A stretch of 64,000 nucleotides of DNA from a virus (IMGVR_UViG_3300031521_000029:38171-102170), one strand, 5' to 3'. Positions 1 through 64,000 are shown, numbered from the stretch's first letter. Numbers and translations: made by a program. The notes: generated by a model from the sequence alone, not told the origin.

Positions 1-1
1 T

Positions 2-121
2 CAAACATTAAGTGATGAAAATTCATATAATATTTGCCTTGATAGTCACCCTGGCTCTCAATACTACGCCATTTATGAAAACGGCGCATTAACGATAAAT
101 AAAACCTGCGATTTAAAGTAG
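2..121 (+). CDS. 3' end of a gene entering the window (possibly a metallophosphoesterase C-terminus)
   Basis: Open frame QTLSDENSYNICLDSHPGSQYYAIYENGALTINKTCDLK* followed by a terminator hairpin; family call is weak. Confidence 0.45.
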   Translation, partial: QTLSDENSYNICLDSHPGSQYYAIYENGALTINKTCDLK

Positions 122-145
122 TTTGAAATTAAAATTGTAGGAACT

Positions 146-178
146 GCCCGTAGTGGAAACATTTCACTACGGGCTTTC
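146..178 (+). terminator. Intrinsic terminator
   Basis: GCCCGTAGTG...CACTACGGGC stem followed by TTTCT. Confidence 0.75.
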
Positions 179-190
179 TATTTATTGAAT

Positions 191-811
191 ATGAAGAGAA
201 ATTGGAAATATCAAAATAATGGTGAACAACTTGATGCTGATGATTCTCCAAAAATCATTACATTAGAAAAGTCTTCGGACTCGATGCCACAAGGAAATAG
301 AATTTACTTTTACTCCGATGTAAATAAAGATACTATTCTAAATCTTAACAGACAAATTGACGATTTAACACGACAAATGCAAATGATTCAATTTGGATTT
401 AACCTACCACAACCACCACGTATCGAAATTCATATTTGTAGTGATGGCGGCGACGTTTTTGCTGGTATGGCAGCCGTTGATAAAATTATGGATAATATAG
501 TTCCGGTTGACACATACTGCGAAGGTATGGTAGCATCAGCCGCAACCTTGTTATCGGCCGCAGGCAACAAGCGATACATTACAAAAAGTTCTTGTATGTT
601 AGTTCACCAAGTTAGTTCTGGTCTTTGGGGAAATTACATGCAATTTAAAGATGAAATAAAAAACCTTGAACTATTAATGAACTTAATTAAAGGTGTATAT
701 TTGAAAAAAACCAAATTTAACCCAGATGAATTGGACGAAATTTTAAGTCACGATTTATGTATGGGCGCACAACAATGTCTTGAATACGGACTCGTTGACG
801 CAATTTTATAA
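191..811 (+). CDS. clpP: ClpP-like serine protease
   Basis: SDGG, VASAA (catalytic Ser), MLVHQ (His), DLCMGAQQCLEYGLVD; ATG at 191 follows a TATTTATT motif (track start 185 is TTG). Confidence 0.85.
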   Translation: MKRNWKYQNNGEQLDADDSPKIITLEKSSDSMPQGNRIYFYSDVNKDTILNLNRQIDDLTRQMQMIQFGFNLPQPPRIEIHICSDGGDVFAGMAAVDKIMDNIVPVDTYCEGMVASAATLLSAAGNKRYITKSSCMLVHQVSSGLWGNYMQFKDEIKNLELLMNLIKGVYLKKTKFNPDELDEILSHDLCMGAQQCLEYGLVDAIL

Positions 812-817
812 TTACGC

Positions 818-845
818 TTGACAACGACGACGAACATGATAGTAT
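818..845 (+). promoter_or_regulatory. Sigma70-like early promoter
   Basis: TTGACA-16nt-TAGTAT with TGn extension, upstream of the HNH gene. Confidence 0.6.
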
Positions 846-908
846 GGAGAAGTAGTTTAAAACATAAACAGTAGTAAACATATGAGATAGAACAACAAAA
901 GAAATAAT

Positions 909-1586
909 ATGAGTGTTATCAACAGAAACATTGTCCTAAAGTTAAACAAGAATTGGCAAGCGGTTGGCATTTCCACGGTCGGCAAAGCTATTGTCGATTT
1001 GGCCGCAGGAAATTCCGCCCAAGCTCTGGACTTTGAATACACAAAGGACGACAATGGAAATTACATCTTAGATGAACACGGGTTGCCCGTTTCAATCTTG
1101 CCTGGATATCCTATGCCTGTTGATTGGGAAACGTGGGTGACGTTGGCAGTTCGTCCGTGGGAGATGGGAGATGCAATTCACTATGGTAGTGAAGGAAAAC
1201 ACATCATGCGAGCGCCAACCGTCTTGATTGCCTTGAACTACGCTAAAATGCCTAGGAAGAGTTTTAACGGAAAGCCATCTAGGGATGCAATCTACATTCG
1301 TGATGGTGGTATTGACCAATACACTGGCAAAAAACTAAAAAGAGACGAAGCGACGGTCGACCATATTTTACCTAAGTCCAAGGGTGGTAAAGACGAATGG
1401 GAAAACTTGGCTTTAACGAGTAAAGATGTAAACTCTCGAAAGGGAAATAAACTTAACTCCGAGGCGGGTCTGAGGTTGATTCGTCAGCCTAAAGCGCCAA
1501 AAAGCATGAGCGCTATGGAACTAATTCGTGAAGTTAAACATCCAACGTGGAAGGAACACCTTCCACATTTGATGGAAGTTTCGTAG
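909..1586 (+). CDS. HNH endonuclease (McrA-like)
   Basis: IYIRDGGIDQYTG, ATVDHILPKSKGG..WENL, NSRKGN. Confidence 0.85.
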   Translation: MSVINRNIVLKLNKNWQAVGISTVGKAIVDLAAGNSAQALDFEYTKDDNGNYILDEHGLPVSILPGYPMPVDWETWVTLAVRPWEMGDAIHYGSEGKHIMRAPTVLIALNYAKMPRKSFNGKPSRDAIYIRDGGIDQYTGKKLKRDEATVDHILPKSKGGKDEWENLALTSKDVNSRKGNKLNSEAGLRLIRQPKAPKSMSAMELIREVKHPTWKEHLPHLMEVS

Positions 1587-1610
1587 GGAAACTACTCAAT
1601 CGGTTAAACC

Positions 1611-1648
1611 AAATAAACTCCTGATAGAAATATCAGGAGTTTATTTTT
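1611..1648 (+). terminator. Intrinsic terminator (could act on both strands)
   Basis: Perfect 16-bp stem AAATAAACTCCTGATA-GAAA-TATCAGGAGTTTATTT. Confidence 0.85.
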
Positions 1649-1673
1649 GCAATTGTCTAATTATTGTGTAACT

Positions 1674-1847
1674 ATGAAATCCTCCATCAAAAGAATTGTC
1701 GAAATAAAAGAAGACGGCGCCACAATTCAAATAGAAATTGAAAAATCTATCATCGATTTTTACCAAAAAGAAACAGGCCGAAAGCGTATTACCGCTAAAG
1801 GCCTGTCTCAATTTTTTAATCGTTTAATTCAGAATTTCAACCATTAA
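1674..1847 (+). CDS. Small hypothetical protein, possibly DNA-binding
   Basis: ATG at 1674 (MKSSIKRIVE); basic and helical. Confidence 0.5.
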   Translation: MKSSIKRIVEIKEDGATIQIEIEKSIIDFYQKETGRKRITAKGLSQFFNRLIQNFNH

Positions 1848-2497
1848 GGAGTTTCATCTACTTCAATAGGAGCGAACGTAAACGCCCTTGACTTTTCAGC
1901 CGAACGATAACTAAGCGTACTCTTAGTCAACGTATCAAAAGCATATGCGGTACCTGCTGAATCTGCCACATACCCAAGATTATTAGTTACACCCATAGAA
2001 GTTCCTACGGCCCATGTATCCTGATTTGCTCCAATGTAAGCAAAATCCCAACGATAAACTTCAGTTTGATGTTTGACCATTTCTGCAATTTTAACAGAAC
2101 TATACGAAGCATCTTTAAAGTTCGTAAGTTTTGAATTGTCTTCACCGTCTGTGATGGTGACGACCAAAACTTTTTCAGGACGTTCAGATTCAGGAAGGGA
2201 AGCCAGCTTGGTTCCGATATCTACGATGGTTTTACCCAAAGAGTCGTACAATGCAGTTCCGCCTCTTGGTTGATATGTTTTTTCTGTTAAATCAGGAACT
2301 TTATTGATATCAAGATTCTCAAAAATTGTTTCGTATTCAGTATCGAATTGATATGCAAATACACGACACTCTCCGATATTTGCATCCTTTTGCGCTTTAA
2401 TAAAAGCGTTGAAACCACCAATTATGTCAGAATAAATTGAAGTCATTGAGCCTGACCTATCAATGACAAGTATAATATATGTAAGTCCACTTTTCAT
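1844..2497 (-). CDS. vWA-domain protein
   Basis: MIDAS IDRSGSM, PRGGTALYD, ITDGEDN; likely start MKSGL at 2497, coupled (ATGA) to the upstream ORF. Confidence 0.85.
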   Translation of the reverse strand: MKSGLTYIILVIDRSGSMTSIYSDIIGGFNAFIKAQKDANIGECRVFAYQFDTEYETIFENLDINKVPDLTEKTYQPRGGTALYDSLGKTIVDIGTKLASLPESERPEKVLVVTITDGEDNSKLTNFKDASYSSVKIAEMVKHQTEVYRWDFAYIGANQDTWAVGTSMGVTNNLGYVADSAGTAYAFDTLTKSTLSYRSAEKSRAFTFAPIEVDETP

Positions 2498-2712
2498 AGT
2501 TTTATAATAGAAATGTATGTTGTACTTGCTACTGGAATCATAGTTTCTTTCAATGATGACCATTTTTTATCTTTAATATTTTTAACTTGACATTCGCCAA
2601 GAATTAAATAATCGGATTTCGATATATCTTTCAATGTTATATGGTTTTGTGATTCCACTTGAGCATTTATTAACATATCATTTAGAGTGTGAATAATTAA
2701 TTGTGTTTTCAT
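2494..2712 (-). CDS. Hypothetical protein
   Basis: ATGA overlap with the vWA gene; TTGATT/TATAAT promoter-like sequence upstream. Confidence 0.55.
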   Translation of the reverse strand: MKTQLIIHTLNDMLINAQVESQNHITLKDISKSDYLILGECQVKNIKDKKWSSLKETMIPVASTTYISIIKL

Positions 2713-2806
2713 AGGTTCATATTATATACATCATCATTAAAAAATCAACACTTTTCATTTTTATAATTGTATTTATACATACAGACAACTAAAACTAATT
2801 GATTAA

Positions 2807-3481
2807 ATGTATATGAACGGAATAATTTATTGTATCAAAAATAAAATTAATGGAAAATGTTATATTGGTCAAACAACTATAGGATTAAAACAGAGATATC
2901 AACTTAATTGGTGGAAAAAAAGTCACAATCCATACATAAAACATTCAGTTGAAAAATATAAACCAGAAAATTTTGAATTTCAAATATTAGAATCTAATAT
3001 AACATCTATTGAAAAATTAAATGAATTAGAATCTCATTACGCTATAACATTAAATACTTACATACCAAATGGATATAATATGCGTAAATGTGGTGACAAT
3101 AGATTATGGGCAAAAGAATCAAAAGATAAATTATCTGACTCATTAAGTCATGAAACAAAAGTAAAAGAGGTTTTAACAGGAAAAATTATAATCATTAAAA
3201 ATTTTAGAAAATTTTGTAAAGAAAATAATCTTGGTTACACTTCTATGATGAATTTGAGATATGGAGTAAGTGACTATTCGCAAGGTTATGTTAGACCAGA
3301 AACCAATCCAAATGATACAAAAATGGGAAAGATTTATGAATTTATGACTCCTACAGGAGAAATAATACGTGGAACTATAACCTCAATATTAAAAAATTAT
3401 CACAGTATAAAAAGACATAATCTCTATAGCCTCATAAAAGGAAAATGTAATACCGCTTTAGGTTGGTCATTTATAAAATGA
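2807..3481 (+). CDS. GIY-YIG homing endonuclease (free-standing)
   Basis: GIIYCIKNKINGKCYIGQT...R...E...GYN; convergent with gmd and overlapping its 3' end by 15 bp. Confidence 0.85.
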   Translation: MYMNGIIYCIKNKINGKCYIGQTTIGLKQRYQLNWWKKSHNPYIKHSVEKYKPENFEFQILESNITSIEKLNELESHYAITLNTYIPNGYNMRKCGDNRLWAKESKDKLSDSLSHETKVKEVLTGKIIIIKNFRKFCKENNLGYTSMMNLRYGVSDYSQGYVRPETNPNDTKMGKIYEFMTPTGEIIRGTITSILKNYHSIKRHNLYSLIKGKCNTALGWSFIK

Positions 3482-4624
3482 TAAATCCGAACTAACCATT
3501 TTATCAACGAGATGATAAAAATCTACTTTTGGGTTCCAACCTAATTCTTCCTTTATTTTTGTCGGGTTGGCCCTAAGAATTTCAACTTCGGAAGGACGGT
3601 AAAATTTTGGATTAATTTTTACCAAAGTCGTACCGACCAACGATGAATCAGGCCCACTTTCGTATTTAAACGTTTCATCTACACCAGTTCCAATCCACTC
3701 GCCATCAATTCCAATACATTGGAATGCGTTTTCAACAAACTCCCTAATACTATGTTTTTCACCACTACCAACAATATAATCTGTAATAAATCGTGATAAT
3801 GATTTACTATCAGTTGGTCGTGGAAAAATTCCAATGCCTAATACTGTCTTATGATATTTTTCTTGATTCAACATTCTCCATACGCCATCCATCATATCTT
3901 CTGCATCTGACCAATCACGTTGGGCATCAATGTTACCAAGTTCCAATGGAACAATCGGTTTACCATTTGTAATAGAATCAAATATACTTGCTACCGCTTT
4001 AGTAATTTTTCTTGTAACAAATTCTTCACCACGACGAGTTCCTTCGTGATTAAACAACCAACCTTGAACGGCATACATATCATACGATTCTCTATAAACC
4101 TTAACTATGGTTCTGGCCGCACATTTAGACGCACCGTAAGGACTACGTGGTCTTGATGGATGGTTTTCATCTTGTGGTTCGTAGGAGACGTTTCCAAACT
4201 CTTCTGATGAACCGGCATTGTAAAACCTACAATCAGATTTTATACGACGAATTGCTTCTAAGCAATCCAATACAGCCGTCGAATTAGACTCCCATGTTTG
4301 TCTTGCGAAATCCCACGAAGATGCTACGAAACTTTGAGCCGCAAAATTAATGAAGTAATTTGGTTTAGCATACTCAACAATTTTATATATTGAATGAGAA
4401 TCGGTGAGGTCAAAATTTACTAACTGAAACCTTGGTTCGCTCTCAAGGTGACGGAGATTGACGTGATTTTCAACACTCAACCGTCTGGCGCCGCCGATTA
4501 CAGAGACGTTAGTTTCACGTAAAAGATAGTCAATCATATGACTACCATCTTGACCCGTAACGCCTGTGATGAATACTACATCCCCTTCAGGACGAACAAT
4601 ATCTTGAATGTTTTTAATCTTCAT
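3467..4624 (-). CDS. gmd: GDP-mannose 4,6-dehydratase
   Basis: ITGVTGQDGS, AAQSFV, AGSSEEFG, PRSPYGASK, LFNHE, FVTRKIT, LGNIDAQRDW, FYRPSEV. Confidence 0.95.
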   Translation of the reverse strand: MKIKNIQDIVRPEGDVVFITGVTGQDGSHMIDYLLRETNVSVIGGARRLSVENHVNLRHLESEPRFQLVNFDLTDSHSIYKIVEYAKPNYFINFAAQSFVASSWDFARQTWESNSTAVLDCLEAIRRIKSDCRFYNAGSSEEFGNVSYEPQDENHPSRPRSPYGASKCAARTIVKVYRESYDMYAVQGWLFNHEGTRRGEEFVTRKITKAVASIFDSITNGKPIVPLELGNIDAQRDWSDAEDMMDGVWRMLNQEKYHKTVLGIGIFPRPTDSKSLSRFITDYIVGSGEKHSIREFVENAFQCIGIDGEWIGTGVDETFKYESGPDSSLVGTTLVKINPKFYRPSEVEILRANPTKIKEELGWNPKVDFYHLVDKMVSSDLSFYK

Positions 4625-4794
4625 GACTCATACGTATGTATAGATTCACGTAGAATTTAATTATATTTCGGAATAGTATTTTTTATTTTCAAATGACATA
4701 TTTGTATTTCATCTCAATGTTATCATAATACCAATGACCAACATCATGAGTTGAACTGTTTGCGTGTGACAAACGTAACCACTCTTTATACCAA

Positions 4795-5259
4795 TCAGAA
4801 TTTATCCAATCCGTCGTCATCTTCATCGGATTTATCTGGTTGCTCTCCGTTTTTGAATTTTGAAAATTTTTTATGGAATTCATCGAAATTATCCTCCGTT
4901 AATCCTAACATGTTTACTATCGCATTTATGATATAACAAGAGTGATACTTATCTATATTTTTTTCGGATAACTTCTTTGCAATCATGGATGCAAAATAAG
5001 TTAACTCCATTATCCTCTTTTTTTCTTCGGCGTCTTCTACACTATCAACTATTAAACCGGGAATCTTTTTTGTCTGGATGTCCTTTTGTGTATCTTTTAT
5101 TATTGACATTCGTAACAATTCATGTAAAGCTACAGCATCAATTTTTGCTGACTTTATTTTGTCACGTAATTTTTTAACATCCTTCGCAGTGACCTTTTTA
5201 GCAATTGAGAATGTAGTTAAAATTCCTTCTTTGGCTAATATGTGATTAGTCGTGTGCAT
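4795..5259 (-). CDS. Hypothetical protein
   Basis: 154-aa ORF with a TATTTATT motif 5 nt upstream. Confidence 0.7.
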   Translation of the reverse strand: MHTTNHILAKEGILTTFSIAKKVTAKDVKKLRDKIKSAKIDAVALHELLRMSIIKDTQKDIQTKKIPGLIVDSVEDAEEKKRIMELTYFASMIAKKLSEKNIDKYHSCYIINAIVNMLGLTEDNFDEFHKKFSKFKNGEQPDKSDEDDDGLDKF

Positions 5260-5279
5260 ATGTTAATAAATATACAAAA

Positions 5280-6008
5280 TTAAAATCTAGCCTCTACATT
5301 TCGGGGAGAACCTTGTATTCTATCTGGGTCAACGAAGTTGAATTCTACTTTACCTCTGCGAATATAACCACGGCCCATTAAAAACATACAATTATAACAA
5401 AGTATTTCTATATTCTCTAATAAATGGTTTTTTTCATTACCATCTTTAAAACTTATTAACAATGGCATTTTTTGGTCTGTTATTCGATGCTCACTGAAGC
5501 CACAATTTTCACATTTTGCCGCTTTGGTTCCACTTCTAATTACCATGTCTTTTAATCGGTATATTGGATAGTCTGGAAACTTACCTTCTAGGATTTGATT
5601 AAGAGGATATTTTCCTTTATTTGGAGACCAGTAATGTTTTCTATCACCTTTACCACATGGATTGGTTTTAAACAGATTGTATGTCTTTGCCCATCTTTTA
5701 TAGAAATTATATCCAACGCCAAGATACTTTGCGCAACTAGCTGCGCTGTTAGCATGTTGTTGAGCATCCAATATTTCAGATTCTAACAAAGGTCTTGACC
5801 CTCTTCCTTTTTTAATTCTACTAGAAACAGACTTAATTATGCCCATTGCTTTCAAATCTTCTTCTGGAAGTTTCAATTCTTCCAATATTTTATTGTTTTC
5901 AATATTGGCTATTTTTTGTTTCATCTCTTGTAGTTCTTTAACTACAACATCTAAAACTCTACTTTCCAATTGAGCCGGAGTCTGGCTGCTTGATATCATT
6001 TGTTCCAT
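5280..6008 (-). CDS. HTH + degenerate HNH-fold protein
   Basis: SAASCAKYLGVGYNFYKRWAK (HTH), CENC...FKDGNEKNHLLENIEILCYNC (HNH/Zn scaffold). Confidence 0.65.
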   Translation of the reverse strand: MEQMISSSQTPAQLESRVLDVVVKELQEMKQKIANIENNKILEELKLPEEDLKAMGIIKSVSSRIKKGRGSRPLLESEILDAQQHANSAASCAKYLGVGYNFYKRWAKTYNLFKTNPCGKGDRKHYWSPNKGKYPLNQILEGKFPDYPIYRLKDMVIRSGTKAAKCENCGFSEHRITDQKMPLLISFKDGNEKNHLLENIEILCYNCMFLMGRGYIRRGKVEFNFVDPDRIQGSPRNVEARF

Positions 6009-6351
6009 CGTCGCCTTTCAGACTTTCATTACGAAGGTCATTGCCATACATCGTCATAAAATTTTTACGCATTATTTCAGCTTTATGATGAATACCAGCG
6101 TTAATTAATACGTGATATGTATTATAACAAATATGTTTGGCCGGTTTTAAAAAATCTTTTTTTTCCCAACATTCAATTATAACTCCGACTTTAAAGTCGG
6201 ATAGATTTTGTCTTTTTTCTACTGCTCTGGTTGCAGCTTCAACGTAAATATCATCAAATATATCCGAATCGATGTTAAATTCATCCATCCAGAAATCTGC
6301 GCATTTTACGACAACTTTTTTAATGTTTGACGACTTCATATACTTTTTCAT
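5959..6351 (-). CDS. Hypothetical protein
   Basis: 130-aa ORF overlapping both neighbours in an operon. Confidence 0.65.
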   Translation of the reverse strand: MKKYMKSSNIKKVVVKCADFWMDEFNIDSDIFDDIYVEAATRAVEKRQNLSDFKVGVIIECWEKKDFLKPAKHICYNTYHVLINAGIHHKAEIMRKNFMTMYGNDLRNESLKGDDGTNDIKQPDSGSIGK

Positions 6352-7985
6352 ATGCTTAAATCTAAATCACCATCATTTAAAAGGTCAAGGTTCTTAAGCT
6401 TTTCCTTTACATTCTCACAAACTTGTTCTTCAACTGTATTTGCCACAAACACAATTTTCTGAACACTTTTGCTTTTTCCATTTTCTCTCCATACTCTTCC
6501 GGTTGCCTGTCTCATTAACACTGCCGAATAACTTGGTGACATTAATGCCAATCTAGGATTCAATCCATGAATATCATGAAGTGATAACCCTGCGCCGCCG
6601 GATTGAATGTTTACCAAAATTACTCTTTCCTTACCTGACTGAAAATCATCGACGTTCTGTTGTCTTTCATCATCTTTAGTCTTACCGTCAAAAATACATT
6701 TAGTATTAAGTCTTTTGGCTATAGCCTGTAATGTTTCCGTAAAATTAACAAACACTACAATTGACATTCCACCTTCAAGACCTTCCTCAATCATATCAAT
6801 AAATAAAGGAACCTTGATTAATTCTATTTGTTGTCTTGCTCTAAGAATCGCCGTAAGTTCACTAACTTTATCTGCCTTGGATAATTTAGCGAGTTTTAAC
6901 AATTCCTTCTTCATATCAGAATGAATGTCATTAATTTTTTTAACATCAACTTCATCCATGTTATAACAATCAGCAATAACCTCCGATTCAGGAAAGTTTG
7001 GAATTGTATCTCTTGTAAGACGAGTCCCACGATTGACAAATATATCAGTATGAAGTTTCTTTAATACTTTTTGCCTTAACTTAATATCAGTTGTAAATTC
7101 CAATCCAAATCGCCCTTTAGAAACTCCATGTTCATAACACCACTGATAATATTGATTAGCTCCTTTAAATAGCTTTAAGCAAGTTCCAATTGTTCTAAGT
7201 TCTAATGGATTTGTAGCATTTGTTGCAGAACAGAATAACATTTTATATTCTTGTTTCAATGCTTCCATGCAGGTTTTTGAATTCTTAGTTTTCCAATTCT
7301 TTAATTTTTGAGATTCATCCCAAATGATAAGAGTATTTTTTGGAATTTTCCATACAAACTTTTTCTTATGCGTCTTTCTATTTTCAACATAAGAAGCGAA
7401 CGGAGAATCAGTTTTACCGATTCGAATCTGTTCATAGTTTACAATACCAACTAAATCATTTTTCATATCAAAATGATTGGTAATTACACGTCTCCACGAT
7501 TCCATAACAGCTTTCGGACAAATTACTAAAATCTTAGATTTCAATTCTCTCGCCACCGCACAACCGACATAAGTCTTACCTACGCCTACATCGGAACCAT
7601 CAATAGCGCATCCAGTCGTGTTAATTGCAGTAACCAATCTACCAACGGAGTCAATTTGCCATGGACGTAGTCCGTTTGTATTTTTTACCTTATAGGGGGG
7701 TAGCCAAAACTCGTCGATGGCCTCTGGTGGTGGGGTGGGTGGCTTTTGTCCATCAATTTCTACAAAATTTGCCACATCGGTCTTGGTTTCGTAAAGATAC
7801 CAATTATCATCTACTTTTGCAATAGAAAATCCTTGATTCCATAAATGATATTTAGCAGTATTCCAAAACGAAAAAAACGAAGACCTATATTCGATAGGAA
7901 TACACCACATACGACGCCACATCATGTCGCCATCTTTATTTTCCCACTGATATGGGTCTGACCAAGATATTTCTAAATTAAGCAT
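6348..7985 (-). CDS. SF2 helicase (SNF2/HARP-like)
   Basis: DVGVGKT (Walker A), IIWDESQ, SAT, GGAGLSL, QATGRVWR. Confidence 0.9.
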   Translation of the reverse strand: MLNLEISWSDPYQWENKDGDMMWRRMWCIPIEYRSSFFSFWNTAKYHLWNQGFSIAKVDDNWYLYETKTDVANFVEIDGQKPPTPPPEAIDEFWLPPYKVKNTNGLRPWQIDSVGRLVTAINTTGCAIDGSDVGVGKTYVGCAVARELKSKILVICPKAVMESWRRVITNHFDMKNDLVGIVNYEQIRIGKTDSPFASYVENRKTHKKKFVWKIPKNTLIIWDESQKLKNWKTKNSKTCMEALKQEYKMLFCSATNATNPLELRTIGTCLKLFKGANQYYQWCYEHGVSKGRFGLEFTTDIKLRQKVLKKLHTDIFVNRGTRLTRDTIPNFPESEVIADCYNMDEVDVKKINDIHSDMKKELLKLAKLSKADKVSELTAILRARQQIELIKVPLFIDMIEEGLEGGMSIVVFVNFTETLQAIAKRLNTKCIFDGKTKDDERQQNVDDFQSGKERVILVNIQSGGAGLSLHDIHGLNPRLALMSPSYSAVLMRQATGRVWRENGKSKSVQKIVFVANTVEEQVCENVKEKLKNLDLLNDGDLDLSI

Positions 7986-8048
7986 ATTTATTCACATCTA
8001 CAATCATATCGATTAAGTTATAAATTGTAGAGTAAAACATAAAATTAT

Positions 8049-8378
8049 TTAAAATTTGCCTCTATCTTCAAACCGATTAATGGCATCACTTCCAAATTCT
8101 TCATTTTTAAAATTGGATAGTTCATGAACATCAGTTCGCATATAACTTCCATTTCTTACTATGCCTATGTTAAACTGGTCAGCCATAGCTCGTGTAATCA
8201 TGACGCCTTGAGGGTCGTCATAACCATGTCCCAAATCTATAAGATTTTGAACATATTCTTTCCTAGAAATTTTAAATGCCCTAGGAATCATAGCATTTAA
8301 ATACGCAACGAGTTCTGGTACCGTATTAAAGGTAACATATTGTCTTATCGTCGAATCTTGTATATATAATTTATTCAT
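8049..8378 (-). CDS. Hypothetical protein
   Basis: Likely start MNKLYIQ at 8378, after a TACATATA late-type motif. Confidence 0.65.
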   Translation of the reverse strand: MNKLYIQDSTIRQYVTFNTVPELVAYLNAMIPRAFKISRKEYVQNLIDLGHGYDDPQGVMITRAMADQFNIGIVRNGSYMRTDVHELSNFKNEEFGSDAINRFEDRGKF

Positions 8379-8460
8379 ATCCACTATATGTAGTGTCAAC
8401 AATCTTATTATGTAGTAAGATTGTGTGAATTACAAGTTATTATATCTACAACGACTTATT

Positions 8461-9576
8461 TTAACCGTTTGTGGAGGGAGGTGTGTCTACAATGACTGAT
8501 GTAGATGGAGGTGTTACAATTATTGGTGAAGCAGCAACTACAGGCGTTACCGTAGATGTTATGGTAGGTATGACAGAAGAAGTAACAGTGGTCGTGACAA
8601 CAGCAGGCTTTGACCAACCCAATTCAACTTTCATCTTATCGATATTTGCTTTGTCTGCATCGGTCATTGTGGATTTTGCATTGTCCAATAAATCTTGAAG
8701 TGTGGCGACTTTGCCCGTCCCTGCGGCCTGTAATTTAGCAGTTTCTACAGAATCAACTACCGCCTTAAGTGCATTCTTGGTAGATGAATATGCTTCCACT
8801 GACACATTGCCTGCAATTGATAACGCTTTAGGTAAAATTAAGGATATGGTGTTTATTGCCCAACTCCCCATTTGTTCAAAGATATTAAATATCGCCGACG
8901 CAATTGGATTTGAAGTGGCTAAAATTCTAAGAATCAAAAATATTAATCCGCCTATACCCAAAAACCATGCCATACGAATAACTAATTTATGAACTCCATA
9001 CCATATTGCGCCTAAACCACCCCAACTATCCATCTGATTTAATGTTGATTTGTATTGGTCTGCTGCCTGTGCATTTGCATCGGCCTGTTTCAATGCATCT
9101 GCAACCGCATCTTCTCGTTGTGCGATAAGTTTTTTATCCTGTTCTTGGATTTTTACCGTTTCTTTATCTTTCAATGCCAATGCTTTTTCGCCAGCTATTC
9201 TAACTTCTTTTACTTGAGAAAGTAAATCATCTACTATTCCTTGAATTAGTTCAACTTCTTTAAAATCTGGTTTGCCTGCCAATGCTTCAATTCTAGCATT
9301 CATCTCTTTAGCTACAACAACTTCGTTTGGAACATTTGTAGTAATTTGATTCAAAGCATGTTCTACGCCCCCCTGGGACCACGCCCCAATATGGGCAAGT
9401 TTATCTTCATTAGCTTGAGCTTGTTGATTCTCAACTATACGAATTTGTGTATCTGTCTTTTTATTATTAGCTTGAGCTTTTCCAAACACTCCTTGATTAT
9501 TATCAAGAATTGTTGAACATCCGGCCGCCAACAAAATTGAAACGCCAACTATAAAACCACATATAAACTTATTCAT
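8461..9576 (-). CDS. Lipoprotein with coiled coil and transmembrane segment (candidate unimolecular spanin)
   Basis: Signal peptide with lipobox LLAAGC, helical A/Q/K-rich region, TM segment MAWFLGIGGLIFLILRIL, T/P/V-rich tail. Confidence 0.6.
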   Translation of the reverse strand: MNKFICGFIVGVSILLAAGCSTILDNNQGVFGKAQANNKKTDTQIRIVENQQAQANEDKLAHIGAWSQGGVEHALNQITTNVPNEVVVAKEMNARIEALAGKPDFKEVELIQGIVDDLLSQVKEVRIAGEKALALKDKETVKIQEQDKKLIAQREDAVADALKQADANAQAADQYKSTLNQMDSWGGLGAIWYGVHKLVIRMAWFLGIGGLIFLILRILATSNPIASAIFNIFEQMGSWAINTISLILPKALSIAGNVSVEAYSSTKNALKAVVDSVETAKLQAAGTGKVATLQDLLDNAKSTMTDADKANIDKMKVELGWSKPAVVTTTVTSSVIPTITSTVTPVVAASPIIVTPPSTSVIVDTPPSTNG

Positions 9577-9581
9577 AAACT

Positions 9582-9971
9582 TTATCCTTTTAATAGCATC
9601 TTCTTAGTCATTACATCAGAGTATGTAACTCTATTTTCAACAGGACTATCAATCACTCCCAACTTTTGTTTTAACATTGCCAATGCAGCTATGGGAGACA
9701 TTTTTCCACAATTAAATCCAACAATCCCATACTTTAAACAAAAATCTTCAAGAGTTTTAATATCTTTTTCTAAATAGTTTTGTTTTGGTGTAGTATCAAT
9801 TGACTCGCCTGAATCAGTTAGTTTCTTTTTGACCATTAATTGATGTGGGTCAAACGAACCATCTTTAGTTACTGTCGGAATTCTTTGAGAAATAACTTGT
9901 TCCATACTTGGCATAGTTGGATATGCATCAAATTCAAAATGTAACTGATTAGATTGATTAAAATCGTTCAT
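9582..9971 (-). CDS. Hypothetical protein
   Basis: 129-aa ORF in operon. Confidence 0.65.
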   Translation of the reverse strand: MNDFNQSNQLHFEFDAYPTMPSMEQVISQRIPTVTKDGSFDPHQLMVKKKLTDSGESIDTTPKQNYLEKDIKTLEDFCLKYGIVGFNCGKMSPIAALAMLKQKLGVIDSPVENRVTYSDVMTKKMLLKG

Positions 9972-9973
9972 AA

Positions 9974-11116
9974 TTAACCTTTATAACTCATTTTCTTTGG
10001 TGGATATTCGTTACCCATAGAATATGTCTTTTCTGAAACTTTTTGTTTTTTAGGAATTGGAGATTTTCCATTATATCCTGATTTTTTATCTTTAGTTTTC
10101 TTTTGGTCTTCCCAATCCCTAAACAACATATTACCTAACAAATATGCTTGTTTTTCCATCTGACGCAACCAAGGATTCTTTTGAGCATATTGAGGGTCGT
10201 TAGCTCCTACCGGACTTTCTCCGACTTCATGAAGTTTTTCATTCTCATGCTGCCAGTGATGAATTATTTCATGAGCAAATGAACGAAGAATATCTTTTTG
10301 ATGACGATTGGTAACGAACAATGCAACTTCCTTTTCAGCAGGATTGTAATATGCAGTTTTGCCAAGAACTTTTTCAGCATTCTTTTCATCTGAAACTAGC
10401 TTAACACTTGGGATGGTTTTTAACTGCAATTCTTTTTGTAAGTAAGCAAATAATTGTCCTAAATGGGTTTTGAATGTATCTAAATTTTCAGGCATCATAC
10501 TCTCTATAAATAGAGAACGAGTATCGTTACTCACACATTTAGTTTCCATTAAATCTATAATTTTATTTTTAATGTTTAATGTTTTATTATATTCAATTGC
10601 AAGATTTTTTAAATTTCTTAATTGTATGTTTGTAGGTTCATTAACATTATTAGTAACATAAATCGTAAATGGAGTTATAACTACACGCATAAACTTTAAA
10701 TCATATAACATTTTATAAATTCCTAATAACCCTTTCTCATTAGGAACATCACTATATGCGTCATATGAATCATAAGGAATATTTTTTTCATTAAAATAAT
10801 CCTCTGCCCACAACTCATGTCCCTCGACAGCATGATTAAAATTTCCACTTGGGTCTAACCAATACTCGGATTCTCTTAATCTAGGTTTATCGTCATTTAC
10901 TTCCCAAAGACCTTTGAACAAATCTTTAGATTGTGTAGGAATATCAGAATGACCAACGTAGCCACCTTCACGTTCCTCCATAGGAATCGTAGATGGTACT
11001 GGCTTTACTTCATATGGAACCGAATCATCAAAATAATCACTAAAACTAAGCCCTTCCCGTTGTAACATTATACGTCGGTATTCACTTAGTTTTTTTTGTG
11101 ATATATTTTTGTCCAC
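9974..11116 (-). CDS. Multidomain protein with a C-terminal Zn-metallopeptidase-like domain
   Basis: KDILRSFAHEIIHHWQHE...EKQAY (HExxH...E); N-terminal YWLDPSG...GHELWA module. Confidence 0.65.
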   Translation of the reverse strand: MDKNISQKKLSEYRRIMLQREGLSFSDYFDDSVPYEVKPVPSTIPMEEREGGYVGHSDIPTQSKDLFKGLWEVNDDKPRLRESEYWLDPSGNFNHAVEGHELWAEDYFNEKNIPYDSYDAYSDVPNEKGLLGIYKMLYDLKFMRVVITPFTIYVTNNVNEPTNIQLRNLKNLAIEYNKTLNIKNKIIDLMETKCVSNDTRSLFIESMMPENLDTFKTHLGQLFAYLQKELQLKTIPSVKLVSDEKNAEKVLGKTAYYNPAEKEVALFVTNRHQKDILRSFAHEIIHHWQHENEKLHEVGESPVGANDPQYAQKNPWLRQMEKQAYLLGNMLFRDWEDQKKTKDKKSGYNGKSPIPKKQKVSEKTYSMGNEYPPKKMSYKG

Positions 11117-11121
11117 ATGTA

Positions 11122-12636
11122 TTAAGATTTCTTCTTATGAACTCCGCTGGTGGTTTTCTTTGCCTTTTTATGTTTTAGGCTTTGAGAAAAGGTAGATTTC
11201 TTGGATTTTTGTCCCTTTGCAATTGTCTTTGCAACTTTACTTACGCCTTCATCCAAATCGTCGGCCCAACGGGTTTTTGGGTCTTGTTTATAATTACCGT
11301 GATTAGCTGTTCTATAAGAACTATGTTGAGTTGCTCCGATACCAGCCTCACTAACTTGTGGGTCATATTGATTGGTTCTAGCAGTATCATCTCCAGTTAC
11401 TTTGTATTGTCTTGGTTGAACCGTTTTATAAGATGGCCCCATTTTCATATTAACCGTTTCATCTACGTCTTTAGTATCAGTGTGACTAAATCCATCATGA
11501 CCGAAATCACCCTCTTCACCATGTTTGGATGGACAATCGCATAAATAATTTTGTTTTCCACATCCAGGACATCTTTTATAATCATTTGGACTGGTTTCAG
11601 TTGATGCAATATCATAATCACTACGTTCTCCATCTTCATACAAATTAGGTTCTGTTCCACCTTGAGAAAGTCCATTATTTCTTTTAACTACCGACACATT
11701 ATCAATCTTTTCACGAAGCGATATAAATTCCATCAATTCATCAGAAGACAAGGTACGTTGTTCATTTGCCAATTCAACATAACGTTCATTCATCTTCGTT
11801 TCTTCTTCTTCATCGTACATTTCAGTAATTTCAGGTTCATATTGATTAGTTCTGGCTGTGTCATCATCCATCACTTTGTATTGTCTTGGCTGAACTGTCT
11901 TATATGAGGCGCCCATCTTCATGTTAACTTTTTCTTCGTTGATTTTCACCCATCTACCGGACGTTTTATCATATTTGATTTCTTTCAATACGTCTTTTAC
12001 AATTTTACGAATCTTCTGTTTACTTTCAGAAAGTTGTGGAGTTGCAGCAATAGTTCCTTGACTATTTGGGCCGCCTTGTTTCTGTCCTTCACCTGGAACT
12101 ACTTGTCCGCCCACAGTTTTAGAAACCAATGAGCTATCTACTGGTTTTCCACCTGCGGTAATTTGTTCTTTATCATTTGTCTGTTGAACACGGATTCCAC
12201 CTTTATCTTTGTTAATGCCTCTACCGACAGTTGTCATGCCAGATTGTTCGCCTGACGCGGACGTTCCACTTAAACCACCAACATTGATAATTTTACCCAT
12301 CATGATTGGTTGTCCGACATGAGGAACTGCCAATGCGCCGCCAATCGTTGGGAGGCCGCCGTTATCATCATATTCATTGCCTGGTTCTTCAACTTCGCAA
12401 CCACATTCATCTATCTCTTCTTCTTCAAGGCCGGCTTTTGAAAGTTTACTATAATAGTGTGGGTCTTCTTTCAAATGGTCGCCTGCAATCTTCGCAGCCA
12501 CGAATTCATCATTAGTATGTTCTTTTTCAGTTCCAATACCTTGGTTAAATTCTTTTTGGTCAACGCCTTCTGGGATAAGACGTTGAATGTCTTTCGCAGT
12601 CGCCTTTTTATTTTTGAAGAAATCTCGATAGTTCAT
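11122..12636 (-). CDS. Acidic, largely disordered protein, probable internal head protein (DUF5661-like N-terminus)
   Basis: EKEHTND..AAKIAGDHLKEDPHYYSKL; many [LIV]xE sites; internal 36-aa repeat; TATTTATA 4 nt before ATG. Confidence 0.6.
   Translation of the reverse strand: MNYRDFFKNKKATAKDIQRLIPEGVDQKEFNQGIGTEKEHTNDEFVAAKIAGDHLKEDPHYYSKLSKAGLEEEEIDECGCEVEEPGNEYDDNGGLPTIGGALAVPHVGQPIMMGKIINVGGLSGTSASGEQSGMTTVGRGINKDKGGIRVQQTNDKEQITAGGKPVDSSLVSKTVGGQVVPGEGQKQGGPNSQGTIAATPQLSESKQKIRKIVKDVLKEIKYDKTSGRWVKINEEKVNMKMGASYKTVQPRQYKVMDDDTARTNQYEPEITEMYDEEEETKMNERYVELANEQRTLSSDELMEFISLREKIDNVSVVKRNNGLSQGGTEPNLYEDGERSDYDIASTETSPNDYKRCPGCGKQNYLCDCPSKHGEEGDFGHDGFSHTDTKDVDETVNMKMGPSYKTVQPRQYKVTGDDTARTNQYDPQVSEAGIGATQHSSYRTANHGNYKQDPKTRWADDLDEGVSKVAKTIAKGQKSKKSTFSQSLKHKKAKKTTSGVHKKKS
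11363..11928 (-). repeat. Two ~92-bp intragenic repeats (11363-11454 and 11837-11928)
   Basis: Encode VNMKMG[AP]SYKTVQPRQYKV..DDTARTNQY[ED], with many synonymous differences. Confidence 0.9.
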
Positions 12637-12640
12637 AAAG

Positions 12641-12648
12641 TATAAATA
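12641..12648 (-). promoter_or_regulatory. Putative phage late-promoter motif TATTTATA (representative copy)
   Basis: Same motif or a one/two-base variant 3-7 nt before ATG at 179, 5265, 8385, 13406, 17803, 25191, 37159, 43354, 48521, 53702. Confidence 0.7.
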
Positions 12649-12678
12649 TTGGTTTGTATTGTTAAAATTGACAAAATG

Positions 12679-13398
12679 TTAGATTCCACTTCTCGTAGAA
12701 CATCGTCTATTGGACAAGTCTTTAAAAATTTGATTTAATTCTGGAGTTGCGGCTTTTGCTGCCGTTTTCTTTCTTGCTGCAATCATTTCATCAAGAACGC
12801 TTTTTGTTTTAGAAAATGTACTTTCTTTTACTGTTTCGTCCACCTTCATTTTTTTATCATCAATGTTTAACATATCAAGTCTACTATAATAATGTGGGTC
12901 TGTTTTCATGTTTTTTATAACAGTTTGTTTAGCTATCATTTTGTCTTTCTTCACCATGTTCCCCAGTTCATATTGAAGAGCGGACATAACTTCATCAGGA
13001 GAAGGAGTTTGTTCTTTTCCTTTAAATAATTGGTCAACTTTAGGGTCGAGTTCTTTATCCGGGTCTAATGGCTTTTGGGATTTTTGAACATCGTAATTAG
13101 TATCGGGACTAACAGTATTTGGCTTTGTTAATCTTACCGTATCCCCAGTATCAGGCGTTGTACTTATCGTGTTTGAGTTTCTTCCGATTCTATCAGGACG
13201 GTCGGGTGGTTGCATCATTGCAGAAGATGTGGATTCGGTATTAGAAGCCATATGGTTCGTCGTCTTATCAGATGAAGAAAATTTCGATGGGTCTTGTGTA
13301 CTACTATTTGGCGTTCCATAAGAGCCGCCATAAGACATACCACCAGAACCACCTGGGGAACCATCAAAACTATTTTCTATAAAGATTTTTTTTGCCAT
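12679..13398 (-). CDS. Probable internal head protein
   Basis: LQYEL...AKQTVIKNMKTDPHYYSRL resembles the DPHYYS motif of the adjacent gene; late-type motif upstream. Confidence 0.55.
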   Translation of the reverse strand: MAKKIFIENSFDGSPGGSGGMSYGGSYGTPNSSTQDPSKFSSSDKTTNHMASNTESTSSAMMQPPDRPDRIGRNSNTISTTPDTGDTVRLTKPNTVSPDTNYDVQKSQKPLDPDKELDPKVDQLFKGKEQTPSPDEVMSALQYELGNMVKKDKMIAKQTVIKNMKTDPHYYSRLDMLNIDDKKMKVDETVKESTFSKTKSVLDEMIAARKKTAAKAATPELNQIFKDLSNRRCSTRSGI

Positions 13399-13450
13399 AT
13401 ACCACTATAAATAGTAAATGCTACTTAGAAACCTTTAGATATAGACGCAT

Positions 13451-13479
13451 AAAAAACCGACACCATAAGATGTCGGTTT
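13451..13479 (-). terminator. Intrinsic terminator
   Basis: AAACCGACA...TGTCGGTTT stem with a U-tract on the minus strand, directly after the NDT-like gene. Confidence 0.75.
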
Positions 13480-13485
13480 AATGTG

Positions 13486-14022
13486 TTATCTATATTCTTT
13501 TCGTAATAGTCGCCAGCGGTCGGAATCGATTTCCTTTTCACCAGTATCGATTTTTATCAACATATTCAATATATCATCAATGTTATTATAAATATACTTA
13601 TGTGGAAACATTCCCATTATCCAAAACGGACATTTCTTTTTACCACCTTCTACAGCAATAAACGTCGGTTTCTTCATTCTTACAGCCGTTACCAACTCTT
13701 CCACTGTTCCGTATGTAGGATATGTTGGATTAAGATATGCTACTATAAAATCAGACCTATCAACTAAATTTAAGTCATACGCTCTAATTTCTCGCATTCT
13801 TTCTTGAACTTCATCATACTTTTCACCGTCCATAAGTTCATTTATATGCTTTCTGGTAGCATCGTTTTCCTGAATATCCTTCAGAAATGGTTTATGATAT
13901 GGATTGAAGACTGTCACGGCCATTTTTTCCAAAATAGGCGTTATTTTACTTCTCCAAGCCTCTCCGTTATTATACTGCATCGGCCCAGCTAAATACGTCT
14001 TCGTTCTATATAACACATTCAT
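13486..14022 (-). CDS. Nucleoside 2-deoxyribosyltransferase-like / nucleotide N-hydrolase family protein
   Basis: TYLAGPM, FNPY, YDLNLVDRSDFIVAYL, YGTVEEL; likely start MNVLY at 14022. Confidence 0.8.
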   Translation of the reverse strand: MNVLYRTKTYLAGPMQYNNGEAWRSKITPILEKMAVTVFNPYHKPFLKDIQENDATRKHINELMDGEKYDEVQERMREIRAYDLNLVDRSDFIVAYLNPTYPTYGTVEELVTAVRMKKPTFIAVEGGKKKCPFWIMGMFPHKYIYNNIDDILNMLIKIDTGEKEIDSDRWRLLRKEYR

Positions 14023-14023
14023 A

Positions 14024-14272
14024 TCAACCTTGATTTGACCTGGCCACGATTTGTATGGCAACATTATGAGCAGATGCAAACTGAAGAATTTCCTTCATTT
14101 CCAACACAGGATTATACGAACAATGAATTTCAATTGTAGGTTTCATATGCGTCGGATGCATCTCTATAAACTCTGCTCTATCGAACCATTGTTTGTTTTT
14201 ATTAACATCGTAAAACTCACCCAGCAATACACGATGGTCGATTCTCTTTGGCATTTTTCTTGGTAATTCCAT
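14024..14272 (-). CDS. Hypothetical protein
   Basis: 82-aa ORF in operon. Confidence 0.6.
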   Translation of the reverse strand: MELPRKMPKRIDHRVLLGEFYDVNKNKQWFDRAEFIEMHPTHMKPTIEIHCSYNPVLEMKEILQFASAHNVAIQIVARSNQG

Positions 14273-14283
14273 AAACTATTCCT

Positions 14284-15252
14284 TTATTTTAAATGTTTTA
14301 GTATTTTATACATACACGCCAAAAACGTTATGTCTCTGACTTTTGGTATAACTAACTGCATTTGCCAGTTAAGTTCACCCAATTCGTATATAATCAATGC
14401 TTCCTTACCTTTTGCGTAATCATCCACCTTATCAAACAAGTGATGTACCACAGTTTCCAACGACGTAGCATCAAATTCCGTTGTAAGTTTTCTAATTTCG
14501 TCAAAAACACCAGCCTCATGTGGATTTTTTAACAGTTCCACCAAATTATTCAAAGAATCTACTTCAACAGCATTTTCTCTTGAAATTTTAATTTTCAGTT
14601 CTCCGGTTTCACCTTCCAATGTAGATTGTTGGGCGAAATTGATTACCTTACGTATGTCAGGATAATATGTGTTGACAATGAAGATTACATCTTCTTGTGT
14701 GAATGATACATTCTCGGTCTGTAAAATATTGACCAACTTTAACGCCACTTCCTTTTTAGAAACCGGTTTGATTTCAAACGTCTGCATTCTTGACGACAAC
14801 GGAGAAATAATTTTTTCAACATAATTACACGTCAAAATAAATCTTGTATGCGCCGAATATGTTTCGGTCATATTTCTCAAAGCCGCCTGCGCTTCTGGTG
14901 ACAACCTATCTGCCTCATCGAGAATGATTACCTTGAGAGGTTTGAAGCCCACCGAACAAGCAAAATTCTTCATTTTAACTCTAACATCCTCAACACTGTT
15001 TTCGTCCGATGCATTTATATACATTACGTCACATGGTATTGATTTTGTTAAAAGTTTTGCTAAAGATGTTTTACCTGTTCCGGCGGGGCCGAACAGTAGA
15101 ATCTGCGGAATCTCATTTTTTTTAATAAATTGAGCAAACGTTTCCTTTACAGTTTCATTACCAATATATTCGTCCATATTAGCAGGTCGATATCGTTCAA
15201 CCCACAATGAATGGTCTTTCTTTGGTTTTCTGTTCTCTTCAATAAAGTCCAT
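14284..15252 (-). CDS. Clamp loader ATPase subunit (T4 gp44/RFC small-subunit-like)
   Basis: LWVERYRP, GPAGTGKT, INASDE, IILDEAD, LSSRM, YPDIRK. Confidence 0.93.
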   Translation of the reverse strand: MDFIEENRKPKKDHSLWVERYRPANMDEYIGNETVKETFAQFIKKNEIPQILLFGPAGTGKTSLAKLLTKSIPCDVMYINASDENSVEDVRVKMKNFACSVGFKPLKVIILDEADRLSPEAQAALRNMTETYSAHTRFILTCNYVEKIISPLSSRMQTFEIKPVSKKEVALKLVNILQTENVSFTQEDVIFIVNTYYPDIRKVINFAQQSTLEGETGELKIKISRENAVEVDSLNNLVELLKNPHEAGVFDEIRKLTTEFDATSLETVVHHLFDKVDDYAKGKEALIIYELGELNWQMQLVIPKVRDITFLACMYKILKHLK

Positions 15253-15266
15253 ATCGTTTGTTTATT

Positions 15267-15452
15267 TTACTTTGAGAACTTGAATTTAAGCTTACAAAGT
15301 TGAGTCTTAGACTTCAAAGAAGTCTTGACGGACTTGACCAACGACGCCATTTGATTCTTGGTACCAACCATATCAGCATATGGGCCGACCCAACGACCTT
15401 GACTTTTGTAGAACAACCCATAATACTCTTTATTTGTTTTATTTAACTTCAT
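15267..15452 (-). CDS. Small basic hypothetical protein
   Basis: 61 aa with AAGGA RBS upstream. Confidence 0.55.
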   Translation of the reverse strand: MKLNKTNKEYYGLFYKSQGRWVGPYADMVGTKNQMASLVKSVKTSLKSKTQLCKLKFKFSK

Positions 15453-15494
15453 ATTTTTCCTTTTTGTGTGTGTGTGTTTATTTTTCCTTACAAA

Positions 15495-16256
15495 TTAATC
15501 TTCCACGTCAACTTTTACCAAATAGTATTGACTCTTAATTCCATCCTTGTTAAATGCGACTCCTGCCAAGCCGGCATCACAAATTTGAAGAACCGAATCA
15601 TCACAATCACTGTTAGCTGACAAAATTTCTTTCAAACTCTTTGCGGTAAAACTGATAGGATTCTTAATCGTATCTTTTCCTGTATTAGTTGTAACGTATT
15701 CACCGAGAGCGATACGGTCTGAGTTGCCGGTTGACTTATAACCAAACACAACATCAAGTTTTCTAGTTTTCTTACTCATCACCACCGTGAACAACGCACC
15801 GTCATCACCCAAAGCAGAAAATGCTTTGGCGAACTTATCATTAAATTCGGGGGTAAGTTTGATTTCAACATCAAACGGAGGAATGTTCTTCATGGAAGGA
15901 ACTGGGTCAATTGCTGACGGTTCTGATGTAACATAATCAACCAACATCTTTCCATCATCCACCAACACTTTACGAGCCCGTGTATTATCCTTGTCATCAA
16001 CATCCAGAGTCAACGCCACGGTTTCGCCCATCAAAGATAGCATCTTCTTCAATCTGTCTGTGGTTAGAATTCCGACGTCTTGACCACTAATAAATCCTGT
16101 TGCGGCCTTTTCTAATTGAACCGATGCGAACAACTTCTTATCAGAAGTCATGGCAGTGACGGCCAAATCATCACCGACGTTCCTCCAGATGACAGAATTA
16201 ATCGTTCCACCCAAAGTATATTTTTTAATAAATGTTTCAATTTTTTGTTTTTCCAT
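15495..16256 (-). CDS. Sliding clamp (T4 gp45-like)
   Basis: 253-aa beta-rich two-domain protein upstream of the clamp loader, ending SQYYLVKV. Confidence 0.8.
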   Translation of the reverse strand: MEKQKIETFIKKYTLGGTINSVIWRNVGDDLAVTAMTSDKKLFASVQLEKAATGFISGQDVGILTTDRLKKMLSLMGETVALTLDVDDKDNTRARKVLVDDGKMLVDYVTSEPSAIDPVPSMKNIPPFDVEIKLTPEFNDKFAKAFSALGDDGALFTVVMSKKTRKLDVVFGYKSTGNSDRIALGEYVTTNTGKDTIKNPISFTAKSLKEILSANSDCDDSVLQICDAGLAGVAFNKDGIKSQYYLVKVDVED

Positions 16257-16316
16257 AATTTTATAATCTCTCTTAATTGTTCATACACTATATCACAGTA
16301 AATTCAGAAGGTCTAT

Positions 16317-16481
16317 TTATTTTATTTTGCAATATAATTGAACTGCATTTTTACAATACCAACACGATACAAAATTAAAATATTCTTTATATCCATTTTC
16401 TTTTAAGAGCTTAATCGATTCTTTAGTTAAAAAATGATTATTATCGGCCCCACATTTAGAACATACACCAGATGCTTTCAT
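16317..16481 (-). CDS. 54-aa Cys4 zinc-finger protein (not in the ORF track)
   Basis: MKASGVCSKCG...VSCWYCKN; ATGA overlap with the macrodomain gene stop. Confidence 0.6.
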   Translation of the reverse strand: MKASGVCSKCGADNNHFLTKESIKLLKENGYKEYFNFVSCWYCKNAVQLYCKIK

Positions 16482-17023
16482 AGAAAATTTTCAAGAGTGA
16501 ATTGTGGCTTTTTAGGAGCTTCGTCAGGAAGACAAAGGGTGATATCAACACCAAATTTATCAGCAAAAGGAAGAAGTTCTTTTGTAAGAATTAGTTTAAT
16601 TTCATCTCGTTCTGGTACAGGTGTAAATCCTGTAACTTTTCCAAACGGCCCCCGACGTCCATTTTTTCCGCCAGGCAAAGGTAAATTAACCGATGTGATA
16701 TCATTCTCAAGAATGACTAACTTTAAAGACTTGATTGAAGATTCCAACCATTCGAGGGTACTCCAATGTCGCCAGTCGTCTTTTACTGCAAGTCCTAAAA
16801 CATAATGATAGTCGGTTGTATCATCAGTATGCCAAACATAACAATCGCCAGGACGAATTAAATGTTTTTCACATTTATCCTTGTAATCATTAAACATCTT
16901 TGGATATCTATTTTTAAATTCCAAAGCTATACCAGCCCCCATGACGCCAACACAATTAATTGTATTTACATACGCATCGGCAGTCAAATCAAACACTGAT
17001 TTATAAACAACTTTAAAACTCAT
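16478..17023 (-). CDS. Macrodomain ADP-ribosylhydrolase (DarG/TARG1-like)
   Basis: ADAYVNTINCVGVMGAGIALEFKNRYPKMF. Confidence 0.85.
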   Translation of the reverse strand: MSFKVVYKSVFDLTADAYVNTINCVGVMGAGIALEFKNRYPKMFNDYKDKCEKHLIRPGDCYVWHTDDTTDYHYVLGLAVKDDWRHWSTLEWLESSIKSLKLVILENDITSVNLPLPGGKNGRRGPFGKVTGFTPVPERDEIKLILTKELLPFADKFGVDITLCLPDEAPKKPQFTLENFL

Positions 17024-17060
17024 AACAGATTAAAACATTATCTCTCCATTATAACAAATG

Positions 17061-17600
17061 TCAAGCATCTTTGATTTTATAATCAACATCGACCTTATGT
17101 TCCTTTAACAGAACTGATATAATGTCTATTCTCGGAATTTTATATCCGTAAGAACGAAAAGTTTTTCCATCGCTACTTCGATTTGGAATAGCGATGGGTT
17201 TTACTTTATTTTCTTTAATATATTTATCAAGAAATTTACAAAGGGATTTTGGTTCAAACCAAAAAAATACTTTATCATTCATGTAATAATACACAAAATA
17301 ATCTATTTTATGTTCTTTTGAACGCCACGGGCCGCCGAGAAGTTCTTTTTCGTCCGGTAATATGGTGTTCTTTTCCATGAAAAAATTTACAGTCTTTTCC
17401 ATAGAATAACTGTCAGTCTTCAATTCAACGGTTTTTCCGTTATTCAATGTAAAATCAATTTTTCGATTCTTTACACTCTTGACAGGTTCCAACGATTCAT
17501 ATATCTTGATGAAATCAGATTCTCCGATGTCACCAATACGCAGTTGGTCTTTAAAGTTAAAGACCTTCCCTTTTTTTTGTGTCATAATGTTTTTGACCAA
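17061..17600 (-). CDS. PD-(D/E)XK nuclease-like protein
   Basis: GDIGE...IDF...VELKTD; start codon uncertain (TTG at 17600 or ATG of MTQKK). Confidence 0.65.
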   Translation of the reverse strand: MVKNIMTQKKGKVFNFKDQLRIGDIGESDFIKIYESLEPVKSVKNRKIDFTLNNGKTVELKTDSYSMEKTVNFFMEKNTILPDEKELLGGPWRSKEHKIDYFVYYYMNDKVFFWFEPKSLCKFLDKYIKENKVKPIAIPNRSSDGKTFRSYGYKIPRIDIISVLLKEHKVDVDYKIKDA

Positions 17601-17609
17601 CCTACTAAA

Positions 17610-17795
17610 TTATTTCAAAGTCTTTCCAATGCTAGGATGTCTTTGAACTTCTTCTTGAACGAAAGCATCCAAACGTGAATTCATACGTGTTAAAAATTCA
17701 CCACTTACTCTGGTAAATTTTCCAGCCCGATTGGACTTACTAAGTTCAAGGGCCATCCGTTTAACTGCTTGTCTATTAATTAAAGGTGTATTCAT
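17610..17795 (-). CDS. Histone-fold-like small protein
   Basis: LINRQAVKRMA (alpha1), RVSGEF (L1), long alpha2, GKTL (L2). Confidence 0.6.
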   Translation of the reverse strand: MNTPLINRQAVKRMALELSKSNRAGKFTRVSGEFLTRMNSRLDAFVQEEVQRHPSIGKTLK

Positions 17796-17826
17796 ATTTT
17801 AATGTAAATATATCAGAGTATTTTTG

Positions 17827-18249
17827 TTAGTCAACTTTATACATTTCTTTAACATAAAATCTATCGGCGTGTTCGCCTCGTTTAAAAGATAACGCCATTG
17901 CAATCAACCAACTAACATTTGGAATAATATCCAATGGTAAAGAACAAATATAGCAAAGTGTAACTTTTTCATCAGTCATACTAATTGGCGTTTCATCACA
18001 ATAACTATAGTAACAATATACTTCGTAATTTTTATCATCTGTAATTGTTGCGTACCAAGTCCAATCGGTTATGGTTAGTCCCGCCTCTTCTCTAAATTCA
18101 CGTTCCATGGCATCTTTAGCAGATTCATTTAACTCAATCTTACCACCAATACCATTTAACTTGCCATTTTGCCAAGCAGGTTTTGTCTTACGAATTAACC
18201 ATACACTACCATTAGTGGAAAACAAAAATCCTAATACATAACTATTCAT
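17827..18249 (-). CDS. NUDIX hydrolase
   Basis: GGKIELNESAKDAMEREFREEAGL Nudix box. Confidence 0.92.
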   Translation of the reverse strand: MNSYVLGFLFSTNGSVWLIRKTKPAWQNGKLNGIGGKIELNESAKDAMEREFREEAGLTITDWTWYATITDDKNYEVYCYYSYCDETPISMTDEKVTLCYICSLPLDIIPNVSWLIAMALSFKRGEHADRFYVKEMYKVD

Positions 18250-18253
18250 ATTT

Positions 18254-20989
18254 TTAAAAATTAAAAAAGTTCGTGGCAGTAGCTACGGATGGATTTGGAA
18301 ATGACCAATGTAACACGTTATAAAAATCCTCCAATTTACTTTTCAATTCATTTTCAAACATTTGTTTTCTATCAACATATGTGTTAATAAATTCCAAAAG
18401 TTCATCTGCGTCGTTACCATCTCCCTTAAACGCTATAGCATCAAGACCATATCCATTTTTTTGTAAATATACCCATTTGATTTTACTACCATGATGAATA
18501 GGTTCACATGTCTTTTCAAGACCCAGATTTAAAATCAAATCGTTATAAGCTAAGGCAGCTTTTGCTTGCGCCGGACTCTTATGTTCAAAATGAAATGGCC
18601 GTCTATTTTCAGGATTGTAATTCTTACTTCCATCCTGACTTACAAATTTCACAGAAGTATTTTTAGCAATTTCAATTACTGGCAAAGTTTTTACTTCTTC
18701 TTGTTCTTTTAAAATCATTTCATCTATGATTGACTTTGGTGTATCAGTCAATAATTTTCTTAAAAATAAATCCATGAACTTACGAAAAGCGGCCGGGAAT
18801 GAAGTTCTAACAACGTCAATACCCTTTACTTCCAATTCAGGCTTGGCAAGCAACGCACCTTCCTTATGAATAACCCATTGAGCATATCTCTTCTTTGCCA
18901 ACCAAAAAGACGTTTTACTAATAACTTCCTGTTTAGCATCAAACGTATGTTTGCATATATTAAAGAATCGACTAGCCATTATATCATAGAACTTGTTAAC
19001 GTAAGTCTGAACTTCCGTCGTTACACTCATAATGGCTTTAGTCATTTCATCATCATTATTAAAGTCAATATCCGGAAACCTTTTTTTGATAATAGGAACG
19101 GCATCAACAAAACAAGAATCAGTATCAATGTAAATTACCCAATCTCCTTCTTCGACTTCCAAAGCGTCCTTATAATAAATATTGATAGCCTTGGACGTAG
19201 TTTGAATGATATCTACACCCGACATGGTTACAGCTTCTGCGTTATCAACATCATAGAAACGAAATATTGGAAGACCCAATACACCGTAAAACGAGTTAAG
19301 CAAAATCTTTTGAACTTGTTGTCTTTGATTGTAGAAATTATACTTTTCAACGTTGCCCTCCTTTTTGAAGGCAGCCGCCTTCTTTCTCATATCTTTACGT
19401 TGTTGAAACCACAATTGAAGCAATGTAGGTACAACTCCTGGCTTATCCGTGCGATATAAAACCCCGTTGGAACTTAAACTATAATTAGCCTCAGTTATCA
19501 GGGATTTAAACTCGTCTTTTTTGTATTGTACGGTTCCTAGATGATAGTTTTCCAATTTTTCACGAACATGATACTCCATGTCAAATTCACGACATCGTCT
19601 TTGTATGTATTCCTCTTTACCTTCATCATTTGACCAAAGACGTTGTTTCATTTCCGTTTCCATTTCATCTATTTCTTTCAGAATCTCACGACGTTTTTCT
19701 ACTTTACAATCATCGTTATATTCTGCCTTTATGACCTTACCAACCTTTGTTTCAGGAGAAATATTTAAAGAAATTATAATATTTGGATACATGGAGGTCA
19801 AATCCAAATCGAAAACCCAATTGTATTTGCCTGGAACAGGCTGTTTAACAAAAGCTCCTGAAAATCCTTCCTCTCCGTCTTCCATGCTTTCTTCGTATTC
19901 TTCACGGCCGCCAGCAGGTTTGTTTGGTGCGATAACGTTATTCCTATGAAGATACATCAATGATGCGCCATCAAGATACCTTGCAGGCATATGAAAACTC
20001 TCATACGGAACGTGGCCAACATGACAAATGGTTCTATAAAGGTCAATCAACTTTAACTTAACGTCAATCGCAACAACAATCTTTACGTCAGTAATGTTAT
20101 ACTCCAAGAACTTTTTAATATCTGATTTATACAAATCATTCAAGTTTCCATGATATTGAACCTTACCAAATCCAACAACCTTCTTTCCGATTGGCCCCAA
20201 AGCCCATGTAGGTTCCATTTTGCCGGCCAAGAATTTCTTGTACAAAAGAATATAATCCATTACCGAAATACCGGCTATGGTTAATTTTTTATTGAAGGCG
20301 TTAATATAACAGTAACCTATCGGAGAAAGACATTTAGCCGCCTTTGCGGTCAAACAATGTTTTATACGATTGTAGAGATATGGCATATCGAAGAAATCCA
20401 CATTCCAACCGGTAACAATTGTAAATGCACATTCTTGCCATTTGTCCATGAAACTCATCAACATATCGTCTTCATTGTCATAAGGCAATGTTACTATTTT
20501 AATTGGCTTCGTCTCTTCTTCCGTTTGTGTTTTCCAATCCAAGGGTAGCCAAGGAGCGACTTCTGTTTCATTCTTTTCAACCTTACCATCCTTATCAAGA
20601 ACAAAAACAAAACAAGTTCTCGTTACACAATCATAAAGAGATATACTTGTGATTGGTTGTTCTGCCAATTCTGGCGTTGAGAACCCACCTTCGGTTGAAA
20701 TTTCTATATCAATGACTCCGACCTTATTACCTTTTGAAGGTTCATCCGAATCAGGATAATAATCCAATAACACACGCATTTCTGGTGAAACGTCAGATTC
20801 AAATAAGTCCGGGTCTTTATCGTTATAATTCGTAACTCTAACTAATTCGTCACCATAAAGCGATTTAAAATTTCCACCCACATGACGTTTGTAAGCATAT
20901 TTTTCATATGGAAATGTTCTAAGACCTTTTTCGTCATCCCACAAATGAACGGTGTTATCCTTTCGACTGATGTAAATATTTTGATACAT
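18254..20989 (-). CDS. Family B DNA polymerase (T4 gp43-like)
   Basis: DIE (ExoI), GWNVDFFD, YNITD, DLTSMYP, KILLNSFYG, YIDTDS, KKRY. Confidence 0.97.
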   Translation of the reverse strand: MYQNIYISRKDNTVHLWDDEKGLRTFPYEKYAYKRHVGGNFKSLYGDELVRVTNYNDKDPDLFESDVSPEMRVLLDYYPDSDEPSKGNKVGVIDIEISTEGGFSTPELAEQPITSISLYDCVTRTCFVFVLDKDGKVEKNETEVAPWLPLDWKTQTEEETKPIKIVTLPYDNEDDMLMSFMDKWQECAFTIVTGWNVDFFDMPYLYNRIKHCLTAKAAKCLSPIGYCYINAFNKKLTIAGISVMDYILLYKKFLAGKMEPTWALGPIGKKVVGFGKVQYHGNLNDLYKSDIKKFLEYNITDVKIVVAIDVKLKLIDLYRTICHVGHVPYESFHMPARYLDGASLMYLHRNNVIAPNKPAGGREEYEESMEDGEEGFSGAFVKQPVPGKYNWVFDLDLTSMYPNIIISLNISPETKVGKVIKAEYNDDCKVEKRREILKEIDEMETEMKQRLWSNDEGKEEYIQRRCREFDMEYHVREKLENYHLGTVQYKKDEFKSLITEANYSLSSNGVLYRTDKPGVVPTLLQLWFQQRKDMRKKAAAFKKEGNVEKYNFYNQRQQVQKILLNSFYGVLGLPIFRFYDVDNAEAVTMSGVDIIQTTSKAINIYYKDALEVEEGDWVIYIDTDSCFVDAVPIIKKRFPDIDFNNDDEMTKAIMSVTTEVQTYVNKFYDIMASRFFNICKHTFDAKQEVISKTSFWLAKKRYAQWVIHKEGALLAKPELEVKGIDVVRTSFPAAFRKFMDLFLRKLLTDTPKSIIDEMILKEQEEVKTLPVIEIAKNTSVKFVSQDGSKNYNPENRRPFHFEHKSPAQAKAALAYNDLILNLGLEKTCEPIHHGSKIKWVYLQKNGYGLDAIAFKGDGNDADELLEFINTYVDRKQMFENELKSKLEDFYNVLHWSFPNPSVATATNFFNF

Positions 20990-20995
20990 TTTTTA

Positions 20996-21337
20996 TTATT
21001 CCACGTTTATAATTTCCAATTCCTCATAATCAAACAAAGGAAAATCGACACACCAAAAGCATCCTTTATGTGAAATTACACGACCTTCAGCAACCATTTC
21101 CTCTTTTGTAATGTTAGCATATTTCAATTTTAATTTACCCCCAGAACATCTTAACATATCACCTTCATAAATTTCATGTCCATTCTTATCCTCAAGACCT
21201 GTATATTGTTCAATGACCTTTCCTAAGCCTGCGATATAGCATTCATTTGGAGAACAATTCAATAACATCATATCTAATCGTGGTTCGACGGAATATTTTG
21301 TTCCATTCCAAACTCTAAACTTTAATTTTTGTCCCAT
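20996..21337 (-). CDS. YopX-family protein
   Basis: LKFRVW...QYTGLEDKNGHEIYEGD. Confidence 0.85.
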   Translation of the reverse strand: MGQKLKFRVWNGTKYSVEPRLDMMLLNCSPNECYIAGLGKVIEQYTGLEDKNGHEIYEGDMLRCSGGKLKLKYANITKEEMVAEGRVISHKGCFWCVDFPLFDYEELEIINVE

Positions 21338-21338
21338 A

Positions 21339-21671
21339 TTATTTTAAATATTCTATAATTTCTTTTTGTAAAGATACTAAATCTTCTCCATTATTAAAAA
21401 AAATATCTACCGTATGACTTAAATTCTGACATGTTAATTCATCAATATCATTTATACTATAAGAAAATTTCTTGGAACCATCCGTATTATGATATTCCCC
21501 ATTAACATCTATCATACCGCCCTCAATAAAAATACTTCCGTCTTTATTGAATTTACAAATAAGTTGATGATTTATATGTTTAAATGATTCATATGAAAAT
21601 CTCCAAACGAATTCAATAAATTCAGAATTGAAACTCTGACTGTGTAAGTTTTGTATTTGTGGAATGTTCAT
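21339..21671 (-). CDS. Hypothetical protein
   Basis: 110-aa ORF in operon. Confidence 0.6.
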   Translation of the reverse strand: MNIPQIQNLHSQSFNSEFIEFVWRFSYESFKHINHQLICKFNKDGSIFIEGGMIDVNGEYHNTDGSKKFSYSINDIDELTCQNLSHTVDIFFNNGEDLVSLQKEIIEYLK

Positions 21672-21921
21672 AATCTTCTCTTTCCTGTGTTGGCGATTTA
21701 TTTAACTTCGTCATCAGACTTTTGAAAACTTCTTGTCCTTCATCTGTAAGATTTGGTTGGTGTTGTTCTAATTTCCAAATTATTGCTTCATGTTTTAACC
21801 AAGGAAGTTCTTTCAATCCTATCTCAATCTTTGGAGATTGAACCGGTTCTAATATGTTAGTTACATAAAGAAGAAGAGACAGTTCTTGTTCCGTTAATAA
21901 TTCAGTTTGACCAATTCTCAT
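21622..21921 (-). CDS. Hypothetical protein
   Basis: 99 aa; first gene after a sigma70-like promoter. Confidence 0.65.
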   Translation of the reverse strand: MRIGQTELLTEQELSLLLYVTNILEPVQSPKIEIGLKELPWLKHEAIIWKLEQHQPNLTDEGQEVFKSLMTKLNKSPTQEREDYEHSTNTKLTQSEFQF

Positions 21922-21927
21922 CTACCG

Positions 21928-21955
21928 ATTATATCAATCAAGAAAGAGAAGTCAA
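21928..21955 (-). promoter_or_regulatory. Sigma70-like promoter for the DNA polymerase operon
   Basis: TTGACT-16nt-TATAAT with TGn, 6 nt before ATG. Confidence 0.75.
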
Positions 21956-22656
21956 TTTATAACAACACCAACAGTTTTACCGTCAATTCTTATAAACATG
22001 ATAGAATTTTTTAAATTTGTAACTTCTTTAGATTCAACGGTTAAATTATTAATTACAGACTGTTTTACTTTATCTGTATAAAAGGATACCTTAGAATCTA
22101 AAATACCATTATTATCATTTTGAATCGCTATGACCGCATATCCTGTCGGCGTAGTTGATGTACTTCTACTATTGTTACTGGAAGATTTTAAAGACCCGTC
22201 AATAGTAAACACAATTACTTTATTATCTATAACCTGAAAATAAAACGTACCTTTAGATAACTCGTGGTCAGTAAATGGCGTTGAAATAACACATGAAGAA
22301 TTTTCATCTCCGCCATTATAAGTTACAATGATTGTTCCTTTATTTAATGTTCCAACAAAATTATGAGTTGATGGTTTTAACTTTTCAGGTGTAGAATTCG
22401 TATTTAATATATTTTGAAAAAAGGTGTTAACAGTAAAATCTGTATTTGTATTTACTTTGACAATTAACTCGTTCGAAAAATACAGAACACTGGACGCATT
22501 TGTCGGAGTTATTTCATGAATAGATTTATCTATCTCCACGGTTTTTCCTTTTTCACAATATACTCCGTTTGTATATACTTCGGATGCAACTATTTCGCCA
22601 GGTTGAAATGATGCTATTAATATATTAATAACCAACAGTTTTAAAGTTCTAATCAT
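21952..22656 (-). CDS. Secreted FecR-like beta-domain protein
   Basis: N-terminal hydrophobic signal; SSVLYFSNELIVKVNTNT, LNKGTI, VISTP..., GTFYFQV pattern. Confidence 0.5.
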   Translation of the reverse strand: MIRTLKLLVINILIASFQPGEIVASEVYTNGVYCEKGKTVEIDKSIHEITPTNASSVLYFSNELIVKVNTNTDFTVNTFFQNILNTNSTPEKLKPSTHNFVGTLNKGTIIVTYNGGDENSSCVISTPFTDHELSKGTFYFQVIDNKVIVFTIDGSLKSSSNNSRSTSTTPTGYAVIAIQNDNNGILDSKVSFYTDKVKQSVINNLTVESKEVTNLKNSIMFIRIDGKTVGVVIN

Positions 22657-22719
22657 ATGACCATTCTATATTATTCTACGTGTTTAACAAGATATTATAT
22701 CCTTTGGGTATATAAATAT

Positions 22720-22748
22720 TTGACAATCGTGGTTAACACTGATAAAGT
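22720..22748 (+). promoter_or_regulatory. Sigma70-like promoter
   Basis: TTGACA-17nt-TAAAGT with TGn, 7 nt before ATG 22756. Confidence 0.7.
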
Positions 22749-22755
22749 CATTCAC

Positions 22756-23679
22756 ATGGCAAAAAATTCTACACCGAAGGGCGATAAACGACGAGTTTCA
22801 TATTCACAATTCTCCAACTGGTTCAAATGCAGACATCGTTGGTATCTTGACCACGTCAAAGGTTTACGTGAATTTGAAGACAGTGTAAGTACGTGTTTTG
22901 GAACTGCAATGCATGAAGCCGTTCAACTTTATATTGAAACGTTATATAAGAAATCTGCGACAGAAGCAGATACTCACGATTTGAATGCCATTTTTCTGTC
23001 TGCGTTTGACCGAGAATTGGCAGGCAAAGAAAAAGGAAAGGGCGTAGAAATTACTCCGGAAGTTCATAAGGAGTATGTTGAAGATGCGGCAAACATAATT
23101 TCCACATTCACCAACATGAGCAATAGAATCAAACATTTCCCATCGGGAAAATATGAATTTATTGGTGTAGAAGATGAAATTATTATGCCCATCAAACAAA
23201 ACATAGAATTTGTTTGTTACATCGATTTGATTTTAAAAGAAAAAGCCACAGGCAGATATCGTATCATCGATATTAAGACCTCAACAAGCGGATGGAATCA
23301 TTATCAACGGGATGATGAATCCAAAGTAGCTCAAATTCTACTGTACAAAGCATTCTTTAGTAGGAAATACAACGTTGACATTGATATGATTGACGTGGAA
23401 TTTTTCATCTTGAGAAGAAAACTATGGGAGAACTATGCCTTTCCACAAAGTCGTATTCAGACGTTTATTCCTAAAAATAATCAACCACAAGTCGCAAGAG
23501 CATTAAACGTATTTGCCGACTTCGTTACCGAGTGTTTTACCTCAGAAGGTAAATTTGTTGAAGACACTACCGTATATCTAAAGAATCCAGGAAAAGCTAA
23601 GAAGAATTGTAAATATTGTCCACACAAGGGGAAAAATTGTGATGCTAAATCAGATATTCCAAAAGATGAAGAAGACTAA
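22756..23679 (+). CDS. PD-(D/E)XK RecB/Cas4-like exonuclease
   Basis: VSYSQ...C, FGTAMHE, YIDL, IIDIKT, Q..LY, NCKYCPH..C; likely start MAKN at 22756. Confidence 0.85.
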   Translation: MAKNSTPKGDKRRVSYSQFSNWFKCRHRWYLDHVKGLREFEDSVSTCFGTAMHEAVQLYIETLYKKSATEADTHDLNAIFLSAFDRELAGKEKGKGVEITPEVHKEYVEDAANIISTFTNMSNRIKHFPSGKYEFIGVEDEIIMPIKQNIEFVCYIDLILKEKATGRYRIIDIKTSTSGWNHYQRDDESKVAQILLYKAFFSRKYNVDIDMIDVEFFILRRKLWENYAFPQSRIQTFIPKNNQPQVARALNVFADFVTECFTSEGKFVEDTTVYLKNPGKAKKNCKYCPHKGKNCDAKSDIPKDEED

Positions 23680-23698
23680 ATTACGATAATTTACTATC

Positions 23699-23731
23699 AA
23701 AACCAATGTATAATAATACATTGGTTTTTTT
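23699..23731 (+). terminator. Intrinsic terminator
   Basis: AAAACCAATGTAT-AATA-ATACATTGGTTTT followed by a T-run. Confidence 0.8.
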
Positions 23732-23820
23732 ATTTCAATAAATCATGGCGTTTGGAGTTCATGAAAATTATTTAATTAACGTTAACACATTTGTACATCT
23801 AAATGTAATAACGTCGATAT

Positions 23821-24024
23821 ATGAAAACAAAAATAGCAACTACTGTAAAGATTGAAAAAGAACTCTATGATTCTTTTAAGATTCTAGGTATTCAAAACAA
23901 TCTTACCCTCCAAACGTTCGTGGATAAATGTGTTCATCTTTATGTAGATGATACCTCATTTCGTTCATTGATAAACAACTTCGTCGTTCCTATTCTGAGT
24001 ACATCAGGTTCATTCAATTCTTAA
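23821..24024 (+). CDS. Ribbon-helix-helix DNA-binding protein
   Basis: ATTVKIEKELYDSFKILGIQNNLTLQTFVDKCVHLY. Confidence 0.65.
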   Translation: MKTKIATTVKIEKELYDSFKILGIQNNLTLQTFVDKCVHLYVDDTSFRSLINNFVVPILSTSGSFNS

Positions 24025-24029
24025 AAATT

Positions 24030-24593
24030 ATGGCAATCGTTCTACCAACACCAAAAGATAGAAACGTGTTATTCAATAAACAAGTAACACAGGAAAGTAT
24101 CGGCGAATTGTCAAAACAAATCATCGAAATTAATCATGACGATGAATATATTTCTGAATTGAATAAATTACACGGATACACGTATACACCAAAACCAATC
24201 AAACTATACATAGATTCTTATGGCGGAGCTGTTTATCAGTGTTTTGGTTTGCTTGGGTTAATTGAAAAGTCAAAAACACCGATTCATACTATTGTAACAG
24301 GATGCGCAATGAGTTGTGGATTTTTAATGTCAATTTCAGGCCATAAGAGATTTGCCTATAATAAATCAACTTTACTATATCATCAAATTAGTGGTGTGGA
24401 ATATGGTAAAATGAAAGATATCGAAGAAGGTATAATTGAAATGAGACATCTACAAAAACTCGTTGAGCAACATACCATAAACCACACAAAAATAAGTCGT
24501 GAAAAATTGAAACAAGTATACAAAGAAAAAATTGACTGGTTTATCACGGCTAAGGAAGCATTGAAACTAGGCGTAATTGATGAAATAATTTAA
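24030..24593 (+). CDS. clpP: Second ClpP-like protease
   Basis: IDSYGG, CAMSCG, LLYHQ, DWFITAKEALKLGVIDEII. Confidence 0.88.
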   Translation: MAIVLPTPKDRNVLFNKQVTQESIGELSKQIIEINHDDEYISELNKLHGYTYTPKPIKLYIDSYGGAVYQCFGLLGLIEKSKTPIHTIVTGCAMSCGFLMSISGHKRFAYNKSTLLYHQISGVEYGKMKDIEEGIIEMRHLQKLVEQHTINHTKISREKLKQVYKEKIDWFITAKEALKLGVIDEII

Positions 24594-24598
24594 AAACT

Positions 24599-25162
24599 AT
24601 GAAAAAGAAAATATTGTTATTGAGTGATGATTTGAGAATGCATAGCGGCGTGGCCACTATGTCACGTGAACTTGTCTTGGGTACTTTGGCCAATTATGAT
24701 TGGGTTCAAGTTGCAGGCGCAATTCAACACCCCGACAAGGGTAAGGTGATTAACATGGACGCAGCTTCAGCCCAGATTTCAGGAGTTAAAGATGCAAAAG
24801 TAACTTTGTATCCTGTGGATGGTTACGGAAACGAAGAACTTATCTTCAACATTATGGAAAGAGAAAAGCCAGATGCCATTCTACATTTTACAGACCCAAG
24901 GTTTTGGGGATGGTTGTATGCTATTGAACGTCAAATTAGAGCAAAAGTTCCACTTTGTTACCTTACAATTTGGGATGATATCCCGTATCCAATGTATAAT
25001 CGACCATACTATGAATCATGTGATTTATTAATGGGAATTAGTAAACAAACTATGAATATTAACAAGTGGGTATTAGGAACCGATAAGTGTTTTATATTGG
25101 ATGGAGAGTTTGATAAAGATGGAAAATTGATTCCGACTATCAACTTGAATAAAAATGAATAA
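24599..25162 (+). CDS. GT4 glycosyltransferase, N-terminal half (split gene)
   Basis: KILLLSDDLRMHSGVATMSRE, EKPDAILHFTDPR, IWDD, CDLLMGISK; stops before the C-terminal Rossmann domain. Confidence 0.8.
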   Translation: MKKKILLLSDDLRMHSGVATMSRELVLGTLANYDWVQVAGAIQHPDKGKVINMDAASAQISGVKDAKVTLYPVDGYGNEELIFNIMEREKPDAILHFTDPRFWGWLYAIERQIRAKVPLCYLTIWDDIPYPMYNRPYYESCDLLMGISKQTMNINKWVLGTDKCFILDGEFDKDGKLIPTINLNKNE

Positions 25163-25201
25163 TTTTTAATCGGATTTATTCATTCTATACTACTTATTGT
25201 T

Positions 25202-25864
25202 ATGGATAAAATCATTCTAAAACATAGACCTGATTTATGGGTTAAAGTTTGTAATTGTGGAAATATAACACAATATAAAACTTATGGTTCTTATACCGCA
25301 AATAAGCATAGAAATTCTCCATGTAAAGAATGTCGGTATAAATCACATTCCAAAAAATTATCAGGAAGAAAACGAAATGTATTTTCAGATAAATGGAGAA
25401 AAAATATGGCAATCGCCCACAAAAATTCGGCTGTGTGGAAACAATCCATGAATACTACCGAATATAAAGAAATACATCGTCAAAAGATGTTACGAATTAT
25501 AAAAGAAAATAAACTAAGTGTAGCATACAATCAAAAAGCCTGTGAAGTGTTTAATTACCTAAATAAAAAATTAAATTGGAATGGGTTACACGCAAAAAAT
25601 GGAAAAGAACAAGTTATTAATGTTTTTTATTTAGATTATTATGAACCAACTCTAAATTTAACAATTGAATGGGATGAAAAACATCATAAAAAGGCAAAAC
25701 AAAAACAACGTGACGGATTCAAACAAAAAATTATAACAGAACAAATTAATTGTGAATTTTATCGTGTTGATGATATAACTAAATTAGTAAAAAAAGTCGA
25801 CCACAATTCAATAGATAGAACACACAAACTTCAACAAGTTATAAATGAGTATTATGAAAATTAA
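25202..25864 (+). CDS. Homing endonuclease (Zn ribbon + NUMOD3-like + Vsr/EDxHD-like nuclease)
   Basis: CNC...CKEC; YNQKAC...HAKNGKE...LDYYE...IEWDEKHH. Confidence 0.75.
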   Translation: MDKIILKHRPDLWVKVCNCGNITQYKTYGSYTANKHRNSPCKECRYKSHSKKLSGRKRNVFSDKWRKNMAIAHKNSAVWKQSMNTTEYKEIHRQKMLRIIKENKLSVAYNQKACEVFNYLNKKLNWNGLHAKNGKEQVINVFYLDYYEPTLNLTIEWDEKHHKKAKQKQRDGFKQKIITEQINCEFYRVDDITKLVKKVDHNSIDRTHKLQQVINEYYEN

Positions 25865-26132
25865 AAATAAAGAACGAAGAGTAATAAATATTGACAAAAA
25901 AGATTTTGATGTTATCAAATTATATTGTGAATTAAGTGACTTTAATATGTCAAAATGGTTAGTATCATTAGCATTTCAACACATTCTTTTAGAACAACAA
26001 CAAATAGAAGAAAAAAATTACACTTCAGAAAAATTGCCAAACATGGAAGAAATTATTAAAAAAAGATTTGGTTCGGTAGAATTTAAAGAATATATAAAAT
26101 ACGTAAACAAAAAAATAAGAGGAGAAATATAA
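25854..26132 (+). CDS. RHH-like small DNA-binding protein
   Basis: RRVINIDKKDFDVIKLYCELSDFNMSKWLVSLA; overlaps the endonuclease stop. Confidence 0.6.
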   Translation: MKIKNKERRVINIDKKDFDVIKLYCELSDFNMSKWLVSLAFQHILLEQQQIEEKNYTSEKLPNMEEIIKKRFGSVEFKEYIKYVNKKIRGEI

Positions 26133-26134
26133 TT

Positions 26135-27124
26135 ATGGCATTCGATATAAATGGAAAAATAACAGAAAAGACATTACTTCATCTTGTTCCACATGGAATT
26201 AACTCAACGATGTTTCATCCAATTCCATCTGATGATGCTGTATTAAAACGTAAACGTAAAGATATCTTTGGAGAAAAGGATTATAAGTTCGTTCTATTCT
26301 ATAATTCAAGAAACGTTCAAAGAAAGAGAACCAGCAACATCATTTTGGCCTATAAAGCATTTTGTGATAATTTGTCAAAAGAAGATGCTGATAAATGTGT
26401 ATTGGTATTACATACCGAAGTTCGTCAAGACGCAGGTACGGATTTGTTGGCCGTAAAAGAAGCATTTTGTCCAGAATATAACGTTTTCTTTTCAACCCAA
26501 AAGTTGACACCAGAAGACATGAATATAATGTATAACATTGCCGATGTTACTATCAATCTTTCATCTAATGAAGGATTTGGATTATCTACCGCAGAGTCTT
26601 TAATGGCTGGAACACCAATCATCGTGGCTGTCACCGGAGGTCTTCAAGACCAAATCGGACAAGTTAAAGATGACGGTTCTCCAATTGAGTTTGGACTACA
26701 CTTTGGTTCAAACAACGTCGGCAAATACAAGAAACATGGTGTGTGGGCATATCCTATATATCCAGAAGTTAGATGTGTTCAAGGTTCGATTCCAACTCCA
26801 TACATTTTTGATGACATGACTCGTTGGGAAGATGCGGCCGAAGGTATGATGTATTGGTATCTTGCCGGAGCTGATAAACGTGAACTGTTTGGTATGAAAG
26901 GTCGTCAATGGGCATTGAACGATGGTGGAATCAATGCTGAAAATATGTGTAATCAATTTGTTAAGTGTATGGATTATACATTAGCGAATTTCAAGCCCGT
27001 AAAAACGTTTGGTATTTTTACAGAAAAAGATTATGTTGGAAATTTGATGCCGGGTGGTATGGGTTTTGAAATTCCAAAGATTGACCAAGAAAAATTAAAA
27101 CAACAATTGATTGAACAAGTATAA
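26135..27124 (+). CDS. GT4 glycosyltransferase, C-terminal half (split gene)
   Basis: VPHGIN, NSRNVQRK, NEGFGLSTAESLMAGTP, TGGLQDQ; own GGAG RBS. Confidence 0.85.
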   Translation: MAFDINGKITEKTLLHLVPHGINSTMFHPIPSDDAVLKRKRKDIFGEKDYKFVLFYNSRNVQRKRTSNIILAYKAFCDNLSKEDADKCVLVLHTEVRQDAGTDLLAVKEAFCPEYNVFFSTQKLTPEDMNIMYNIADVTINLSSNEGFGLSTAESLMAGTPIIVAVTGGLQDQIGQVKDDGSPIEFGLHFGSNNVGKYKKHGVWAYPIYPEVRCVQGSIPTPYIFDDMTRWEDAAEGMMYWYLAGADKRELFGMKGRQWALNDGGINAENMCNQFVKCMDYTLANFKPVKTFGIFTEKDYVGNLMPGGMGFEIPKIDQEKLKQQLIEQV

Positions 27125-27128
27125 TAAC

Positions 27129-27156
27129 TTGAAAAATTAATCAGTTACAGTATAAT
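27129..27156 (+). promoter_or_regulatory. Sigma70-like promoter
   Basis: TTGAAA-16nt-TATAAT, 9 nt before the dut ATG. Confidence 0.65.
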
Positions 27157-27165
27157 AGGTTTTAT

Positions 27166-27732
27166 ATGAGTCATACATTACAAATAAAAAAACTCAATGA
27201 TTTAGCCGTCATTCCATCAAAAGGAAGTCCTCAATCCGCAGGTTACGACCTTTATTCGACAGAAAAATATACACTAAAACCACTTGAAAGAAAACTGTTT
27301 AAGACGGGTCTATCAATGGCAATTCCAAGTGGAATGTATGGTCGTATTGCTCCTAGAAGTGGACTTGCCTATAAACAAGGCATCGATGTCATGGCGGGAG
27401 TCATCGATGAAGATTATAGAAACGAAGTGGGCGTGGTTTTAATCAATCTTAGCAATGAAGAAGTCGTACTTCCAATTGTTAAAGATGGAAAAGAGACGGC
27501 TATAGCTCAAATTATATTTGAATTCTACAACAACGTAAAAATCGGAGTTGTAGATTCATTGGACGAAACCGAACGGGGACTTGGTGGATTTGGCAGTTCA
27601 GACAAAAAAAAAGTAGAATCTCCGAAAGAAGCCCACAGTCTTATTGAAAAATGGAAGGAATCAGGAGCAGAAAATCCGACGCCTTCAAAATACGAAACTA
27701 TTGTCAGAGAAAGAGAAAAATTAATATCATAA
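27166..27732 (+). CDS. dut: Trimeric dUTPase
   Basis: AGYDL, PRSG, GVIDEDYR, AQ, RGLGGFGSS. Confidence 0.95.
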   Translation: MSHTLQIKKLNDLAVIPSKGSPQSAGYDLYSTEKYTLKPLERKLFKTGLSMAIPSGMYGRIAPRSGLAYKQGIDVMAGVIDEDYRNEVGVVLINLSNEEVVLPIVKDGKETAIAQIIFEFYNNVKIGVVDSLDETERGLGGFGSSDKKKVESPKEAHSLIEKWKESGAENPTPSKYETIVREREKLIS

Positions 27733-27735
27733 ATT

Positions 27736-29082
27736 ATGAGTAAACCATTGTGTATATTTCAAAGTCCCATGTGGACTCGAAGCGGTTACGGAGATTTGGC
27801 CCTAGCATTAGCTAAGAGTCTGCTTAGATACGATAAGTACGACTTGATGGTAGTTCCGACTCGTTGGGGTGGATGCAGCCGAAAATACTCGGCAGATGAC
27901 ATGTCAGACCCATTGGAACAAGAACTATTTAAACGAGTCATTCGACAACCATTGAATAAACAACCCGACCTATTCATTCAGTGTTCAATTCCAAATGAAT
28001 TTCAACCACCTGCAAAGTTTAACATCGGCATTACCGCAGGAATAGAAACAACCATCGCACGCCCGGATTGGATTGAGGGATTGAATCGCATGAACTACAA
28101 TATCGTTACTTCGATGCATGCTAAAAAAGTATTTGAAGAAGCGTCCTATCAAAAAATGGACGAACAAACAAAACAAGTAATTCCAGGTCAAGAACTAAAA
28201 TCAATTAAACCAATGGACGCATTGTTCTGGGGAGCAGATACAAGTATCTATGGAACAGGAAAATCGTTTGAACCAAAAGTAGAAATTGAACTCGAAGCAG
28301 TAAAGGAAGATTTCAACTTTCTATTTGTTGGACAATGGACTAATGGTGGTCTTTTCAACGACAGAAAAGACATTGGCAATCTTATTAAAACCTTCTTGAC
28401 TACGTTCTCAAACATGGGAGCAAAACCAAAGCCAGGCTTGATTATTAAGACAAGTGGCGCTGCGATTTGTAACATGGACAAACATGATATAATCAATCGT
28501 CTAAGGACAGTTAGAGGAATCGTTGAACAAGAAAAAGGAACAAAGGATTTACCAAACGTTTATATTCTTTACGGTGAACTAACTGAATCTGAAATGAATG
28601 CTTTATATAACCATACCAAGGTTAAAGCCCATGTTTCGTTTACTCACGGTGAAGGATTTGGTATGCCACTTCTTTTGTCATCTTTGAGTGGTAAGCCTGT
28701 ATTAGCATCCAACTGGAGCGGTCATTTGGATTTCCTAGATAATAACTTTTGTAAATTACTTGACGGTGAAGTTAAACCTTTGCCTCCTGAATGTGTTAAT
28801 GAATGGTTAATCAAAGATTCTGCGTGGTTTAATGTAAACTACATGAAAGCATCAGAAAGTATGAAAAACTGTTTTCATTTTTATCGTCCATATCTTGAAA
28901 AAGCTGACAAACTTCGTCAAAAAAATGAAGTTGAATTCTCAACTCAGGCAATGGATAAAAAGTTCTGGGAGTATTTGGAAACGCACGTTCCAAAATTTGC
29001 TACTGAACAGAAATTGATTCTTCCTAAACTAAATAAGGTGGTAAAACCAATTATCACAAGTCCGAACACTGGTTCCATATAA
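27736..29082 (+). CDS. GT4 glycosyltransferase
   Basis: TRSGYG, FLFVGQW, DRKDIG, HGEGFGMPLL, NWSGHLDF. Confidence 0.88.
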   Translation: MSKPLCIFQSPMWTRSGYGDLALALAKSLLRYDKYDLMVVPTRWGGCSRKYSADDMSDPLEQELFKRVIRQPLNKQPDLFIQCSIPNEFQPPAKFNIGITAGIETTIARPDWIEGLNRMNYNIVTSMHAKKVFEEASYQKMDEQTKQVIPGQELKSIKPMDALFWGADTSIYGTGKSFEPKVEIELEAVKEDFNFLFVGQWTNGGLFNDRKDIGNLIKTFLTTFSNMGAKPKPGLIIKTSGAAICNMDKHDIINRLRTVRGIVEQEKGTKDLPNVYILYGELTESEMNALYNHTKVKAHVSFTHGEGFGMPLLLSSLSGKPVLASNWSGHLDFLDNNFCKLLDGEVKPLPPECVNEWLIKDSAWFNVNYMKASESMKNCFHFYRPYLEKADKLRQKNEVEFSTQAMDKKFWEYLETHVPKFATEQKLILPKLNKVVKPIITSPNTGSI

Positions 29083-29759
29083 TGAGATTATCGTATCTAG
29101 TTACTGTAAAAAACGAAACTGACACGTTGATTCGGCTTTTAGAAAAGCTGGTCAATAGTCGGGCCGAAGGTGACGAAATTGTTATTGTAGATGATTATTC
29201 TAATAATCCTACAACAATAAAACTTTTAACCGATGTTTGTAAAAATCGTGACGTTTTTGTGTATCTTCATAAGTTAGATAATGACTATGGCGTACATAAA
29301 AACTTCGGAAATACAAAATGCACAGGAGATTGGATATTTCAGTTAGACGGAGACGAATTGCCATCTGACACTTTGATTTTTAATATAAGAGACATCATAT
29401 CAACCAACGTTGACATAGAATTGATATATGTTCCTAGAATTAACGATTTCAAAGGAGTTACCGAAGAACATGCTAAACGATGGGGATGGAAACTAACACC
29501 ATCTCCGTCTTATGACAACAGACCGATTATTAATTGGCCTGATTTTCAGGGTAGAATCTATAAAAAAGATTTGAACCGAATTAAATGGGATAGAAAGTTA
29601 CATGAAAAAATTGTTGGACATGAAAAATATTCATTTCTACCAACTGATGAAGACTTCTCTCTTTATCACGATAAAACAATAGAAACACAAATACAAACGA
29701 ACCTAAGATACAATAAACAATTTAGTGTTGAAGATAATCTTGGTCACAAAGTAACATGA
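29082..29759 (+). CDS. GT2 glycosyltransferase
   Basis: SYLVTVKNE, IVDDYS, WIFQLDGDE, WPDFQGRI, LHE. Confidence 0.88.
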   Translation: MRLSYLVTVKNETDTLIRLLEKLVNSRAEGDEIVIVDDYSNNPTTIKLLTDVCKNRDVFVYLHKLDNDYGVHKNFGNTKCTGDWIFQLDGDELPSDTLIFNIRDIISTNVDIELIYVPRINDFKGVTEEHAKRWGWKLTPSPSYDNRPIINWPDFQGRIYKKDLNRIKWDRKLHEKIVGHEKYSFLPTDEDFSLYHDKTIETQIQTNLRYNKQFSVEDNLGHKVT

Positions 29760-30355
29760 GTGAATGGATAATAAAAAATAACGCCTATAAAAAAGGTATA
29801 AAAGACATCGTCAATAACGATAAAACATTTCAAGAAATTTACCAAGATGTTTTAAATCTTGGTTACAATACTGACAAAGGAACTACTCATGCGTATGTAG
29901 ATAGTTATGCCGAACTATTTAAACCATATCGTAACTTACCAATTAACTTACTTGAAATCGGTATAGATTTTGGATATAGTTTAGCTTTATGGAGAGCATA
30001 TTTCGATAAAGCTCTAATATACGGAATAGATGTTAGAAACGTATTACAATTTACTGAAGATGTGACTCCTATCATTTATGACGGAAACGACCCGTCTATT
30101 ATTGAAAAATATTTTTCTAACATTCAGTTTGATATCATTATTGACGACGCAAGTCATGAAGTTGAACATCAAGTATTACGATTTCCAATTTATTTTCCAA
30201 AACTAAAATCTGGAGGATTATATGTAATTGAAGACGTTCAGGATGTAGATGGTCAAGGAACACAACTAACATCATTAGATTCTTCTGCTCAAATTATCGA
30301 CAATAGAAAAGTTAAAGGCAGATACGATGATGTAATGATAATTTATAGAAAATAA
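29756..30355 (+). CDS. Class I SAM methyltransferase (sugar O-methyltransferase-like)
   Basis: TDKG..H.Y, LLEIGI, FDIIIDDASH, GGLYVIED. Confidence 0.85.
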   Translation: MSEWIIKNNAYKKGIKDIVNNDKTFQEIYQDVLNLGYNTDKGTTHAYVDSYAELFKPYRNLPINLLEIGIDFGYSLALWRAYFDKALIYGIDVRNVLQFTEDVTPIIYDGNDPSIIEKYFSNIQFDIIIDDASHEVEHQVLRFPIYFPKLKSGGLYVIEDVQDVDGQGTQLTSLDSSAQIIDNRKVKGRYDDVMIIYRK

Positions 30356-30357
30356 CA

Positions 30358-31593
30358 ATGAATAAAAACTACAAAGACTTGTCAATATGTCCAGTATCTT
30401 TATCTAAAGAGCATTTGACATATTTAGATTTTGGATTAATGCCTTTGGTGAATAACCTAAACAACACAAAGGAAGAATCTTTAAATTGTCCAAAATATCC
30501 TCTCGTAGTTAATTATTATCCAGAAAGTAAACTATCCATGTTATCAGTGGCAGTTGACCCTTCCATTTTATTTGCCCATTATGTTTATAAATCAGGAACA
30601 AGTCAACCGTATATAGAGCATTGTAAAGAAATGTATAATTACATTTCAAAATTTGTCACTATAAACAATGATGACAGATTCGTTGACATTGGAGGTAATG
30701 ACGGAACTTTATTATCTACATTTATAGAAACTTCAGATAAAAAACTTGACGTAATAAACGTAGACCCATCTGACAATCTTGGAAAAATTTGTAGAAAAAA
30801 AGGCATCATAACATTAACAAAAATGTGGGATGATACCATAGGAATTCAGATGAAAGAGACGTGTAAAGTTATCACATCTACAAACGTATTTCAACATACA
30901 CAAAGTATAGGCAATTTCGCCAGTGGTATATGGAACGCTTTAAAAGATGATGGTATTTGGTGTCTTGAATTTCCATATTGGAGACACGACCTGGAAACCA
31001 ATCAATATGACCAAGTGTATCACGAACATATCTACTACTATCTTTTAACTCCTTTGTTCAAACTGTTTAATGATAGAGGATTTAAAATACTTGATGTATC
31101 TGAACAAAAGATTCATGGCGGAAGTCTTCGTATTATAAGTCAAAAAAGAAACGTAAATAACGATGTAATACCAGAAAGCGTGACAAAAGTTCTTGAATCT
31201 GAAAAAATATTTGATGACAACTTTTACAAAACGTGGGGAGAAAATATGAAAGTTCATATAACAGACAGTAAAAAGTTTCTTTCCAATCTCAAATCGTCAG
31301 GCAAGAAAATTGCTGGATTTGGGGCCGCTGCCAAAGGATGTACATTCTTAAATGCTGCCGGGATAAATCATGAACTTATAGACTACATTGTCGATGATAC
31401 TGATACAAAACAAAACAAATTTATGCCAGGAGTCGGAATAAAAATTGTTAATAGACAACATCTAATTGATAATACACCAGATTATATCGTAATTCTGGCC
31501 CATAACTTTGCAGATTATATCAAATCATCATTAAGACCTATTTATAATGGCAAATTTATTGTTATGTTTCCACAACCTGTGATTTATGACTGA
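30358..31593 (+). CDS. NDP-hexose C-methyltransferase family protein
   Basis: LDFGLMPLVN, YVYKSG, VDIGGNDGTLL, TNVFQH, DQVYHEHIYY, IHGGSLR, GFGAAAKG, ILAHNF. Confidence 0.88.
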   Translation: MNKNYKDLSICPVSLSKEHLTYLDFGLMPLVNNLNNTKEESLNCPKYPLVVNYYPESKLSMLSVAVDPSILFAHYVYKSGTSQPYIEHCKEMYNYISKFVTINNDDRFVDIGGNDGTLLSTFIETSDKKLDVINVDPSDNLGKICRKKGIITLTKMWDDTIGIQMKETCKVITSTNVFQHTQSIGNFASGIWNALKDDGIWCLEFPYWRHDLETNQYDQVYHEHIYYYLLTPLFKLFNDRGFKILDVSEQKIHGGSLRIISQKRNVNNDVIPESVTKVLESEKIFDDNFYKTWGENMKVHITDSKKFLSNLKSSGKKIAGFGAAAKGCTFLNAAGINHELIDYIVDDTDTKQNKFMPGVGIKIVNRQHLIDNTPDYIVILAHNFADYIKSSLRPIYNGKFIVMFPQPVIYD

Positions 31594-32554
31594 TTATTCT
31601 CCATCAAACAAATTCATACATCGTCTTATAAATTACTATAAAAAACACACCGAAGTATCTTGTCTTCCTATCTGGACAGGTACTTACAGTCATCTCCGTG
31701 AACTAATCGACAAAGAAGATATAAACGGTTTACGTAACAAATTAGATACGCTCTACATTGACGATTTATGGGGATTGGATTACAACCAACAGAATAGTTG
31801 GAAATTGCCGTCATATGAAAGTTGTTTCAATATATGCATTGACACCATGGCATCAGAACTTAAATTTTATAACGAATCAACCGAAAAAACTGTCGAAGAA
31901 TTAGAAAAGATTGTAGGATTGAGATTTGATATTCCAGAGTTTCCTTACAGACCCGTAATTAAAGTCGGAGATAGAGATATTCCATTAAGATTTGCGGTTT
32001 GTTATTACATTTTTCACTGTTTAACAAAATATTTAGAGAATGACCCAAATAAAGTTTTGGAAATTGGCGCTGGGACTGGTTATTTTCCATTTTTATTTAT
32101 TAAAAAATATCCTAACGTAAAATATAATATTATAGACTTACCAATCATTTCTGTGATTCAAACTTACATTTATGCGACGATGGTTGGTGAGGATAAAGTT
32201 TGGTTTCATGGAGAACCGACAAATGAGTCTGCCAATTTGCGTATTTATGCGCCTGACTCAATTGACGAAATAGAAGGTCTGATTGATGTAGCATTGAACC
32301 ACAACTCATTTCCAGAGATTCCTCAAGATGTCCAAGAAAAATATCTTGAAAAGATGAAACAACTGTTTTCTTCTAAAGGATTCTTCTATTCGGTCAACTG
32401 GGAACCACATAATAGCGACCAAACTCCTGTAACTGTGGCTTGTAATAAAAATGGACTTACAAATATCAGTCGAAGACTATTCCCAGTTGAAAGTTTTGTT
32501 CACGAACAAACCTCAATCGCATTTTACGAAGAAATATATAAATCAAATGAGTAA
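31586..32554 (+). CDS. Putative sugar O-methyltransferase
   Basis: VLEIGAGTG, YNIIDLP, NHNSFPEI...QEKYL. Confidence 0.7.
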   Translation: MTDYSPSNKFIHRLINYYKKHTEVSCLPIWTGTYSHLRELIDKEDINGLRNKLDTLYIDDLWGLDYNQQNSWKLPSYESCFNICIDTMASELKFYNESTEKTVEELEKIVGLRFDIPEFPYRPVIKVGDRDIPLRFAVCYYIFHCLTKYLENDPNKVLEIGAGTGYFPFLFIKKYPNVKYNIIDLPIISVIQTYIYATMVGEDKVWFHGEPTNESANLRIYAPDSIDEIEGLIDVALNHNSFPEIPQDVQEKYLEKMKQLFSSKGFFYSVNWEPHNSDQTPVTVACNKNGLTNISRRLFPVESFVHEQTSIAFYEEIYKSNE

Positions 32555-33275
32555 AAGTTTAATTGCAATTCTACACTACAATTCAATCCAATATACGGAT
32601 AATTTGTATGAAATGTTAAAACCATACGAACGTAATGATTATGATTTGGTGGTTATTGATAACGGTAGCGATGAAGGAAAATCAAGCAAGTATTCAACCT
32701 ACCGTTCAGACGAGAATACGTGTTATGGTGGAGGTTTGGACATGGCATTGAACCTATTTATTGAAGACAAACAATACGACTCGTTTACATTACTCAATTC
32801 TGATATTATAGTTCATGGTTATAACTTCATTAAGTCGTTGAGAGAACAATTATTTAAACAAGACGATTTAATGGTCATTTCTCCATGCGTGATTCAACCA
32901 GAGAAAAACCAATGTTTTTGGAAACAATGTCATTGTTGGAATGCAAAGGAAATACGAATAGTCCCTTTTGTAGACTATCAATGCGCTTTTATGAAACGTC
33001 AGTTTGCTGAAAAGGTTCAATCCTTTGGTAGTAAGTATGGATGGGTTCAAGATATTATGACAGGAATTATCTGTGAAGATAACAATTGGAAGATTGGTGT
33101 CTGTGATTGGTTGCCTATCGTTCATATCGGCAATGGAACAGTAAAAGATAACCCTAAAATGTATAATTATAATATTCTTGCCCAAGAAGAGATGAATAAG
33201 TATTTCTTGGAAAAAGGATTGACAAACAGGGTAAATCAGTTAAAATTGAAATCTATAGGTTATAAATATGAATAA
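32547..33275 (+). CDS. GT2-like glycosyltransferase
   Basis: AILHYN, VIDNGS, LLNSDI; likely start MSKSL at 32547. Confidence 0.75.
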   Translation: MSKSLIAILHYNSIQYTDNLYEMLKPYERNDYDLVVIDNGSDEGKSSKYSTYRSDENTCYGGGLDMALNLFIEDKQYDSFTLLNSDIIVHGYNFIKSLREQLFKQDDLMVISPCVIQPEKNQCFWKQCHCWNAKEIRIVPFVDYQCAFMKRQFAEKVQSFGSKYGWVQDIMTGIICEDNNWKIGVCDWLPIVHIGNGTVKDNPKMYNYNILAQEEMNKYFLEKGLTNRVNQLKLKSIGYKYE

Positions 33276-34008
33276 AATAAACGTGGTAATACCAATGGCA
33301 GGTCTTGGAAAGAGATTTTCGGACTGCGGATACAAATTACCAAAGCCATTTTTACCAATCGGCGATAAGACGATGATTGAACAAGTCATCTTAAATTTGA
33401 ATCAATTCGGTCATCATACATTCTATTTTACTTTTGTAATAAATATGAATCAGCTTGATGTTGGTGAATTTGAAAATAAATTAAAAAATCTCAATCTCAA
33501 GAATTATCAAATCGTCTTCATAGATTTTGTTCCAAAAGGGCCCGCGGCATCTGCATTAATTGGTGTTGAAAAAACCGACATTTCATTGCCATTGATTATC
33601 ACAAATTGTGACCAAATCATTGAAGATTATAATTTTGAACTTTTCAACAAATTCTGTGATGTGAATCAAGCCGAAGGTGTGTTGGGGACATTTCATTCAT
33701 CAAGTCCAAAAAACAGTTACGTTAGATTAAGCGATACCAATGAGGTAATCGATGTAAAAGAAAAGGAAGTTATTAGTAATGTGGCAACGAACGGATTTCA
33801 TTGGTGGAAAAAAGGAGTATTCTTTGTAACATCAGTAAATCAAATGAAACAAAATAATGATACGGTAAATGGCGAATTCTATGTTGCCCCTTCTTACAAT
33901 TACCTTATTCAGAAAGGTATGAAGGTTATGCCTTACTCTTTTAATATGCATTATCCAATTGGAACTCCTAAAGATTATGAAACGTATAAGACGTTAAGAC
34001 ATCTATGA
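33268..34008 (+). CDS. Sugar-phosphate nucleotidyltransferase (BcbE-like)
   Basis: NVVIPMAGLGKRF...PKPF, GPAAS, ITNCDQ, VKEKEVIS, VNGEFYVAPSYN, IGTPKD. Confidence 0.88.
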   Translation: MNKINVVIPMAGLGKRFSDCGYKLPKPFLPIGDKTMIEQVILNLNQFGHHTFYFTFVINMNQLDVGEFENKLKNLNLKNYQIVFIDFVPKGPAASALIGVEKTDISLPLIITNCDQIIEDYNFELFNKFCDVNQAEGVLGTFHSSSPKNSYVRLSDTNEVIDVKEKEVISNVATNGFHWWKKGVFFVTSVNQMKQNNDTVNGEFYVAPSYNYLIQKGMKVMPYSFNMHYPIGTPKDYETYKTLRHL

Positions 34009-34325
34009 AAGTAATAAGAAACCAAAAATGGACAGGTGGTTGGTTTATTGGTAATTTTGAACCGTCCGCATTTAAAACCGACGAAGTTGAGGTATGTTTT
34101 AAACAGCATGCAAAAGGAGAGAAGTGGCCGACCCATTATCATAAAATTGCCACCGAAATTAATTATGTTATTCGTGGCAAAATGACCATTCAAAATGACA
34201 CATTCAATACTGGCGATGTGTTTATTATTGAACCAAATGAAATCGCCGACCCCATGTTTTTAGAGGATTGTGAATTAATTGTAGTAAAATTGCCATGCGC
34301 AAAAAACGATAAATACGAGATATGA
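34005..34325 (+). CDS. Cupin-domain protein
   Basis: GGWFIGNFEP, HYHKIATEINYVIRG, GDVFIIEP. Confidence 0.85.
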   Translation: MKVIRNQKWTGGWFIGNFEPSAFKTDEVEVCFKQHAKGEKWPTHYHKIATEINYVIRGKMTIQNDTFNTGDVFIIEPNEIADPMFLEDCELIVVKLPCAKNDKYEI

Positions 34326-35524
34326 TAGACATTTTCAGACCAAATTACGACGAGTCAATTCTAAATAAATACTACTTGGTTACTTACTACTTAGAGAGTC
34401 GAACCACGTTAAAGGATGCTGCGTGGAATCTTGCAATTGGTCAATCAGTAGGAAATCCACACAATCGTTCAGAGTTTGAAACGGATAAATTATTTGAAGA
34501 CCACTCATGTCTTATTCTGGCTCATCCAGATGAACTAAATGAACTTCAAAAAGGAGAGGTCGTTATTGCATTTCCTGAAAAGAATATCAACTTTACAGAA
34601 GACGGCATCTCATCATTGTTGGTTCAAATCATGGGCGGGCAATGTGATATTGACGTTGTTCATAAATGTGTGGTAAAAAACATTCAACTTACCAGTTCAA
34701 TGCTTGGATGTTTAAAACGTCCATATTTCGGATTAAGTGGTATGAGAAAATTCTGTCAAGTTCCTAATAATCAGGTATTGTTTGGAGCTATCGTTAAACC
34801 GAAAGTAGGCCTCGCACCAAAAAAACATCTCGAACTTGTAAAACAATTCATAGATAACGGTTGTAATTTTATTAAAGAAGATGAAATTTTATCCAATCAA
34901 GCATTTTGTCCAATCGAAGAACGTGTACCTCTTGTAGCAAATTACATCCGTAATACCAATGCCAAAGTGTTTTATTGTGTATCTCTACAAGCGGATGCAC
35001 ATAAAGTATTAGAATATAGTAAACGTGTATTGGAATTGGGTGGTAATGGAATACATGTAAATTTTCATTGTGGCATGGGAATCTATAAATCAATTCGTGA
35101 AATGAATCTTCCACTTTTGATGCACTTTCAGAAGAGCGGAGATAAAATTTTAAATTGTATTGACCACAGATATTCTATTGACCAGTCAGTATTATTCAGA
35201 TTAGCTGCCTTAAGTGGTTGTGATACGTTACATGCAGGAATGATAGGCGGTTATATGGATAATGATACTGAGGAATTGAAAGTCATCATAAAACAACTAA
35301 ATGAAATTAACGCCGTACCAGCTCTAAGTTGTGGCATGCATCCTGGCCTTGTTGATTACATAACTGACATATTAGGTCATACCAATTGGATGGCAAACGT
35401 TGGCGGAGCCATCACATCACATCCAAATGGAACGGCGGCAGGAGTTAGGGCAATGAATCAAGCCGTGACTAAAAATTATGGAGATGATTATGAATCTGCA
35501 ATTAAGAAATGGGGTAAAAAATGA
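34322..35524 (+). CDS. RuBisCO-like protein (form IV/RLP)
   Basis: GAIVKPKVGL, GCNFIKEDE (K185, carbamylation-site equivalent), LHAGMIGG, PALSCGMHPG, ANVGGAITSHPNG. Confidence 0.9.
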   Translation: MIDIFRPNYDESILNKYYLVTYYLESRTTLKDAAWNLAIGQSVGNPHNRSEFETDKLFEDHSCLILAHPDELNELQKGEVVIAFPEKNINFTEDGISSLLVQIMGGQCDIDVVHKCVVKNIQLTSSMLGCLKRPYFGLSGMRKFCQVPNNQVLFGAIVKPKVGLAPKKHLELVKQFIDNGCNFIKEDEILSNQAFCPIEERVPLVANYIRNTNAKVFYCVSLQADAHKVLEYSKRVLELGGNGIHVNFHCGMGIYKSIREMNLPLLMHFQKSGDKILNCIDHRYSIDQSVLFRLAALSGCDTLHAGMIGGYMDNDTEELKVIIKQLNEINAVPALSCGMHPGLVDYITDILGHTNWMANVGGAITSHPNGTAAGVRAMNQAVTKNYGDDYESAIKKWGKK

Positions 35525-36003
35525 AATTTATCAGCCATAGAGGCAATATCAACGGTCAAAAATCAGAAAAAGAAAACAAACCATCTTATATTCAAAAAGC
35601 ATTAGATGCTAATTTTGATGTAGAAATTGATGTATGGTATTATAACAAAAAATGGTGGCTTGGTCATGATAGACCACAGTACAAAACAACGTTCAGATGG
35701 TTATTTCAAAGACATAGTAAATTATGGATTCATTGTAAAAACCTGGAAGCGTTACATAAATTAACAAGACGTGATGGTAAAAATTTATGGAATCAAAACT
35801 TAAATTATTTTTGGCATCAAAATGATGACTTTACGTTAACAAGTAAAGGATTTATTTGGACATATCCAAGACAACCATTAACTAATAATTCTATATGTGT
35901 TTATCCTGAAAAGTTTGCAGGCTTAAAAAAAGAATTAGATAATTGTCATGGAATGTGTTCTGATAACATAGCTGAAATAAAAGGCAAACGAATCTATGAA
36001 TAA
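35521..36003 (+). CDS. GDPD/PLC-like phosphodiesterase-fold protein
   Basis: ISHRGN, EN, DVEIDVW, LGHD, WIHCKN. Confidence 0.8.
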   Translation: MKFISHRGNINGQKSEKENKPSYIQKALDANFDVEIDVWYYNKKWWLGHDRPQYKTTFRWLFQRHSKLWIHCKNLEALHKLTRRDGKNLWNQNLNYFWHQNDDFTLTSKGFIWTYPRQPLTNNSICVYPEKFAGLKKELDNCHGMCSDNIAEIKGKRIYE

Positions 36004-36799
36004 ATTAGTTTTATATTGTAAATCATTCAGCCGCGATGTTCATCGTTGTAAATTACTTCTTGATTCTGTCATAAAGTATAATAAAGATTCTATACCATTT
36101 TACATATCCGTTCCTAAAGAAGATATTCAGTTATTCAAAACGACATTAGGAATCGATGGATACGTTCTTATCTCGGACGAAGAACTCATGAATGAGTCGT
36201 TATGTCAATCTTGGAAAAACCAACAAATCGTTAAGATGGTATTCTGGAAAAATATAGAAACTGAAAACTATGTGATTTTGGATTCAGATTCTTACTTCAT
36301 AAAGGATTTCTATTACAAGGATTTCTTAGTTACCGATTCCATCCCTTACACTGTGATGCACGAACAGAAGGATTTGTTTCAATGGACGGCAAGATACAAA
36401 GACCATCTTGGATTCAACCCACAACAATCGTTTGCCGAATGTAGAACACCAATTCAAGAGTTATTTGATAGAAAAGGAAGACTTTATGACTTTGGGCCTG
36501 TTCCAGTCATCTGGTCTTCAAAAGTGTGGCAAAGTTTGGAAGAAGAATATATTAAACCAAATAACTTGACATTTGAAGGTTTAATTAATACAATATCATC
36601 GGAATTCACCTGGTACGGGGAATGGTTTTTGGTAAGAAAACCCATTGAATTATGGCCTATCGAACCAATTTTTAAAGTGTTCCATTATATGCCAGAATAC
36701 CAACAACTAAAACAGTTAGGTTATACCGAAGAACATTGGAAAGATAATTACTTGGGTATAGTGATGCAATCGAGTTCAGGATTACCATTACAATATTAA
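35996..36799 (+). CDS. GT-A-like (DUF6492-like) glycosyl/phosphotransferase
   Basis: WKNQQIVKM, YVILDSDSYF, SEFTWYG. Confidence 0.6.
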   Translation: MNKLVLYCKSFSRDVHRCKLLLDSVIKYNKDSIPFYISVPKEDIQLFKTTLGIDGYVLISDEELMNESLCQSWKNQQIVKMVFWKNIETENYVILDSDSYFIKDFYYKDFLVTDSIPYTVMHEQKDLFQWTARYKDHLGFNPQQSFAECRTPIQELFDRKGRLYDFGPVPVIWSSKVWQSLEEEYIKPNNLTFEGLINTISSEFTWYGEWFLVRKPIELWPIEPIFKVFHYMPEYQQLKQLGYTEEHWKDNYLGIVMQSSSGLPLQY

Positions 36800-36800
36800 T

Positions 36801-37130
36801 ATGATAAAATCAATAAAAATTCATATAATTTATAATGTAATATATTTTTGCATTATTATACTAATATGTCTAATTAAAAACAGTCCACCAACCATTGATA
36901 CTGATAAGTTGCAAAAATTATGTAATAAATACACAGAATATGGTTATTTTTGTGGGCAACAAGATGCTTTAACTAACAATTATAGAATTGCATATGTTAC
37001 TAATATTGTTACTACTACGAACAAAGAATGGATATGGATTAAATCTCCGTAGGATGTAAAACCTAAAAATCCAACTATTACTAATTTAAATTTTACTAAT
37101 GTTCAGGAACTTTTTAAAGATACTCAATAA
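36801..37130 (+). pseudogene. Membrane-anchored small protein interrupted by TAG at 37050-37052
   Basis: N-terminal TM; ...WIWIKSP-TAG-DVKPKNP... frame stays open for 25 more codons to TAA at 37128. Confidence 0.45.
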
Positions 37131-37132
37131 TT

Positions 37133-37166
37133 TCCTAACGTTTTATATCCTAACGATATATTTATT
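37133..37166 (+). promoter_or_regulatory. Direct repeat TCCTAACG x2 plus late-type motif
   Basis: TCCTAACG at 37133 and 37148, TATTTATT at 37159, ATG at 37170. Confidence 0.55.
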
Positions 37167-37169
37167 ACT

Positions 37170-37319
37170 ATGGGCCGGAATAAACTAAACCGAACAGACG
37201 AAGAAATACGAGAACAAAATCGTATTCGTCAAAGGAGATTTTATGACAAACATAGTAAGCGAATTAGAAAAGAAAAACTTAAAAAATATTACGAACGAAA
37301 AAAAGAGGAATTGTCCTAG
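37170..37319 (+). CDS. 49-aa basic helical protein (not in the ORF track)
   Basis: MGRNKLNRTDEEIREQNRIRQRRFYDKHSKRIRKEKLKKYYERKKEELS*; promoter motif 3 nt upstream. Confidence 0.7.
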   Translation: MGRNKLNRTDEEIREQNRIRQRRFYDKHSKRIRKEKLKKYYERKKEELS

Positions 37320-38070
37320 TTGTGGTAAAGAATTATTTTATAAAACGAAATGTGGGTTTGACAAGGCAAATAGTAATAATTCAAAATGTCATACTTGTTC
37401 TAGTTCAGGAGAAAACAATGGATTTTATGGCAAGAAACATTCTAAACAATTAAAATCAAAGTTCTCTAAAGAGAGAAAATCGTGGTATATTGGGAAAGAT
37501 AATCCAATGTATAAACAATCCGTTTATGATTTGTGGGTTAAAAAATATGGAAAAGATGTTGCCGATGAAAAACAGAAAATTGCCAATCACAAAAATAAAT
37601 TGTCCAATGATGGAGAAAACAATGGATTTTATGGCAAGAAACATTCTAAACAATTAAAATCAAATTTTTCTAAAAATAGAATAGGCAAAACCAATCCCAA
37701 TCATGGAAATAAACACACGGAAGAATGGAAAGAGAATCAAAGAAAACGAACAATTCAAAGAATTAAAGAGTTTACTCAAGGAAAAATAGGATTTAATCCT
37801 AATGCATGTAAATATTTAGATAGATTAAATGAAGAACGGGGATGGAACCTACAACACGCTTTAAATGGTGGAGAAGTTGAATGTATAGGTTATAGTTTAG
37901 ATGGATATGATAAAAAGAGAAATATTGTAGTAGAATATGATGAACCATTACATAATAAACCAACACAAAGAAAAAAAGATATACTACGAATGAATAGAAT
38001 TAAAAAATATTTACATTGTAAATTTTATAGATACAATGAAGAAACTAATGAGTTAAAAAAATATGAATGA
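37243..38070 (+). CDS. Homing endonuclease (Zn ribbon + NUMOD3 repeats + Vsr/EDxHD-like nuclease)
   Basis: CPSC...CHTC; GENNGFYGKKHS x2; FNPNAC...HALNGGE...LDGYD...VEYDEPLH. Confidence 0.8.
   Translation: MTNIVSELEKKNLKNITNEKKRNCPSCGKELFYKTKCGFDKANSNNSKCHTCSSSGENNGFYGKKHSKQLKSKFSKERKSWYIGKDNPMYKQSVYDLWVKKYGKDVADEKQKIANHKNKLSNDGENNGFYGKKHSKQLKSNFSKNRIGKTNPNHGNKHTEEWKENQRKRTIQRIKEFTQGKIGFNPNACKYLDRLNEERGWNLQHALNGGEVECIGYSLDGYDKKRNIVVEYDEPLHNKPTQRKKDILRMNRIKKYLHCKFYRYNEETNELKKYE
37408..37664 (+). repeat. Exact 53-bp duplication (37408-37460 and 37612-37664) encoding a NUMOD3 motif
   Basis: GGAGAAAACAATGGATTTTATGGCAAGAAACATTCTAAACAATTAAAATCAAA occurs twice. Confidence 0.92.
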
Positions 38071-38959
38071 ATCACCGATATCATACTGTATAGGAACGTG
38101 TAATAACCTTCCTTACTTAAAACTTGCAATAGATTCTGTTCGTAAATATTCACATTTTAAAAATTCTCCTATTATAATCTTTGCGGAAAATTGCGATAAA
38201 GATAATACCTATGAATGGTTAAATGAAAATAAAGAAAAATATAATTTAACAGTTATAATAGAAAATAACGAAAATCCAAAGGGTATAGGACAGTCGATGA
38301 ACGTTACGGCAAGTCAGGCCAAGACCGAATACATTTTATTTTTGCATAGTGATATGTTTATCAGTAAGAATTTAGATTTAGAATGTCTTAAAATATTTGA
38401 AAAATATCCCAATGAAAAACTTTGGGTTAATCCATTCCGGTTTCAGCCGAATTGTTTTAAAGAAAATGATAGACCAGGAACCAATTTTTTTAGTTACGAA
38501 CATTTTGGTTATAAAGCCGATGATTTTGATGAACCATTCTTTATTGATTACGCCGAAGAATTTTCTAAATTAAATCCAAATGTTGAAATACCAAAAGGCG
38601 AGGGTGTAAGTGGAATGATTCGTAAGTCGGATTGGGATAGTCTTGGAGGGTGTGACCCACAATTTATTGCTTATTATGATGATTCTGATATTTTTCTTAG
38701 GGCAAGATTGGCTGGTTATAAATTTATAATTACAACTAATACTGTGGCGTGGCATTTTGGTAGTAGGTCAGATAAAAGTAATTTTCCAACAGACGAAATA
38801 ATTCGGTCAGAGAAATCTAAACACTATGAAATGGAAAGTTCACAAAAATTTTACAAAAAGTGGGGATTTTTACCAATAAATGATAAATATGGATTCGTAG
38901 ATTTTCCACCAAATATTGATAAAACCAAATATGAACATTTAACCAGATTAAATGTATGA
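38063..38959 (+). CDS. GT2 glycosyltransferase
   Basis: NNLPYLKLA, FLHSDM, GGCDPQF, DDSD, WHFGS. Confidence 0.85.
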   Translation: MNESPISYCIGTCNNLPYLKLAIDSVRKYSHFKNSPIIIFAENCDKDNTYEWLNENKEKYNLTVIIENNENPKGIGQSMNVTASQAKTEYILFLHSDMFISKNLDLECLKIFEKYPNEKLWVNPFRFQPNCFKENDRPGTNFFSYEHFGYKADDFDEPFFIDYAEEFSKLNPNVEIPKGEGVSGMIRKSDWDSLGGCDPQFIAYYDDSDIFLRARLAGYKFIITTNTVAWHFGSRSDKSNFPTDEIIRSEKSKHYEMESSQKFYKKWGFLPINDKYGFVDFPPNIDKTKYEHLTRLNV

Positions 38960-39138
38960 AAAGTATCGATGAAATTACATATCAAAAATATTTAGATGAC
39001 CATTATTCTAAATTTATTAGAGTAATAGGCGATTGGAAAGTTCTTGATGTGTGTCCTATGAATTTTAATTTATTTTTATCACATAAAAAATTTGGATTAT
39101 TTAAAGAATTTTATGAAACAACTATCAGAACTAGCTAA
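38956..39138 (+). CDS. Small hypothetical protein
   Basis: 60 aa, overlapping both neighbours. Confidence 0.5.
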   Translation: MKSIDEITYQKYLDDHYSKFIRVIGDWKVLDVCPMNFNLFLSHKKFGLFKEFYETTIRTS

Positions 39139-39742
39139 AAACTTTAGTACAGACAAAGGCATCGGACTTCACGAGTATACGGAAGTTTATGATGACTATC
39201 TTTCAAAATTGAAAGACGATAAAATGAATTTTCTTGAAATCGGAGTCTTTACAGGAGAATCATTAAAACTATGGGAAGCATATCTTCCAAACTCCAACAT
39301 TATTGGACTGGATATCAATCCAGACTGCGCAAAGTATGCAGGCGGACGTAAAAAGGTCTACATCGGTTCACAAACAGATGACGTTCTCCTATACACTATT
39401 GCCAAAGAAAATGCGCCTATATCTGTCATTATTGATGACGGCAGTCATAACTGGGACCATCAAATAATTACATTTCGTGCATCATTTCCGTTATTGAAGC
39501 CAGGCGGCCTTTATTTCATAGAAGACCTCCACACATCATATGCTGGTAATTGGGCGGGTGGCACGCAAACTGGCGTCGATTTCCTCAAAGATTTGGTGGA
39601 TGATGTGATGTTGCATGGTAAAAGTTTCATGGGAACTCAAGAAATTGGAAATCAACCACTATCTTACATTGAACATCACATCGAATATATTCATTTCTAT
39701 AAAAGCCTCTGTGTCATAAAAAAACGTGAAATAGCTTTGTGA
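39113..39742 (+). CDS. Class I SAM methyltransferase (paralog of 29756..30355)
   Basis: TDKG, FLEIGV, IGSQTD, IIDDGSH, GGLYFIEDL; likely start MKQL at 39113. Confidence 0.85.
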   Translation: MKQLSELAKNFSTDKGIGLHEYTEVYDDYLSKLKDDKMNFLEIGVFTGESLKLWEAYLPNSNIIGLDINPDCAKYAGGRKKVYIGSQTDDVLLYTIAKENAPISVIIDDGSHNWDHQIITFRASFPLLKPGGLYFIEDLHTSYAGNWAGGTQTGVDFLKDLVDDVMLHGKSFMGTQEIGNQPLSYIEHHIEYIHFYKSLCVIKKREIAL

Positions 39743-40530
39743 TAACCTGTAAATTCATAGGCAAGTTGGGCAATCATATGTATCAGACTGCTGCGACGAT
39801 TAAACTCGCTGAACAGTTAAATACCGATTTTGTACTTCCTGCAAAGTCTCACGCAGGTCATTATGGTGACATATCTCCTGACTTCTCTGGATTTTCATAT
39901 CCATTCAAGTTTCAAGATGTTAATTTACCAAATAAATTCAATCAACCAACGTTTGGTTATACCCCAATCGAAGTAAAAGATGACTTAGAATTAAACGGAT
40001 TTTATCAAGCTCATCAATATTTCGATGACGTTCGAGATAAATTAATAAACAAATATTTCAAATTTAAAGATGAAATAATCAATTGGTCACACAAATATGA
40101 GATTACTGAAAACAGCGTCGGTATAAGTGTAAGACGTGGCGATTATCTTTGGCTACAACACAATCATTGTGTCTTATCATCTAAATATTATCAAGATGCT
40201 TTGAGTCAGATTACAGACGTCGATAAAATATTCTTTTTCAGTGATGATATTAAGTGGTGTCGTGAAAATACATTTCTTTCAGAAGATGATTCTGATATGG
40301 TGACTTTTGTAGAAGATGATAAGTGGGTTCAATTATACATGATGACCCAAATGAAACAGTTAATTTTATCAAATTCTACCTTTGCTTGGTGGGGTGGTTA
40401 TCTTAATACTAAAGCCACTAAAATTATTATTCCTGACCCTTGGTTTGGGCCGGCCAATGACCATCATGATTCAAGTGGATTGTATTGTCCAAATTGGATT
40501 AGACAAAAACATAACATTGTGATTGTATGA
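39739..40530 (+). CDS. GT11 alpha-1,2-fucosyltransferase-like
   Basis: GKLGNHMYQ, GFYQ, SVRRGDY, FSDDIKW, NSTFAWWG. Confidence 0.9.
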   Translation: MITCKFIGKLGNHMYQTAATIKLAEQLNTDFVLPAKSHAGHYGDISPDFSGFSYPFKFQDVNLPNKFNQPTFGYTPIEVKDDLELNGFYQAHQYFDDVRDKLINKYFKFKDEIINWSHKYEITENSVGISVRRGDYLWLQHNHCVLSSKYYQDALSQITDVDKIFFFSDDIKWCRENTFLSEDDSDMVTFVEDDKWVQLYMMTQMKQLILSNSTFAWWGGYLNTKATKIIIPDPWFGPANDHHDSSGLYCPNWIRQKHNIVIV

Positions 40531-41195
40531 AAGTAGCCATAATAATTCCAGGTCAACCACGAAATATTCAAGTAGCATATGATTCACTAAAGGAACATTA
40601 TTTGGATAAACATGATTGTGATTTCTTCATTCACACGTGGTTTGATAAAAAATTCCCATCCGAAACCTACGGGAAAATGATTGACTTATTCAAACCAAAA
40701 AAGATATTAATAGAAGACCAAATCATATTTGATAGTGAAGGAAGAAAACAAGAACCTTGGAATACTCCGTTACAAAATCTATTGTCGATGTATTATTCTA
40801 TGTTCATGGGCAATCAATTGAAATGTAAATACGAAGAAGAAAAGAATTTCAAATATGACTTCGTTATAAAAATGAGAAGCGATTTAAAAATTCACAGACC
40901 TATCCCACTCGACCAAATAGAGCCAAACAAATTAGCGCTTTACAAATGGACTCAATTAGGTTACACTGGCAGTTCAGATGTTTTTGCGGTTGGGTCGTCA
41001 AAAATCATGGATATATATTCATGGTTGTATAATAGAGTAATGTATTATTTAGATGAAGACCCTACGTGGAATATTAATGAACCAAAAATGAGGGCTGAAT
41101 ATATTCTCCACCATCATTTGAATACGAACGATGTTCCTGTTCAAATCTTTTGGCATGGTGACCAGACCGACCCAAGTTTCCATTTAATTAGATGA
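40527..41195 (+). CDS. Putative glycosyltransferase-like glycan-locus protein
   Basis: KVAIIIPGQPR, DFFIHTW, SMYYS, YDFVIKMRSD, SDVFAVG. Confidence 0.6.
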   Translation: MKVAIIIPGQPRNIQVAYDSLKEHYLDKHDCDFFIHTWFDKKFPSETYGKMIDLFKPKKILIEDQIIFDSEGRKQEPWNTPLQNLLSMYYSMFMGNQLKCKYEEEKNFKYDFVIKMRSDLKIHRPIPLDQIEPNKLALYKWTQLGYTGSSDVFAVGSSKIMDIYSWLYNRVMYYLDEDPTWNINEPKMRAEYILHHHLNTNDVPVQIFWHGDQTDPSFHLIR

Positions 41196-42127
41196 AAACT
41201 CGTATTATAATTCATGTATTGCCTTTCGAGATTGATAGGTTTGAGCATCAAATGTTTGAGCTTAAAAAGAACTTTGCATTTCTAACAGAAGATGACGTTG
41301 TGGATTTTGATGTTACATTAAATGTCAATAATCTACTTACCGATTGGGATAATAGTCTACTTCCTCAACGTTATTTTATAGATAGATATTATGAAATAGC
41401 ATTAGGTCTATTTCAAAAAGAAAAAATGAGCTTTAACATCAGCGCCAATAACGAATGTTTAGGAGTGGATGATAAAAGACGACAGGCAATAAGAAAACAC
41501 GCCTCCACTTGTGACAATTTCTTATATCTGGACAATGATATGTTCTATCCTAATACAACATTGAAATATATGTTGGACGCGGCTAAATCTATAAAAAATC
41601 AATATTATATTCTATCCCCCCAATTGCCTAAACTGTGGGAACCAAGTTGGGATGTATTAGTGAATGAAAATTACATCAATAAACCATTTGAAGATTCTAC
41701 GTGTGAAAAATATACTACTGACCAATTTGAAGTATTTACAAGAGATTATGGTGATATTGAAGTAGTTCCTATTAATACATTCAAAATGGGTGGCGGGTGG
41801 TTTAATTTAATATCATCCAATCTTCTGGCATATACAGACATTCCTGATTCATTCGGCCCTTATGGTCTTGATGATACATTTGTTATAGATGCCTGTAAGA
41901 TTATGAAAAGTCTTAATATGGATGTTCAACAGTATGTATTAAAGAATCTTGTAGTTACACAGAGTTATCAATATGAGTTACATCATGTCTATAAGAATTA
42001 CCTAAAATTTAATATAAAACAAAAACAGATTTTTGCCGCCAATGCTCAGAAATCATACCAAGACGAAATAAACAAATTTTCAGAAAGATGTAAACATGAT
42101 ATCATTCATAATTCCAACAAGAAATAA
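41192..42127 (+). CDS. GT-A-fold putative glycosyltransferase
   Basis: FLYLDNDM (DxD), FGPYGLDD. Confidence 0.55.
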   Translation: MKTRIIIHVLPFEIDRFEHQMFELKKNFAFLTEDDVVDFDVTLNVNNLLTDWDNSLLPQRYFIDRYYEIALGLFQKEKMSFNISANNECLGVDDKRRQAIRKHASTCDNFLYLDNDMFYPNTTLKYMLDAAKSIKNQYYILSPQLPKLWEPSWDVLVNENYINKPFEDSTCEKYTTDQFEVFTRDYGDIEVVPINTFKMGGGWFNLISSNLLAYTDIPDSFGPYGLDDTFVIDACKIMKSLNMDVQQYVLKNLVVTQSYQYELHHVYKNYLKFNIKQKQIFAANAQKSYQDEINKFSERCKHDIIHNSNKK

Positions 42128-43352
42128 TCTCCCATACCTTAAATTGGCATATGGCAGCATTCGTAAATTCTATCCCACCGAAGAAATAATCATCCTTGAT
42201 GATAATTCTACAGACGGAACAAAAAGCTGGTTGACAGAGTTGGTAAAAGCCGACTTAAACGTAATTCAATTTACACATGAAGGAAAGCAAGTTGGCCATA
42301 CAGTCCTATATGACATTGGAATAGGCATTGCTCATAACGATGTATTCACCATCTTCCACGCGGATATGGTGTGCGGCCCCAACTATGTTGAAAACATAAT
42401 GAAGTGGTTGAAACCGTTTGGTGTAGTTGCCGCAACAAGAATTGAACCACCACTACATCCGCCAGGAAAAGAAAAAATTGTAAAAGATTTTGGAACATAT
42501 TCAAACGATTTTAAGAAACAGGAATTTTATGATTATTGCAAAGAACTTCAAGAAAAGCCTGAAAACAATGGTGTCATTACGAGAGGCATCTTCGCACCTT
42601 GGGCAATGTACAAAGCCGACTTCCAATCCATCGGTGGACATGATAAGCTTTTTGCGCCGTTTCCATACGAAGACAGTGATATCTTTCAAAGAATGATTTT
42701 GAAAGGATTCGAAATTAACCAGAGTCGTGATGCTTTCGTATATCACTTTACGTGTAGAGGCCACAGATGGACACAGGAAGTTCAAAAGGATGACATATTC
42801 TATAAACTATGTTGCGCAAAAAACATGTCGCATTATCTTCGTAAGTGGGGGTCTTGGATTGAAAACGACGAAAATTGTTATCCTATAATCAATAACAAAT
42901 ATGATGTTGGATTTGTTGTAAATAATTGTACACCAAACCTATTGGGCATGTTAGAACCTTGGTGTACAACTTTATATACGGACTTAGATGTAAAAAGTTT
43001 TATTGACCACTTACAACCTGGAACACCATTTGATATGTCGAAACGTGTTAAAAAATTGACAGACGAAAAAACAAATGAAATTTTGTTGACGTTTGACTCT
43101 AAAAAATTAACACCAGAAAATTTCAGAATTATAACCAGCTTTTCAAAAATCATAAAAGATAGTGGCGCCATAGGAACGTTCGAATATGATATCTTTTCTA
43201 TCGAAATAAGAGGAATGTCCACGTTTCAAGATAAACTGATTAATAACGATAATGAATACTATACCAACCAACTAAGAGAAATATCTAATGATGATGTTTA
43301 TTGTACAAACACATTATTTGAAATTTATGAAAAGGTAAGAGCATCAGTTTAA
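42096..43352 (+). CDS. GT2 glycosyltransferase (paralog of 38063..38959)
   Basis: ISFIIPTRNNLPYLKLA, LDDNSTDGT, FHADM, GGHD, EDSD, YHFT. Confidence 0.9.
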   Translation: MISFIIPTRNNLPYLKLAYGSIRKFYPTEEIIILDDNSTDGTKSWLTELVKADLNVIQFTHEGKQVGHTVLYDIGIGIAHNDVFTIFHADMVCGPNYVENIMKWLKPFGVVAATRIEPPLHPPGKEKIVKDFGTYSNDFKKQEFYDYCKELQEKPENNGVITRGIFAPWAMYKADFQSIGGHDKLFAPFPYEDSDIFQRMILKGFEINQSRDAFVYHFTCRGHRWTQEVQKDDIFYKLCCAKNMSHYLRKWGSWIENDENCYPIINNKYDVGFVVNNCTPNLLGMLEPWCTTLYTDLDVKSFIDHLQPGTPFDMSKRVKKLTDEKTNEILLTFDSKKLTPENFRIITSFSKIIKDSGAIGTFEYDIFSIEIRGMSTFQDKLINNDNEYYTNQLREISNDDVYCTNTLFEIYEKVRASV

Positions 43353-43364
43353 CTATTTATTAGT

Positions 43365-43727
43365 ATGGAAGTTTTAATATTATCAAACCTTGTAGCTCTA
43401 ATTCTACTAATCTGGCTAAAATCAGATGCGATAGTAGAATGGGGAACTTTGTTTGGACTGTCAAAACTTCTAATGATAGATGAGTTCTATAGAATGAGGA
43501 CAGAGGAAACGAATCTTGGTATAAATTATCCAACGTTTTTAAAAATTAAATATAACAATTTTATTGTAAATTTGTTATCATGTCCATTATGTTTATCTGT
43601 ATGGTTGTCTTCATTTATATCATTTGTTTTATTATTCTTGGGTATTGATATTATATTACTTATTCCAACAATAACAGTATTATCGTTAATAACTTATGGA
43701 ATAATTACCATACTACTAAAACTATAA
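43365..43727 (+). CDS. Membrane protein with CPLC motif (DUF1360-like)
   Basis: Three hydrophobic segments, LLSCPLCLSVW; late-type motif upstream. Confidence 0.6.
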   Translation: MEVLILSNLVALILLIWLKSDAIVEWGTLFGLSKLLMIDEFYRMRTEETNLGINYPTFLKIKYNNFIVNLLSCPLCLSVWLSSFISFVLLFLGIDIILLIPTITVLSLITYGIITILLKL

Positions 43728-44014
43728 TGAATTTTAATTCTCCAAATGACTGTTACCATTTCTTGGTTGGGAATGGATTGGTTGGACTATGTCCTGAATC
43801 GCAGAATCTTATATCATGTATGGATATACTTTCTCGTATGTGTTCGTGTGACCCAGCCGAAGCAAAGCAAACAAGATTCAATCAATGCAAGCAAAATTAC
43901 ATTTCGTTTGCAGGTAGGTCACAAAACTTCGCAGCTCAATTATTATCAAAAGCTAATGATAATAGAATTAATTTTTATCTGAACAATCAATTGTTAGCAA
44001 CTATTGTAAGATAA
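43727..44014 (+). CDS. Small Cys-containing hypothetical protein
   Basis: 95 aa, TAATG overlap with the preceding gene. Confidence 0.6.
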   Translation: MNFNSPNDCYHFLVGNGLVGLCPESQNLISCMDILSRMCSCDPAEAKQTRFNQCKQNYISFAGRSQNFAAQLLSKANDNRINFYLNNQLLATIVR

Positions 44015-44881
44015 TCATTCTATCCAATTTTTTAAAGAAGATTCTACAGAGTCGTATACAGACGACATATAAATTCCTACACTGGACAATTTTTCAGAAT
44101 TTAACACCGTATTTGACCGTGGTATTTTTGTAAGTTTGTTTAACGTTTCCAATGACTCAAAATATTGAAAGTCTTTGTCTTTATCAATGTATTTTCGAAC
44201 CATTACAGCAATTTCATCGGTTCTTATTCCACCAGGATTTGTAACATGGTAAGTCCCAAAAGGAACTCCATCATAAAGACAACGAATACATGCCGACACC
44301 GATTCTATTCGATTGGATAGTGAATTTTCAGCAACAATCAATCTATCGAACTTCATTAGTTTTGTAAGGTAGTTTCTTGGATTATTAAAACAGTCAAATG
44401 GAAGACGTATCCTCCAAACGTACTTTTTATCAAGATTTAACAAAGCCTCTTCGGCCATGACTTTTGTACCTGTGTAAAAACTACAATCAGTTTTAAAACT
44501 CAATCCTACAACATCATCTTCTTTGTAACCACCAAACGTATATCCGTTATACACACAAGCGGATGACATATGACCCAAAATTATATTGTTATCTTCACAA
44601 ATTTGTCCAAGCATGGTAGGAAACATTACATTTGCCAAAATTGTTATGTCTTTATTTTTTTCACAGTCAGCCACGGAATTTATTCCAATATATGCTGAAC
44701 AATTTACGATTGCATCTAACTTACCAAACGAATCAATTACAGCTTTTAACTCTTTATAATTGTAGTAATTACCGTCAGCTTTTCTTGATGACGCAACATA
44801 TACAGTTTCACCAATTCGACTTAGTTGATTGATAAACTCAGAACCAATATACCCTTTACTTCCAAATAATAAAATTTTCAT
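44015..44881 (-). CDS. RmlD/NRS-ER-like NDP-4-keto-6-deoxysugar (epimerase-)reductase
   Basis: GSKGYIG, VADCE, SSACVY, SFYTGTK (YxxxK), RIRLP, RNYLTKL, PRSNTVL. Confidence 0.85.
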   Translation of the reverse strand: MKILLFGSKGYIGSEFINQLSRIGETVYVASSRKADGNYYNYKELKAVIDSFGKLDAIVNCSAYIGINSVADCEKNKDITILANVMFPTMLGQICEDNNIILGHMSSACVYNGYTFGGYKEDDVVGLSFKTDCSFYTGTKVMAEEALLNLDKKYVWRIRLPFDCFNNPRNYLTKLMKFDRLIVAENSLSNRIESVSACIRCLYDGVPFGTYHVTNPGGIRTDEIAVMVRKYIDKDKDFQYFESLETLNKLTKIPRSNTVLNSEKLSSVGIYMSSVYDSVESSLKNWIE

Positions 44882-45630
44882 TGTAATAATTTCTCTTTCC
44901 AGTCTTTTACCAACGGTTTGACAAACATTAACTTCTTTGCCACTTTAGTTACATTATAACCAGATTCAGTATGACCCCCTAAGTAACCGGCATATTGTTT
45001 TAAACACTCTTTTGGATTCTCCCTGGCCAATCTACCTCTTTCGCCCTTTTCCTTCGCCCACATCTTCATGGGAGTTTTTCTAATATGATGTCCTTGAGTT
45101 TCGCCTATCATCATCCAATTGTCGGCTAAGTAACAACTTCCGTTTCTCAACTTTTGTTCTTTATAATCTTCATTACGTTCAGGTTGAACAAACGTCTCTA
45201 AAAGAATCAAATCATCTCCATACTTAGATTTCCATCTTTTTGACCCTTCAATTCTTAACTGTTTTAATGTTGACGATGCAGCATTTTTAATTGTTATATT
45301 AGGTGTGGCAAGACAAAATCTCGAATTGTTTGCCAAATGACATAGATTTTTTATTTTAGTGTTATTATCCCATCCAATAAACGCATCTCTAACACCAACT
45401 CCTATGGTAGCAGATGATAAACCTACTGCTCCGATATGAATTCCACTTTCAGTCTCATACACCAACCATCTGATATTTCGTGTTGGCGAGTCTTTATACT
45501 TAACATAACTGTGATATTTATCAATAGTATCTCTGAATATTTTGTTTTGTTCAGGAGTGTTACACTCCACCAAATATACTGGCGAACGATGCTTTACTTG
45601 ATAGTCAAAAAAGGACACTTGGTTAGACAT
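44878..45630 (-). CDS. DUF4338/DruA-like GNAT-fold protein
   Basis: IDKYHSY, RDAFIGW, ANNSRF, WKSKYG, LETFV, GSCYLADNW..IGETQG. Confidence 0.8.
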   Translation of the reverse strand: MSNQVSFFDYQVKHRSPVYLVECNTPEQNKIFRDTIDKYHSYVKYKDSPTRNIRWLVYETESGIHIGAVGLSSATIGVGVRDAFIGWDNNTKIKNLCHLANNSRFCLATPNITIKNAASSTLKQLRIEGSKRWKSKYGDDLILLETFVQPERNEDYKEQKLRNGSCYLADNWMMIGETQGHHIRKTPMKMWAKEKGERGRLARENPKECLKQYAGYLGGHTESGYNVTKVAKKLMFVKPLVKDWKEKLLQ

Positions 45631-46310
45631 AACTTAATCTCTTCATTGAGATAAGTATTGTCCAACAAGGAGTCGGTAGTAATTTTAATACCGTTTACTC
45701 GTTGTTCTCTTTCTATCACATTTTCAAGTTCTAACCTATAATCGGATTCTTTTTCACATATTGGGTCGTTCTTAGCTTCTTCATCGTTTGGCGCTTCATC
45801 AAATTGCTTCCACTCTCTATATCCAGTCTCTTTTCCAGTACAAGAATCGTATTGAATTCCACTATTGACACTATATTTCTTCAAATGAACGAACCAACCA
45901 CTCCATCTTAATTTTTGCCAATCATGAACCCAACTAACTTCATTTGGAAATCTACAGTCGCTGATAAATATTACGTGTTTAGAAACATCACAAACACTAA
46001 CAATTCTTTGTATCTGTTCTTCTACTTTGTCTACCCAATAAATTCCATTTGTTTGAATTCTTTTTTGACATCCATGGGCTACTAACAAAGGACGTATTAA
46101 CTTTTTTTCAGAAGAGTCGTCAGTCCACACATCAACACCATAATATTGTTTTAGAAATGGGCCTATTTCAATTTTTAATACGTCAGCAAATGCTAATTTT
46201 TCAGAAGTGTATCCATTTTCAGAAAGAATTTTTCTTGCCACTTTAACAAAGGTATCTTTGCCACTACGTGCAAATCCTCCGACGCCTATTACTATTGGGT
46301 TATTCTTCAT
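45594..46310 (-). CDS. Deoxynucleoside monophosphate kinase (T4 gp1-like)
   Basis: IGVGGFARSGKDT, AFADVLK, RPLL, ISDCRFPNE. Confidence 0.85.
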   Translation of the reverse strand: MKNNPIVIGVGGFARSGKDTFVKVARKILSENGYTSEKLAFADVLKIEIGPFLKQYYGVDVWTDDSSEKKLIRPLLVAHGCQKRIQTNGIYWVDKVEEQIQRIVSVCDVSKHVIFISDCRFPNEVSWVHDWQKLRWSGWFVHLKKYSVNSGIQYDSCTGKETGYREWKQFDEAPNDEEAKNDPICEKESDYRLELENVIEREQRVNGIKITTDSLLDNTYLNEEIKLCLTKCPFLTIK

Positions 46311-46842
46311 TATAATTATCTTTTAGAGCCGACTCAACCTCTTTATCCGTCAATCCATAATTTCTACAGAAATTTTCCAACTCTTTTATTCCATTTTTTT
46401 TATTTAAAAGTAACAAAGCATAATCTTTTGCTTCTGATTTTGATATCTCGAAATATTTAGCAATCAATTCAATTATGGTTTCGTTAACAGGACTTTTAGT
46501 TACCTTTACCCAAGGATAAAAATGTCTGTCTGGCTGAATTAATCCAATAAGAAGTTGATAAAATTGTGGGGATGGAATCTTATCAAAATATTTAAATAAA
46601 TCTGAAATATCAGAGAGTATTGTAGGATTCATACTTAAAGCCTTCAATATCATGAAATGATTAAAAGACTTTTTATCCAATTCTGTTAGATTTTTAAAAT
46701 AGTCAGGGTCTTGAACCGTTCGAATGTGTTTTATATGGTCAAACAATCCAATTCCCTTTATCGTACCTTCTTCCTTTTTCTTCCTACCTTTACGTTTGAT
46801 TTCGGTTGTCGATTCGGTATTGGATTTTGGCGTTTTTATCAT
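46300..46842 (-). CDS. Clamp loader small subunit (T4 gp62-like)
   Basis: LFDHI...FNHFMILKALSM...QFYQLL...FYPWVK...IAKYFEISKSEAKDY. Confidence 0.7.
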   Translation of the reverse strand: MIKTPKSNTESTTEIKRKGRKKKEEGTIKGIGLFDHIKHIRTVQDPDYFKNLTELDKKSFNHFMILKALSMNPTILSDISDLFKYFDKIPSPQFYQLLIGLIQPDRHFYPWVKVTKSPVNETIIELIAKYFEISKSEAKDYALLLLNKKNGIKELENFCRNYGLTDKEVESALKDNYNEE

Positions 46843-47104
46843 ACTTTCTTATAATTCGATGTAATTCTTTAAATGAGGATGATATCAAAACTTGATTCTT
46901 ATGTAAAGAATTTATATCGTTAGTAAGTTTCTTATTCGCCTGTTCCAATTCATCTATTTTATCTGTATGTTGGTGAATCAACCAACCAGAAAAAACTGTC
47001 CATAAAGTAACTAATATAAATACTATGACACTAAATATTATCATCGGTTTCAATTGGTTCCACATCAGTTTGTGGCGAATGTGTCTTCGGATGTACGTAT
47101 CCAT
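46790..47104 (-). CDS. Membrane-anchored coiled-coil protein
   Basis: TM segment IIFSVIVFILVTLWTVFSGWLI followed by heptad region. Confidence 0.6.
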   Translation of the reverse strand: MDTYIRRHIRHKLMWNQLKPMIIFSVIVFILVTLWTVFSGWLIHQHTDKIDELEQANKKLTNDINSLHKNQVLISSSFKELHRIIRKYDKNAKIQYRIDNRNQT

Positions 47105-47195
47105 CCTTGACTTCTTTAAATTTTTTACTATTACGGAAGTTCTGGTCTCTACGGTCTTTCTTCCACCTATCGTTTTTTCTGAATGTACGTCCCAT
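47031..47195 (-). CDS. Small basic protein
   Basis: Likely start MGRTFRKNDRWKK at 47195, immediately after the upstream stop. Confidence 0.55.
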   Translation of the reverse strand: MGRTFRKNDRWKKDRRDQNFRNSKKFKEVKDGYVHPKTHSPQTDVEPIETDDNI

Positions 47196-47196
47196 A

Positions 47197-48519
47197 TTAT
47201 TTACTATTTTGATGTCCGACCGCATTAAAGAAGAGAGTTTTAGATTCTTCATAATGTTGTTCAGTCATCACATTATAAAACAGTTTGTTAGGATTCAACC
47301 TATTTTCTGCTTTAAGTTTTTTATATCTTTCAATTGCCTTTGGTTTCCACCAATCCACGATGGCTTTGGTATCCTCTTTAAATAGAGGCTTCATCACTAA
47401 TTTATCCTCAGTAATTTTATTACATAAAAATTCTCTGGTATTTTCATAGAAACACGAATAATACGCACCACGTTCAAATCCATGCATATAATCTGTCTGT
47501 TTAATCCCACACGCCTTAAATATCATGGCCAAAACCCTATTCTTTGCGCCTGTGACTGGGCCTGACACGCCTTCTTTCTGTGTCATAGCTTTGTCATATT
47601 CCTCCTTCATGTGTTGTTTTAACCAACCATGCCAGTTAGAATATCCCTTTTCATAAGGTTTTATAGCAATCTTACCCTTGGTCATACCGACAGGCTTCCA
47701 CCACTTTAAACTATTATACATTGAAAACCCACCATACAAACTTGTAGTTGTCATACCAACCAACTTGCCAGGATTAGCTTCAGCAGTTATTCCTGGATGT
47801 TCCCATTCGTTTCTTACAACTCCTGAGGTTACTAACGCGGCTACGAGTTTTCCACCAAGAAAGTTACTACCAAATGGTTGAGTTGGAACGATTGTCGTAC
47901 CAATAGCAGAATGTTTTAACATTTTGTTTTTCAGTTTATTTTCAGGTGTCCAGCCAATAAACTTATCTCTATCGGATATAGAAATAACATCACTGGCAAT
48001 AGAACATATTCCTAAAACCTTATTTGTTACTTCATCTACCATTAGAAACTTAATAAATCTTCCTGGAGCCTGATTATATTCAGCGCTACTACAATAATAT
48101 CGTAATGTTGTCCACAATCTTTCCAAATATTCATTATTTACAACTATTGCCTTTGGTTGTAAATTAATAATTTCTTTAATGGTCAACTCTTCATCATTTA
48201 TATCCGTAGGACTCCATATAGTGGCTTTAGCTTGATTAGCAAATTCTTTAATAAAATTGGTAAGCAACTGCATCTCTTCCCATTTCTTACGAAATGTAAA
48301 TTCTTCGACAGACAAACTAGATAACCAATTTAAATCCGCTATTACTATCTTTTTATTATCATCAACATCAAAGGCGTCTTTACCAGTTCCAACCTTGAAG
48401 GCATCGTTATTTGGATACTCTCCGCCATTATAATTTTCCTTTTGTTTTACTTCAAAGGCCTTTTTCTTAACTTCTTCCGGTCTTGGTTCAAAATCGAAAA
48501 TGTTCGCAATATTAGACAT
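47197..48519 (-). CDS. Long DUF4338/DruA-like GNAT-fold protein
   Basis: APGRFIKF, RDKFIGW, IVPTQPFGSNFLGGKL, TTTSLYG..SMYN; likely start MSNIA at 48519. Confidence 0.8.
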   Translation of the reverse strand: MSNIANIFDFEPRPEEVKKKAFEVKQKENYNGGEYPNNDAFKVGTGKDAFDVDDNKKIVIADLNWLSSLSVEEFTFRKKWEEMQLLTNFIKEFANQAKATIWSPTDINDEELTIKEIINLQPKAIVVNNEYLERLWTTLRYYCSSAEYNQAPGRFIKFLMVDEVTNKVLGICSIASDVISISDRDKFIGWTPENKLKNKMLKHSAIGTTIVPTQPFGSNFLGGKLVAALVTSGVVRNEWEHPGITAEANPGKLVGMTTTSLYGGFSMYNSLKWWKPVGMTKGKIAIKPYEKGYSNWHGWLKQHMKEEYDKAMTQKEGVSGPVTGAKNRVLAMIFKACGIKQTDYMHGFERGAYYSCFYENTREFLCNKITEDKLVMKPLFKEDTKAIVDWWKPKAIERYKKLKAENRLNPNKLFYNVMTEQHYEESKTLFFNAVGHQNSK

Positions 48520-48527
48520 ATACTTAT

Positions 48528-48555
48528 ATTGTATGGTCACACTAATCAATGTCAA
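48528..48555 (-). promoter_or_regulatory. Sigma70-like promoter lying within the 5' end of the divergent gene
   Basis: TTGACA-16nt-TACAAT, 8 nt before ATG 48519. Confidence 0.7.
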
Positions 48556-49054
48556 CAGTAAAATAGTTATAAAAACCACAACACCAAGGTATTTTCATTG
48601 TTTTAAATTAAATGAATCGAATTATGCTTTATTTGATATAAAAATGGACATGCCTCTGGTAATAGGGTCGTTATCAATTATAAAATCCACAAAACTACCA
48701 ACAAATTCCACCGTATTTTATTATGAAATTGGTATGAAAGGAGGGTTTGAGAAGGGGCCGGAAAAGACAATCGAAATATCAGGCGAAGGGAAACGTCAAA
48801 AAGCGCCATTGCGATATCATTACATCGATAAAAATGTAACGACATATCACAACTTCAAAATAAATTCAGTATTATTTTCTTTATGGGATAACAATTTTAA
48901 AATGCCTATTGTGTACGGGTCGAATCAAAAAGTTCAAGCCACATTAAACCAAGTCTCAAAGGAATCGGCAATATTTTACTACCAAGAAGATATGACAGTA
49001 AAAAACTCTTTTAAATTGTTTATGACATTTGAAGGTAAAAAGTCACATTTTTAA
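48533..49054 (+). CDS. Hypothetical protein with an internal two-fold repeat
   Basis: H.FK[LI]N...[AS]L[FW]D....MP[LI]V.GS...[VI]FYY[EQ] twice; TACTTATA 4 nt before ATG 48533. Confidence 0.65.
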   Translation: MVTLINVNSKIVIKTTTPRYFHCFKLNESNYALFDIKMDMPLVIGSLSIIKSTKLPTNSTVFYYEIGMKGGFEKGPEKTIEISGEGKRQKAPLRYHYIDKNVTTYHNFKINSVLFSLWDNNFKMPIVYGSNQKVQATLNQVSKESAIFYYQEDMTVKNSFKLFMTFEGKKSHF

Positions 49055-49240
49055 TGTGATGTCAAAGTCACATTCTCTAAGTCCATCCGATAATCCTCCC
49101 ATTAAAGCAACTTCCATTTGGATATCAGTCCTATCAAGACTAATCTTTACGATGTTATTTTTCTTGGTATCAAAAATACCATACACATGTAAATCAATTA
49201 AAATAGATTTTTTAATTTTCTTTGATTTTTTCTTAAGCAT
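49043..49240 (-). CDS. Small hypothetical protein
   Basis: 65-aa ORF in operon orientation. Confidence 0.5.
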   Translation of the reverse strand: MLKKKSKKIKKSILIDLHVYGIFDTKKNNIVKISLDRTDIQMEVALMGGLSDGLRECDFDITLKM

Positions 49241-49266
49241 ATGTATGGTATTATTGACTGTTACAA

Positions 49267-49680
49267 TTATACGTTTACCGTTGATGGAGTTGTAATATTA
49301 CTGACGGGGGTTACTGTGGGCGTAACACTTGAAGATTGATTTGTGATTTCCATGACAGGCATAATTTTTGCCATTTCAATTGTGGAAATTCCTTCTGACG
49401 ATGCTTTTTCTACTACAGACTTTTTAACTGGTCTCATTGCAAATACCAATTGAGGTCTTCCTTTTCCAGAATGTTTCTGTCCAATAACTGCGACAAGATT
49501 TTCTTCAGCAATAGCTTTACTCAGTCGAACTCGAATTGTTATGTCTGATGGCTTTTCTGCTGATGTAAGCATATGACTATTTGCTGCCACCAAGTCGGTG
49601 ATGGTAAAATAGGTGTCATTCGACGGCCACGAAACAATCTGTTTCGTCTTATTCTTACGTTGTGTTTTTCTAATATTCAT
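49267..49680 (-). CDS. Winged-HTH-like DNA-binding protein
   Basis: YFTITDL...ITIRVRLSKAI...GKGRPQLVF; likely start MNIRK at 49680. Confidence 0.6.
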   Translation of the reverse strand: MNIRKTQRKNKTKQIVSWPSNDTYFTITDLVAANSHMLTSAEKPSDITIRVRLSKAIAEENLVAVIGQKHSGKGRPQLVFAMRPVKKSVVEKASSEGISTIEMAKIMPVMEITNQSSSVTPTVTPVSNITTPSTVNV

Positions 49681-49764
49681 AATTATTTTCCTTGTGTTCC
49701 TATAAATTTGGAATCTACAATCGAACACGTTACTATAAATTCCCCCATTTGTCAACCACTTTTA

Positions 49765-51858
49765 TTATTCTTTCATTAAGAATAACTTGTTCATAGTTCT
49801 AGCAATATCCATAACGTTCTGAACATCAATAAACTGTGCGTCACTACCATACATCTTATCAAACATTCCCCTATATGTCAACTGTGTATTTTTATACGAT
49901 GACAATCCACTATAACCGTCATTGCTGTCTATAAAATAGCTTAAAACCTTAACACCTCGTCTTTTAATTTTTTCTACTTGCATCTTTGTATGTAATGCTC
50001 CAGTCTCTCCACTATAATTTAAATCAGTGTGATATCGATTTGATAATGAATTTATAACATAACAAGGTTCTCCATCAGATATATTTAAAAAATAATGGTC
50101 TTGTTCGTTGGATTTTTTACCTATGATAAATTCTTCTGCTATAGACTCAAATGTCAATCCTTCAGGGGTCGAACCTGTTGCGCATAAATAAGGAAATAGA
50201 TGCCTAATTTTTGAAATTTTATCGACTTTCGAATCATAGGCCAACACAATATATGGCAATTCACTATTATTACATTTACTAAATATTGTACTTCTAAACG
50301 ATACTGATACATCTAAATTTTCTACCATCGATGCGGCAACACATATCGCTACCACACAAGTCATCGTTGGACACCATTTAGTATAAGTCTGCATAGAACC
50401 ACTAGCATCAACCGATATATGAAGCCTAAGTTTGTTGTATTTTTCAATTATTGTTCTATTAAAAATGCCTTCTAAACCTGCGCCGACATCGGCCAGTAAC
50501 CGTCTTTCTATTTTACCTGACGACTTTCTAATATACTTAATGTGGTTTTCTTCTCCACGTATTTGAAGTTTTTTTCCTAACATCTTACCTAATGAAAACC
50601 CTCGTACAACAGCATCTTCATATTCTCTTATTGGGGCATTTGTAGTTCTTGATATAAATTTATCTAGTGAAACTAAAGGAAAAATATGTTTGCCTGCATC
50701 CATTAACTTCTTTGATAACTTTTTAACAACTACAACATCCACCGATGCTCGTTCATAATCTCCAGATAATCCATATCCAGAAGGGACTAAAGAAATATCA
50801 GAGTTTTCTATAGCATCAAGAATAGTCTGTTCTTCTTTTGTTACCCTAGTTTTAATTTCTCCATACTTATGGTCAAGAACATTTCTTTGTTTGTTAAATT
50901 CATCACTTAACTCTTTAAGTTCATCGGATGAAAACTCATTTGTATCGCCCACATCATCAGGTTCATAATCTTTAAAATCATCTACATGCGAACTCTGTGA
51001 TGTACCATTTTTTTCAGAAAGTTTTTCGTGAATTTTTTGAATAGTCGAATCCGATGCCGATTTTTGTTCAGCTTGCTTTATGATATTATCCATTATTAAC
51101 TCTACGACGGCATAACTCAAATTCATTCTCTTTAACGTGGTATTTAACCGATATATGTTATCTATATCAATTAACTCAGCAATTTCACGAAGACCAGGTA
51201 AAGCATCCAAATCCGTAGCTTCATTTGTAAGATTTATAATTCTAAACTCATATGATAAAATGTTCGGAACTCTCATGATAAAAGACCGCAACGCTTTAGA
51301 TTGTATTTCATTATTCCAAAACTTCTGATATAACGATTCATAATATCCTCTATAACCAGGAGCTTCAGAAAAAACATAATTATCTATATATCTATCCTCT
51401 ATAAAATTCCAAACCCATTTACAAATGTATGCAAGTTGCTCTCCTGACACATTTTTGTCCTTTGATTTTTTCTTTAAAGTCATTGGGACTGGAATAGGAA
51501 TTTTAGAAAACGTAGAATGAAATACTTCAAAATCTGTAAGAAGAATATGCGATGCTTCGTGTAAAGCAAGTCCAACCGTCCAATCGAAGTCTTTCTTATT
51601 TTTTATGGTAGCAGAAATGTATATAGCTTTACCGTCAGTAAAACTTAACTTTGAATTTTCATCTGAATTAAACTGAACTGGAATATCCAGTCCCGTCAAA
51701 ATAATAACAAAATTAGAAACCACTCTACGATAGGTAGCAAATTGTATCAAATCCGTGGAAAATCCTTCTCCAACCGATTCATCGGTCATATATTGGTCTA
51801 ATGCCGGAGTATTTAACCAAAAATCAGAATACGTTTGTTGTTTATCTATCTCACTCAT
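49765..51858 (-). CDS. vWA + metallopeptidase-like partner of a MoxR AAA (CobT-like)
   Basis: ALHEASH, NFIEDRYI, VDASGSM (MIDAS), TPEG, ISDGEP. Confidence 0.85.
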   Translation of the reverse strand: MSEIDKQQTYSDFWLNTPALDQYMTDESVGEGFSTDLIQFATYRRVVSNFVIILTGLDIPVQFNSDENSKLSFTDGKAIYISATIKNKKDFDWTVGLALHEASHILLTDFEVFHSTFSKIPIPVPMTLKKKSKDKNVSGEQLAYICKWVWNFIEDRYIDNYVFSEAPGYRGYYESLYQKFWNNEIQSKALRSFIMRVPNILSYEFRIINLTNEATDLDALPGLREIAELIDIDNIYRLNTTLKRMNLSYAVVELIMDNIIKQAEQKSASDSTIQKIHEKLSEKNGTSQSSHVDDFKDYEPDDVGDTNEFSSDELKELSDEFNKQRNVLDHKYGEIKTRVTKEEQTILDAIENSDISLVPSGYGLSGDYERASVDVVVVKKLSKKLMDAGKHIFPLVSLDKFISRTTNAPIREYEDAVVRGFSLGKMLGKKLQIRGEENHIKYIRKSSGKIERRLLADVGAGLEGIFNRTIIEKYNKLRLHISVDASGSMQTYTKWCPTMTCVVAICVAASMVENLDVSVSFRSTIFSKCNNSELPYIVLAYDSKVDKISKIRHLFPYLCATGSTPEGLTFESIAEEFIIGKKSNEQDHYFLNISDGEPCYVINSLSNRYHTDLNYSGETGALHTKMQVEKIKRRGVKVLSYFIDSNDGYSGLSSYKNTQLTYRGMFDKMYGSDAQFIDVQNVMDIARTMNKLFLMKE

Positions 51859-51859
51859 T

Positions 51860-52813
51860 TTAGTTGAATGGAACTCTTACTTTTGTTTTTCTGACGGGGT
51901 CATTGATGGGCGACTTTACTTTTGATGCATTTAAATCAATGTATTTTTGAACAAGTTGTTTTATAAACAATCGTTCACAATCCTGACCATTGTCTTCGCT
52001 ATATAACGGATAGATAGTCATCTCCGCAATATCATTCAACGAAAATCCATCAAGTATTAATCCAGACATCTCTATAACAGAATCAGTCGTTAAGAATGTA
52101 CTAATTTTAGGATTTTCTGATTTGCAATTATTCTTAGTATCTTCTGAAATTTTTGTGATTAAATGAAATGCCTTTTTGTGTTCATCCGTGGCATCAGGGT
52201 GAATTACATTTAATAGATATTCTTCCTGTCTGGCGGTGAGAGTTTTCATCTCAATTATTACAGGAAACCGTGAAGTTAAAGCTTTATCCATCACCCTCGT
52301 TGCGGTGTATTCATTTCCTACATTTGCCGTGGCAATAAATGATACTCCATCCGCCACAGGTACTACCGACGACTCTTCCGTTTCATCAAGACGAATATAT
52401 TTTTGAGTATTGTCTAATACAGGCATTAAAATATTCCATGCGTCATGATGACCTCGGGATAATTCGTCAAGAAGAATAATTGAATTCGGCGTACTAATTG
52501 CCTTTACAAATTCAGAAGGATGAAAAGCTGTACCGGTGTCTTTTTTAAAAGTAGTATTGCCGATTAAAGTAGCTCTAGCATCTTGAGTAGAGCCAAAATT
52601 GAAAGTAAAAAATTTTCTATCGGATGCGTATACAGACGCAACAGATTTTGCCGCTTTTGTCTTGCCAGAACGTGTAGGGCCAATAAAAAGAATGTTTTTA
52701 CCTCTTAAAACGGCCCATACAAGATATTTCCATTGTAATTCCTCGATAATTAAATCGTTGGGTTTTAATGTATTACAATCAAAAAGTTGTTTTTTAATTT
52801 CGTCACTTGTCAT
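51860..52813 (-). CDS. MoxR/CbbQ/CobS-like AAA+ ATPase
   Basis: GPTRSGKT, ILLDELSR, ATANVG, MDKALTSRF. Confidence 0.9.
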   Translation of the reverse strand: MTSDEIKKQLFDCNTLKPNDLIIEELQWKYLVWAVLRGKNILFIGPTRSGKTKAAKSVASVYASDRKFFTFNFGSTQDARATLIGNTTFKKDTGTAFHPSEFVKAISTPNSIILLDELSRGHHDAWNILMPVLDNTQKYIRLDETEESSVVPVADGVSFIATANVGNEYTATRVMDKALTSRFPVIIEMKTLTARQEEYLLNVIHPDATDEHKKAFHLITKISEDTKNNCKSENPKISTFLTTDSVIEMSGLILDGFSLNDIAEMTIYPLYSEDNGQDCERLFIKQLVQKYIDLNASKVKSPINDPVRKTKVRVPFN

Positions 52814-52822
52814 TCGATAGGG

Positions 52823-52850
52823 AGTATATCACCGCCCTATAAAAAGTCAA
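52823..52850 (-). promoter_or_regulatory. Sigma70-like promoter
   Basis: TTGACT-16nt-TATACT with TGn. Confidence 0.7.
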
Positions 52851-52853
52851 GAG

Positions 52854-53696
52854 TTACTTACCCACTTGTTTTTTGATAAACTTCGGAGTCTTTTTATCAG
52901 AGATTCTTAATTCTTTATCATTTTTATGCTTTGGTGGCTTAACTTTATCAGTCTTTTTGATATCCTTGTTCTTGCCTTCTGGGTCTTTGCCTGGCTCGGT
53001 CACCTGTTTCATAGGTTGGTCTGGCATATCTTCGTCTTTTTTAACCTGTGGTTCATTGTAGTTCATGTCCTTGGTCTTGGTGTTTTTAACACTGGCATCT
53101 TCTCCATTTTTCTTTTCTCCACGATTCTTAACTGAACTATCTGGACCTGCCGATTTTGGATTTACACCTTTTTCGTCGTAATGGTCTAAAGCTTTCTTTT
53201 TAAGGTCATCCGCTTTTGTGGTCTTTTTAAGGTCACTAAAATTTGCCTTAACAAATGCTTTAACTTGTTCCCACGAAAGGGCTATCGCACGAACTCTATC
53301 AACCAACTTTACCATTGCATCGATATCGAAATTATTTTCAAATTTAGGAACAATACGAACGTATAACAAATTTTGAGCTCTAACAACCAATTGACCGTGG
53401 TCATCCCAATACGATTCCCATGTTGGGTCAATGCCATGAACAATAGTCTCAAGTTCTTTCTGTTGTTTCTCATTGTTCTTGTCTAATCGTTCATTGCCAT
53501 CCTTGGCAAATCCTTTAGAAACTTTTTCTTTTTCCTCTTTGGAAGGTTCTGGCTTCGTCACATTGGAAATTTCATTAAGAACGTTTTTGACCATCCCACG
53601 AAGAGACTCCTTCAAACGGGCCCTTGGGTCGGTTTCCTTTTTGATTTCAGAGATACATTCTCTGACAATATTTCTAAATTTGTTTACTTCGTTCAT
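52854..53696 (-). CDS. K/E-rich probable internal head protein
   Basis: IVRECISEI, RLKESLRGMVKNVLNEI; TATTTATA 5 nt before ATG. Confidence 0.55.
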   Translation of the reverse strand: MNEVNKFRNIVRECISEIKKETDPRARLKESLRGMVKNVLNEISNVTKPEPSKEEKEKVSKGFAKDGNERLDKNNEKQQKELETIVHGIDPTWESYWDDHGQLVVRAQNLLYVRIVPKFENNFDIDAMVKLVDRVRAIALSWEQVKAFVKANFSDLKKTTKADDLKKKALDHYDEKGVNPKSAGPDSSVKNRGEKKNGEDASVKNTKTKDMNYNEPQVKKDEDMPDQPMKQVTEPGKDPEGKNKDIKKTDKVKPPKHKNDKELRISDKKTPKFIKKQVGK

Positions 53697-53717
53697 AATA
53701 CTATAAATATGGTTATT

Positions 53718-54494
53718 TCAACCAAAGAAGCTAAATTCTGTTGGTCTATTGACTACTATTTCTTCTATTTCGTCTTTATAAGTATTTCCATTGGGATATG
53801 GTAAAAACTTATGTTTTAGATTCTTTAAGATTTTCTTCTTTTCGGTCTTACTTCCTAAGAGATACACATATCGATGTTTAGTCGATTCTTTCTTTCTCCA
53901 AAAAGTCTGTCTTATTTGTTTCTTTATTATCTCTACATTATGGGAACCATATAAAGATGATACCGTTCTGGAATGAATCCATTCATATGGTGGCCCCTTG
54001 AGAGATATGGAGAAGTTAGGCATCAGGGCCAACGATGAATTGCCTTGATAATAAAAATTGGCAGCTTGATAGATGGTTCCTTTATGATTCTGTTCTCCAT
54101 CTGCATAAGATATTATAGCTTTTATATGTGGAAAATCCAGTTTTACCATCCTCATAGATTCACTTATCGAATAACTTTCAATATTTTTCCCATATCCATC
54201 ATAAATAAACAATCTAGTTAACTCGAACACTTCATCAATTTTAACCAAATTGGAGATAGATTCGGCAGCAGACCTACCTACAGGTTGACCATAAATTACA
54301 CAACCAATCAATTTTTCATCAACATTTGTAAAGAATTCAGAAGTTTCGTCAGATTTGTAAAAAATGCCATAAGCGACTTGACATAACGACCATTTATGAG
54401 AATAATGATTCTTTACAATCATATCTTCCGCAAGACGTTTGGACATTTGTCTTAATGTAACTCGTTTGGAATCAAAATACTTTTCTTCTACCAT
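53718..54494 (-). CDS. Mom-family DNA modification GNAT enzyme
   Basis: IVKNHYSH, LIGCVIYG.P, FELTRL, KNIES..IS, IISYAD.EQNHKGTIYQAANF.Y.G. Confidence 0.85.
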   Translation of the reverse strand: MVEEKYFDSKRVTLRQMSKRLAEDMIVKNHYSHKWSLCQVAYGIFYKSDETSEFFTNVDEKLIGCVIYGQPVGRSAAESISNLVKIDEVFELTRLFIYDGYGKNIESYSISESMRMVKLDFPHIKAIISYADGEQNHKGTIYQAANFYYQGNSSLALMPNFSISLKGPPYEWIHSRTVSSLYGSHNVEIIKKQIRQTFWRKKESTKHRYVYLLGSKTEKKKILKNLKHKFLPYPNGNTYKDEIEEIVVNRPTEFSFFG

Positions 54495-54500
54495 ATTCCG

Positions 54501-54529
54501 ATTATAACAAAAAACAATCGTTATGTCAA
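54501..54529 (-). promoter_or_regulatory. Sigma70-like promoter
   Basis: TTGACA-17nt-TATAAT with TGn, 6 nt before ATG. Confidence 0.8.
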
Positions 54530-54861
54530 ACCATTGTTTCAGTTTCTTTTCTTAATTGAGAACCGTCTTTATAAATAATAAGCCGTATAGAAGGGTCGAT
54601 GAGCTTTATAAAATTAGATAACATTTGAGAAGGATATTTTGTTCCGTTTTGATGAATTATTCCTACTTTATATTTTTGAGTTTTACTTGTACGAAGTTTA
54701 TATAGAAGTTGTTTAAAATCAGTATATTGGTCTATATCTAAATTCATAGATTTAATTATTTCCATATCAGATTTACAACCATCTACCACGAATGCTTTCT
54801 GTCTATTACCAAACAGTTTATTGATATTTTCCATCATACTCATAACAATGTAAACCCACAA
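54526..54861 (-). CDS. Degenerate receiver (REC)-like domain protein
   Basis: KAFVVDG, KYKVGIIHQN, FIKLIDPSIRLIIY pattern; start codon uncertain. Confidence 0.4.
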   Translation of the reverse strand: MWVYIVMSMMENINKLFGNRQKAFVVDGCKSDMEIIKSMNLDIDQYTDFKQLLYKLRTSKTQKYKVGIIHQNGTKYPSQMLSNFIKLIDPSIRLIIYKDGSQLRKETETMV

Positions 54862-55239
54862 TTATATTTTTGTTTTTTCTAATTCAACAATTCTATTTTT
54901 ATAAGTATCAACCAAACTCTCTAAAGTATGAACTTGTTCAGTTAGAGAAATTCTCAATTGGCTGGCAGAATCCAATTGTTTTCTTACTTCTGACAATTCA
55001 CTGGCTTGTTGTCTTAATTCTTTACGAAGGTCAGCATTTTCCTGACGAACCTTATCTAGTTCTTCCCATATTTCAGAACGCATTTTCTCTTCGGCCAATC
55101 GAACTTGTTCAATGGCCTGACTCTGTACATCTGCCAATACTCTGGCATTTTCTGCTCTAGCTTTTTTACTAGAAACAATGTATGTTAACACTGCGGCTAC
55201 CAGCGGCGGAATGATGCTTAATATAGTTCCGTCTATCAT
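54862..55239 (-). CDS. N-terminal TM + coiled-coil protein
   Basis: ILSIIPPLVAAVLTYIV followed by ~90 aa of heptads. Confidence 0.7.
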   Translation of the reverse strand: MIDGTILSIIPPLVAAVLTYIVSSKKARAENARVLADVQSQAIEQVRLAEEKMRSEIWEELDKVRQENADLRKELRQQASELSEVRKQLDSASQLRISLTEQVHTLESLVDTYKNRIVELEKTKI

Positions 55240-55319
55240 AATGTTTTAAAATAGGTTATACTTGATAATATATATAAAAAATATAACCTAGAATTAAAAA
55301 GTTTTATCAAAACTTACAA

Positions 55320-57986
55320 TTAAGAACATTTAGACCAACCACAAGTTGTACAAGATACACATCCTTCAAGATAAACCAATCCGTTTCCACAACTTGGACA
55401 AGATTGTCCCTTTGCAACTTCACCTTGAGGAATATACTTTTTCAAAACTCTTGCGGCGGCAGAACCCATTGAAGTAATATCTTCCGTAGCCTTCTGTAAT
55501 TGGTCAACAATGAACTGAATAGGTACGCCATGTCTCAAACTAGTTGAAGCTAAACGAAACATGATTTGTTCGGTAGGCGTAAACTGTTTACTAAAATCTT
55601 CTATTGTAATATCGTCAATTTCCAAAGCATACTGTTTATTTTTAACCTTACGAATCTTACCTTTTTTGTAATTAGATTTCAATCCAAGTCCATTCAGATG
55701 TCCGCCAAAAATTTCATATGGTTGTCCGTTTTGAATACCAACAGCAATACAAAACTTCTGACCTTTAACGGTAACGATATGAATATCTGCATCCAATACA
55801 GGCAATCTTTCGGGAGCAGCATTTTGATTAGCCTTTGAAATCTTCTGACGAGACACATTCAATTCCTTCAACTCTTCATCGGAAAAGTTTTGATGATGTG
55901 ATTCAATTCCTTCATCCTTTAACTTAAACGCCAAATCTTTAAAGGCAATATTTGAAATAATTCCATACATTTTCTTATCAGGAAAAGCAGCAATCGACTT
56001 TACTTCCTTTTCATGAGAAGCTACGATAAACTTATAAACTGATTTCCAGTCTGAACCTATTGGCAACAAATAAGTTGTTGAAATAGATGAATCCACCCAT
56101 TTCATTACTTTTGACATAAACTCCAACTTTTCAATAGGGTCGATTTCGGTAGATGCTTTAAACTTAATACCAACTTCTTCCACGTGTTTATCAATAAACT
56201 CTGCAATTGGTTTGCCATGTTTTCCATCCCAATCATCACGAATAGTATCAGAATTCATTGGAATTGGGAACCCTGCCTTTTCAAATGCCTCACGAACAAC
56301 TTTAGGAACGTTAAAGTAATACTTGTAACTTCCGTGCATTCTGGTTCTTTTCCAAAAATACATAAAAAACGCGGCTTCAATTCCATAACTCATAACCAAA
56401 TCACGAAACATTAAACTTAACGTTCCTGTGGGAGCGATTGAACTATTTGTGACATTTCTAGCAGATTCGCCGGTCATTATGGGAACTTCATACACTTTAC
56501 TCAAAGCCACAGAGTCTTCCACAACTCTCTTAACAAAAGGAGCAGAATTCCATTTTTCTTTATTGAACAACCCGAAATTACCTTTTTCTTGACCATTCAT
56601 TTCAGAGCTGTAATACATCCAATAATTAAACAATCTCATGAACTCTTCAAATGCCACATTAGCATCTGGAGTAGCATAAGCTAAGTTTTGTTTAAACAAC
56701 CAACCAACAATGTTAGTTACTCCTGCTCCTGTTCTACGAAGTTTTTCAATGGCCATCTTCTGATGTGGGGTAGCATACGTCTGATATACCAATTCACATT
56801 CATTTACGTTATCCAAAAATCTGTTCATCGAAATGCCTACTCGTTCCAATTCGTTTACATATATTTTTGGGTCTGTAGAAAATTTCCCAACATTCAAAGA
56901 ACCTAAAACACATAGAGATTCACGACTCAAATATTGTTCCGAACAAGCATTAGTCGAAAGAATACGAGAATCATATTCGTCCTTTGGGTCATAGACATAA
57001 TCAGAATTTGAATACTTTCTGGCCACATCAATATTTTGAACTCCGGGTTCCGCATTTTGATGCATGTTCTTTGCAATCAATTCCATCAACTTACGAGCCT
57101 TCACAGTTTTAGAAAAAACTTCTTTCTTCTTATCGTGAGTAGCAATCTTATAATATTTACCATTTGAATCTTTTAATGTATCGGCATCAATGCTATGAAC
57201 ATCCAAATATATTTTGTCACCTTTTTTGATACCAGGAACTTCAAAAGAAAGTTCCCAATCTTTATCATCTTCAACATACTTATAAAATTTATCAGTCAAC
57301 TGAACAGAGATATTAGCATTTTGAATTTTTGTATAATCACTCTTGACTGTAATAAACTCTTCCACGTCAGGATGATTAATACTCAAAGAAAATAGCATGG
57401 CCGGAATACGGCCTTTTTGACCAACAGAATAACCAATGCCATCAATGTGTTTCATCCAATGGACGGCGCCGGTTGATTGATTGGCGCTATTTAAAACTTT
57501 TGTTCCACAAGGACGAAGACGACTAAAATCCACGCCCAATCCCTGACGATATGCGGCACATTTTGCAACCGTATATGCCGTATTCTTCATGATTGATTCC
57601 AAATTATCCCATTCTTCATTTTCACGAAGAGCGCCCAATGAAATGGTTGTACAATTTGCCAAAGAAATTTTTCTATGTGTTCCTGCTCCCTGCATAATAG
57701 AACCGGCAGGATGCCACCAATCGTTATAAATTTCATCAAACCAACGTTCGCTCCAATATTTTTGAAGTTCTGGCGTCCTTTCTACAGATGCAATATAATC
57801 ACACACACGTTTTAATGCTTGAACGTATGTTTCCCCATCTTCAGCTGTGTATTTTTTATTAAATGCATCAATGGAAAATTGATTTCCATTAAAATATTCT
57901 TCCGTAGTTTGCTTTTTTACATCTTCGTGTCTGGTTGTAATCTTATTGAAGTCCTCTTTTTTATTTGCAATTTCATCTTTACTCAT
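55320..57986 (-). CDS. nrdJ: Class II (adenosylcobalamin-dependent) ribonucleotide reductase
   Basis: PAGSI, LANC, NANISV, AEPG, TNACSEQ, LCVLGSLN, SIAPTGT, C-terminal CPSC...CTTCGWSKC; no beta subunit nearby. Confidence 0.92.
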   Translation of the reverse strand: MSKDEIANKKEDFNKITTRHEDVKKQTTEEYFNGNQFSIDAFNKKYTAEDGETYVQALKRVCDYIASVERTPELQKYWSERWFDEIYNDWWHPAGSIMQGAGTHRKISLANCTTISLGALRENEEWDNLESIMKNTAYTVAKCAAYRQGLGVDFSRLRPCGTKVLNSANQSTGAVHWMKHIDGIGYSVGQKGRIPAMLFSLSINHPDVEEFITVKSDYTKIQNANISVQLTDKFYKYVEDDKDWELSFEVPGIKKGDKIYLDVHSIDADTLKDSNGKYYKIATHDKKKEVFSKTVKARKLMELIAKNMHQNAEPGVQNIDVARKYSNSDYVYDPKDEYDSRILSTNACSEQYLSRESLCVLGSLNVGKFSTDPKIYVNELERVGISMNRFLDNVNECELVYQTYATPHQKMAIEKLRRTGAGVTNIVGWLFKQNLAYATPDANVAFEEFMRLFNYWMYYSSEMNGQEKGNFGLFNKEKWNSAPFVKRVVEDSVALSKVYEVPIMTGESARNVTNSSIAPTGTLSLMFRDLVMSYGIEAAFFMYFWKRTRMHGSYKYYFNVPKVVREAFEKAGFPIPMNSDTIRDDWDGKHGKPIAEFIDKHVEEVGIKFKASTEIDPIEKLEFMSKVMKWVDSSISTTYLLPIGSDWKSVYKFIVASHEKEVKSIAAFPDKKMYGIISNIAFKDLAFKLKDEGIESHHQNFSDEELKELNVSRQKISKANQNAAPERLPVLDADIHIVTVKGQKFCIAVGIQNGQPYEIFGGHLNGLGLKSNYKKGKIRKVKNKQYALEIDDITIEDFSKQFTPTEQIMFRLASTSLRHGVPIQFIVDQLQKATEDITSMGSAAARVLKKYIPQGEVAKGQSCPSCGNGLVYLEGCVSCTTCGWSKCS

Positions 57987-58026
57987 ATATCCTAAATTTT
58001 TCTATTTTTCTGTGAAGAATAATTAG

Positions 58027-58059
58027 TTGGTGCGAGTGTCAAAAATCCACTCACACCAA
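58027..58059 (-). terminator. Hairpin between the helicase and nrdJ
   Basis: TTGGTGTGAGTG...CACTCGCACCAA 12-bp stem with one G-U pair on the minus strand; weak U-tract. Confidence 0.45.
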
Positions 58060-58122
58060 ACTATTTTTTTCGTTTATAACACTATTTTTTAACTTTTGAT
58101 TTTTTTCTAAAGTACCTAATGA

Positions 58123-59517
58123 TTAATCGTTATCTTGGTCGACCTTACGATTTCTCTTAACGGCATTCCAATTATCCCTAACGACGTCCTGTAATCTCTC
58201 TTCTCCGGCTTTCATTCTTTCCTGACAATCTCTACCTTCAGGAGTGGCAGGGTCGAGAATTTTGATAGAACCATTTCCAGCATCAAAATAAGCAGGCCAC
58301 GTCATACCATCTGCGCCGAAACGATTCTTAATAACGTGAATACGAGCAGTTCCACATTGTTTATCTTCTTCACGTCTTGACAAACTTATTACAAAATCTC
58401 CAGTCATAATCTTACGATAAGAATCTGCAACATTATGAGCCTGAATAACTTCTTCTTCGTGTGCGCCACGATTTGCTTGTGAAGCTGACCAAATAGGAAT
58501 TTGTAATTCTCCTGCGACAGCTCTAAGTTCTTCATATACAGAACCGGCTTCACTATAAGAATTAGAATTTCGTTCTGCTACAGCGGGTCTTAACAAGTCG
58601 GCATAATCAACAACGACCATGTCAATCTTGTTGCCTGTCAACATTTGAATACGTTCCACATGCGTTTTAATTGTGTGCGAAGCAATTGTTTTAATTGGAA
58701 AATATTTAATAAATAACTTTCCTTCAATAGCATCAATTTTTTGTTTTACTGCTTCGATATTTTTTCTAATATCTTGAAAATTAATACCTGTAAAACAACT
58801 ATCATAACGAAGACCAACATAGTTTTCATTGAGTTCCAATGTAACATGAAGGACATTTTTTCCCATTCTCATGGCCTCTGCGCCGAGACGTGTTAAAATC
58901 CAAGATTTGCCGGAACCTGCTGGCGCCACAACGAATCCAAGTTCACCTTTTGCCAAACCACCATCCAAGAGAATATCAATAGGCCCCCAATTGGTTTTAA
59001 TTGTGTCACGACACATTTCAGACATACGTTTCTCAATATCAATCAAGTATTCATGTCCTAAGTTTCGTTCCATGCCTGCCTTCAAAGCATTATCAACAAC
59101 GGTTCTAATTTTATCAAATTCACCAAGTTTTAAATAATCAGCAGAAGAAATAATTGCATTCTTCATTTTTTGGTTTTTACAAAATTCCAAAAATTGTTCT
59201 TTTACAAAAGGCAAATCAATTGCGTCAACTTGGTTCTTATAAACATTTTTGATTTGTTCTACGATTGAAACTTTCAATACGTCACTTCTTACCTTTTCAG
59301 CTTCTACTGCGAAGACTTGAAGAGTTGGAATGGATTTATATTTTAAAAAATAGTCCATTGTGGATTGAACAATCCACTTATTTGCGTCGGTTTCGAAGTA
59401 ATCAGGAGTAAGAATGTCAAAAATACGTTCAACGAAAAATTGGTCTGTTACCAATGATGCAATACATTTTGATTGAAACTCACTGCCGAATTTTTTTAGA
59501 TTGTCTATGTCTTCCAT
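58123..59517 (-). CDS. Replicative DnaB-family helicase (T4 gp41-like)
   Basis: APAGSGKS, TLEL, VVVDYADLL, IWSASQANR, KNRFG; likely start MEDID at 59517 (track start 59541). Confidence 0.93.
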   Translation of the reverse strand: MEDIDNLKKFGSEFQSKCIASLVTDQFFVERIFDILTPDYFETDANKWIVQSTMDYFLKYKSIPTLQVFAVEAEKVRSDVLKVSIVEQIKNVYKNQVDAIDLPFVKEQFLEFCKNQKMKNAIISSADYLKLGEFDKIRTVVDNALKAGMERNLGHEYLIDIEKRMSEMCRDTIKTNWGPIDILLDGGLAKGELGFVVAPAGSGKSWILTRLGAEAMRMGKNVLHVTLELNENYVGLRYDSCFTGINFQDIRKNIEAVKQKIDAIEGKLFIKYFPIKTIASHTIKTHVERIQMLTGNKIDMVVVDYADLLRPAVAERNSNSYSEAGSVYEELRAVAGELQIPIWSASQANRGAHEEEVIQAHNVADSYRKIMTGDFVISLSRREEDKQCGTARIHVIKNRFGADGMTWPAYFDAGNGSIKILDPATPEGRDCQERMKAGEERLQDVVRDNWNAVKRNRKVDQDND

Positions 59518-59705
59518 ATATTTTTTATTATGTTGGTACACTACACCAAGTACCTCAATAGTAAACTTTTTATATCAGGTTTACTAAATTATAATTTATT
59601 TTTTTTAGATGAAAATAGTTTTCACACCTATGTATAAGCTTACGAAATTGGGTGTAGGCCCACTTAAGTTTAGTACAACAATAACAACTAAAAGAAAGAT
59701 AAGAT

Positions 59706-60608
59706 ATGAGTTTTGACCTTAACATAACAGTCAACGGTTCCCGTTGCAAACAATATTCCCACCAAGGAAAAATATTCATCGAAGCCAAACAAAGCTCGGA
59801 ATACGTCATAGAAATAAAAAACAACCACTGGAAACGAGTTCTTATGGTAGGTTCTGTGGATGGATTAAATGTCTTAACAGGAAAAACAGCCAGTGAGAAC
59901 GACACAGGATATATCATAGGTGCGTATTCAGCAGAAAAAATCAAAGGATTCAGAGTATCAGATGATGAATGGGCATTATTCAAATTCGGATATAAATTCA
60001 ATGGAAACACTTACGCCCAATCCAAAGAAGACGGTTCAGAAAAAAATTGTGGTGTGATTGGCGTAAGGCTCTTTTATGAAAAAGACCCAGTAGTTACATA
60101 TTCAACTTGGAATTCTTCTTTTGCTGTAAGTTGTAGTTATGCTGGTAACTTACAAACAAATTATATGTCAAACGTAAACTATCAGCCAAATAATCTTATA
60201 TCACAAAATATGGATATGACAATGTACGCTTCAAACTGTACAAAGGGCGGCGGACTTATTGGTGGACAATCTGCCACGTTAGGTTACAGTGGTAAAGAAA
60301 GAAGATTTACATCAAATTGTTCAACCATATCAACTCCGGCATCAGATGAATGTTTAGATTTTTCACAACTAGAGTATAGTAAAAGACCTGAGTTTAATAT
60401 GGGTACAGAATTTGGTCGTAAAGAACATAGCAAGGTTCGTAATGTAGAATTTATTCGGGGATATATGGCCCAATCGTTTGATATTTACTACGCAAGTAGA
60501 GAAGCGTTAATTGCCATGGGAGTTCCGATTACAAATGAACTTCAAATAAACTTGCCTCAAAGTTTTACTAACTCATATTGTACACCACCAAAAAATTGGG
60601 TAGGATAA
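59706..60608 (+). CDS. Conserved-looking hypothetical protein
   Basis: SVDGLNVLTG, GYII, IKGFR, TYA, CGVIGVRLFYE, low-complexity middle, MGTEFG. Confidence 0.7.
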   Translation: MSFDLNITVNGSRCKQYSHQGKIFIEAKQSSEYVIEIKNNHWKRVLMVGSVDGLNVLTGKTASENDTGYIIGAYSAEKIKGFRVSDDEWALFKFGYKFNGNTYAQSKEDGSEKNCGVIGVRLFYEKDPVVTYSTWNSSFAVSCSYAGNLQTNYMSNVNYQPNNLISQNMDMTMYASNCTKGGGLIGGQSATLGYSGKERRFTSNCSTISTPASDECLDFSQLEYSKRPEFNMGTEFGRKEHSKVRNVEFIRGYMAQSFDIYYASREALIAMGVPITNELQINLPQSFTNSYCTPPKNWVG

Positions 60609-60644
60609 TCATTGAAAATCAGAAAAGGCGTTGAAGAGAAATTT

Positions 60645-60890
60645 TCAACGTCTTTTTCTTTTATAAGTCAACTCGACTCTTTGCCAGTCGCCCGGTTCAA
60701 TTTTTTGATATGCGGTAACATAATACTCTTCATAATCATCATCAATTTTAGATATGACAGGTTTTATAATTGGAACGTTTTCTACTTTTTGTCGTCCTTC
60801 AAACTTCTCCATCCGTTTCTCTCCCTTTTTATCCGCATCAATCTTTTTTTGTGAAGTCCTCGACATGAAAATTATCCATTTCTTTATCAA
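60645..60890 (-). CDS. Small basic hypothetical protein
   Basis: Likely start MSRTSQKK. Confidence 0.5.
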   Translation of the reverse strand: MIKKWIIFMSRTSQKKIDADKKGEKRMEKFEGRQKVENVPIIKPVISKIDDDYEEYYVTAYQKIEPGDWQRVELTYKRKRR

Positions 60891-60973
60891 TTATTTTTAA
60901 CCACAACTTTAACCATCCATTCGTAACAAATGGTTTATTTTTTACTTTTCTCTTTTTTGGTAGTGGCTTCATA

Positions 60974-61375
60974 TCAAAAATTCATTTCTTTAAGATGTGG
61001 AGTTTCAAAAATATTCCCAATCACTTCCATATCACCAATCATCATATAAGCCAATTCATCGTCTGTTTCGTCGTCCCAACAACAGACATACATTGACGCA
61101 AAAAATTCAACGATACCTATTCTTCCTCTATAGTTTAAAATGTCACCCTCGTATATTTCTTTTCCATTTTTATCATGTGCGGTAGTGTACTGTTGAATTA
61201 TAGGCGGTTCTGAACAATCGAATGGGGATTCCCATGCTGGAGATTTCCAATCTTTGCCATAATTTTCATATATTTCGCCATTTAATCCAATCAAAAATCT
61301 ATCATCAGAATAAATGATATTTTTATCACCATTTTGAGCGGTATAACAAATTCTAAATTTTAATTCTTTACTCAT
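60974..61375 (-). CDS. YopX-family protein
   Basis: ELKFR, QYT..HDKNGKEIYEGDI, EVIGNIFE. Confidence 0.88.
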   Translation of the reverse strand: MSKELKFRICYTAQNGDKNIIYSDDRFLIGLNGEIYENYGKDWKSPAWESPFDCSEPPIIQQYTTAHDKNGKEIYEGDILNYRGRIGIVEFFASMYVCCWDDETDDELAYMMIGDMEVIGNIFETPHLKEMNF

Positions 61376-61548
61376 TTATTTGAAATTTTAATAGACGGGG
61401 TTTCATACATTTCACTTAACAATCTCGTAAGATTATCAAACGCATAATACAATTCGTCCAAATCTTCCTTAGATGCACCTAAAACCGCTTCTGCGTTAGA
61501 TTCCTTTATTATTTGATTAAACTTTTTTCTTGTTAATGTTTTTTTCAT
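61372..61548 (-). CDS. 58-aa hypothetical protein (not in the ORF track)
   Basis: MKKTLTRKKFNQIIKE...; fills the operon gap, ATGA overlap with YopX gene. Confidence 0.55.
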   Translation of the reverse strand: MKKTLTRKKFNQIIKESNAEAVLGASKEDLDELYYAFDNLTRLLSEMYETPSIKISNK

Positions 61549-61549
61549 A

Positions 61550-62602
61550 TTAATCCCTTACAAAGTTGTTTAGTTTACTAAAACACTCATTCATCCAGTT
61601 TGGTAGATTGTAAATGGTATTGGTCAGATTATCAGAAGACATCTGTTTCATCAACTCAAATCGGTTAAGTTTTGGAATAGGTTGTTCTATAACTTCTTTG
61701 ACATGTAATTGGGCCATAGTAGTTAACGCAGTATCAGTTAACTGCATCAATGCGTAGTTTCTCTCCACATCGTTCCAATTTTCAACAATCGTATCGTAAA
61801 TCTTCAATTTACCGCTGTTTTGGATTGCGTGTTCCTTCAATACAGGCAATTCTATCCTTTCACCAGTCAACATAGGGAACGCCTTAATAATGGTCTTTAA
61901 ACCGCAACCACGAATGCCAGGCACGTTATCTGACACATCACCGTCAAGAGTTCTATAATACACGAAATTTTTGGAACTAACTCCATATTCATTTAAAACG
62001 TCTTGTGGCCCATACAATCTTTTCTTTGTCGGACTCCAGACCTTTACATGGTCATTTACGATTTGTAAAAAGTCCTTGTCGGCCGACATTATGGTTGAGT
62101 TCCAGTCTTTGAAAGTGTCCAAAGCAAGGTGGGCGATAGTATCGTCGGCTTCTACATTTTCAAGAGCCAACATATTTACAGGCAAACTTTGAAGATAGGC
62201 TACCAATCTTTGAAGTTGTTTCTGCATCGAGATATCTTCATCTGTAAGATTCTCTTCATAAATTCTATTCAATCGAATCTTTGTCCGTCGATGAGCTTTA
62301 TACTCTGGATAAATTTTTCTCCGTTTGAATGACCCTCCATGACCGTCAAAAACAATAACACATCTATCAGGTTGATATTGTTTTATTGCGTATCCAACAC
62401 TCTTTAGAAATCCAGATATTCCTCCTGTATGAAGTCCGTCTTGATTGAGCGTCGGGATAGCACAAAATGCACGCAAATACGTATTAAATCCATCAATTAT
62501 TAATACCTCTTTTTTGGTGACGGCATTAATTCCATTTTCTTGGGCAGCCTTCTTTTCTGCCTTCAAATTTTCCCAAATTGAAAATACATCACTCATACGC
62601 AT
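61550..62602 (-). CDS. 5'-3' exonuclease/flap endonuclease (T4 RNase H / PolI N-terminal-like)
   Basis: LIIDGFN, VFDG, YPEYKAHR, EADD, SADKDF, GDVSDNVPGI.G.G.KT. Confidence 0.93.
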   Translation of the reverse strand: MRMSDVFSIWENLKAEKKAAQENGINAVTKKEVLIIDGFNTYLRAFCAIPTLNQDGLHTGGISGFLKSVGYAIKQYQPDRCVIVFDGHGGSFKRRKIYPEYKAHRRTKIRLNRIYEENLTDEDISMQKQLQRLVAYLQSLPVNMLALENVEADDTIAHLALDTFKDWNSTIMSADKDFLQIVNDHVKVWSPTKKRLYGPQDVLNEYGVSSKNFVYYRTLDGDVSDNVPGIRGCGLKTIIKAFPMLTGERIELPVLKEHAIQNSGKLKIYDTIVENWNDVERNYALMQLTDTALTTMAQLHVKEVIEQPIPKLNRFELMKQMSSDNLTNTIYNLPNWMNECFSKLNNFVRD

Positions 62603-62823
62603 TAAACATCATATTCAACGAATATATATTTTCGTGTCAATTGGCCATCATCACTTAAAATGACCGATACGTTATTAAGGTCATAAGATTTTTCATTATA
62701 CTGAATAGAATTATCGATAGTGGCTGGAAAAAAATCTTCTTTTAATTCAATTTCCTTAACAAGTTCCTTGGTTGGACGACAACTATTTGGTTCTGATTTT
62801 CTTAAACTAAACACTACTCTCAT
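62602..62823 (-). CDS. Small hypothetical protein
   Basis: 73 aa, coupled to both neighbours. Confidence 0.55.
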   Translation of the reverse strand: MRVVFSLRKSEPNSCRPTKELVKEIELKEDFFPATIDNSIQYNEKSYDLNNVSVILSDDGQLTRKYIFVEYDV

Positions 62824-63331
62824 ATTTATATCTCCTTATTGGTTTTGTAAATTTATAGAATATTTTATAATCTATATTTCGTTTCATTTGATTACACATC
62901 GGACAACAAACTACACAATTTTCTTTTGTATATCCAAGTGTATTATCTTTCCTATCTAAATTATATGGCGCATTTGTTTTATAACTATACTTTTCCCATC
63001 TTATGTCATTTTCACAATAATGACATCGTTTTATTTTTAAGAATTGTAAAAATTCATCAAATGTCAATTTACATTGTTTCTTTGAACGTCTTGAAATGTA
63101 TTTAATACTTGCAAATAAATGATAATATGGTTTCTTTCTAACTCTATCACGATGTAAACATCCACAACTTTTTGTACGATTATGAACTAATGACCTACAA
63201 ATTACATCTGTAATATTGCCACAATCACACTTACATCGCCATACAGGTTGATTATGCCCATCATTCTTCAATCTTGAAATAACTTTCAATCTACCAAATC
63301 GTTTATTTTTAAGATTGATAAGTGCGCCCAT
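62807..63331 (-). CDS. HNH homing endonuclease-like protein
   Basis: NKRFGRLKV, WRCKCDCG, TKSCGC, CHYC, LDRKDNTLGYTKENCVVCCPMCNQMK; likely start MGALI at 63331. Confidence 0.8.
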   Translation of the reverse strand: MGALINLKNKRFGRLKVISRLKNDGHNQPVWRCKCDCGNITDVICRSLVHNRTKSCGCLHRDRVRKKPYYHLFASIKYISRRSKKQCKLTFDEFLQFLKIKRCHYCENDIRWEKYSYKTNAPYNLDRKDNTLGYTKENCVVCCPMCNQMKRNIDYKIFYKFTKPIRRYKYESSV

Positions 63332-63332
63332 A

Positions 63333-64000
63333 TTATTCGTCCTCAACAGTGGCTTCTTCTGATTCCAATCCTTCAATAATTTCACTATTGGCGGGTCTGT
63401 ATTTCATAATATAATCGGTGGCAATCACATCATAAATCGCATCTTTAAAAGGTTGTTCAGCATGAATCTTATCAAGAAATTCCCGTGTAGAAAGTTTGAT
63501 AGTTTCATTTGGAAGTTTAATGGAATATTTATCACCATCTTTTCTAGCAAAACCATTGTCTTTCAAAAATTCTAACCAACTGGTCAAGTCTTGAATACCA
63601 CTATCATAGTGAATTTCAAACATTCCTGTTCTATGTGGCGGCCCCATACGATTCTTTGTAACAACAACTTTACATTTATTACCAATAATCTTTTGGCCTG
63701 CTCCTTTCAACTTACCCATGTTGCTCAAACGAAGTCTTACAGAAGCGGCAAATGCCATGGCCTTACCACCAGGAACAATCCATTTGTCTTGATGACCAAC
63801 AGCAGCCAAATTCATACGAAGTTGATTTACGAAAACAACAAGAATTCTCTGTTGTCCAATCAATCCTGTAATCTTACGACAAGCCTTACTGATAATAATA
63901 GACTTAGATGTGTTGTAACCATCCTTACCATGTTCAGACTCCATTTCAACTTCACTTGAAGCTTGTGAAAGAGAATCAACAACGATTGTTACCAATTGTT
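63333..64000 (-). CDS. recA: RecA/UvsX recombinase, C-terminal part (gene starts beyond the window)
   Basis: IVVDSL, VFVNQLR, PGGKAMAFAASVRL, KNRMGPP. Confidence 0.93.
   Translation of the reverse strand, partial: QLVTIVVDSLSQASSEVEMESEHGKDGYNTSKSIIISKACRKITGLIGQQRILVVFVNQLRMNLAAVGHQDKWIVPGGKAMAFAASVRLRLSNMGKLKGAGQKIIGNKCKVVVTKNRMGPPHRTGMFEIHYDSGIQDLTSWLEFLKDNGFARKDGDKYSIKLPNETIKLSTREFLDKIHAEQPFKDAIYDVIATDYIMKYRPANSEIIEGLESEEATVEDE

Follow-up and report, generated by a model that had tools for sequence, protein, structure and literature searches.

A phage RuBisCO-like protein linked to a sugar nucleotidyltransferase in a candidate glycan-precursor cassette

To our knowledge, all RuBisCO-like proteins (RLPs) with an assigned function act in salvage or catabolism. 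What, then, might an RLP do among the glycosyltransferase genes of a phage? The question is raised by a 64,000-nucleotide stretch of DNA from a large phage (the window), in which four consecutive genes encode a sugar-phosphate nucleotidyltransferase (NT), a small cupin, an RLP and a GDPD-type phosphodiesterase (Table 1). A first-pass annotation, made from the sequence alone, had proposed that this RLP works biosynthetically, reshaping a ketose phosphate that is then nucleotide-activated for neighbouring transferases.

The four genes are coupled as that annotation described. ATGA overlaps were read directly at 34005, 34322 and 35521. We found that the coupling extends beyond these four genes, as both flanking open reading frames overlap the ends of the cassette: the upstream frame through an 8-nt ATGAATAA overlap with the NT gene at 33268, and the downstream DUF6492 gene through a ATGAATAA overlap at 35996, as at 33268. 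The upstream frame had no match in a Pfam scan. Each of these two genes is present in just 2 of 80 related loci, and we therefore place both outside the core. The surrounding region is indeed a glycosyltransferase island, of about 17 kb, with two GT1, three GT2 and one GT11 gene, a Methyltransf_14 sugar C-methyltransferase and further methyltransferases; dUTPase and NUMOD3 genes also lie within it. A DUF7796 gene is located 4.5 kb downstream of the cassette, that is, not adjacent to it.

Table 1. Features of the cassette and its surroundings in the window
Feature	Coordinates	Strand	Basis
Glycosyl/methyl-transferase island around the cassette	26135..43352	+	Pfam families of its genes
274-aa open reading frame, coupled to NT	32451..33275	+	ATGAATAA overlap at 33268
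Sugar-phosphate nucleotidyltransferase (NT), 246 aa, 4evw type	33268..34008	+	PF00483
Small metal-motif cupin, 106 aa	34005..34325	+	Cupin_7
RuBisCO-like protein (RLP), 400 aa, predicted non-carboxylating, candidate member of the 'Form IV-like' clade	34322..35524	+	PF00016
Putative miniature GDPD-type phosphodiesterase, 160 aa	35521..36003	+	Motifs, family profile, AF2 and Foldseek
DUF6492 protein, 267 aa, coupled to GDPD gene	35996..36799	+	PF20102 (E 7e-17); ATGAATAA overlap
DUF7796 protein, 222 aa, predicted GT-A fold, candidate transferase for the cassette product	40527..41195	+	PF25072, AF2, Foldseek

The RLP is a member of the RuBisCO large-subunit superfamily, and the data support a real and intact protein. 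It matched the PF00016 catalytic domain with 115.3 bits (cut-off 30.1; E 4e-33), and its family profile matched about 99 solved RuBisCO and RLP sequences, with 8dht at the top (E 1e-45). Compared with form I enzymes, it lacks about 75 residues. We aligned 80 family members with 23 form II/III RuBisCOs and compared the active sites. K175, K177, K201, D203, E204, S379, G381, G403 and G404 were invariant in the family (80/80 rows, or 79/79 rows with a residue). K175, K201, D203 and E204, found in 80/80 rows, correspond to K159, K185, D187 and E188 of the phage RLP; H327 was retained in 65 of the 80. Judging from these residues, both the P1 phosphate site and the enolisation core with its Mg-carbamate are retained in the RLP. 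Other positions were replaced in all family rows (E60 by G, T65 by N, N123 by G, H294 by Q, K334 by Y and G380 by C), and R295 had become K in 70 of 80. At E60, N123, H294 and K334, which are G40, G106, Q270 and Y311 in the RLP, all 23 form II/III rows had E, N, H and K. Because these four carboxylation residues are lost, the RLP is predicted to be a non-carboxylase, a prediction that the residue pattern supports. The alignment agrees with the earlier by-eye reading, in which the enolisation and metal core was kept, the loop-6 Lys had become Tyr, HR had become QK, and E60 was lost.

The RLP did not fall into any named class that we tried. On every NCBIfam equivalog model its score was far under the cut-off. 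We rejected it as a bona fide RuBisCO of forms I-III, as the four carboxylation residues are replaced and it scored 134 bits on TIGR03326 against a cut-off of 497. It was rejected as MtnW as well (NF007095, 116 bits versus 409; TIGR03332, 85 versus 514); true form III enzymes outscored it on the MtnW models, with 230-280 bits, and no MtnA/B/K-type genes were seen adjoining the RLP in the loci examined. As OiaX it scored 117 bits against a cut-off of 700 (NF042437), and the two clades split at SH-aLRT 100. A four-carbon acid sugar kinase gene adjoins the OiaX-type reference genes L149 and L152; the families that recur around the RLP in cassette loci did not include this kinase. In a tree with form I, II, III and OiaX-type sequences, the RLP was monophyletic with 79 other cassette-linked sequences, and the clade was separated from all of these forms at SH-aLRT 100. 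That the RLP is no MtnW orthologue is supported by the equivalog-model scores (116 versus 409).

The earlier assignments of the partner proteins as a sugar-phosphate nucleotidyltransferase, a cupin and a GDPD-like protein were also borne out. The NT matched PF00483 with 36.4 bits (cut-off 21.2), and G12, G14, R16, F17 and K26 are invariant in its family. With this match, the G-x-G-x-R signature and the conserved Lys, it belongs to the NTP_transferase family. Its family profile matched PDB entry 4evw, an NDP-sugar pyrophosphorylase, over the full length (E 6e-35), and the runner-up was RmlA (1e-10). After 4evw, the best-matching relatives act on sugar 1-phosphates, RmlA and mannose-1-P guanylyltransferases among them. 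HddC-like structures were among the matches (6jq8, E 3e-8), and IspD, inositol-1-phosphate cytidylyltransferase and LicC matched weakly.

The cupin matched Cupin_7 with 30.2 bits (cut-off 27). Its invariant residues are H35, E39, H44, H46 and E51, and quercetinase YxaG has its metal motif at the positions aligned with H44-x-H46-x4-E51. PDB matches included 7zvm, a solved 113-aa cupin named mannose-6-phosphate isomerase (E 4e-4). The cupin fell below the MannoseP_isomer model in the Pfam scan, and neither that scan nor a profile search of solved structures matched it to the RmlC or FdtA family. A cluster of 196 viral proteins of 350 aa also matches the cupin model, and 27% of them carry NTP_transferase.

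The 160-aa protein had no match in the Pfam scan, PF03009 included. It was rejected as a standard GDPD, being without the PF03009 match and too short for the (beta/alpha)8 barrel of about 240 residues. It has the GDPD motifs HR(6-7), EN(18-19), ExD(35/37) and HD(49-50), and H6, R7, E18, N19, E35, D37, H49 and D50 were invariant in 25 sequences. The family profile matched solved GDPDs (7e0v at E 1.5e-4), with the same motifs aligned. The AF2 model had a pLDDT of 92.7, and its top Foldseek matches were GDPDs, but weak ones (E 9e-3 to 0.2, TMq 0.45-0.58). By its motifs and model, the protein appears to be a shortened GDPD relative.

We compared 116 family loci (80 phage and 36 cellular) with 31 loci containing other RuBisCO forms (form II/III). 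The NT gene adjoins the RLP gene in 110 of the 116 loci, comprising 78/80 in phages and 32/36 in cells. A cupin gene was present in 77/80 phage loci but in only 9/36 cellular loci, and a GDPD gene in 69/80 and 23/36. In contrast, none of the partner genes was found around the other RuBisCO forms in the 31 loci (NT, 0/31). Fisher's test of linkage gave p = 4e-26 with the loci treated as independent, although they are related. The first-pass annotation had suggested looking for a distinct RLP clade always linked to the NT, cupin and GDPD trio. There is such a clade (SH-aLRT 100) and its link to the NT is strong, but the trio is not always complete, as the cellular counts for cupin and GDPD indicate.

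The family loci had more than 20 different gene orders, nearly all on a single strand, which argues for selection for gene proximity beyond shared inheritance. There were also natural fusions, which between them connect all the parts: RLP-NT-cupin (P0121 and P0122), NT-cupin (L079), NT-GDPD (L098) and GDPD-DUF7796 (L013). GT2, GT4, GT61, GT17 and methyltransferase genes recurred nearby, and every context examined was glycan-related. Relatives of the RLP are encoded on 339 IMG/VR stretches, and carriers of the clade include phages, SAR11, CPR bacteria, DPANN archaea and Verrucomicrobia. A Beckwithbacteria MAG sequence falls inside the clade (L094; 46% identity).

A DUF7796 or WavE gene was often found with the RLP as well. 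DUF7796 occurred in 49/80 phage RLP loci and WavE in 22/80, often overlapping cassette genes, and hhalign related the two families at 90% probability. The DUF7796 protein in the window matched PF25072 at E 1.3e-5 with 24.7 bits, under the 27-bit cut-off. A Foldseek search with its AF2 model (pLDDT 85.6) gave retaining GT-A enzymes, with BoGT6a first (4ayl, E 2e-8) and then GTA/GTB and glycogenin; against GT6 and GT8 enzymes, E ranged from 2e-8 to 4e-6 and TM was about 0.5-0.58. D111, R117 and D119 are invariant in the family. Based on the modelled fold, DUF7796/WavE appears to be a GT-A fifth partner of the cassette, newly recognised here.

The NT/GDPD/cupin/GT-A unit also occurs where there is no RLP, both in cyanophages that have been cultured and at loci of Pseudomonas, Legionella and E. 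coli. Because the unit exists in this form, we regard the RLP as an exchangeable precursor-supply part and not as the centre of the cassette. In the E. coli O20/O137 O-antigen cluster, which the NT family heads, and on plasmids of E. coli and Legionella, a kinase of the APH type and a HAD gene take the RLP's place near the unit; on the E. coli plasmid, Stealth and CDP-glycerol glycerophosphotransferase genes adjoin it. Other variants without an RLP have HAD plus cupin (a P. aeruginosa plasmid), a HAD-NT fusion (cyanophages) or a class II aldolase-like gene (S-SM2). Such replacements would follow if the NT can obtain its sugar phosphate from several suppliers, the RLP being one.

The analysis shows how the genes are arranged and fused, which residues the RLP keeps, its clade and synteny, and the folds; the substrate, the order of steps, the product and the target glycan are inferred. 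We consider it fairly probable that these four genes make up the core of a mobile cassette for glycan precursors, built of two modules, in which the RLP supplies the precursor. The module for activation and transfer would consist of the 4evw-type NT, the mini-GDPD and a DUF7796/WavE-family glycosyltransferase with a GT-A fold. The module for precursor supply would, in the window, be the RLP and the metal cupin. Most likely the RLP would enolise a phosphorylated ketose and then reprotonate it, acting as an isomerase or epimerase; our guess at its substrate is a 1-phospho-pentulose or a related bisphosphate. The cupin might carry out a second, metal-dependent isomerisation, and it cannot be essential to the RLP reaction because it is missing from most cellular loci. 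The NT would then nucleotide-activate the resulting unusual sugar phosphate, and neighbouring transferases would add it to a glycan, which may belong to the host envelope, the virion or another structure. The NT could also precede the RLP, and it is hard to see where the mini-GDPD would act in a simple route leading from sugar-1-phosphate through NDP-sugar to glycan.

The inference of a biosynthetic RLP fared unevenly. The RLP is real, intact, predicted to be non-carboxylating, and linked, or in some relatives fused, to the NT; it is also accessory, and the unit is common without it. It is possible, though less likely than not, that the RuBisCO superfamily has in this clade its first biosynthetic member, which would reshape a ketose phosphate without a kinase ahead of activation and so lead to a furanose or ketose glycan residue. 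The 1-phospho-pentulose or other ketose phosphate would come from host nucleotide or sugar pools.

It is possible, but unlikely, that the product is instead a phospho-alcohol or polyol in activated form, comparable to CDP-ribitol, CDP-arabinitol or CDP-glycerol, which ends as a phosphodiester-linked substituent. The mini-GDPD would then either make a phosphomonoester from a phosphodiester or trim the transferred group. Its fusions to the NT and to DUF7796 place phosphodiester chemistry close to activation and transfer, and the fold of the NT includes IspD, inositol-1-phosphate cytidylyltransferase and LicC. The glycerophosphotransferase next to the E. coli plasmid variant fits this product, as does the pneumococcal CDP-arabinitol route, in which xylulose-5-P is cytidylylated and then reduced. 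However, DUF7796 looks like a retaining GT-A enzyme with an NDP-sugar donor rather than like any known phosphotransferase, and the top NT relatives past 4evw act on sugar-1-phosphates. We think it quite improbable that the RLP acts after activation, with RLP and cupin enolising an NDP-keto-sugar (the product of the NT or an SDR) whose diphosphate sits in the P1 site. We know of no RuBisCO-family enzyme that uses a nucleotide-linked substrate, although the lost loop-6 Lys and the shorter chain could open the site. Genes of the SDR epimerase/4,6-dehydratase type recur (37/80 phage and 10/36 cellular loci), but the majority of the loci, and the + strand cassette of the window, are without them. 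Sugar epimerases and ketoisomerases of nucleotide-sugar pathways (RmlC and FdtA type) do belong to the cupins, but the H-x-H...E motif here is that of a metal cupin, and RmlC and FdtA were not matched in either search. The RLP-NT-cupin fusions are compatible with either order of steps.

The remaining alternative, that the cassette is a salvage or catabolic pathway merely located in a glycan island (for example, methionine-salvage-like with an RLP enolase and a cupin dioxygenase, or recycling host nucleotides through AMP and ribose bisphosphate during infection), we consider very improbable. RLP and cupin are paired in methionine salvage (MtnW/MtnD) and in the R. rubrum MTA-isoprenoid shunt, and the APH-like kinase, class II aldolase-like, HAD and cupin genes of the variants match the MtnK, MtnB, MtnX and MtnD families. 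But a nucleotidyltransferase, the universal partner here, has no role in salvage pathways, the RLP is far below the MtnW models, and all contexts examined were glycan loci. No MtnA/e2b2-type isomerase or AMP phosphorylase was seen in the annotated or Pfam-scanned neighbourhoods. If the clade is indeed a biosynthetic member of the superfamily, the less-than-even possibility given above, the shared families (MtnK- and MtnB-like, RLP, HAD and cupin) would suggest a parallel pentose-1-phosphate chemistry used for glycan building.

If true, the wiring, and sometimes the fusion, of an RLP clade to an NT in glycan loci would mean a biosynthetic role for the RuBisCO superfamily. It could reveal a new nucleotide-sugar pathway, with which SAR11, CPR bacteria, DPANN archaea and abundant phages of the sea and of fresh water would vary their surfaces and which would bear on phage-host recognition. 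A review of E. coli O-antigens states that the nucleotide precursor pathway is known for neither D-Ribf nor D-Xulf (PMC7685785), and we found no nucleotide donor pathway in the cited literature for D-Ribf, D-Xulf or fructofuranose side chains. Because the NT family heads the O20/O137 cluster, the D-Ribf/D-Xulf precursor question can be tested in E. coli. The variants offer a natural swap set, in which the same NT and GT-A pair would be supplied by an RLP, by a kinase with a HAD protein, or by a class II aldolase.

Phage RLPs are not themselves new. Proteins of this kind have been published as 'Form IV-like', with their function left open (Jaffe, Castelle, Dupont and Banfield 2019, Mol Biol Evol; PMC6389311). 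The available text of that paper describes them as highly divergent from canonical RLPs with only some key residues kept, and places them in Myoviridae-type phages and one ~200-kb phage, clustering with Beckwithbacteria sequences. The RLPs described here are likewise phage-borne, divergent and grouped with Beckwithbacteria, a likeness of description and not of compared sequences. That text mentions no partner gene; the cassette, the fusions, the variants without an RLP, and the SAR11, DPANN and Verrucomicrobia carriers are additions of the present analysis.

The characterised RLPs (MtnW/YkrW enolase, R. rubrum methylthioribulose-1-P isomerase and OiaX/OiaK) have at most 30% identity to the RLP. 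They share its fold and carbamate-Lys/Mg2+ centre and have lost carboxylation residues. OiaX of R. etli likewise has Tyr at the K334 position, whereas K177 is kept in the RLP clade and lost in OiaX. OiaX-type genes neighbour acid sugar kinase genes in catabolic operons (apiose catabolism); in contrast, the RLP clade neighbours the NT in glycan loci. Type II phosphomannose isomerase/GDP-mannose pyrophosphorylases (AlgA/ManC/XanB) combine an NTP_transferase domain and, after it, a cupin isomerase domain in a single protein that serves one nucleotide-sugar pathway. The NT-cupin order of the cassette and the natural NT-cupin fusions copy this layout. Unlike in those enzymes, the NT is nearest 4evw, the cupin is under the MannoseP_isomer model, and no phosphomannomutase was linked to the cassette. 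The relatives without an RLP resemble nucleotide-heptose (HddA-GmhB-HddC) and similar kinase/HAD/NT pathways, in that a kinase and a small HAD protein stand with the same NT family at the start of glycan clusters, but their kinase is of the APH and not the GHMP type, and supply in the window is by RLP and cupin, with neither kinase nor HAD.

BcbE, from the P. multocida type B capsule locus, is a protein of about 240 aa with an NDP-sugar-transferase fold that occurs in capsule loci (IPR016873), according to the available text of PMC11641403. The NT may belong to this family, with which it agrees in length, in fold and in the PGAP names of its homologues ('capsular biosynthesis protein' and 'glycosyltransferase family 2 protein'). 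No RLP has been reported for the P. multocida locus. Mutants in bcbE and bcbG are without the fructose side chain (PMC13552107). If the NT belongs to the BcbE family, this link to a ketose would make an RLP partner easy to understand.

We found that genes for the RuBisCO-like protein (RLP) family of the window are linked to a gene for a sugar-phosphate nucleotidyltransferase (NT). With genes for a cupin and a miniature GDPD-type phosphodiesterase (mini-GDPD) they form a cassette, and a DUF7796/WavE protein is a fifth partner. We scanned 80 IMG/VR loci (RLP 48-81% identical) and detected NT at 78, the cupin at 77, the mini-GDPD at 69, DUF7796 at 49 and WavE at 22. At 36 cellular loci (RLP 35-67% identical) the corresponding numbers were 32, 9, 23, 9 and 8. 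As a built-in control, 31 form II/III RuBisCO loci were scanned in the same way, and each of the five was found at 0 of them. Adjacency of NT gave a Fisher p of 4e-26, in a calculation uncorrected for relatedness of the loci. The RLP-NT linkage is well founded, and it is surprising to specialists. The first-pass annotation had named, as an outcome that would support its claim, a distinct RLP clade always linked to NT, cupin and mini-GDPD. The clade is distinct and NT is adjacent in both phages and cells, but the trio is not constant: the cupin is missing from most of the cellular loci.

The window belongs to a 102-kb IMG/VR phage record and contains genes for a family B DNA polymerase, a ribonucleotide reductase and a DnaB-type helicase. 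Judged by the polymerase, the nearest cultured relative is Microcystis phage Mel-JY01 (41.5% identity). ATGA overlaps at 34005, 34322 and 35521 link the four cassette ORFs, confirming the coupled module inside a glycosyltransferase island that had been noticed on first pass. The ORF 5' of the NT gene and the ORF 3' of the mini-GDPD gene are also coupled, by 8-nt ATGAATAA overlaps. A 274-aa ORF and a DUF6492 neighbor were ruled out as core parts, each being present at only 2 of the 80 loci. The NUMOD3 motif, found in one ORF of the island, is typical of homing endonucleases. The RmlD-like SDR past the island could be a member of the sugar pathway.

Features of the window and of related loci, with coordinates
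Feature	Location	Coordinates	Strand	Description
ClpP-type protease gene	window	24030-24593	+	just ahead of island
Glycosyl/methyl-transferase island	window	26135-43352	+	GT1, GT2, GT11, several methyltransferases, one sugar C-methyltransferase
dUTPase gene	window	27166-27732	+	between two GT1 genes
Gene 1, NT	window	33268-34008	+	246 aa
Gene 2, cupin	window	34005-34325	+	106 aa
Gene 3, RLP	window	34322-35524	+	400 aa
Gene 4, mini-GDPD	window	35521-36003	+	160 aa
NUMOD3-motif ORF	window	37243-38070	+	275 aa; mid-island, between cassette and next GT2 gene
DUF7796 protein	window	40527-41195		
RmlD-like SDR	window	44015-44881	-	opposite strand, directly past island
DruA-like gene (PF14236)	window	44878-45630	-	opposite strand, directly past island
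Paralogous NT genes	L111, SAR11 single-cell genome	7216-7956 and 9205-9942		flank RLP
Small HAD, APH-like kinase homologue, NT	L159, E. coli O20:H12 chromosome	7044-9756		galF-gnd locus
Two proteins annotated 'phosphoheptose isomerase'	L155, phage S-SM2	6693-7004 and 8334-8663		~105 aa each

Cassette genes at the phage loci are nearly always on the same strand, yet they occur in more than 20 orders. Fusions connect all parts of the cassette. Two database proteins (P0121 and P0122; 813 and 817 aa) join RLP, NT and cupin, and three further fusions were read in DNA: NT-cupin (L079), NT-GDPD (L098) and GDPD-DUF7796 (L013). In addition, a viral protein cluster of 196 members (350 aa) matches the cupin model, with NTP_transferase in 27%. 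Another database protein, P0123 (724 aa), consists of an RLP of the clade and a C-terminal extension of ~330 residues that had no matches to Pfam or to the island proteins of the window. In a SAR11 subclade (RLP ~38% identical to that of the window) the RLP lies between two paralogous NT genes (L111, also L102-L106 and L112), and no cupin was detected at these loci.

The RLP is a homologue of the RuBisCO large subunit (PF00016, E 4e-33). Its scores are far under the NCBIfam equivalog cut-offs for form III (134 bits, cut-off 497), OiaX (117, cut-off 700) and MtnW (116, cut-off 409). We aligned the active sites of 80 family members with those of 23 form II/III RuBisCOs and two OiaX-type RLPs. 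K175, K177, K201, D203, E204, S379, G381, G403 and G404 (RuBisCO positions) are retained in every family row without a gap at the position concerned. H327 is retained in 65 of 80 rows and is Q in a DPANN/SAR11 subclade. Six positions are changed in all family rows (E60 to G, T65 to N, N123 to G, H294 to Q, K334 to Y and G380 to C); R295 is K in 70 rows and H298 is D in 67. The distal site is still polar. This pattern shows that the enolisation machinery and P1 phosphate site are intact and that the residues for CO2 addition and for cleavage of the six-carbon intermediate are gone. The by-eye reading of a kept core and lost carboxylation residues was correct.

All cassette-linked RLPs (50 phage and 30 cellular rows, near-duplicates removed) fell together across one branch (SH-aLRT 100) of a maximum-likelihood tree of 107 sequences, with form I, form II/II-III, form III and OiaX-type sequences on the far side. 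Separation from MtnW, DeepYkr and IV-Photo, whose references were not in the tree, comes from model scores and from Jaffe et al. That paper describes as 'Form IV-like' a set of ~80 phage sequences, which cluster with those of Beckwithbacteria, apart from every other RLP, and to which it assigns no function (PMC6389311). A Beckwithbacteria MAG (L094) falls inside the cassette-linked clade, which we take, by the published description, to be the 'Form IV-like' clade. Phage and cellular rows are interleaved, and the label switches 5-6 times on the tree, which implies that the RLP has been exchanged repeatedly between phages and cells. Cellular carriers include SAR11 (including one complete Pelagibacter genome), Saccharibacteria, Beckwithbacteria, Verrucomicrobia, Planctomycetes, Woesearchaeota and Micrarchaeota. 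A tblastn search with the RLP gave no matches in 50,697 deposited phage genomes; therefore, no cultured phage of that collection has the RLP.

On a Bradyrhizobium guangzhouense plasmid, an open frame in the cbb region (L150) that matches RbcL has a GAPDH-like N-terminal part followed by the RbcL C-terminal domain. This frame is missing from the plasmid's gene table and so may represent a chimera or a broken gene.

The partners of the RLP were assigned to families. NT matches NTP_transferase (PF00483) above the cut-off, and its family profile matches, over the full length, the functionally uncharacterised solved protein 4evw (E 6e-35); RmlA, GlmU and mannose-1-P guanylyltransferases come next, at only ~1e-10. 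The invariant H44-x-H46-x4-E51 motif of the cupin corresponds, in alignment, to the quercetinase metal site. It was rejected as an RmlC or FdtA orthologue because it carries this motif and the sequence signal of those proteins is absent. A Pfam scan of the mini-GDPD gave no matches. Nevertheless, the motifs that mark glycerophosphodiester phosphodiesterases (HR, EN, ExD and HD) are invariant in it, and a search with its family profile matched the GDPD 7e0v (E 1.5e-4). Its predicted fold is a shortened barrel (pLDDT 92.7), for which GDPDs were the best structural matches, though weak ones. An hhalign comparison relates the DUF7796 profile to WavE (90%). The DUF7796 protein of the window is predicted to fold as a GT-A domain (pLDDT 85.6) similar to those of retaining glycosyltransferases of families GT6 and GT8 (E 2e-8), which makes it a natural candidate for the user of the NT product. 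A predicted RLP-NT complex scored 0.00, which counts neither for nor against interaction.

Related cassettes occur without an RLP. Glycosyltransferase islands of the cultured cyanomyoviruses S-CAM9 and DSL-LC03 encode an HAD-NT fusion, a second HAD, a mini-GDPD and three paralogues of DUF7796. In S-SM2, a long NT occurs together with a mini-GDPD and DUF7796; this phage also encodes two small proteins resembling HADs and has a class II aldolase-like gene. On a Pseudomonas aeruginosa plasmid (PA83), NT is present twice, along with a phosphodiesterase, an HAD, WavE and an orthologous cupin (E 4e-31). Three further loci combine an APH-type kinase with a small HAD and NT: a Legionella plasmid (with two WavE genes), an E. 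coli ST131 plasmid and, on the E. coli chromosome, the O20/O137 O-antigen cluster. Thus, the stable unit is NT and the GT-A enzyme, often with the GDPD, and the supply genes are interchangeable, one option being the RLP, either alone or together with the cupin.

Some annotations at these loci differ from our assignments. At the head of the O20/O137 cluster in E. coli O20:H12, the NT-family member (NT profile E 6e-42) is annotated 'glycosyltransferase family 2' and the 529-aa kinase homologue 'hypothetical'. According to a review, the published O20 structure does not match this cluster (PMC7685785). The two 'phosphoheptose isomerase' proteins of S-SM2 are 46% identical to each other, and the one of 109 aa has a match to a small protein of the HAD family (27% identity, E 8e-7). 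They were rejected as GmhA, their relatives being small HAD-like proteins; at about half the GmhA length, they look wrongly annotated.

Literature searches for an RLP with a nucleotidyltransferase and cupin, or with a glycosyltransferase and polysaccharide, found nothing relevant. The RLP clade is already published; for the cassette, fusions, GT-A partner and RLP-less variants, the literature that could be searched gave no description. The view of the cassette as modular, and the relatives that can be worked on in the laboratory, may be additions.

Based on these results we infer a scheme that runs from the RLP through the cupin and NT to the GT-A enzyme. The RLP would enolise a phosphorylated ketose at its Mg-carbamate center and put the proton back at another position, and so serve as an epimerase or isomerase. 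NT would activate the product of the RLP and cupin with a nucleotide, for transfer by the GT-A enzyme. The phosphodiesterase might produce the phosphomonoester by opening a precursor that is cyclic or a diester, or it might trim a group after transfer. Two facts may offer a lead to the sugar. The fructose side chain of the Pasteurella multocida type B capsule requires BcbE (PMC13552107), the protein to which NT had been likened on first pass, and for D-Ribf and D-Xulf the nucleotide donor pathway is not known, according to a review of E. coli O-antigens (PMC7685785). The cupin would contribute a further isomerisation, also metal-dependent, comparable to that of type II PMI-GMP enzymes, in which NT and cupin are arranged as they are in the cassette.
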